Source of the DNA: Octopus bimaculoides
Taxonomy: Eukaryota
DNA: 33,294 nucleotides
Assembly (NCBI RefSeq): GCF_001194135.2
Contig: NC_068985.1
Coordinates: forward strand, 61,522,550-61,555,843
Reading direction: 5' to 3'
In this document: positions 1 to 33,294 of the stretch, piece by piece
How the letters are laid out: the number at the start of each line of letters is the position of its first letter
How positions within the stretch are numbered: the first letter of the stretch is position 1
The notes under the pieces: model-generated
The model's input: the letters and a program-made list of their open reading frames with translations, nothing else
Told to the model about the DNA's origin: nothing
Database searches by the model: none
Translations under genes and position numbers: made by a program

Positions 1-56
1 TATATATATATATATACACAGAGAAAGAGAGAGAGAGAGAGAGAGATAGAGAGAGA
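1..56. repeat. (TA)n followed by (GA)n microsatellite
   Basis: Directly visible dinucleotide runs. Confidence 0.95.
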
Positions 57-639
57 TGGGGTCTATTTGTCTTGAGTTTTTGATCATAGAAATTAATGGT
101 CCTATTTTCTAACCTTACTCCACTCCATTCTCAACTCACTCCTCTAATATCTTTCACTTACTTTTTTCTCTCTTGTTTTTCTTTCATTATTGATCTTGCC
201 CATTCATATAAATGTAGTTGAATCTTCTATTTGGAAACATTATTCTGCAAACACTAGCATTCATTTACATTTAGTTCTAATGGAGATTGCTCTCATTCTA
301 ACTAATCTATTAGTGTATGATCTCCTCACTTACTTTGTCTTTCATACATTGATGAATATCCCTTCTCTCTATCACGCATATACGTAGATGTATTTGTGTG
401 TTGTGTGTATATGTGTACCTCCCTGTGTGTGTTCATGTGTTTATCCGTGTGTATGTTTTTAAATATTATACTAACGAACACCATTTTAGAGTCATTTAAC
501 TTATTTTGCTGCATCACAAACTCAACGATGGAAAGCTAAACCAGTCCTTCTTATATGCAGATTATTGAATATTATAACTATAGTTTAATGAATATTATTA
601 TTTATAATTATTTTTAATAATCTGTTTTTATTCTATTTC

Positions 640-800
640 AGGTTGGAATCAGTAGAATTTACATTATCCTTAGTATCTTATCCCGTCTCGTAAAACTTCC
701 CAACATTCCCTTTATTTAACCAAATTTTGTAACCACAAATACACCTAAATCTTTTACTGCTACACTCCTCAAATGTATTATTGCTTTAGATTTCACCCTA
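640..800 (-). mobile_element. Possible highly decayed CR1/L2-type LINE RT C-terminal fragment
   Basis: Minus-strand translation gives ...RSVAVKDLGVFV... (KDLGV at 740-754) then GMLGSFTRRDKILRIM*ILLIP, resembling the KDLGV...LG.I.R.F..RD..L..LY..LV.P region of CR1/L2 ORF2. Has stops; similarity is weak. Confidence 0.3.
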
Positions 801-1636
801 ACTTCTTCAAATTTATTTGCACAATCGTAAATCTAGAAACTCTCACCAATTCAATACTTTTTAGTAGTTACTTTTTTTCTTACCTACGAGCCAAGACTTG
901 CTCTTTTTAATTTCAAACCTTTAAGAAATCTATTTACATTAAGCCTTAATCTAAAAATAGAACTTAACGATGTTTTAAAACTTTACTTCACTTTTGCCAA
1001 ATTACTCCTGTTCTCTTTATTGTCTTCTTACTTATCTTCTCAATCTACATACGGTTTCTCTCATACGTTCAGAAGATTCCATGGTTGAATACCCCCCCCC
1101 CCCCACTAACTTTAGCAAATATTAATAGCTTCCTTGCTTGATAGCCACCCCCACACACACATACACACATACGCACACACATACACAAATACATACAGAC
1201 ATATAGGTATATGAACACACACCACACACGCATACACATAATTATGTAGATAGGGTAAATCTCAACAATTTCATCTTGAAGCACATCTGCTTATTCTCTT
1301 ATTTCAATCCAATATGCAGTTTCAGATTCCACTGTGTGCTAGTGAAAAATACATACTAAAATTAAGAATTATCGAAATATTATTTCCTGCTATTATATAA
1401 CAAAACAGGAAGCTGGAGATTTTTTGGTATTAATTATTCACCATTACGCGTGTTTCATTTGCTAATAGGAGTTACAAAATTTTACATGTCAGATAGACAT
1501 GTAAGGAATTTCCAATTAGAAATTCTGCAGAGAAATTAACTAATACAAACCTTATATATGGATAAAGCGTTTATATTTAGTCAGTATTCAGGAACAGTAT
1601 AGATAGTTTTAGTGGGGGAAGAAAAGACCTCACTCA

Positions 1637-1639
<3 letters not shown>

Positions 1640-1695
<56 letters not shown>

Positions 1696-2828
1696 TATAC
1701 ACACNNNNNNNNNNCACTCACATAAGGGATATGTATACAAAATCATACGCATGTACTGATTTAGATGGATATACACAAGTCTAAGCATGTATATTTTTAC
1801 AAATATACGTATATAAAAACATACTCTCATATACAAGTACACACACACATACACACACATACACACACATAAACCTGACATACGAACTCACACACAAACA
1901 CTCATACGAATATACACTCATACATATATACATATATACATATATACGAATATACACATATACATATATAAACACGTATATATACGTANNNNNNNNNNNN
2001 NNNNNNNNNNNNNNNNNNNNNNNNNNNNNNNNNNNNNNNNNNNNNNNNNNNNNNNNNNNNNNNNNNNNNNNNNNNNNNNNNNNNNNNNNNNNNNNNNNNN
2101 NNNNNNNNNNNNNNNNNNNNNNNNNNNNNNNNNNNNNNNNNNNNNNNNNNNNNNNNNNNNNNNNNNNNNNNNNNNNNNNNNNNNNNNNNNNNNNNNNNNN
2201 NNNNNNNNNNNNNNNNNNNNNNNNNNNNNNNNNNNNNNNNNNNNNNNNNNNNNNNNNNNNNNNNNNNNNNNNNNNNNNNNNNNNNNNNNNNNNNNNNNNN
2301 NNNNNNNNNNNNNNNNNNNNNNNNNNNNNNNNNNNNNNNNNNNNNNNNNNNNNNNNNNNNNNNNNNNNNNNNNNNNNNNNNNNNNNNNNNNNNNNNNNNN
2401 NNNNNNNNNNNNNNNNNNNNNNNNNNNNNNNNNNNNNNNNNNNNNNNNNNNNNNNNNNNNNNNNNNNNNNNNNNNNNNNNNNNNNNNNNNNNNNNNNNNN
2501 NNNNNNNNNNNNNNNNNNNNNNNNNNNNNNNNNNNNNNNNNNNNNNNNNNNNNNNNNNNNNNNNNNNNNNNNNNNNNNNNNNNNNNNNNNNNNNNNNNNN
2601 NNNNNNNNNNNNNNNNNNNNNNNNNNNNNNNNNNNNNNNNNNNNNNNNNNNNNNNNNNNNNNNNNNNNNNNNNNNNNNNNNNNNNNNNNNNNNNNNNNNN
2701 NNNNNNNNNNNNNNNNNNNNNNNNNNNNNNNNNNNNNNNNNNNNNNNNNNNNNNNNNNNNNNNNNNNNNNNNNNNNNNNNNNNNNNNNNNNNNNNNNNNN
2801 NNNNNNNNNNNNNNNNNNNNNNNNNNNN

Positions 2829-2865
<37 letters not shown>

Positions 2866-3018
2866 ATATGCGTGTACATATGTATATGAGTGTATGCATG
2901 TATATGTATATATTTATACACCCCCATATATATATGTATGTATGTATATATATGTGTGTATTTGTATGCGTCTGTGTGTGTGTGTGCATATGTTTGTGTA
3001 TATGTATATGCATGTTTG

Positions 3019-3062
<44 letters not shown>
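1640..3062. repeat. Compound (TA)n/(CA)n/(TG)n microsatellite field spanning assembly gaps
   Basis: Directly visible; includes N-runs 1705-1714 and 1989-2828. Confidence 0.9.
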
Positions 3063-3063
<1 letters not shown>

Positions 3064-3246
3064 TTAAATAATTTGGGAAAACGAATTTCCAAATCAATCA
3101 GGTAGGACCCTTTATCATTACATGCCTCTGCATATAGTACACTGGGGTCTTGCTTATATATTTATACATTTATCTAGAAATCAAAAATAATTCAGTTTTG
3201 GGGATTAATAGATATGCAGGTATTCTATTTCAAATAATACAAAAAA

Positions 3247-4233
3247 TAACCTAATGAGTAAACTCGTGGTATCTATTTGCACATCATGAAATGATACTTT
3301 AAAGGATATAACCAGTATACCAGCAGGGTATAAAATATACTTCCTTAATTATCTCTTACTTAAGTTAAAATTAAAATTATCAATTATGAAGGAACTACAC
3401 GTGTTTCAGTAATGGAAGTTTATAATATATATACATATATACATATAAATATATATATGCAATCATATTTACATTTTTACCAACACGTCTTCAGGTTCTA
3501 TTTCAAAATATTGTTAATCTAATTTTATATCCTTAAAATTAAGTGTTAAATTAACCATTAAATTAAACATTAAAAATTATACTTTATAAACTTAAGAATT
3601 AAAAATTATAAATTATAGATTATACATTATAAAGATGAATTAGTATATATATATATCAAACTTATGAAGTGAAGTATATAATGTCAAATACAAAATATAA
3701 GATATAAAATATACATCAGAATAAAAATATCTGTGATTAAGTGTGAAATGTACGATATACAGATGCATGTAATGCTACAGGGTTGTACCTGATTGATTTT
3801 GGTACATCCTTCAAAGATGAATTCCACTCTTTATAATGTATAATGTATAATTTATAATTTTTAATTCTTAATTTTATAAAGTATAATTTTTAATGATTAA
3901 TTTAATGTTTAATTTAACACTTAATTTTAAGGTGATGTAAAATTAGATTTACAATATTTTGAAATAGAACATGAAGTTGTGTTGGTAGAATTGTAAATAT
4001 GATGACTGCATATATATATTTATATGTGCATATATATATATATATATATTATAATCTTCCAATACTGAAACACGTGTTTCATAATTGATAATTTTAATTT
4101 TAACTTAAGTAAGAGATAATTAAGGAAGTATATTTTATACCCTGCTGGTGTGCTGGTTATATCCTTTAAGATATTATTTCGTCATGTGCAAATAGATACC
4201 ACGAGTTTACCTTCAGATATACTCATTAGGTTA
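3247..4233. repeat. Long AT-rich imperfect inverted repeat (foldback): arms 3247-3635 and 3828-4233, spacer about 190 bp
   Basis: TAACCTAATGAGTAAACTCGTGGTATCTATTTGCACAT (3247) pairs with ATGTGCAAATAGATACCACGAGTTTAC..TCATTAGGTTA (to 4233); CCAGCAGGGTATAAAATATACTTCCTTAATTATCTCTTACTTAAG pairs with its reverse complement at about 4105-4150; matching continues to TACATTATAAAGA/TCTTTATAATGTA. Confidence 0.95.
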
Positions 4234-4419
4234 NNNNNNNNNNNNNNNNNNNNNNNNNNNNNNNNNNNNNNNNNNNNNNNNNNNNNNNNNNNNNNNNNNN
4301 NNNNNNNNNNNNNATAATAACATTAGGGACAAAATCCAAAATTACAGGTAAAAACTCAATTAAAATCAATTTATAAAAAATTAAAATTAAATTGAGCTTT
4401 ACAGAGTAAAATATATATA

Positions 4420-5725
4420 TATATATATATATATATCGGACTCACAGTGATGAATTGATCTTTTAACACCTATAACATTCACACACATATAAACACACAC
4501 ACACACGCATACATATATATACACATAACATGCATATACATACGTACATATATGCATACATATACACACACTTATACAAGTACTCACATACAAATACAAA
4601 GCCATACAAGCCTTCTGTAGTTTTTTCACTCTTGTTTATCTTTTATACATCCAGCCACGTGCTTTCACATACCAATTTTCTCACCTATATATATATATAC
4701 ATATATATGTATATATATGTATATACATGTATATATATATATATAGCCAGTATGCTCCGTTGGATGTGTAATGTCAATGTGAATACCCGTCAGAGTGTAA
4801 GTATCTTGAGAGAAAAGCTGAACATTAGAAGCATCAGTTGTGGTGTGCAAGAGNNNNNNNNNNNNNNNNNNNNNNNNNNNNNNNNNNNNNNNNNNNNNNN
4901 NNNNNNNNNNNNNNNNNNNNNNNNNNNNNNNNNNNNNNNNNNNNNNNNNNNNNNNNNNNNNNNNNNNNNNNNNNNNNNNNNNNNNNNNNNNNNNNNNNNN
5001 NNNNNNNNNNNNNNNNNNNNNNNNNNNNNNNNNNNNNNNNNNNNNNNNNNNNNNNNNNNNNNNNNNNNNNNNNNNNNNNNNNNNNNNNNNNNNNNNNNNN
5101 NNNNNNNNNNNNNNNNNNNNNNNNNNNNNNNNNNNNNNNNNNNNNNNNNNNNNNNNNNNNNNNNNNNNNNNNNNNNNNNNNNNNNNNNNNNNNNNNNNNN
5201 NNNNNNNNNNNNNNNNNNNNNNNNNNNNNNNNNNNNNNNNNNNNNNNNNNNNNNNNNNNNNNNNNNNNNNNNNNNNNNNNNNNNNNNNNNNNNNNNNNNN
5301 NNNNNNNNNNNNNNNNNNNNNNNNNNNNNNNNNNNNNNNNNNNNNNNNNNNNNNNNNNNNNNNNNNNNNNNNNNNNNNNNNNNNNNNNNNNNNNNNNNNN
5401 NNNNNNNNNNNNNNNNNNNNNNNNNNNNNNNNNNNNNNNNNNNNNNNNNNNNNNNNNNNNNNNNNNNNNNNNNNNNNNNNNNNNNNNNNNNNNNNNNNNN
5501 NNNNNNNNNNNNNNNNNNNNNNNATATATATATATATATATATATATATACATGGCTTTATATTTGTATGTGAGTACTTGTATAAGTGTGTGTATATGTA
5601 TGCATATATGTGCGTATGCATATGCATGTTATGTGTATATATATGTATGCGTGTATGTGTGTGTGAATGTTATAGGTGTTAAAAGATCAATTCATCACTG
5701 TGAGTCCGATATATATATATATTTA
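4420..5725. repeat. Inverted pair of about 180-bp segments (4420-4605 and 5552-5725) flanking an RTE fragment and a gap
   Basis: Non-microsatellite core TCGGACTCACAGTGATGAATTGATCTTTTAACACCTATAACATTCACAC (4436) is the reverse complement of the sequence at about 5661-5709; the ORF track shows the same peptide (MALYLYVSTCISV...VNVIGVKRSIHHCESD) on opposite strands. Confidence 0.9.
4746..4853 (+). mobile_element. RTE-clade LINE 3' ORF fragment, truncated by a gap
   Basis: Encodes MLRWMCNVNVNTRQSVSILREKLNIRSISCGVQE, matching the RTE post-RT 'MLRWMC...' motif. Confidence 0.75.
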
Positions 5726-5748
5726 TATATATACACACACACACACAT

Positions 5749-6294
5749 AGTAAAGTCTACGTGCCAACACAAAGTGGCAGTCTTACGCAGGACGATGTTA
5801 TTACTTTTCAACCTCAGGAAAACATCTTTTCCAACTGGCTACCGACACATGGTCTGTGTCCGTATACTGTGAGAAAGGGAATCTATTGGCGATACTTGTA
5901 GACCAATGGTTTCTGGGCTATTTCTCTTCCTCGATACAGGACAATCACCGGGTAGAGATGGTAGCCACTCGACCTTGCTCACAGTATATACTTTTAAAGC
6001 AACACACAGTCGCTGGTCTCGTAAAGAGAACAACTAGTTTTAAATATCTGAGCGAGAAGTATGTAGTAACAGTGTAGGACAGTAAAGTCTATTTACCAAC
6101 ACAATGCAGCAGTCCTACGCAGGAGGATGTTACTACTTTTTAGCCCAAGGAAAACATCTTTTCCAGTTGGCTACCGACACGTGATCTGTATCCGTATACT
6201 GTGAGCACGGGAGTCTTTTGCTCTCTTTCTAGTCTTAGCAATACCTGTAGACTAATGGTTTCTGGGTTATTTCTCCTCCCTGGTACAGGACAAT
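5749..6294 (+). repeat. Diverged tandem duplication, period about 332 bp (copy 1 from 5749, copy 2 from 6081, truncated)
   Basis: AGTAAAGTCTA..CCAACACAA..GCAGTC.TACGCAGGA.GATGTTA..GGAAAACATCTTTTCCA..TGGCTACCGACAC..TCCGTATACTGTGAG..GTAGAC.AATGGTTTCTGGG.TATTTCTC..TACAGGACAAT occurs at 5749-5945 and 6081-6294. Confidence 0.9.
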
Positions 6295-6734
6295 ATATAT
6301 CTATATATATATGCTAGCTTATTGAATATATTAAAAACAGTATTTGTAACTTAAACCAATTAATGTCCACACCAGCAAAAGAAATCATATAATGGCAGCT
6401 TCCCCCAAAATATATAGTATATATATGATATATATAGTATATCTTATGATGTCACCTTAAACCCCGTTTTTCTTTTGTCTTGGTAACATAGGGGATGATA
6501 AATTATTTTGTCAATATTTTTTAGAACATTTCATTGATACTACTGAAATGATGTTATTTATTTTAGCAGCTATTCAACATTGTCATCCTCATTCCGTCAA
6601 AATTATATTGTAATCACACAGAGGTTACTTGTTTCACTTCAATTGGTTTCTTTTTCATCATTCCGTTTGCAAAAATACCTACGGCCTAAGATTCACAAAT
6701 CCTCCAAACGGATTATGGAGTAAATTCCTAAATA

Positions 6735-6840
6735 TGTGACAAAGCACCAACGGTATTTATTACCTTCTGAGTTTAAATCTCACCGAGTTCAACTGCCATC
6801 CCTCCATGGTTAATAAATGTACTGGGGGTCAATTTAATAT
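6735..6840 (+). mobile_element. Decayed tRNA-derived SINE (same family as 19641-19854 and 29186-29390)
   Basis: TTCTGAGTTTAAATCTCACCGAGTTCAACT...GTACTGGGGGTCAAT matches the B-box/central region of the better-preserved copies. Confidence 0.55.
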
Positions 6841-7059
6841 TCTTATAAAGTACATAGATGTGAGTGGAGTGGTAAAAGAAAAGACTAAGACAAAGACTCT
6901 CATGTAGCGGTTTGGCTCTTTATCCTCGCTAAACTTTTTAACTTTATAAATATTTAGTGCAAAGTATGAAAATATTTTCCAGTTACGTCAATCTTTGAGA
7001 GGTATACCATTTAAGCCCGCACCAACTACTGAGTGACCTCTCACTTTAGACATCTCAAT

Positions 7060-7800
7060 CTAATTACTTTCTCCTTAAACGGAATTAAAATCATAATAGA
7101 AATAGGGATCCAAGAGACAGCAACTATCAGGAAAGCATATATCAAGTCCCGTTTATATGAAACCCATATATGAAACCGTCTATCGTAGTTGAAGGAATAA
7201 TACTAAAAGTGGTAAGCAAGTTTGTCTCATTGGACAGCAGACTCAGCCGTTCTTTCTCCTTGGATGATGACATCTGTAAGGCAACTGATTTCTTCAGGGC
7301 TCTTGAGACACGTGTCTGGTCTCAACATAGCATCACAAGCCGAACAAAAGTTGTACTGTGTGCGAGTGCTGACGTTACACCTTTACCCATGTGAGATATG
7401 GAATCATGTAAGGATTCTTGAACTATTCCATTAGAAATGTCTGAGATATATTCTGAATGTTGGCTGGTCCTTGCGGACTCCAGACGATGGTCTTGAGGGT
7501 AACCGATATCCTGAACATTGAGGTGATGATGCACAAGAACCGTTTATGTTGGAGTGAATTCCTTGTTCGGGTGAATGATCAGAAGATTCTTAAGCAGATA
7601 CTATATGGTGAACTTGTTTGGGGATAGTGCCTTCAGCAGAAATCAAGACTATGATTTAAGAATCGTATAAAGTCCTCGTTGAAGGTTTGTGAAATATGGG
7701 ACGTCAGTTGGGAAGGCAATGTTTGTCATTGCCTCATTGGAAGAAACAAGTGAAAGAAGGAGTGAATGTTTTTGAAAAAAGAAAGAAAACAACCCCAAAA
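7060..7800 (+). mobile_element. Decayed RTE (BovB-like) LINE, RT C-terminus and downstream domain
   Basis: LKVVSKFVSLDSRLSRSFSLDDDICKATDFFRALETRVWSQHSITSRTKV, then LRYILNVGW, and VLRVTDILNIEVMMHKNRLCWSEFLVRVNDQKILKQILYGELVWG*...WE...KQVKEGVNVFE; follows the RTE C-terminal pattern (..RIPKQ.LYGEL..G). Multiple stops and frameshifts. Confidence 0.85.
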
Positions 7801-8131
7801 CGTGCAATTTTCATAGAAATTAAGGCGAGCTGCTCAGAAACGCACAGTGTAGTGTAGTGAATAGGAGAAGCTTAGTCCACAATAGGTGAGGACGTTTATG
7901 TTTATCGAAAGCTGGGGTCATTAGTCATCAATGGTGTTACAAGTGTAAGTATAAATTGACTCACAAGTGTGAAGTATAAGTTTGTCTGAGTGCACAATGT
8001 TCCTAATGGTAAATGATGGTCTTCCTCGGTCACTGACAGTCAGCATATACTCGTATATATACATATACATACATACATACATACATACATATGTATAAGT
8101 ATGTATGCATATATACATGTNNNNNNNNNNC

Positions 8132-8174
<43 letters not shown>

Positions 8175-8519
8175 TATACATACATACATACATACATACA
8201 TATGTATAAGTATGTATGCATATATACATGTGTGCATATATACATATATGCATATATATATTTATATATGTAAGTAACAAAGAAGTACGGGTTTCAATTC
8301 ATTACGCCCGTTTCCAACGACTCCTTTAATTGATTAATGAGAACCATTGCATCATTGTAAAGAAACCGTTTTCGTCAGATGAATTCTTGTCCTTCAAACG
8401 TAAAGGACAGTTTAACTTATTCAACATAGTTAACAAATGCACGGAGTAAAAATATTTACATTGATCCTGGCAGAATGAACTTACGAGAATAGTGTGCATA
8501 TATGTGTATGTATGTATGT

Positions 8520-8558
<39 letters not shown>

Positions 8559-8623
8559 TGTATTTCGTTTTTGTATTTGGTTTGCAAGATTCTTTATGTG
8601 AATTCGTGTGTTGAAGCATATTT

Positions 8624-8828
8624 TATTGTGTCTGGGGAGATTCATTCTGTTTTAATGCCTTATTAATTAATACACTCACTGGTTCGATTTCCACTCATTT
8701 ACTTATTTATTTTTTCTAAAAATTTCGCTGCTTCTTGCAACCTATTGAAGAGGTTGCAAAAAGCAAGGAAAAGTGAATCGAACCGGTTTTAAGGCATTAA
8801 AACAGAATGACTCTCTCCAGTCACAATA
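8624..8828. repeat. About 205-bp palindrome (inverted junction), possibly two Penelope-like terminal repeats or a MITE; right arm runs into a gap
   Basis: TATTGTGTCTGGGGAGATTCATTCTGTTTTAATGCCTTA (8624) vs TAAGGCATTAAAACAGAATGACTCTCTCCAGTCACAATA (to 8828); central perfect stem TTGCAACCT-attgaag-AGGTTGCAA. The palindrome is certain; the Penelope assignment is inference. Confidence 0.8.
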
Positions 8829-10351
8829 NNNNNNNNNNNNNNNNNNNNNNNNNNNNNNNNNNNNNNNNNNNNNNNNNNNNNNNNNNNNNNNNNNNNNNNN
8901 NNNNNNNNNNNNNNNNNNNNNNNNNNNNNNNNNNNNNNNNNNNNNNNNNNNNNNNNNNNNNNNNNNNNNNNNNNNNNNNNNNNNNNNNNNNNNNNNNNNN
9001 NNNNNNNNNNNNNNNNNNNNNNNNNNNNNNNNNNNNNNNNNNNNNNNNNNNNNNNNNNNNNNNNNNNNNNNNNNNNNNNNNNNNNNNNNNNNNNNNNNNN
9101 NNNNNNNNNNNNNNNNNNNNNNNNNNNNNNNNNNNNNNNNNNNNNNNNNNNNNNNNNNNNNNNNNNNNNNNNNNNNNNNNNNNNNNNNNNNNNNNNNNNN
9201 NNNNNNNNNNNNNNNNNNNNNNNNNNNNNNNNNNNNNNNNNNNNNNNNNNNNNNNNNNNNNNNNNNNNNNNNNNNNNNNNNNNNNNNNNNNNNNNNNNNN
9301 NNNNNNNNNNNNNNNNNNNNNNNNNNNNNNNNNNNNNNNNNNNNNNNNNNNNNNNNNNNNNNNNNNNNNNNNNNNNNNNNNNNNNNNNNNNNNNNNNNNN
9401 NNNNNNNNNNNNNNNNNNNNNNNNNNNNNNNNNNNNNNNNNNNNNNNNNNNNNNNNNNNNNNNNNNNNNNNNNNNNNNNNNNNNNNNNNNNNNNNNNNNN
9501 NNNNNNNNNNNNNNNNNNNNNNNNNNNNNNNNNNNNNNNNNNNNNNNNNNNNNNNNNNNNNNNNNNNNNNNNNNNNNNNNNNNNNNNNNNNNNNNNNNNN
9601 NNNNNNNNNNNNNNNNNNNNNNNCGTCGCCACATCAGCAACATGAGTCTACGACTACTAACCAGCATCATCGTCATGACCAACACGATTCTACGATTACT
9701 ACTAACCAGCATCAATCTCCACCAGCGTCAACACGACTTACTATGTACACCAAACTAAACCACCGCGGCACATCTCTCTCTTCGATTCTGTTAGGTGACT
9801 CAGCTTCACCACGATAATAAACAGACAAGAGATTTCAGCCAGCGACGAACGACGAACATCTGTATAACAAGAATCACGGCCCGGCATGGAAGCCACCACA
9901 TCACAACTAGTGATCAGCGCTGCCACACACAGCCTCACTCCCTTCACATACAGACTCATACTAATGTGTACTGAAGAACTGGTATAAATGCTCACGTGTT
10001 ATTGACTCTCTTTCTATCTGCTGTAATATCTCACATACACATACATGTATCACTCACATACACACTTTTCTTTGTATGACGGCCTGTCTTTTATTATGTT
10101 CTTATATGTCGCATTCACACTCTCACACAGACATACACTTTAACGCCATAATAAATATCTGTTATTCATCTCATACGGTTGTCTTTTCTATCGTCTCATT
10201 ACTGGCTATTTGTGTTATCGTAGTATAAAATATCTTATGTATATCATCTTTGATATATTATTTTGTGTTCGACCGTGTGACGCGTTTAAATAAAAGGAGT
10301 CCTCTGTTTTTCCATCCGTCACCATTTCTCCTTTTTGAGTTCGCACGGTCG

Positions 10352-10535
10352 TTTTTTTCTTTTACTTATTTCAGTCATTTGACTGCGGCGATGCTGGAGC
10401 ACCGCCTTTAGTCAAATCAAATCGACCCCAGGATTTATTCTTTGTAAGCCTAGTACTTATTCCATCGGTTCTTTTGCCGAGCCGCTAAGTTACGGGGACC
10501 TAAACACACCAGCATCGGTTGTCAAGCGATGTTGG
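10352..10535 (-). mobile_element. 3' part of a SINE with A-rich tail; 5' end lost in a gap
   Basis: Reverse complement reads ...GGCAAAAGAACCGATGGAATAAGTACTAGG...CCTGGGGTCGATTTG...AAAGGCGGTGCTCCAGCATCGCCGCAGTCAAATGACTGAAATAAGTAAAAGAAAAAAA; shares the GAT..AATAAGTAC and CTGGGGTCGAT motifs with other SINE copies here. Confidence 0.75.
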
Positions 10536-12419
10536 NNNNNNNNNNNNNNNNNNNNNNNNNNNNNNNNNNNNNNNNNNNNNNNNNNNNNNNNNNNNNNNNN
10601 NNNNNNNNNNNNNNNNNNNNNNNNNNNNNNNNNNNNNNNNNNNNNNNNNNNNNNNNNNNNNNNNNNNNNNNNNNNNNNNNNNNNNNNNNNNNNNNNNNNN
10701 NNNNNNNNNNNNNNNNNNNNNNNNNNNNNNNNNNNNNNNNNNNNNNNNNNNNNNNNNNNNNNNNNNNNNNNNNNNNNNNNNNNNNNNNNNNNNNNNNNNN
10801 NNNNNNNNNNNNNNNNNNNNNNNNNNNNNNNNNNNNNNNNNNNNNNNNNNNNNNNNNNNNNNNNNNNNNNNNNNNNNNNNNNNNNNNNNNNNNNNNNNNN
10901 NNNNNNNNNNNNNNNNNNNNNNNNNNNNNNNNNNNNNNNNNNNNNNNNNNNNNNNNNNNNNNNNNNNNNNNNNNNNNNNNNNNNNNNNNNNNNNNNNNNN
11001 NNNNNNNNNNNNNNNNNNNNNNNNNNNNNNNNNNNNNNNNNNNNNNNNNNNNNNNNNNNNNNNNNNNNNNNNNNNNNNNNNNNNNNNNNNNNNNNNNNNN
11101 NNNNNNNNNNNNNNNNNNNNNNNNNNNNNNNNNNNNNNNNNNNNNNNNNNNNNNNNNNNNNNNNNNNNNNNNNNNNNNNNNNNNNNNNNNNNNNNNNNNN
11201 NNNNNNNNNNNNNNNNNNNNNNNNNNNNNNNNNNNNNNNNNNNNNNNNNNNNNNNNNNNNNNNNNNNNNNNNNNNNNNNNNNNNNNNNNNNNNNNNNNNN
11301 NNNNNNNNNNNNNNNNNNNNNNNNNNNNNNNNNNNNNNNNNNNNNTTTAGCTGATCTTGCTGAGTAAATTTGACTTTTATGGGCAGGTAAATTTAATTGA
11401 CAAGTGTAAAAGCAATAACATTATGGATAAACACTAAAATTGAAATTCTTTATGTATCTTACCTGTTTGATATGTTACTAAAATTATCCCAGAGGGCAAC
11501 CGACAAAAATTTTGCCACTTTTCAAGATGAGGTACATTAGTTTGAATTAATTAAAATACAGGTAAATCGCTACAAGATTTTATTCTTTCGGTAAATATTT
11601 CGTACTTCGGTATGGAATAATTTTTTTCGGGTGCATTCAACGTATCTGACCTCCAAACCCACTGCAAGCCACTTTTTTTTTTCAGAAAAGAAAGGTGGGA
11701 GGAGTGGTGGGGACCTCGACGTTTCCCATCCAGAGAGTTTTGTTTCGCGGGTAATTTTCTTTTCCAGATTATTTTGCATGTTTTCAACAAATGTTACATC
11801 GAAATCACGGATAAACGGCTCCTTTTTCTAGAAAAGGAAAGATTTGGCTGCTGTTTCTAGCATGCCCTGCTACCACATAACAACTATTTGCGTTCACACC
11901 GAAATATTTACAAACTTTTTTCCTTCCATTTATTTTTTCCACTTTAAGGAAGTCAATATTTTCTCTGTTGACATCCATCTCAGTTAATTTTGCTTTTCTC
12001 CCAGTTCTGTGTTTTCTGGAAGAAAAGCCCCCACCTTATCTGAAAGCTATGAGAATGCACAAACGTGATTTGTTTATTTTTAAAAAAGATTTCGTAGAGC
12101 AATGGATTTTGGCCGGTTTAAACATTAAAGGGTTAAAAAGTGCCAAAACTACAAAATCGGCTTTTTTGGTCTTTTTGAGGGCTTTAGAACCCCAAAATGC
12201 TGATTTTATAATTTTAAATTTCAAAGGGCCTAAAAAAGGCTGATTTCATAGTTTTGGCCTTTTTAAAAATGTTTTTAAGGGCTTTTAGAGTCAGAAAGGG
12301 TAAAAAAAAAAACTCAAACGAAACACAATATGAGTATTTAACTAAAGTTTATTGATAAAGTGGCCGTAAAAAAATAAGAATTTAAAAAAAAAATGAGTAA
12401 TACGATATATACAAAATTT

Positions 12420-13138
12420 TATTTTTCCTGTTCTTCTCCACTTTGTTGATGAGATTCATGTTGCTCTTCATGAAAATTAACATACTAAAATTTTCATCAG
12501 ACAAGGACGATCTCTTGGCACTCAAAGATGTCTTTGCCCATGGAAGATAAACGCTTATTTGCAGCACTGGGAAGGATGGCTGTGTTGAATTTGATGAAGG
12601 CAGCATCTGTCAGTAGATTTTTGGAGTTGGTCTCCAGCCTTTACTAAATTCTGGGCCTTGTCCTTCAGTGGCCTGTGGCTTCTGCTCTCTTTTTGTTGGG
12701 TGACACCACTGAAGAAGTCATGCCCCACCTCTTCGTTGTTGCTGTCTCCACTGCTGCTGCTCACTTCCTCAGACTACTGCCTCATGGTCACTTCGACCTT
12801 ATCCTCTATGCTTCTCTTCACCTTGGTGAACTTGGTGCTATCGTACCTATCCAACCAGATGAGGCGAAACCTAGGGCGGAAGGCAGCAGTCAGTTGGCAT
12901 TCTTCATCGTCCAGGAGGTTCACAAATCTTTTGTCGATGTCTGCCAAAACTGCATCGACCAAGGGGCTGCAGTAGGCAAGTTTTGGGTTAACGGATTTAA
13001 GTTAATGGAAGCTAAATGTAACGGAAGTTAATTAGTCCGATAATGATTTTCAAAGTTTACTTAAAAGTTAAATCGTTAACGAAAATGTTAACATCGTTAA
13101 TTAACGATTAACGAATTAACGGGCTTACGCCCAGCTCA
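12420..13138 (-). mobile_element. Internally deleted hAT-superfamily DNA transposon (terminal region fused to transposase C-terminal half)
   Basis: Minus-strand peptides CQLTAAFRPRFRLIWL, FIKFNTAILPSAANKRLSSMGKD and LSAKRSSLSDENFSMLIFMKSN match the hAT C-terminal dimerisation region (..PSSA..ERLFS..KR..LSD.NF..L.F.K.N). Terminus GAGCTGGGC at 13137-13129 with clustered TTAACG/CGTTAA subterminal repeats at 12980-13122. The other terminus was not found. Confidence 0.85.
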
Positions 13139-13524
13139 GTACAAATGTATATGTATATGTGTTTGTAGAAGCAGAAAGGCCCCACTCATAAAACAAGCAA
13201 AATCTTGAGTCATTTCAGTTAATGATACTCACACGTCATTAAATATTTAAATATAAATGCCAGACATTCGAAACTTGGGAAACAATAAAATCGTGTACAA
13301 TCTACCACACGCATGGATACATACATACAAACGCGTGCGCAACAGACACAAACGCACACATAAACACAGACAGCCATTGATGCATACAGTTACACGCATA
13401 AACACGCACACACAGACATGTACACACACAACAATAAATAAATTTATTTTTTTAGAAAATTTATCAACTGGACAAACTAGCGAATTGGAAACAGAGTCAA
13501 CATGAGTGGCATTATAGTTATATC

Positions 13525-13625
13525 ACATCCACCCATCCATCCATCCATCCATCCACCCATCCATCCATCCATCCATCCTTCCATGCATCCATACACACAC
13601 ATATACATACATACATACATATATA
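13525..13625. repeat. (CCAT)n then (CATA)n microsatellite
   Basis: Directly visible. Confidence 0.95.
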
Positions 13626-14239
13626 TATCCACAAACATATACAGACACAACCATATACAGAAATATTCACTCAGACATATACACATGCACACACATACAG
13701 CCGGTTATACACACCCACTGTCAAAATAATATTTATATAAGTTTTAAATTGCTGCAAAGGTTATTCGACGGATATGAAAGGCCATTATAATAAACCGCAA
13801 ACTGGTTGAACATAAAATTGTTCTGGAGAGTTCTTTGTATTCTGATGTATGAAAGTTGAACAAATAACAAGACTAAAGATAAAATAGCAGCTAAAAACAT
13901 TAAAACCATCAAAATAAAAGAAACAATTCTTATTTCTCAACACTAATATTTTTGGACTTCAAATGGAGTCCTTTCTAAAAGCGTAAATCAGAAATCATAA
14001 TTCCTCTTCTACACAGAAAATAAATATTGTGTAGCTTTAACCCACTTCTGCTGTCTAAAATAATTGTTTTGAAAAATGGTTTCAATCAATTTGTCTATCA
14101 GTTGACATTGAATATCAAAACCAAAGCTTCTCTTTTTAGTTTCTCTGAGACTTCATCTATTCTCTCTACCGTCTTCTAAACACCTTTAACCGCCAGTAGT
14201 TGTTTAATTATCTTTGGTTCTGTTTTGAAGATATCTCGC

Positions 14240-14635
14240 CTCACTATTCTCTGAAATAAAGACTTTTCTGTCCCAAATGACTAAGTCAGGTCTTTTATGT
14301 GTCTACTTGGTAGAAATTATTCCTTGCGATGATATGTAAATGTATATTCAATAACAGAAGTGTTGTCTATACTTATCCTAGTGTAGTCTTCCGCATGGAT
14401 GGCATTGTATATCGTTTTAGTAATGAAATTATGACTCAGTGGGAAGTAGTACTTTGATGACATTTTTGGACAGCTGTTGACTACATGATTTATGTCCTCC
14501 ACAGAAGAGTGACATAAGCGACATTTGCGGTTGCATCTTGGGATTTTAAGGGCTTCGCTAACTCCTTTTGTTCATTTGATATTTCGTAGCTATCACCCGC
14601 TCTTGGATTGCAAAAGCATAGCCTTCAGAAATGAC
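14240..14635 (-). mobile_element. R4/Dong-like non-LTR retrotransposon 3' fragment (CCHC zinc knuckle plus RLE endonuclease)
   Basis: SEGYAFAIQERVIATKY...RKCRLCHSSVEDINHVVNSCPKMSSKYY...KRPDLVIWDRK; homologous to 17190-17580 on the plus strand. Confidence 0.85.
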
Positions 14636-14939
14636 GCAAAGTAGCTGGGAGAACAGGCACAGAAATTCAGAAACTACAGCTTGATTAAAAGACAGCTATT
14701 CTATCTTATGATACATTACTGTTGGAATGGTCATTGAGCAAACGGTGAAGCAGTCAAGCGTAATTTAAGAGTTGGCAACCTAAGTTCCTGCTACACCACA
14801 GGCAACCTTAGTATAGTCTGGCGCACACTTCTAAAAGGATCCTGGAGTTACTGTTTTATATGCAAGAAAAAAAAATTCTGAGACTAATATTTTAAATCTT
14901 TTCATCACATATTTGATCACAAGAATGCTTAAAGCCATT

Positions 14940-15057
14940 TACCTACCTACCTACATATATACATACATACATACATACATACATGCATGCATGCATACAT
15001 ACATACACACACACACATACACAGACACATACATACATACATACATACATACATACA

Positions 15058-15091
<34 letters not shown>

Positions 15092-15100
15092 CACACATAC
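14940..15100. repeat. (TACA)n/(CATA)n microsatellite
   Basis: Directly visible. Confidence 0.95.
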
Positions 15101-17935
15101 TATTACTCTAAAAGAACACCTAGGAGAAATCTACAGTAAACAAAGTAACGAAATTACTAAACAGAAACAACCTAAATGGAAAACAAAACTTGAAGGAATC
15201 AACAACGTGCGCCACCACATCGGATGGTTAACTACAGCAATAAGGAGAAAGGAGAAAAACGGGTTTACACCTCACCAACTCTACCTTAGACAAAAATGAA
15301 CGAGACTTTATGGCAACTCTTCTCACCAAGCTCTTGAGGAAAGGCTAATCATTTTAAAACATGAACTTAGGACGATAAGCGAGAAACTCCACTATCGCAT
15401 GCGAATTTTTGAATGAGTCAGTATCAATCGCAAATTTGCTTCTAATCCATAAGCATTATACAGAGAGACGAGGAAGGAAAATATTCCAAAAATTTGGAAC
15501 GAAAAGAGGGATTTCAACTTGAATGCAACATGGTTAAATACAATTGAGAGAATACTGTACCAACACTAACAGTAAAACACACAAAATCGATGCAGAGATC
15601 TCCGCTTAGGCAAACTGCAGAACAGGAAGGCACCTGGAAAGGACCTAATAGTTGGATATTGGTACAAGAAGCTGACACTTTATAGAAACCAGTTGATATG
15701 TATGTTCAAAAATGACTATGGAAGGTTAGGCTGATATACCAAATTAGCTTGCTACAGCAAGTACAAATCTTGTTCCCAAAAATCAAATCACGGAGATGGC
15801 AGGAAACTACAGGCCCATTGCCTGTCTAAACACTGTACAAACGGTACACAAGTTGCCTCAACCAGTTCTTCCAGGACCATTGTGAGTCGAACAACATTGT
15901 AACTGATGAAGTCTGATGGAAAGAAGGGACAGTGGGGATGTGCCGAACAACTTTTAATAAACAAAGTTGTACTGTCTGAAGTAAGAAAACAGCGTAGAAA
16001 CCTTGTGTCAGTATGGCTCGACTATAGGAAGGCATTCAACTCTATCTCTCATTCATGACTGTTGAAGTGCCTACACCTGGCAAAAGTACCCACCACCCTA
16101 ATTGCTGAAATAGAGAGACTCACAAAGATGTGGACAACAGTTCTCACCCTTCCAACTGAGAATAGAATAATTGTTTCAGATAGTATAGGCATCTCAAAGG
16201 GAATAATCCAGGGAGATAGACTATCTGTACTTCTTTTCATTTCGGCACTGAATCCATTATCGTTCCTACTGCAGAAAACAAATGGTTACATGCTAAGATC
16301 TTCAACTACTAGCAATATCCATGTAACTCATAATTTCTTTGTAGACGATCTGAAGATTTATGCTAAAAGTGTTAAAAATACCAAAAAACAACTGGAATTA
16401 ATAATAACATTTTCAGCTGATGTCGGCATGGAATTTGGCCAAAAGAAATGTTCATATTTGGTTATAGAACGAGAAAAGTCAGTCCCCAAAACCCAAAACC
16501 TGTGCATGAACGGTATCTATCTCTCCCATTCCACACAAATAATGTTACAAGTACCTAGGCATAGACGAAAATGTATCATATGAAGGCACAGAGAATAAAG
16601 ATAGAGTGACCCGAGAATATTACATCAGACTTAGGAAAATATGACAATCGGGACTCTCCTCTTACAGAAAAAACAATATCCCACAATGAATTTGCAGTGC
16701 CAGTGCTGATCCCAACATTTGGGATACTTGATTGGTCTGCAGAGGAAATCTACTTCATAGATATCAAAACCCGCAAAATCTTGAAAGCAACTGGAAACGT
16801 CCACAGAAACAGTGATGTTGACAGGCTCTACCTAAGAAGAAATGAAGGTGGTAGAGGCCTGAGATCAGTGCAGGCGGCCTTCGAATGCCGTATGGTATCA
16901 CTCAGGCAGCATATGCTGAACAACAGCAGCAAAAATAATATATAAATGCAGTACTGAAAAGTGAAGTGAGCAACATTGTGCGAGTTGGCAGCGTTCTCCT
17001 CAAGAAGCACCCTCACCCTGATGATCGCCTACTTAGCCCCAAAACAGCTGGGCTCTCTTATTTCAGAGAAGGCCTGGATGGAAAGCACTCAGCATACAAA
17101 AAAAAAAAGTATATGCATGGGTATGTTGCCCGGAAGCTTGAAGAAGACAGTAGAATTGACACGAAGCGCAACCTCTCTTGGACACAAGACCACTACATCA
17201 CGTCACACTTTGAAGGCGTAGGAGATTGCCACAAAGTACTTGGTGAACATGAGAGACAGTGATGCTCTTGTAATACCAAAGTGCAACTGCATGTGAAGGC
17301 TATGTCATGTTTCTGTGGAAGACATCACGCATGTGATTAGCAGCTGTCCTAAAATGTCGTCACGGTACTACCTCCCTATGCGGCACGATGTTGTTGCTAA
17401 AACAATTTACAACGCCATCCGCAAAAAATGTCCTGAAATAAACTTAGAAAAAATCCTTCTGTTATGGAATACCTTCATAAACACCAACTCAAGGAATACT
17501 GGTGGAATATCCTCATCAGAACTTCTGTCAAATTTAAACACAACTGGCCGGATATTGTCGTTTGGGACAATAGAGGTCAATTGCCCTGCAGATATAAATA
17601 TCTCTGTGAAAATCAAAGAAAAAGAGGATATTTATGGACAACTGCATCCATCTTCTATAATCAGACTGAATTCATATACATACCAATAATAATTGGAGCA
17701 CTAGGTTTTGTTAGTAAATGCTTAAAGAAGAATCTGGATAAACTGGAATTTTCAGGAAGAGAAATCGACCAGCTAATTCGTACATTACAAATGCAATCTT
17801 TGAGTGGAGAAGTAAAAATATGCAAGGCTCTTCTCAAGTTCCAAATGTGAATTTGTCTATGTTAACTACATCCTAAAGATGGAGTCTTGTCTCTGTTGGA
17901 AACCGGCCCCCTCCTCAGTGGAAGATTTATAATAA
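15100..17935 (+). mobile_element. 5'-truncated, decayed R4/Dong-clade non-LTR retrotransposon (RT + CCHC + RLE endonuclease, single ORF)
   Basis: KAPGKDLIVGYWYKKL; NYRPIACLNT; WLDYRKAFNSISHS; GIIQGDRLSVLLFISALNPLS; HNFFVDDLKIY; DVGMEFGQKKC; LYLRRNEGGRGLRSV; ITSHFEG; RLCHVSVEDITHVISSC..RHD; HNWPDIVVWD; IIIGALG; ORF end at 17850, then a 3' UTR ending TTTATAATAATTAAA. Many stops and frameshifts. Confidence 0.92.
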
Positions 17936-19489
17936 TTAAAAAATAGAAGAGACATACGTACATACATACATACATACATATGACTGACTTCTCATTTGTA
18001 CCTATCATTATAGGTGCATTTGGTTATGTACTAACAAATTTGCACTAAAACCTATAAATACTCGGTTTCTTGGTTAAAGAGCAAAATAAATTGACGCGGA
18101 TTCTCCAAATCTAATCTCTTAGTGACACAGTAAAGATTTGTAAGACATTCCAAAAATTCTCCATCTGAGATTCTTATGTGAATAGATGCACACAGTTCAA
18201 CCAACACACCAACTCAACCACATATTTACAAACATCGGGAACTCTGTGAACTCAAAAAGTTTAGTTGCTTTGTTAGCGACTGGCTTGAACTCTCTGAAGA
18301 AGAACTTAAATTAAACTCAAAGAAAAATTATACATACATACATACATACACACATAATGTACCCCTCACACACTCACATACATAGACCCCCCACACACGC
18401 ACAAACGTCTGTGTTCACTCCTACATTTAAACGCAGCAGCTTCACTTTGAAATCCTTACATAAGCAAATTTAAGTAGATTATAGTAGAATTTAAAAAAAA
18501 TATAATGGACCACGCCTAAGTAAATTAATTCTACGCTTATCCTAACCTATTCTCCTTGGCTGGAGGAGAAAATGTAGAATAACATCAATGATACTAAGAA
18601 ATTCCTTCTATATCCAAGCAATGTTACTTTTTAAATAATCTATTCTTTAAAAAGAACAGATATTGTTTTTCTGCAGCGTCACACATTTATGAGGTGAGTG
18701 AGATAGAAAGATAATAAAAGAGACTGAGAGATGAAGAATGAGGAGGAGGGCTAGAGTAGGAAAGATACTATGTTGGAGAGAGAGAGAGAGGGGGGGGAGA
18801 GAAGGTGAGAGAGAGATAGTGAAAGTATTTTATCTTTACTCCCAAGAGTGACAGGGTGAAAAGAATTAATTCCTAACAATTTCCAGCTGAGAAAAAAAAA
18901 ACAAAAGTGATATAAAAGAATTAATGAGGAGACTATGTAGAAAAAAAAAGGTTTCAACAAAAATAATAATAAAAAGCAACAAATAAAAAAGGTCTATCGG
19001 TAGATTTATTCGTCGTGTAACCTCTGTTGTTCATTTCGTGTGAAGAAGGTGGAACGGGTTGAAATAGAAGCTCTTCTGATGTTAGTTAAATGCATAATTC
19101 TAGCCAAGAGCTGGCTATTTGCCAATTGCAAATGCCAACCAAACAGTAATAATACTTAGTGTGCCTTAATGGCTACAGAATGTAATTCAGTATTCTCTTA
19201 GGATATACCCTCTCCTGTGAACATACCTGCATTCTCTAGTTTATAATGTTTTATTTCTAACAAACTGATATCATTAGTATCAGGCGTCAGAAGACATTTT
19301 ATGTGTTTTATCCTTTGTTAAACCAAATCTCACGAGAATTCATAACAACAAACCTTAAACAATCTAATTTTACTGACTTCTGAGTATTGGAGTATCTGAG
19401 CACCGACTGGGAGTAATACATAATAAATTAATATGGCAAGGCTAGTGTGGCTTTGAGGTGAAAAAATTGTATTATTGTTATTATTAATA

Positions 19490-19600
19490 TCATGGTTTGA
19501 GTTCAAATTATGTCGAGGTTGACTGTGAGCACTGGTCTGGTCAACGTGCCTCTTCGAAATTGTCGCCTTGGGCCAAAATTTGAAACCATTTTCAATATCA
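19490..19600 (+). mobile_element. Decayed, internally deleted SINE
   Basis: GAGTTCAAATTATGTCGAGGTTGACT...GAGCACTGG...AAATTGTCGCCTTGGGCCAAAATTTGAAACCATT matches family motifs seen at 19641-19975. Confidence 0.55.
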
Positions 19601-19640
19601 TGATGAAGAAAACAGAAATAGTAATGTTTTTAAACTGCAA

Positions 19641-19854
19641 TAATAATCCTTTCTGCCAGAGACACAAGGCCCGAAATATTAACCTTATGGTTCAACAGGT
19701 ACTTAATTTATCCGAAAGGTGAAAGACAAAATTAACCCGAAAGGTGAAAGACAAACTCGACCTCGGTGGAATTTGAACTCAGAACGTAAAGACTGACGAA
19801 ATTCCGCTAAGCATTTTGTCCGGCGTGCTAACGATTCTGCCAGCTTGCTGTCTT
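19641..19854 (-). mobile_element. tRNA-derived SINE with a small internal tandem duplication
   Basis: Reverse complement: AAGACAGCAAGCTGGCAGAATCGTTAGCACGCCGGACAAAATGCTTAGCGG...GTTCTGAGTTCAAATTCCACCGAGGTCGA (A- and B-box-like) ...GATAAATTAAGTACC...; CCGAAAGGTGAAAGACAAA is repeated at 19712 and 19737. Confidence 0.85.
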
Positions 19855-19864
19855 ATTCAACCGC

Positions 19865-19975
19865 AATAATGATAATAATGGTCTCAAATTTTGGCATAAG
19901 GCCAGCAATTTCGTGGAAGGGATTAGCCGATTATATCAATTCCAGTGATCAACTGGTACATCTCTTCTCCTATCA
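19865..19975 (-). mobile_element. 3' half of the same SINE family, abutting the Tx1-like fragment
   Basis: Reverse complement: GTACCAGTTGATCACTGGAATTGATATAATCGGCTAATCCC...AAATTGCTGGCCTTATGCCAAAATTTGAGACCATTATTATC. Confidence 0.7.
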
Positions 19976-21500
19976 GTTAGTCCCACACAATCCAAGATGT
20001 GTATCCAAAATGGCTTTCCAATCGCTCTCTAACACTAAAGAGCTGGGCGTTGTTAGGAAAATCTCCAAACGCATGCAGAAATTCGGCTGCTTTGCCCCAG
20101 TCGTGGCATACACAGCGACTAATCTAAAGGCACCACCTTCGCTACTAAGCATGTCAAAGACCACCGTCCGGGTTCAGGAAAATAGATCGTATCTTGAGGT
20201 CCAGGCCTTTCCGGAAAAGCACTGCCAGCCTACCCTCATTTCGAACCGTGTAAAAGAAGCGATAATCTCAAAATTACCATAAATGGGTGCTAAGATATGT
20301 GTGTCTGAAATCCTGGTATCGCTGGTGGTTATCACATTTAAACCTCACAACTCTAAAACCATTGAGCAGACGATCTTGCTTTTAGAGTGACTTCAGGTCA
20401 AGTGCATTTATACATCCCATTATCAGAGTTCCCTTACGTTCGGACTTCCAGCATCATTTGGGAATCATCATTATCTACACAATATTTTATGCCTCCAAAT
20501 TAAGTCTCTGTCGCTGCATAAACTGCTGTTCAAATGGCAGATCACTATCTTACCTTCTGGGTCTAAGAAAATGGTACGTATCGTGAGATCCATACCATTT
20601 CACGATATGAAGCAACACAGCAGCTCCGTATCACAATCCCGGTATCTTGGCGATGAATAAATCTCTTTTCCATCGGCAATGGATGTGAAGATTTGTGGAT
20701 CGGAAACTCTGGTCTTAATGATGGCCACGACATTTATATCTAATGACCTGAGGTCCTTGAGTAAGTGATCCTCCTTCAAGGGTGATTCACATGCTATATA
20801 CAGTCACACTACCTACTCTGAGTACGATTATATTTGAAAAGAGTGAGAGGAGAGTAGAGTGAGAAGAAACAAATATGGATGGACAGATTTTCCTTCCACC
20901 CACTTCTTTGGCGATCCGTTTGGATCCATAGCTCAATCCCTTGGCCCGATCAATTTTATATCTGCTGCCTTTGGATTTGTAGAGTATTAGTTTTGTCCTC
21001 TATAGTAATGAATACAGCCATCACCAACTAGTAGATGTTTATTTCTGGGGACACGCAGATTATCTTTATTTTAACCACAGTACGGCCAGGGTAGATTGGT
21101 ATGGGGATCATTTCCTCACTCCTTACCAATTTACTCTGGCTTCATCCTCTGTAGAAAATTTCACCTCTATTGTGCCGTACCTTTTTTTTTATACCCTGGC
21201 AACTTGTGGTTTGGTGCTCCAGATTAGTCTGAAATACATTTCAATTTGCTGTTATGTCACCTGCTCTATTTTCTTACTTTTTGCTGCTAAGGTTTTATAC
21301 GTCACAGTTCTGAAGTTTGTTTCTTGCTGGATGGATTCCGCGATGTTGATTGCAACATTTCATCCAGATCTTGTGAAAATGCTTTTCACAATTTTTGATT
21401 TTTCCAACGTTAAAATAATGTCATCTGTTTGGTTGGTTGCATCAGCGACCTCGCTAATGCTAGATTTGCAAGTTAAGTTAATTTTTTTGTGACGGCGTCC
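19975..21500 (-). mobile_element. 5' portion of an L1/Tx1-like LINE: ORF1 relic (about 21500-20900) plus two tandem diverged AP-endonuclease N-terminal segments (20790-20515 and 20400-19975)
   Basis: APE copy B: NVITTSDTRISDTHILAPIYG..GRLAVLFRKGLDLKIRSIFLNPDG..FRLVAVYATTGAKQPNFCMRLEIFLTTPSSLVLESDWKAILD (GDWN/GDFN-like motif). APE copy A: HLLKDLRSLDINVVAIIKTRVSD..GMDLTIRTIFLDPEGKIVI. Upstream: KRYGTIEVKFSTEDEAR..PIYPGRTVVKIKIICVSPEI (ORF1-like; this assignment is less certain). Confidence 0.8.
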
Positions 21501-22487
21501 TTTTCTTGAAAACACAACACCAGCACCAGCAGCAGCAACAACAACAATAATAATAATAGTAATAGTCATATTCAAACCCCACAAAGTAAATGGTTTTTTT
21601 TTTAATGATGACAGTTATTGGCATTTGGTAAAAGTAACAAATAGCGGTTCGAGACTCAGTTTTTATTATTTTAAGAAACAGTCACTAAAATTGGCCCATA
21701 ACAGTTTATATAGTTTCTAATACTGGACATTAAGATAAAAGAATTATATTCAGTTGGAAATATATGCCTATAGAGATCGAAGCACTGGATTTCGTCAAAT
21801 TTGTTTATTTTTTGTTTCATCTTTCCCATACGAGAAATTTCTCATTATTTGGTGAAAGTTGGATTCTAAAAAGGAACCGTAGTCAGGTTTTGGCCAGATT
21901 TGAACCACCTCGTTCAAGATTCCTGTTTAGAACCACAGCCTAATTATATCGCCATAAAAAGCATGACCGGCTCCTTGAAAGAACAGAATGCCTACATAAA
22001 TGTTTACCAGCCAATCAGCGACGGCTAACATGTATCAGCCAACGGCGGTAAATATTAAAGAAAAGTTATGAAAGCTTCCCGCTAAATTATATTTCGAAAG
22101 TTTTCAGAAGACTTGTCCAGGTTTATAGAATGTTGGCACCGTGAAACCCACACTAGAACCAACTCAAGTTTCATACAGACCCTTGTCTCTTTGTTCCTCG
22201 AGACGTGCTTTCATTTCCTATTTGTCCTGATATGACATACACTGAAAATGCATGTTTGACAAAGGTAAATTATCCTTGTGTTTTCATGTCGTCATACATA
22301 CATCCGTTATTTTCTTTATCTCCTACATTGTAAATCTTTAAGCATTACAGCTTTACAGAAATGTTCATCAATGTAATATATTTGAACAAATATAAACTGT
22401 TTAATATAATAAATGTATGGAAAAATTATTTTGAGTGGTCATTCTTGTCTACGGACACAGCTTCTTACCTCATTATTCACCACAATA

Positions 22488-23631
22488 GGATCTTTTCCTT
22501 TTGGCCGGCACATAGAAAAAATAATTTTTGTAACTAAACACTTTCAAATTTCGTATACTGGTAGAATGTGTCATTTAAAACATCATTTACTCTTGGCATT
22601 TTAAAGAAAATTCTTTATTTTCGAAGTTATATTTCGTGTTAAAGTTGTCGTATTTCGGTAATTTCAACCAATCAATGACGTCTATTGAGGTGAAAACAAT
22701 TACTGCTGTTGTTTGTCAACAACAACTTCCGGCGGTATATATTTCATTTGTCACTGTTATTTCTGATATATTTACATTTGAGATACACGTGTGTATAGTT
22801 TAATCAATTCAGTTATTAGCTATTCTTAAAATTTTTTCAGTTTATTTTGTTTGTGAAAGTATTTTCGCTTTGTGTTAGCTTTTTCGAAATTGCCTATTTT
22901 GGGATCTTTTCCCTTGAATAAAATTACTGCCGTTGTTTGTCAACAACAACTATCGGCAGTGTATATTTCGTTTGTCACTGTTATTTATGACATCGTTCGT
23001 GCGTTTGTACTGGTTTTAGCTTTTGACTTTTAGGGTTAGNNNNNNNNNNNNNNNNNNNNNNNNNNNNNNNNNNNNNNNNNNNNNNNNNNNNNNNNNNNNN
23101 NNNNNNNNNNNNNNNNNNNNNNNNNNNNNNNNNNNNNNNNNNNNNNNNNNNNNNNNNNNNNNNNNNNNNNNNNNNNNNNNNNNNNNNNNNNNNNNNNNNN
23201 NNNNNNNNNNNNNNNNNNNNNNNNNNTAACCTAACCTTAAAACTCTAACCCTATCCCTAACCCTAACCCTCACCCTAAAACCCCAACCCTAACTCTAAAA
23301 CACGAACCCTAAACCTGAAACCCTAAAGCTAAAACCAGTACAAACGCACGAACGATGTCATAAATAACAATGACAAACGAAATATATACCACCGGAAGTT
23401 GTTGTTGACAAACAATAGCAGTAATTCTTTTCACCTCAATAGACGTCATTGGTTGAAATTACCGAAATACGATAACTTTAACACGAAATAACTTCGAAAA
23501 TACGCAATTTTCTCAAAAACGCCAAGAGTAAATGATATTTTATGTGACACATTCTACCAGTATACGAATTTTGAAAGTGTTTAGTTACAAAAAAATATTT
23601 TTTCTATGTGCTAGCCAAAGGAAAAAGATCG
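22488..23631. mobile_element. Non-autonomous foldback DNA element, copy 1 (Merlin-like MITE) with telomeric-repeat core
   Basis: Termini GGATCTTTTCCTTTTGGCCGGCACATAGAAAAAATA / TATTTTTTCTATGTGCTAGCCAAAGGAAAAAGATCG; 8-bp TSD CCACAATA at 22480-22487 and 23632-23639; arms palindromic inward to TTTTAGGGTTAG|gap|TAACCTAACC..CCCTAACCCTAACCC. Confidence 0.92.
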
Positions 23632-23661
23632 CCACAATATAATGACCACTATACAGAATGA

Positions 23662-24531
23662 GGATCTTTGTGGTTTGACGGGCAACATTTTTTTATGTAG
23701 TGTTTTTGGTACCGAAGCACTTTCAAACTTCGTATACTTGTATATTTTGTGGTATAGAACAGATAAAAAAATTTTGTATTCGAAGTTATTTCACGTTAAA
23801 AATTGTCTTATTTCGATAATTTCAACTAATCACTGACGTCTATTCAGTTGAAAACAGTTAGCGCTGTAACGGTGTATATGGTATTAATCCCCGTTAGTTC
23901 TGACATTTCCGATTAACTAGACTGTTCGTAAACAAAGGGGAAAAAGCCATCAAAATACTTGAATATTGCCTGCACTTGTTATTGGAGCTCGCAGAATTAT
24001 TAATGCACCTCCACCAAGTGCTTCATTTCCTAGANNNNNNNNNNNNNNNNNNNNNNNNNNNNNNNNNNNNNNNNNNNNNNNNNNNNNNNNNNNNNNNNNN
24101 NNNNNNNNNNNNNNNNNNNNNNNNNNNNNNNNNNNNNNNNNNNNNNNNNNNNNNNNNNNNNNNNNNNNNNNNNNNNACTAACCCTAACTCTAGAATCCGA
24201 ACTCTAAAATTGTTACACACACAGATACGCACAGCGTAATTTATTATATAAACAATATATGCGTATAAATTACGATTAAACCGGATGAAATATGTCACAG
24301 GGAATAACATTTTTATGACCGGCCAGCAGTGACTGTATTCAGCTGAATAGACGTCAGTGATTGGTTGAAATTACAGAAATACAACTTTAACATGAAATAA
24401 CTTGCGATGTACAATTTTTGTTAAGAAGGCTAAGAGAAAAAGTTGTTTTGTATGACACATTCTACCAGTGTCCCAAGTTTGAAAGTGTTTCGTTAAGAAA
24501 ACAAGTGTTGCCCGTCAAATCACAAAGATCC
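23662..24531. mobile_element. Non-autonomous foldback DNA element, copy 2 (Merlin-like MITE)
   Basis: TIR GGATCTTTGTGGTTTGACGGGCAACA / TGTTGCCCGTCAAATCACAAAGATCC (25 of 26 match); 8-bp TSD CAGAATGA at 23654-23661 and 24532-24539; CTAACCCTAACTCTA immediately right of the central gap. Confidence 0.93.
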
Positions 24532-25099
24532 CAGAATGATACACAACGAACCATGCTGATGACTCATTCCCCTATTTGAAAACGATTTTGTTTGCTTAAC
24601 CTTACGTTGATAATGCGAAATTATCTCTCTGTGTTTTAAAAATTGAGTTATTATATGTAAGGATCCAATGTACCTTATCTATTGAACTCGCTTCTGTACC
24701 GGCAATAAGTCCTGAATTTTTAGAGTCAAACATTAACTCGAAAACTAACAGCTATGGAAAATTTAGTAGAAACACAAAGTAGAATTACATGCTGATTTAA
24801 CCTCTCCTCACAACGACAATCATCACGTTAGCTTTAGCTTTTGAACCGTGACGAAATAGTTTAACCTATTCTGTGAGGCGCTATAGAGAGTACATTGAGT
24901 ATAGCGCTACACAAAAGGATCTCAGTTCGAATCTTTATGGGTGTGATAAAATGAGTACCATGTTTCATTTTATTTATTATACTTTCTCTCTCTAAATGTA
25001 TAGCTTTCTCAATACTTTTCCCGTCGGAAATGTGAGCGGCTTACAAGAGGGTAGATAATCTAGATAGTCATCTTTATATTTCGGAAATCGGTGATGTAA

Positions 25100-25310
25100 T
25101 AACAATTTCTAATTTAGCAACAAAACCCATAATTTTGTAGAGAAGGGGTTAATCGGTTAAATTAATCCCAGCATTAGACTGGTACTTTATTTTATCGACT
25201 CCGGAAAGATGTAAGGTAAAGTTGTCCTGTGTGGGATTTGAAGTAAGAATGTAAAAAGCCATAAATAGATGCTTCAAGGTATTTTGTCGACACTTCAGCA
25301 ATTGATGGAG
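25100..25310 (-). mobile_element. Decayed tRNA-derived SINE
   Basis: Reverse complement contains GTCGACAAAATACC..TTCAAATCCCAC..CATCTTTCCGGAGTCGATAAAATAAAGTACCAGTCTAATGCTGGGATTAAT. Confidence 0.7.
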
Positions 25311-25829
25311 ATATGACAAGAATTTGTTGGTTTTATTGTTGAAGAAACTGTCATGTTTATTCCTTTTTATAGTATAAGCCGCCCGATCGTTTCACGATGG
25401 CGTATGATGACGGGAAAGGAGGGTTGATATTCTCAATCGACTCAGTTTTCTCACTTCCACTTTCTTCTACATTAATGACTTACATCCACCCGCACCCATT
25501 TCAAAATGATATTATTTCCTGTTCTTTAACGTTCAACACACAAATATCCACACATAACCTAGACATTTCTCACCACACTTGTCCCATTTCCTAAAAACAT
25601 TATCGCCGACATAATTTCTTTCAACACCAACCAACAAACATTACTACGTATCAAGGAAACACTGTCGCAACAATACATTCTCTTTACTCCTGATTATAAC
25701 ATATAAATTAAACATTACTATTAAACATTATAATTAAGCTCCCCTCATAATTTCAAATGCTAAAATCTCTGATTACCTTCCATGATTATTCATCTTAAAC
25801 AAAACTGCGCCCCCAAAACAAGATGATGC

Positions 25830-26410
25830 TTTCAGAGCCAAAAAGGTCTTCAGTTCTGTTCAGTTGCTGATCTTCTACAAAGCACAAGTACAATACATAT
25901 TAAAGTACAGATCAAATATTGGGATCAGTGCTCTCACTTATACGAGTGCACACACGCACACATACAAACAGGCATGCACACACACACACACACACACTCG
26001 CGCACATACTCGTACATACACACACTCACTCTCTCTCTCTGACACACATACACTCACGCATACTCACAATTACGCACATTGTAAGTTGTATTAAAATAAA
26101 CTGATCTTGCTGAAAATCGAAGAACTGCTGATTCACACACACTATAGTCACAACCCCAAACACCATCTTTGTTTCTTTCACTGCTACTATAATGGCTTCT
26201 ATTCCTCTGAATTAGACTGAATGTATCATCACCATTTGCTCATCCAATATACCCGTCTCCTTCCTATTCGTTATGCTGCTGCTTCTCACTCAACAAATCC
26301 TGCACAAACCCTACTTCCTTATCAAGAACCGCGTTAACTGGAACTCTACGTCAGCTTCACCATCCTGGGAAGGTCTTATTCTTTGGAAATATGCAAAGTG
26401 ATCTAGGAAT
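25830..26410 (+). mobile_element. Decayed CR1-clade LINE 3' end interrupted by a (CA)n tract (about 25945-26070)
   Basis: FRAKKVFSSVQLLIFYKAQVQYILKYRSNIG (cf. LL.LYKAQ.RP.LEYCS.IW), LCFFHCYYNGFYSSEL (cf. L.LFYRYY.G.CS.EL) and FLIKNRVNWNS (cf. F..RT...WNSLP). Confidence 0.65.
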
Positions 26411-26655
26411 GAGATAACCAGACCAAATTCACTCAAATATACGCTAACGTTACAAAAAAAGAAAAAGAAAAAAAAAAGAAAACGTTAGTCACTGTAGTTC
26501 TTGATGAACAAACTGACGGATAGTCATAGATGGAACAACTTTGATCAAAGGCTGACTCAATCAGGACAGGACAAAGGTTAAAACCAACAGTAATTCCTTT
26601 CAGACAACCCATCTTCTTTTACAAATACTGCGTTGTTATTACCAGTAGAAAAGAC

Positions 26656-27232
26656 GGATCTTTTTTAAAACGGGGGCCACATTTTTCATTAACGAAACAC
26701 TTTGAAACTTGGAACACTGGTAGAATGTGTCATATAAAACATCTTTTTCTCTTAGTCTTCTTAAAAAAAAAAGAAATCCATAAGTTATTCCATGTTAAAG
26801 TTGTCGTATTTCTGTAATTTCAACCAATCACTGACGCCCATTCAGCCGATATACATTAAGTGCCGACTACATAAACAAACGATTCTGAAACAATTAACCC
26901 TAACCCTAACCCTAGGGTTAGGGTTAGGGTTAGGGTTAGGGTTAGGGTTAAAGCAAATTTAAAATGAAAAAAGCAAATAAAACGAAGGTATGGAGATTAA
27001 ATACGCTTAATCAGCCAAAGGAGTAAATATAAACAACTGAATACTTGTCAGTGATTGGTTGAAATTATCGAAATAAGACAATTTTTTTACATGAAATAAA
27101 TTCGAATACAAAAATATTTTTCTGTTCTATAACACAAAATAGATAAGTATACGAAGTTTGAAAGTCTTTCCGTACCAAAAACACTACGTAAAACATTAAT
27201 GAAAAATGTGGCCCCCGTTTTAAAATAGATCC
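26656..27232. mobile_element. Non-autonomous foldback DNA element, copy 3 (Merlin-like MITE, 577 bp, gap-free) with an inverted telomeric core
   Basis: TIR GGATCTTTTTTAAAACGGGGGCCACATTTTTCATTAA / TTAATGAAAAATGTGGCCCCCGTTTTAAAATAGATCC (36 of 37 match); 8-bp TSD GAAAAGAC at 26648-26655 and 27233-27240. Confidence 0.95.
26895..26950. repeat. Interstitial telomeric sequence (TAACCC)3-TA-(GGGTTA)6
   Basis: Directly visible; perfect 38-bp palindrome at 26895-26932 centred on CCTAGG. Confidence 0.98.
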
Positions 27233-28293
27233 GAAAAGACACTTTATAGAAAAGCTGTCTACTTGAAAAATACCTTTGAAATATTGTGTACCTCATCAGA
27301 GACGATCTCTGTGTTTGTAAGAGTATAATTTATGTTTTATCAGAGGGTACTGTTATCATGTTGCTTTTGTTTTATTGTACAGAAACAATCCGATTCCTAT
27401 CCGAATGCTCTTCACATTGAGCCACTCTTCAGATTTTGTATCTCCTACGCCACAAATACATGCAAGCATATTTAGACACCCTCTCTCTCTTCCGCTTTCA
27501 GACAAATATTTATGTATCTATATATCTAACCTAATATTTAATAGTTGTGTGAGCCTAAGTGTAAGTGAGAATGAAAGATTTTTTGGCGATAGAGAAATAT
27601 ATTCCATCTGGAAGCAATTATAAATTATATCTTTGTAGTGTAAAAATAAATACCCACACTAATGATAAATATAGAATCCAGCAATTAACAACGGAATGGG
27701 TTGCATTTTTACTACAATTTTATCAGATCGTCGTCTGTATGACCTACTTTGACTTTTGTCCTCCCAACGGTAAAAAATATGCCTTATTCCCATATGTGAT
27801 TTTAAGAAATCATACACACACACACATACATAAACACATGTCTGCTAACAAATATAGTCTTCCATTTAAAAGCGCGCGTGTACACATACACCTCTCACAC
27901 AACACGGGAGATAAAGTTCATTAGTGTTTATTTAAATTTTTTGTTTTATAATTGTTTAAAAATATCAAAATGAAGAAATTCAAAGAAGCTTTTGGTTAGA
28001 TGAAAATATTTCTGCTGAACTGTTTGGTAGTAGCGTTGTTTAATATAGTTGAATTGTGAGATAAGGAAAAGAGCCTTGCTGACCGATATGTTTCCCTTAC
28101 AACATACCTAGAAATGATGCGAACAAATAAACGGACTGTTATATTAATATAAAATAGCTGGCTTTATAAAGTTGTGTGCAATAAACAACACTGGAGTTAT
28201 ATGTATTAAACATCATTGTTGTACGTCATCACTACAGTCAGCCACTTGCCAAGATATCAGAGAATATCTGAAAATAAAACTACTGTAAAACAT

Positions 28294-28484
28294 CATGTAT
28301 ATAATACATGGTATTAGGTGTGTATATAATATATGGTATTAAAGGTGTGTAAAATATATAGTATAGGGTATGTGTCTAATATACGGTATTGGTGATGTGT
28401 ATAATACATGGAATTAGGTGTGTGCACAATACATGGTATTAGAAGTGTGTATAATACATGGTATAAAGGATGTTTACAATACAT
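28294..28484 (+). repeat. Degenerate minisatellite, unit about 23-25 bp (approximately GTGTATAATACATGGTATTAGGT), about 8 copies
   Basis: ATAATACATGGTATTAGGTGTG variants recur throughout the interval. Confidence 0.8.
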
Positions 28485-29185
28485 ATGTCAGGCTGTAAAG
28501 TTTTCTCCTCTCTCAAATGCATGCATGTTATAGTGTGAAGTGTGTTCTTTAACTAGACAGATGAACAGTCCATCTAGGACAATAGATCTGTGAGGGCATT
28601 CAGCCGTTCATTTGTATGCTGTGAGCTTGTTTCATTGACCTGGGATTATACCACAATGAAGGTATTGGACATGGACTGAGCAAAGTGACTGATTATATAA
28701 ATGGCCGTCTTTAAAACTAATTTTGTTCAAGTTCATCTCTTTAGTTCAATATTAATTCTCGCTTTTAATCCTTCACTCTTCACTTTTAATGTTTCCCTAA
28801 TCTACTACACACAATCTCAATAATGGGCAAGTGTGGTAGTGGTGGTGGTTGTGGAATCAGTATTTATATCTCGGCGAAATCAGTTTCAAATATCGATTGA
28901 GAAATAATCTATGAAAGAAAAAAAATAGACAAATTTTGGCGTTACGAAATTATAAGCCTCTGATTCAAATTCACCCGGACACACTCCAGTTCACTCAGAT
29001 ATTGTGAGTACATAAAACATTTTTACCTTTGATTGATCGGTGTCATGTAACAGAAGACATTCTTGTCTGTTTAAGATCAAGAAACTGGAGATAAGAACTG
29101 ATTTTGTTGGATTCATTTTTTCCATTGAAAGAATTTGAATAATTTGGGCTTTACATAGCATTTTAAAACTCATTATAACACGTCA

Positions 29186-29390
29186 CTAAGGCAGTGAGTT
29201 CAGAGAATCCTCAGAGCATCGGACAAAATACTTAGTGAGATTTATTTTGGTTGTTTACGTTCTGAGTTCAAATCTCGCCGAAGTCAATTCTACCTCTTAT
29301 ACTTTCGGAGTCGATAAAATAAAATACCAGTCAAATACTGGGGTTAATGTAATCGACTTGTTTCATCCCCATCAAAATTGCTGCAAAAAT
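29186..29390 (+). mobile_element. tRNA-derived SINE
   Basis: AAGGCAGTGAGTTCAGAGAATC..GGACAAAATACTTAG..GTTCTGAGTTCAAATCTCGCCGAAGTCAA..TTTCGGAGTCGATAAAATAAAATACCAGTCAAATACTGGGGTTAATGTAATCGACTT; colinear with the reverse complement of 19641-19854. Confidence 0.85.
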
Positions 29391-29479
29391 GAGGAAGAAT
29401 TATAAGACGTCACCGTATGTATGTATGTATGTATGTATGTATGTGCGCGTGTATATAACGCCAAAGGACCACGCTAACC

Positions 29480-29960
29480 TAAGTCAACAAATTCAAGTAT
29501 CTGTGCTCCATTATTGATCAAACAGCGGACTGCAGTCAGAAAATCAGATCAAAACTTGTTATAGGAAAATCACCCGTGAGGTCATTCAGTTCCATGTGGA
29601 GAAACTGATCCCTCAGCAAAATCATTAAACTGTAACTCTCCAGAATCTTAGTCTAACTAATAATGCTGTATGAGTGTGAAACATGGACTCCAAGGCAGTG
29701 AAGACGCTCGAGATGATCTGCTGCTGGCGAACACTGGAGATCACTTGGATGGCCTGTTGAACGAACGATTCAGTCATGGATAAGATTAGAGAAAAACAGA
29801 AGCTGGTGACGATTGTTAGACGATGAAAGCTTCAGTACTTGGGGAACATTATCAAGGCCCAGAATCTCTGTACCCACAACCTCAGGGGTTAAGTGAACTG
29901 AATATTTGCTTGCGATGGAATGATGAAGAAAGAGCAATGACATTAAGAACTGGACAAGGA
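29480..29960 (+). mobile_element. Decayed RTE-clade LINE 3' ORF fragment
   Basis: FKYLCSIIDQTADCSQKIRSKLVIGKS...IMLYECETWT...LEMICCWRTLEITW..TNDSVM...KLQYLGNII; matches the RTE pattern FKYLGS..LYGCE.W..EMWCWRRML.I.W..TN.SV..KL.YFGHI. Confidence 0.85.
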
Positions 29961-30424
29961 AGACCCTGGGGGGTGTACAACTTCAGCATGAAACTGATAT
30001 GTGTGTATGTTGAGGTGCGGTGGTTGTGTCTAAGTTTCGGGTTCCTCGTTTGTGAGGATACAGGCCTTCAGCATGAGAACAATCTATTTATCAAGCTAAA
30101 TGCGGGTTGTTCATGTTTTGGACAGGGATGAGTTGCAATAATATTTACATATGTGTAGTGATGTAATTTTTCTCTGTTGAAGGAGACAAGAATAGCATGG
30201 CATCCTTTGGAGAAAGTTTTCAAGGCCTCTGTTTGAAAAGTTAGTAATTTCATGTGAAATGTGCATATTGCAAGTGGAGGGTTCTTGGATGTGGAAGGTT
30301 AGGAGTAAAACAAAGGGTGATTTCATTAGTGTAGTTTTGCCAGTGTGTCATATATGTGATACAGGTGTAACATATGTCATATATGCAACATAGTTGGGAT
30401 ATATATATATGCAACATAGTTTGG

Positions 30425-30426
<2 letters not shown>

Positions 30427-30515
<89 letters not shown>
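30427..30515. repeat. Perfect (AC)n, about 44 units
   Basis: Directly visible. Confidence 0.98.
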
Positions 30516-30523
<8 letters not shown>

Positions 30524-31129
30524 AGGTAAGGATAAAGAGGTAGGAATAAAGAATAGGTAGGGATAGGTAGGGATAACCCAGGCGGTTATCGTACGAGCAC
30601 TCTGTTATAATCCAAGTTAAGACTAACAGCATCGAGTTATAAAGACTACCTAGGATTACTTATGGTAAGCAACCTCTCTGTATTACATCCGATGGATAAA
30701 TCCTGGGTTCGCCTCACTAGATTATAAATATTTTATCCACGACAATTACAAAGTTTAAAATTTTTTTCATTTTAACAATCAATTATACAGCTTATTTGAT
30801 CTAAATGCTTCCGACGCACGTTTCTGCTTCATACTTTCGACTGGATATTAGACTATGCAACTTTATTGAAGGCCCATCCACTGACGTAGTCTGAAGAAAA
30901 CTGAATGTATGTAGGTTTATCTAGCATCATATTCGGTAGGTTCTTATAGTTTTTGAGTGCAAAGTATGCAGATTTACTTATCACCATATTCATTGTAATT
31001 GTCTTATATATACACATATATACATACACACACAGATATATGCATGCATATATGTATGTATGTGTATATATATCATATATGTGACATAGTTGTTGCAAAT
31101 ATATATGAGTCATATTCCTTAAAAGAGTA

Positions 31130-31300
31130 CTTAAAGAGAGTCAGCAACTATGTGTCATTATTGAAGAGTCATCGTACGTGTCATTAAAGAAGCGTCATCA
31201 TATATTTGTCACTAAAGGAGAGTTATTACATACGTATTATCAAAGGAAAATCACCATGTGTCATTATAGGAGAGTCATCATATATGCGTCATTAAATGAG
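31130..31300 (+). repeat. Degenerate minisatellite, unit about 30 bp (approximately GAGTCATCATATGTGTCATTAAAG), about 5-6 copies
   Basis: GAGTCA..TGTGTCATTA variants recur at roughly 30-bp spacing. Confidence 0.7.
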
Positions 31301-31494
31301 CCATAGTGGTGGTTGTTGCAAGTCGGCAAGAATGTTTTGGAAAAGAATTTATGGGAAAAGTGTGTATCATTAAGGTTGGTATTCTTGTAGAAATGGACTG
31401 TGTAGAGGCATTTTATGTATAGCGTTTATGGGGTGGAGGTGGGGGAATATACGTCTGTGTTTGCAAGTTTTCTTTCTGTTATGTTTGGTTAAGT

Positions 31495-31892
31495 GGAGGC
31501 GCAATGGCCCAGTGGTTAGAGCAGCGGACTCGCGGTCATAGAATCGCGGTTTCGATTCCCAGACCGGGCGTTGTGAGTGTTTATTGAACGAAAACACCTA
31601 AAGCTCCACGAGGCTCCGGCAGGGGATGGTGGCCAACCCTGCTGTACTCTTCCACCTCAACTTTCTCTCACTCTTACTTCCTGTTTCTGTTGTGCCTGTA
31701 ATTCAAACGGTCAGCCTAGTCACTGTGTCTCGCTGAATATCCCCGAGAACTACGTTAAGGGTACACGTGTCTGTGGAGTGCTCAGCCACTTGCACGTTAA
31801 TTTCACGAGCAGGCTATTCCGTTGATCGGATCAACTGGAACCCTCGACGTCGTAAGCGACGGAGTGCCAACAACAACAACAACAACAACAAC
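31495..31892 (+). mobile_element. Full-length tRNA-derived SINE with (CAA)n tail and TSD
   Basis: A-box TGGCCCAGTGG and B-box GGTTTCGATTCC in a tRNA-like head; tail GACGGAGTGC(CAA)8; 14-bp TSD ATGTTTGGTTAAGT (31481-31494) / ATGTTTGGTTAAAT (31893-31906), one mismatch. Confidence 0.93.
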
Positions 31893-32529
31893 ATGTTTGG
31901 TTAAATTCTCGGGGCATTTGTGCATGCATGCTGTGTATGTAGGGGCACCATATCTCATTAAAGGATAGGAGTTCGTTTGTGACTGTTCTATTTAGTTTTC
32001 TTTCAACAATTCTTTTCTCACAATGGTAGCATGCCTCAAGCAATTGGCTCTGGTTGATACTAATAATTTTCAGGTAGTTTAATATTCAAATCAAAGTTTT
32101 ACCTTCAGAGATTTTCTGTCCTAGAAAGCGCATAATTTTAACTCTTTATTGTAGACGTCCCTTTCCTCGACTAATTCAAGTTCTTAAACAGGAATGGAAT
32201 TGATAGTAGAAGGAAGTATTTATAGTTCTTCTACTTCAGTCGTCGGTGCTCCATCATGATCGCAGTTCATTGGTCAGAGCTAACAGAAGAATTACAGATA
32301 CAGCATATGAACATCTTCCGAATATTTTGTTCAGACTTCTTGATCAATATTCTATTTATTAAAGATACAGCTGGAATTAAAATTATTTTGTAATCCATTA
32401 CGCTTCCTTAAATTATCCTCTGTAGTTCCCACCTGAACTTTGATTAAACGGAGAAAATTAAATATACTTGCTTCTCACGCATGGGTGACATTAAAGAGAT
32501 GGAAGTCATTGCTAGTTTTAATGTATATA

Positions 32530-33294
32530 CAGGGGTTGGACAAAATAATGGAAGCACCTAGCATTATAGCATCATAATTTTGAAATATCTATAAAACCGT
32601 CAAAAGCTTGTTTATTTTTATGTGTTTTGGTTTGTTGCTTAATATGTTTTGCTAAAATTGCTGTTTCTTTTCAGATATCATCAGAAAAAGGTAATTAAAA
32701 TTCATTAAAATAACAGATCTATCGGACTATCAAAGAGGTCAAATTGTTGGTGCTTGAATGGCAGGCGCTAGCGTAACGAAAGCAGTCGAAATGTTTGGTG
32801 TACCAAGAAGTAATGTCTCGAAAATAATGACAGCCTTTGAGAAAGAGGGAAAAACCTCCTCGTCGAAACAAAACTCCGGAAGAGAACCAAAACTTTCAGA
32901 TAGGGACCGTCGGACACTTATGCGAATTGTTTGAAAGGATCACAAAAGTACAGCTCCCCAAATTATTGCAGAGCTTAATGACCATCTCGAGAACTCAGTT
33001 TCCACAAAAATTGTTCGACGGGAGCTGCACAAAGCCGTATTTCACGGGAGGACTGTAATCAGAAAACCAAGACCACTACTTTCAAAAACAAACGTTGCAA
33101 AGCATTTAGAGTTGGTCCCATACAGAATTGTCCCTAGAGCAGTGGAAGAATGTTATTTTCTCGGACGAGTCATCCTTTACCTTATTTCCGACTACCGGCC
33201 GAGTATACCTGTCGAGACAGCCAAGAGAAGCATTTGACCCAGGCTGCCTTCTTCCAACTGTTAAAGATGGAAGAGAATCCGTGATGATCTGGGG
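32530..33294 (+). mobile_element. Tc1/mariner transposon, left end and disrupted transposase (continues beyond the window)
   Basis: TA|CAGGGGTTGGACAAAATAATGGAAGCACC left TIR. From 32710 (ATG mutated to ATA): TDLSDYQRGQIVGA*MAGASVTKAVEMFGV..SGREPKLSDRDRRTL (HTH and GRPR-like motif), and KNVIFSDESSF..VMIWG (first D of the DDE triad). In-frame TGA at 32755 plus frameshifts. Confidence 0.95.

What the first reader, a model, noticed from the sequence alone, without database searches (positions are those of the whole stretch)
22480..27240. Family of TSD-bounded foldback MITEs that carry telomeric repeats at their centre (best candidate system)
Seen: three related elements in 4.8 kb (22488-23631, 23662-24531, 26656-27232). 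Each starts GGATCT, ends in its inverse, and has its own perfect 8-bp TSD (CCACAATA, CAGAATGA, GAAAAGAC), so these are three independent transposition events. All three have TTAGGG/CCCTAA repeats at the axis, and in copies 1 and 2 the assembly gap falls exactly there. Established: GG-termini with 8-bp TSDs typify the Merlin/IS1016 superfamily (hAT and P also make 8-bp TSDs but usually begin CA/TA); TTAGGG is the molluscan/vertebrate telomere repeat. Inference: a non-autonomous family is spreading interstitial telomeric sequence, with potential G-quadruplex, cruciform and telomere-protein binding sites. The repeats may be an inherited part of the element, or added by telomerase-type healing of breaks at the hairpin tip. 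I cannot confirm novelty; Merlin-type elements with telomere-like interiors may already be catalogued in other animals.
Basis: partly seen in the sequence, partly recalled or inferred. Interest (0 to 1): 0.8.

Follow-up and report, generated by a model that had tools for sequence, protein, structure and literature searches.

The report
Mobile DNA elements carrying telomere-like repeats
Three small, non-coding cut-and-paste transposons of one family lie within 4.8 kb of an unidentified animal genome, and each carries a stretch of TTAGGG-type (telomere-like) repeats that appears to be inherited with the element; this is an unusual cargo for an otherwise ordinary kind of mobile DNA.

Summary
There are three related elements: e1 22488-23631, e2 23662-24531 and e3 26656-27232. 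Each is flanked by a perfect direct repeat of exactly 8 bp. Five of the six ends read GGATC; the right end of e1 reads CGATC.

All six arms align over about 215 bp, and no other copy is in the window. The elements are non-coding long-inverted-repeat transposons. 5'-GG termini, long inverted repeats and 8-bp duplications fit the published Merlin/IS1016 definition, but no transposase could be found, so membership is untested.

- Only e1 is a true foldback (arms 91% identical). e2 and e3 have two diverged arm types, A and B (69-78% identical), and lie in opposite orientations.
- The ground plan is armA-spacer-(TTAGGG-like)n-spacer-armB, with the G strand running from A to B.
- e1 and e2 share the arm/array junction and the same variant repeats, so the array is inherited and not added by telomerase in each copy. 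e3 adds a perfect 38-bp palindrome whose polarity telomerase cannot produce.

Both assembly gaps fall in or next to the arrays. I could not make a genome-wide census, find an autonomous partner, identify the host or check the repeat libraries. This is a moderately interesting new variant of a known kind.

The parts
22480..22487 (.). e1 left target-site duplication CCACAATA
   Evidence: Identical to 23632-23639. It is exactly 8 bp; 7 and 9 fail.
22488..23631 (+). Element e1: A/A-type foldback, rearranged, with an assembly gap at 23040-23226 at its centre
   Evidence: Termini are GGATCT...AGATCG. The arms are 89-91% identical.
22488..22769 (+). e1 outer left arm (type A)
   Evidence: Pairs with 23355-23630 at 89%. 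nhmmer E = 3.5e-74.
22770..22914 (+). e1 extra segment, ending in a second copy of the terminal motif GGATCTTTTCCC (22902-22914). It separates two copies of an arm segment (22691-22769 and 22915-22993, 87% identical).
   Evidence: Repeat D10; GGATCT at 22902; nhmmer partial hit at 22914-22983. There is no TSD at this inner terminus.
22915..23039 (+). e1 inner left arm, running into TTAGGGTTAG at the edge of the gap
   Evidence: Reverse complement of 23309-23433, 125 nt at 88% (I3).
23227..23330 (-). e1 degenerate telomere-like array. The G-rich strand is on the minus strand, so it reads inward from the right arm. It has 9 GGG runs.
   Evidence: TRF period 6 at 23241-23298; unit breakdown.
23331..23631 (-). 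e1 right arm (type A)
23632..23639 (.). e1 right TSD CCACAATA
23654..23661 (.). e2 left TSD CAGAATGA. Only 14 bp of host DNA separate it from the e1 TSD.
23662..24531 (-). Element e2: A/B type, in the opposite orientation to e3, with an assembly gap at 24035-24176
   Evidence: The reverse complement of e2 is colinear with e3. Termini are GGATCT...AGATCC.
23662..23866 (+). e2 arm B
   Evidence: 83-89% identical to e3 arm B at 27034-27193.
24177..24208 (-). e2 degenerate telomere-like array on the arm-A side of the gap
   Evidence: 86% identical to the e1 array at 23285-23313, sharing the same variant units (D5).
24324..24531 (-). e2 arm A
   Evidence: 85-86% identical to e3 arm A.
24532..24539 (.). 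e2 right TSD CAGAATGA
26648..26655 (.). e3 left TSD GAAAAGAC
26656..27232 (+). Element e3: A/B type, 577 bp, ungapped, with no coding capacity
   Evidence: The terminal 37-38 nt are 97% complementary (I20). Folded as single-stranded DNA, z = -14.
26656..26863 (+). e3 arm A
26895..26932 (.). Perfect 38-bp spacerless palindrome TAACCCTAACCCTAACCC|TAGGGTTAGGGTTAGGGTTA
   Evidence: Equal to its own reverse complement.
26913..26951 (+). e3 perfect (TTAGGG)6.3 array with 6 GGG runs; it matches a G-quadruplex pattern
   Evidence: TRF reports 100% matches.
27034..27232 (-). e3 arm B
27233..27240 (.). e3 right TSD GAAAAGAC
22659..22680 (+). Most conserved subterminal block, TAATTTCAACCAATCA(C/A)TGACG (CCAAT-like plus TGACGTC-like). 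It is preceded by three direct (T)ATTTC repeats and occurs once per arm; the other copies are at 23444-23461(-), 23817-23838(+), 24352-24373(-), 26815-26836(+) and 27046-27067(-).
   Evidence: A role as a transposase-binding or promoter-like site is inference only.

Best explanation
These are three independent insertions of one family of non-autonomous cut-and-paste DNA transposons with long, partly diverged terminal inverted repeats (TIRs; MITE-like or foldback-like). A transposase encoded elsewhere recognises the GGATCTTT termini, and probably the conserved subterminal blocks, and makes staggered cuts 8 bp apart at the target. The best candidate is a Merlin/IS1016-type DDE enzyme, at roughly even odds.

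The family ground plan is armA - spacer - (TTAGGG-like)n - spacer - armB, with the G-rich strand running from A to B. The telomere-like array is an inherited internal microsatellite that is carried along passively and expands, contracts and decays like any short tandem repeat.

Inferred steps:
- e1 is a secondary A/A palindrome. It could have arisen by inverted duplication of an A half about a break in the array, and it was later rearranged or mobilised as a composite.
- The 38-bp perfect palindrome in e3 is a small hairpin-type or template-switch inverted duplication at the arm-A edge of its array.
- Each transposition deposits a short interstitial telomere-like tract with G-quadruplex and hairpin potential. 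The same tracts are what break short-read assembly at 23040-23226 and 24035-24176.
For: Shown:
- Exactly 8-bp perfect TSDs in 3 of 3 copies, p about 3e-5 each.
- GGATC termini in 5 of 6 ends.
- Six homologous arms of about 215 bp, found nowhere else in the window.
- Two arm types with cross-copy pairing: e2R/e3L 85% and e2L/e3R 83%, against 66-78% between A and B.
- e2 in reverse complement is colinear with e3, including the position and polarity of the array.
- e1 and e2 share the junction ...GTGCGT.TGT...TTTTAG and the variant block GTTCGnnTTyTAGAGTTAGGGTT (D5). e2 and e3 share AACAATT immediately before the array.
- e3 is 577 bp with no coding capacity and folds as one hairpin, z = -14.
- The Merlin definition (5'-GG termini, TIRs of 24-462 bp, 8- or 9-bp TSDs) comes from PMC8101967.
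- Mobile elements carrying central tandem repeats are an established kind in molluscs (PMC3879986; PMC7492417).
Against: - There are only three copies, all from one 4.8-kb stretch.
- No autonomous partner or DDE_Tnp_IS1595 reading frame is in the window.
- No relatives were retrievable from any collection.
- The host is unidentified, so it is not shown that TTAGGG is its telomere motif.
- The e3 array is perfect while the e1 and e2 arrays are degenerate. That needs recent slippage or homogenisation in the e3 lineage, or some renewed addition.
- The two gaps hide the centres of e1 and e2.
- Superfamilies other than Merlin also make 8-bp TSDs.
Confidence: 0.7

Rival explanations
1. Telomerase added the repeats independently in each copy, by healing a break at the hairpin tip or during abortive gap repair after excision. 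On this view the repeats are a recurrent scar and not an inherited part of the element.
For: In e1 the G-rich strand reads inward from both arms. That is the polarity expected if two facing 3' ends were extended by telomerase and then joined. The e3 array is perfect, as a recent addition would be.
Against: e1 and e2 have arms only about 78% identical, yet they share the arm/array junction and specific non-canonical units (D5). e2 and e3 share the junction AACAATT. In e3 the C-rich strand reads inward from both arms, which 3'-end extension cannot give. The polarity in e1 also follows automatically from mirroring an A half that already carried the array.
Confidence: 0.1
2. The elements are the same kind of non-autonomous transposon, but they are mobilised by a superfamily other than Merlin that also makes 8-bp TSDs (hAT, P, some MULEs, Zisupton, Novosib).
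For: An 8-bp TSD is not unique to Merlin (my own knowledge of the superfamilies). No Merlin transposase was seen. A weak hAT-like C-terminal reading frame lies 10 kb away at 12385-13001(-), read by eye.
Against: The termini are 5'-GG, not the CA/TA-type ends of hAT and P elements. None of the three TSDs fits nTnnnnAn (that consensus is from memory). Pfam did not confirm the hAT-like frame. The arms have no similarity to sequence near it.
Confidence: 0.3
3. The internal array is simply a T/G-rich microsatellite that happens to match TTAGGG. It has no historical or functional link to telomeres, and the host telomere motif might even be different.
For: The e1 and e2 arrays are mixtures of TTTTAGAG, TTTAGGG, TTCGTG, TGAGGG and similar units, not clean telomere repeats. 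The host was not identified. No chromosome end is in the window.
Against: e3 has six to seven perfect TTAGGG units plus three perfect CCCTAA units. TTAGGG is the commonest unit in e1 as well. TTAGGG is the ancestral metazoan telomere motif (established knowledge).
Confidence: 0.2
4. These are not transposons but local inverted duplications or scaffolding artefacts around telomere-like repeats.
For: Two of the three copies contain assembly gaps at the centre. Palindromes are prone to misassembly.
Against: There are three different perfect 8-bp TSDs at precisely the GGATC boundaries. e3 is ungapped and has the same architecture. The copies are 66-91% diverged and so are not assembly duplicates.
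Confidence: 0.02

Closest known systems
Merlin/IS1016 superfamily, non-autonomous (MITE) derivatives
   Same: Terminal 5'-GG, 8-bp TSDs, and inverted repeats within the published 24-462 bp range (PMC8101967).
   Different: No DDE_Tnp_IS1595 transposase has been linked to these termini. I found no description of a Merlin element with an internal telomere-type array in the searchable literature. Repbase and Dfam could not be consulted.
Tandem-repeat-containing mobile elements of molluscs (DTC84 and pearl-related elements; Helentron non-autonomous elements of Crassostrea gigas)
   Same: Short non-coding mobile elements whose centre is a short tandem array, which spreads tandem repeats through the genome (PMC3879986; PMC7492417).
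   Different: Those carry satellite-like core repeats of roughly 100-bp scale plus a microsatellite. They have an 'AA' putative target site and Helentron (rolling-circle) affinities. They do not have 8-bp TSDs, GGATC inverted termini or telomere-type hexamers.
Foldback-type DNA transposons of Drosophila (FB, Galileo, Tetris)
   Same: Long inverted arms that make the element a hairpin, a variable centre, and a tendency to rearrange. Tetris is listed as a foldback element in PMC9659126; the rest is from my own knowledge.
   Different: From memory, FB makes 9-bp and Galileo 7-bp TSDs, against exactly 8 here. Their arms are built of tandem sub-repeats; here the arms are unique sequence, and only e1 is a true foldback.
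Short interstitial telomeric sequences inserted by telomerase at double-strand breaks; head-to-head telomere fusion sites
   Same: Interstitial (TTAGGG)n tracts. e1 has the head-to-head (TTAGGG)n...(CCCTAA)n polarity of a fusion site. This comparison rests on my own knowledge.
   Different: Here the tracts lie inside TSD-bounded mobile units and share junctions and variants between copies. They therefore move by transposition and not by repair at each site.

Membership tests
Merlin/IS1016 superfamily (as a non-autonomous member) | 8- or 9-bp target-site duplication | tested here: met
   Exactly 8 bp and perfect in 3 of 3 copies. Definition from PMC8101967.
Merlin/IS1016 superfamily (as a non-autonomous member) | Terminal inverted repeats of 24-462 bp that begin with 5'-GG | tested here: met
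   GGATC at 5 of 6 termini; the e1 right end is CGATC. The e3 termini are 37-38 nt at 97%, and arm homology extends to about 215 bp.
Merlin/IS1016 superfamily (as a non-autonomous member) | An autonomous partner with the same termini that encodes a DDE_Tnp_IS1595 transposase | not testable with these tools
   There is no such reading frame in the window. The host genome is not in any searchable collection.
hAT superfamily MITE | 8-bp TSD | tested here: met
hAT superfamily MITE | Short TIRs beginning with (C/T)A(G/A)NG, and a TSD consensus of nTnnnnAn (both recalled from memory) | tested here: not met
   The termini are GGATCT. The TSDs CCACAATA, CAGAATGA and GAAAAGAC do not fit in any of the three copies.
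Foldback (FB/MULE-related) and Galileo (P-related) foldback elements | TSD of 9 bp (FB) or 7 bp (Galileo) (recalled from memory) | tested here: not met
   Lengths of 7 and 9 bp fail in all three copies.
Foldback (FB/MULE-related) and Galileo (P-related) foldback elements | Very long, near-identical inverted arms that make up most of the element | tested here: inconclusive
   Met for e1 (arms 91%). e2 and e3 arms are only 69-78% identical over about 200 bp.
Tandem-repeat-containing MITEs / Helentron non-autonomous elements (DTC84, pearl, Cg_HINE) | Central short tandem array flanked by conserved non-coding arms | tested here: met
Tandem-repeat-containing MITEs / Helentron non-autonomous elements (DTC84, pearl, Cg_HINE) | 'AA' putative target site and Helentron-type ends, with no long TSD (PMC3879986) | tested here: not met
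   8-bp TSDs of unrelated sequence, and GGATC...GATCC ends.
Telomerase-inserted short interstitial telomeric sequence | Repeats added de novo at each site, so junctions and variants are independent between loci | tested here: not met
   Shared junctions and shared variant units between copies (D5).

The most novel reading that the evidence does not exclude
The telomere-like array is not passive cargo but the engine of the family's evolution and a genome-wide source of functional telomere seeds. On this reading, breaks at the G-rich array repeatedly convert A/B elements into perfect A/A or B/B palindromes; a single transposon end plus the array is enough to regenerate a mobilisable two-ended element. 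The array may be refreshed by telomerase. Copies scattered by transposition would then provide interstitial sites that bind telomere proteins and can heal into new chromosome ends.
Probability: 0.1. Interest if true: 0.75.

Novelty: new variant of a known kind. Interest (0 to 1): 0.42.

Why it matters
If the architecture holds genome-wide, this family would be a transposition-based route for scattering telomere-type repeats through a genome. The usually cited sources of interstitial telomeric sequence are chromosome fusions and telomerase-mediated repair. It would also explain a class of assembly gaps, namely a palindrome plus a G-rich repeat. It would give testable sites for fragility, G-quadruplex or hairpin formation and telomere-protein binding. 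Lastly, e1 may show how one transposon end plus a break-prone repeat can be turned into a new two-ended foldback element. None of this is shown beyond three copies.

Tried and rejected
1. Looking for more copies.
- Exact-pattern scans for the most conserved arm block (TAATTTCAACYAATCAMTGAC) in metagenome, prokaryotic-genome and viral collections gave no hits.
- A second block (ACTTTCAAAYTTCGTATAC) gave 7 metagenome hits, all limited to the seed and therefore chance matches.

2. Pseudo-peptide search. I translated the stop-free frame through the arms, aligned the six peptides (A3) and searched 5.8 billion predicted proteins for spurious ORFs from other copies. Nothing scored.

3. Identifying the host.
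- The reverse-transcriptase fragment at 16062-16583 has best hits of only 54-55% identity, in an unnamed ENA assembly.
- The Tc1-like fragment has a best hit of 74% and a best named hit of 53% (an amphipod).
- Rfam and tRNA scans found nothing.
- The host therefore remains unknown. My impression of a cephalopod or other mollusc (36% GC, dense TATA/CACA microsatellites) is untested.

4. A hAT-like reading frame at 12385-13001(-), noticed by eye, was not confirmed by Pfam. It shows no link to the elements.

5. Ten literature searches found no description of a MITE or foldback element with internal telomeric repeats. Candidate papers on amphioxus, Linum, mudminnow and Darwinula turned out to be irrelevant. 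Absence from this library does not prove novelty.

6. I looked for a gradient of degenerate-to-canonical repeats toward the centre of e1, as at real chromosome ends. There is none.

7. The sigma-70 promoter/terminator scan and the structure-prediction tools were not used, because they do not apply to a eukaryotic non-coding element.

Full report
**What is in the sequence**

Reading 22300-27400 and checking by script confirms three bounded units.
- e1, 22488-23631: CCACAATA|GGATCT...AGATCG|CCACAATA.
- e2, 23662-24531: CAGAATGA|GGATCT...AGATCC|CAGAATGA.
- e3, 26656-27232: GAAAAGAC|GGATCT...AGATCC|GAAAAGAC.

The flanking direct repeat is exactly 8 bp in each; lengths of 6, 7, 9, 10 and 11 fail. 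At this base composition an 8/8 match at a fixed boundary has a probability of about 2.9e-5. Three out of three is therefore not chance, and the three different repeats mean three separate insertions. One small correction applies: the right terminus of e1 is CGATC, not GGATC.

**Family relationship**

The six arms, oriented from terminus inward, align over about 215 bp (A1). BLASTN and an nhmmer profile of the arms find only these six arms plus one internal duplicate in the 33-kb window.

The identity matrix shows two arm types. Type A comprises both e1 arms, the right arm of e2 and the left arm of e3. Type B comprises the left arm of e2 and the right arm of e3.
- Same type across copies: e2R/e3L 85%, e2L/e3R 83%.
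- A against B: only 66-78%.
- The two e1 arms: 91%.

So e2 and e3 are A/B elements lying in opposite orientations, and only e1 is a true A/A foldback. A global alignment of reverse-complemented e2 with e3 is colinear throughout: armA - spacer - G-strand array - (gap in e2) - spacer - armB.

e3 is 577 bp, ungapped and has no coding capacity. As a single strand it folds into one long hairpin (-110.7 kcal/mol, z = -14).

The best-conserved block in every arm is TAATTTCAACCAATCA(C/A)TGACG, preceded by three direct (T)ATTTC repeats. It could be a subterminal transposase-binding region or a CCAAT/CRE-like promoter remnant. That is inference only.

**The assembly gaps**

Each gap lies between two arms that are tied together by a matching TIR and TSD pair.
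- In e1 the sequence on either side is mutually reverse-complementary (22915-23039 against 23309-23433, 125 nt, 88%; I3). The right side carries about 104 bp of array and the left side only about 20 bp. At least about 85 bp of array plus the true centre must therefore be hidden.
- In e2 the order across the gap matches the ungapped e3.

The joins are thus consistent, but the gap lengths and contents are not known. The '153-nt, 99%' inverted repeat I1 is N matched against N.

**The telomere-type repeats**

Arrays of TTAGGG/CCCTAA occur only inside the three elements. Elsewhere the window holds four isolated hexamers.
- e1: the G-rich strand reads inward from both arms. The array is a mixture of units (TTTAGGG, TTCGTG, TTTTAGAG, TTAGGG, TTGGGG, TGAGGG and others).
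- e2: only a short degenerate array is visible on the arm-A side, with the G strand reading inward. Nothing is visible on the arm-B side before the gap.
- e3: (CCCTAA)3(TTAGGG)6-7, all perfect. This includes a perfect spacerless 38-bp palindrome at 26895-26932.

Two observations decide between 'inherited' and 'added anew'.
1. e1 and e2 have arms only about 78% identical, yet they share the arm/array junction and the same non-canonical block GTTCGnnTTyTAGAGTTAGGGTT (D5; alignment A2). e2 and e3 share AACAATT immediately before the array.
2. In e3 the C-rich strand reads inward from both arms, which telomerase extension of a 3' end cannot generate.

The simplest account is an ancestral A-(TTAGGG)n-B element whose array has since slipped, decayed and been locally rearranged.

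**How it most likely works**

Shown: these are TSD-bounded, non-coding, inverted-repeat elements that inserted three times.

From established knowledge: such elements are moved in trans by a DDE transposase that binds the termini and subtermini and makes staggered target cuts, here 8 bp apart.

Which transposase is not shown. The published Merlin definition is 5'-GG termini, TIRs of 24-462 bp and 8- or 9-bp TSDs (PMC8101967). All three features are met, whereas other superfamilies fit less well:
- hAT-type termini and target consensus are not met.
- The 7-bp TSD of Galileo and the 9-bp TSD of FB are not met (both from memory).

No DDE_Tnp_IS1595 reading frame is in the window. I rate Merlin at roughly even odds.

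Inferred:
- e1 looks like an A half mirrored about the array. This would follow if a break in the G-rich repeat was capped or fused and then replicated into an inverted duplication.
- The left arm of e1 also carries an extra 145 bp that ends in a second copy of the terminal motif (GGATCTTTTCCC at 22902) without its own TSD, followed by a duplicated arm segment (D10). e1 may therefore be a composite that was mobilised by its outermost ends.
- The e3 palindrome is the kind of product left by hairpin opening or template switching.
- e1 and e2 inserted 14 bp apart although they are only about 78% identical. This suggests a local target preference and not mother-daughter hopping.

**Comparison with what is known**

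Non-coding mobile elements with a central tandem array are well described in molluscs, for example DTC84 and pearl-related elements (PMC3879986) and Helentron non-autonomous elements (PMC7492417). Those have different ends, different target sites and satellite-like cores. Foldback transposons such as FB, Galileo and Tetris share the hairpin architecture but not the TSD length. Interstitial telomeric tracts are usually attributed to chromosome fusions or telomerase-mediated repair. Here they ride inside a transposon.

Ten full-text searches found no description of this combination. Repbase and Dfam could not be consulted, and the host is unidentified, so the element may already be catalogued there.

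**Limits**

- There are only three copies, all from one locus.
- No census was possible. Pattern scans of three collections found nothing beyond chance seeds, and a pseudo-peptide search found nothing.
- The host telomere motif is not verified.
- The centres of e1 and e2 are unread.

**Verdict**

The transposon family, the 8-bp TSDs, Merlin-like termini and a telomere-type array as a family feature all hold. Telomerase healing is disfavoured, the 'axis' picture holds only for e1, and genome-wide spread and any function are untested. I classify it as a new variant of a known kind, of moderate interest.

Noticed in passing
window 23632-23661: e1 and e2 are separated by only 14 bp of host DNA between their TSDs, although their arms are only about 72-79% identical. 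With e3 about 2.1 kb away, that makes three insertions in 4.8 kb and none in the other 28 kb. This suggests a local insertion hotspot or a preference for sites next to existing hairpin-forming copies.
   Followed up: partly
window 22770-22914: The left arm of e1 holds an extra 145 bp ending in a second copy of the terminal motif (GGATCTTTTCCC at 22902) with no TSD of its own, followed by a duplicate of arm segment 22691-22769. It may be a composite ('macrotransposon'-like) element or a product of aberrant repair.
   Followed up: partly
window 16062-17850 (+) and 14320-14571 (-): A degenerate non-LTR or other reverse-transcriptase element (Pfam RVT_1, E = 1.4e-9) is broken into several frames. 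A second, inverted copy of its C-terminal cysteine-rich part lies about 2 kb upstream. The best database relatives are only about 55% identical.
   Followed up: partly
window 32758-33294 (+): Frame-shifted fragments of a Tc1/mariner-type transposase run off the end of the window. Homologues carry PF01498 and PF13358; the best hit is 74% identical.
   Followed up: partly
window 12385-13001 (-): Reading frames here resemble, by eye, the C-terminal part of a hAT-type transposase (…TAAFRPRFRLIWL… and …RSSLSDENFSMLIFMKSN…). Pfam gave no supporting hit, so this is unconfirmed.
   Followed up: partly
window 28296-28484 and 31137-31294: Two minisatellites: a 25-bp unit in about 7 copies (TGTGTATAATACATGGTATTAGGTG) and a 28-bp unit in about 6 copies. 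Neither is related to the elements.
   Followed up: no
window 1705-11345: Seven further assembly gaps of 10-840 N lie here, several of them beside TA/CA-type microsatellites. This suggests a short-read scaffold in which simple repeats and palindromes are systematically unresolved.
   Followed up: no
window 24860-24935: A short stretch has a tRNA-like look (…CAGTTCGAATCT…), which could be a SINE fragment. ARAGORN and Rfam report nothing here.
   Followed up: partly
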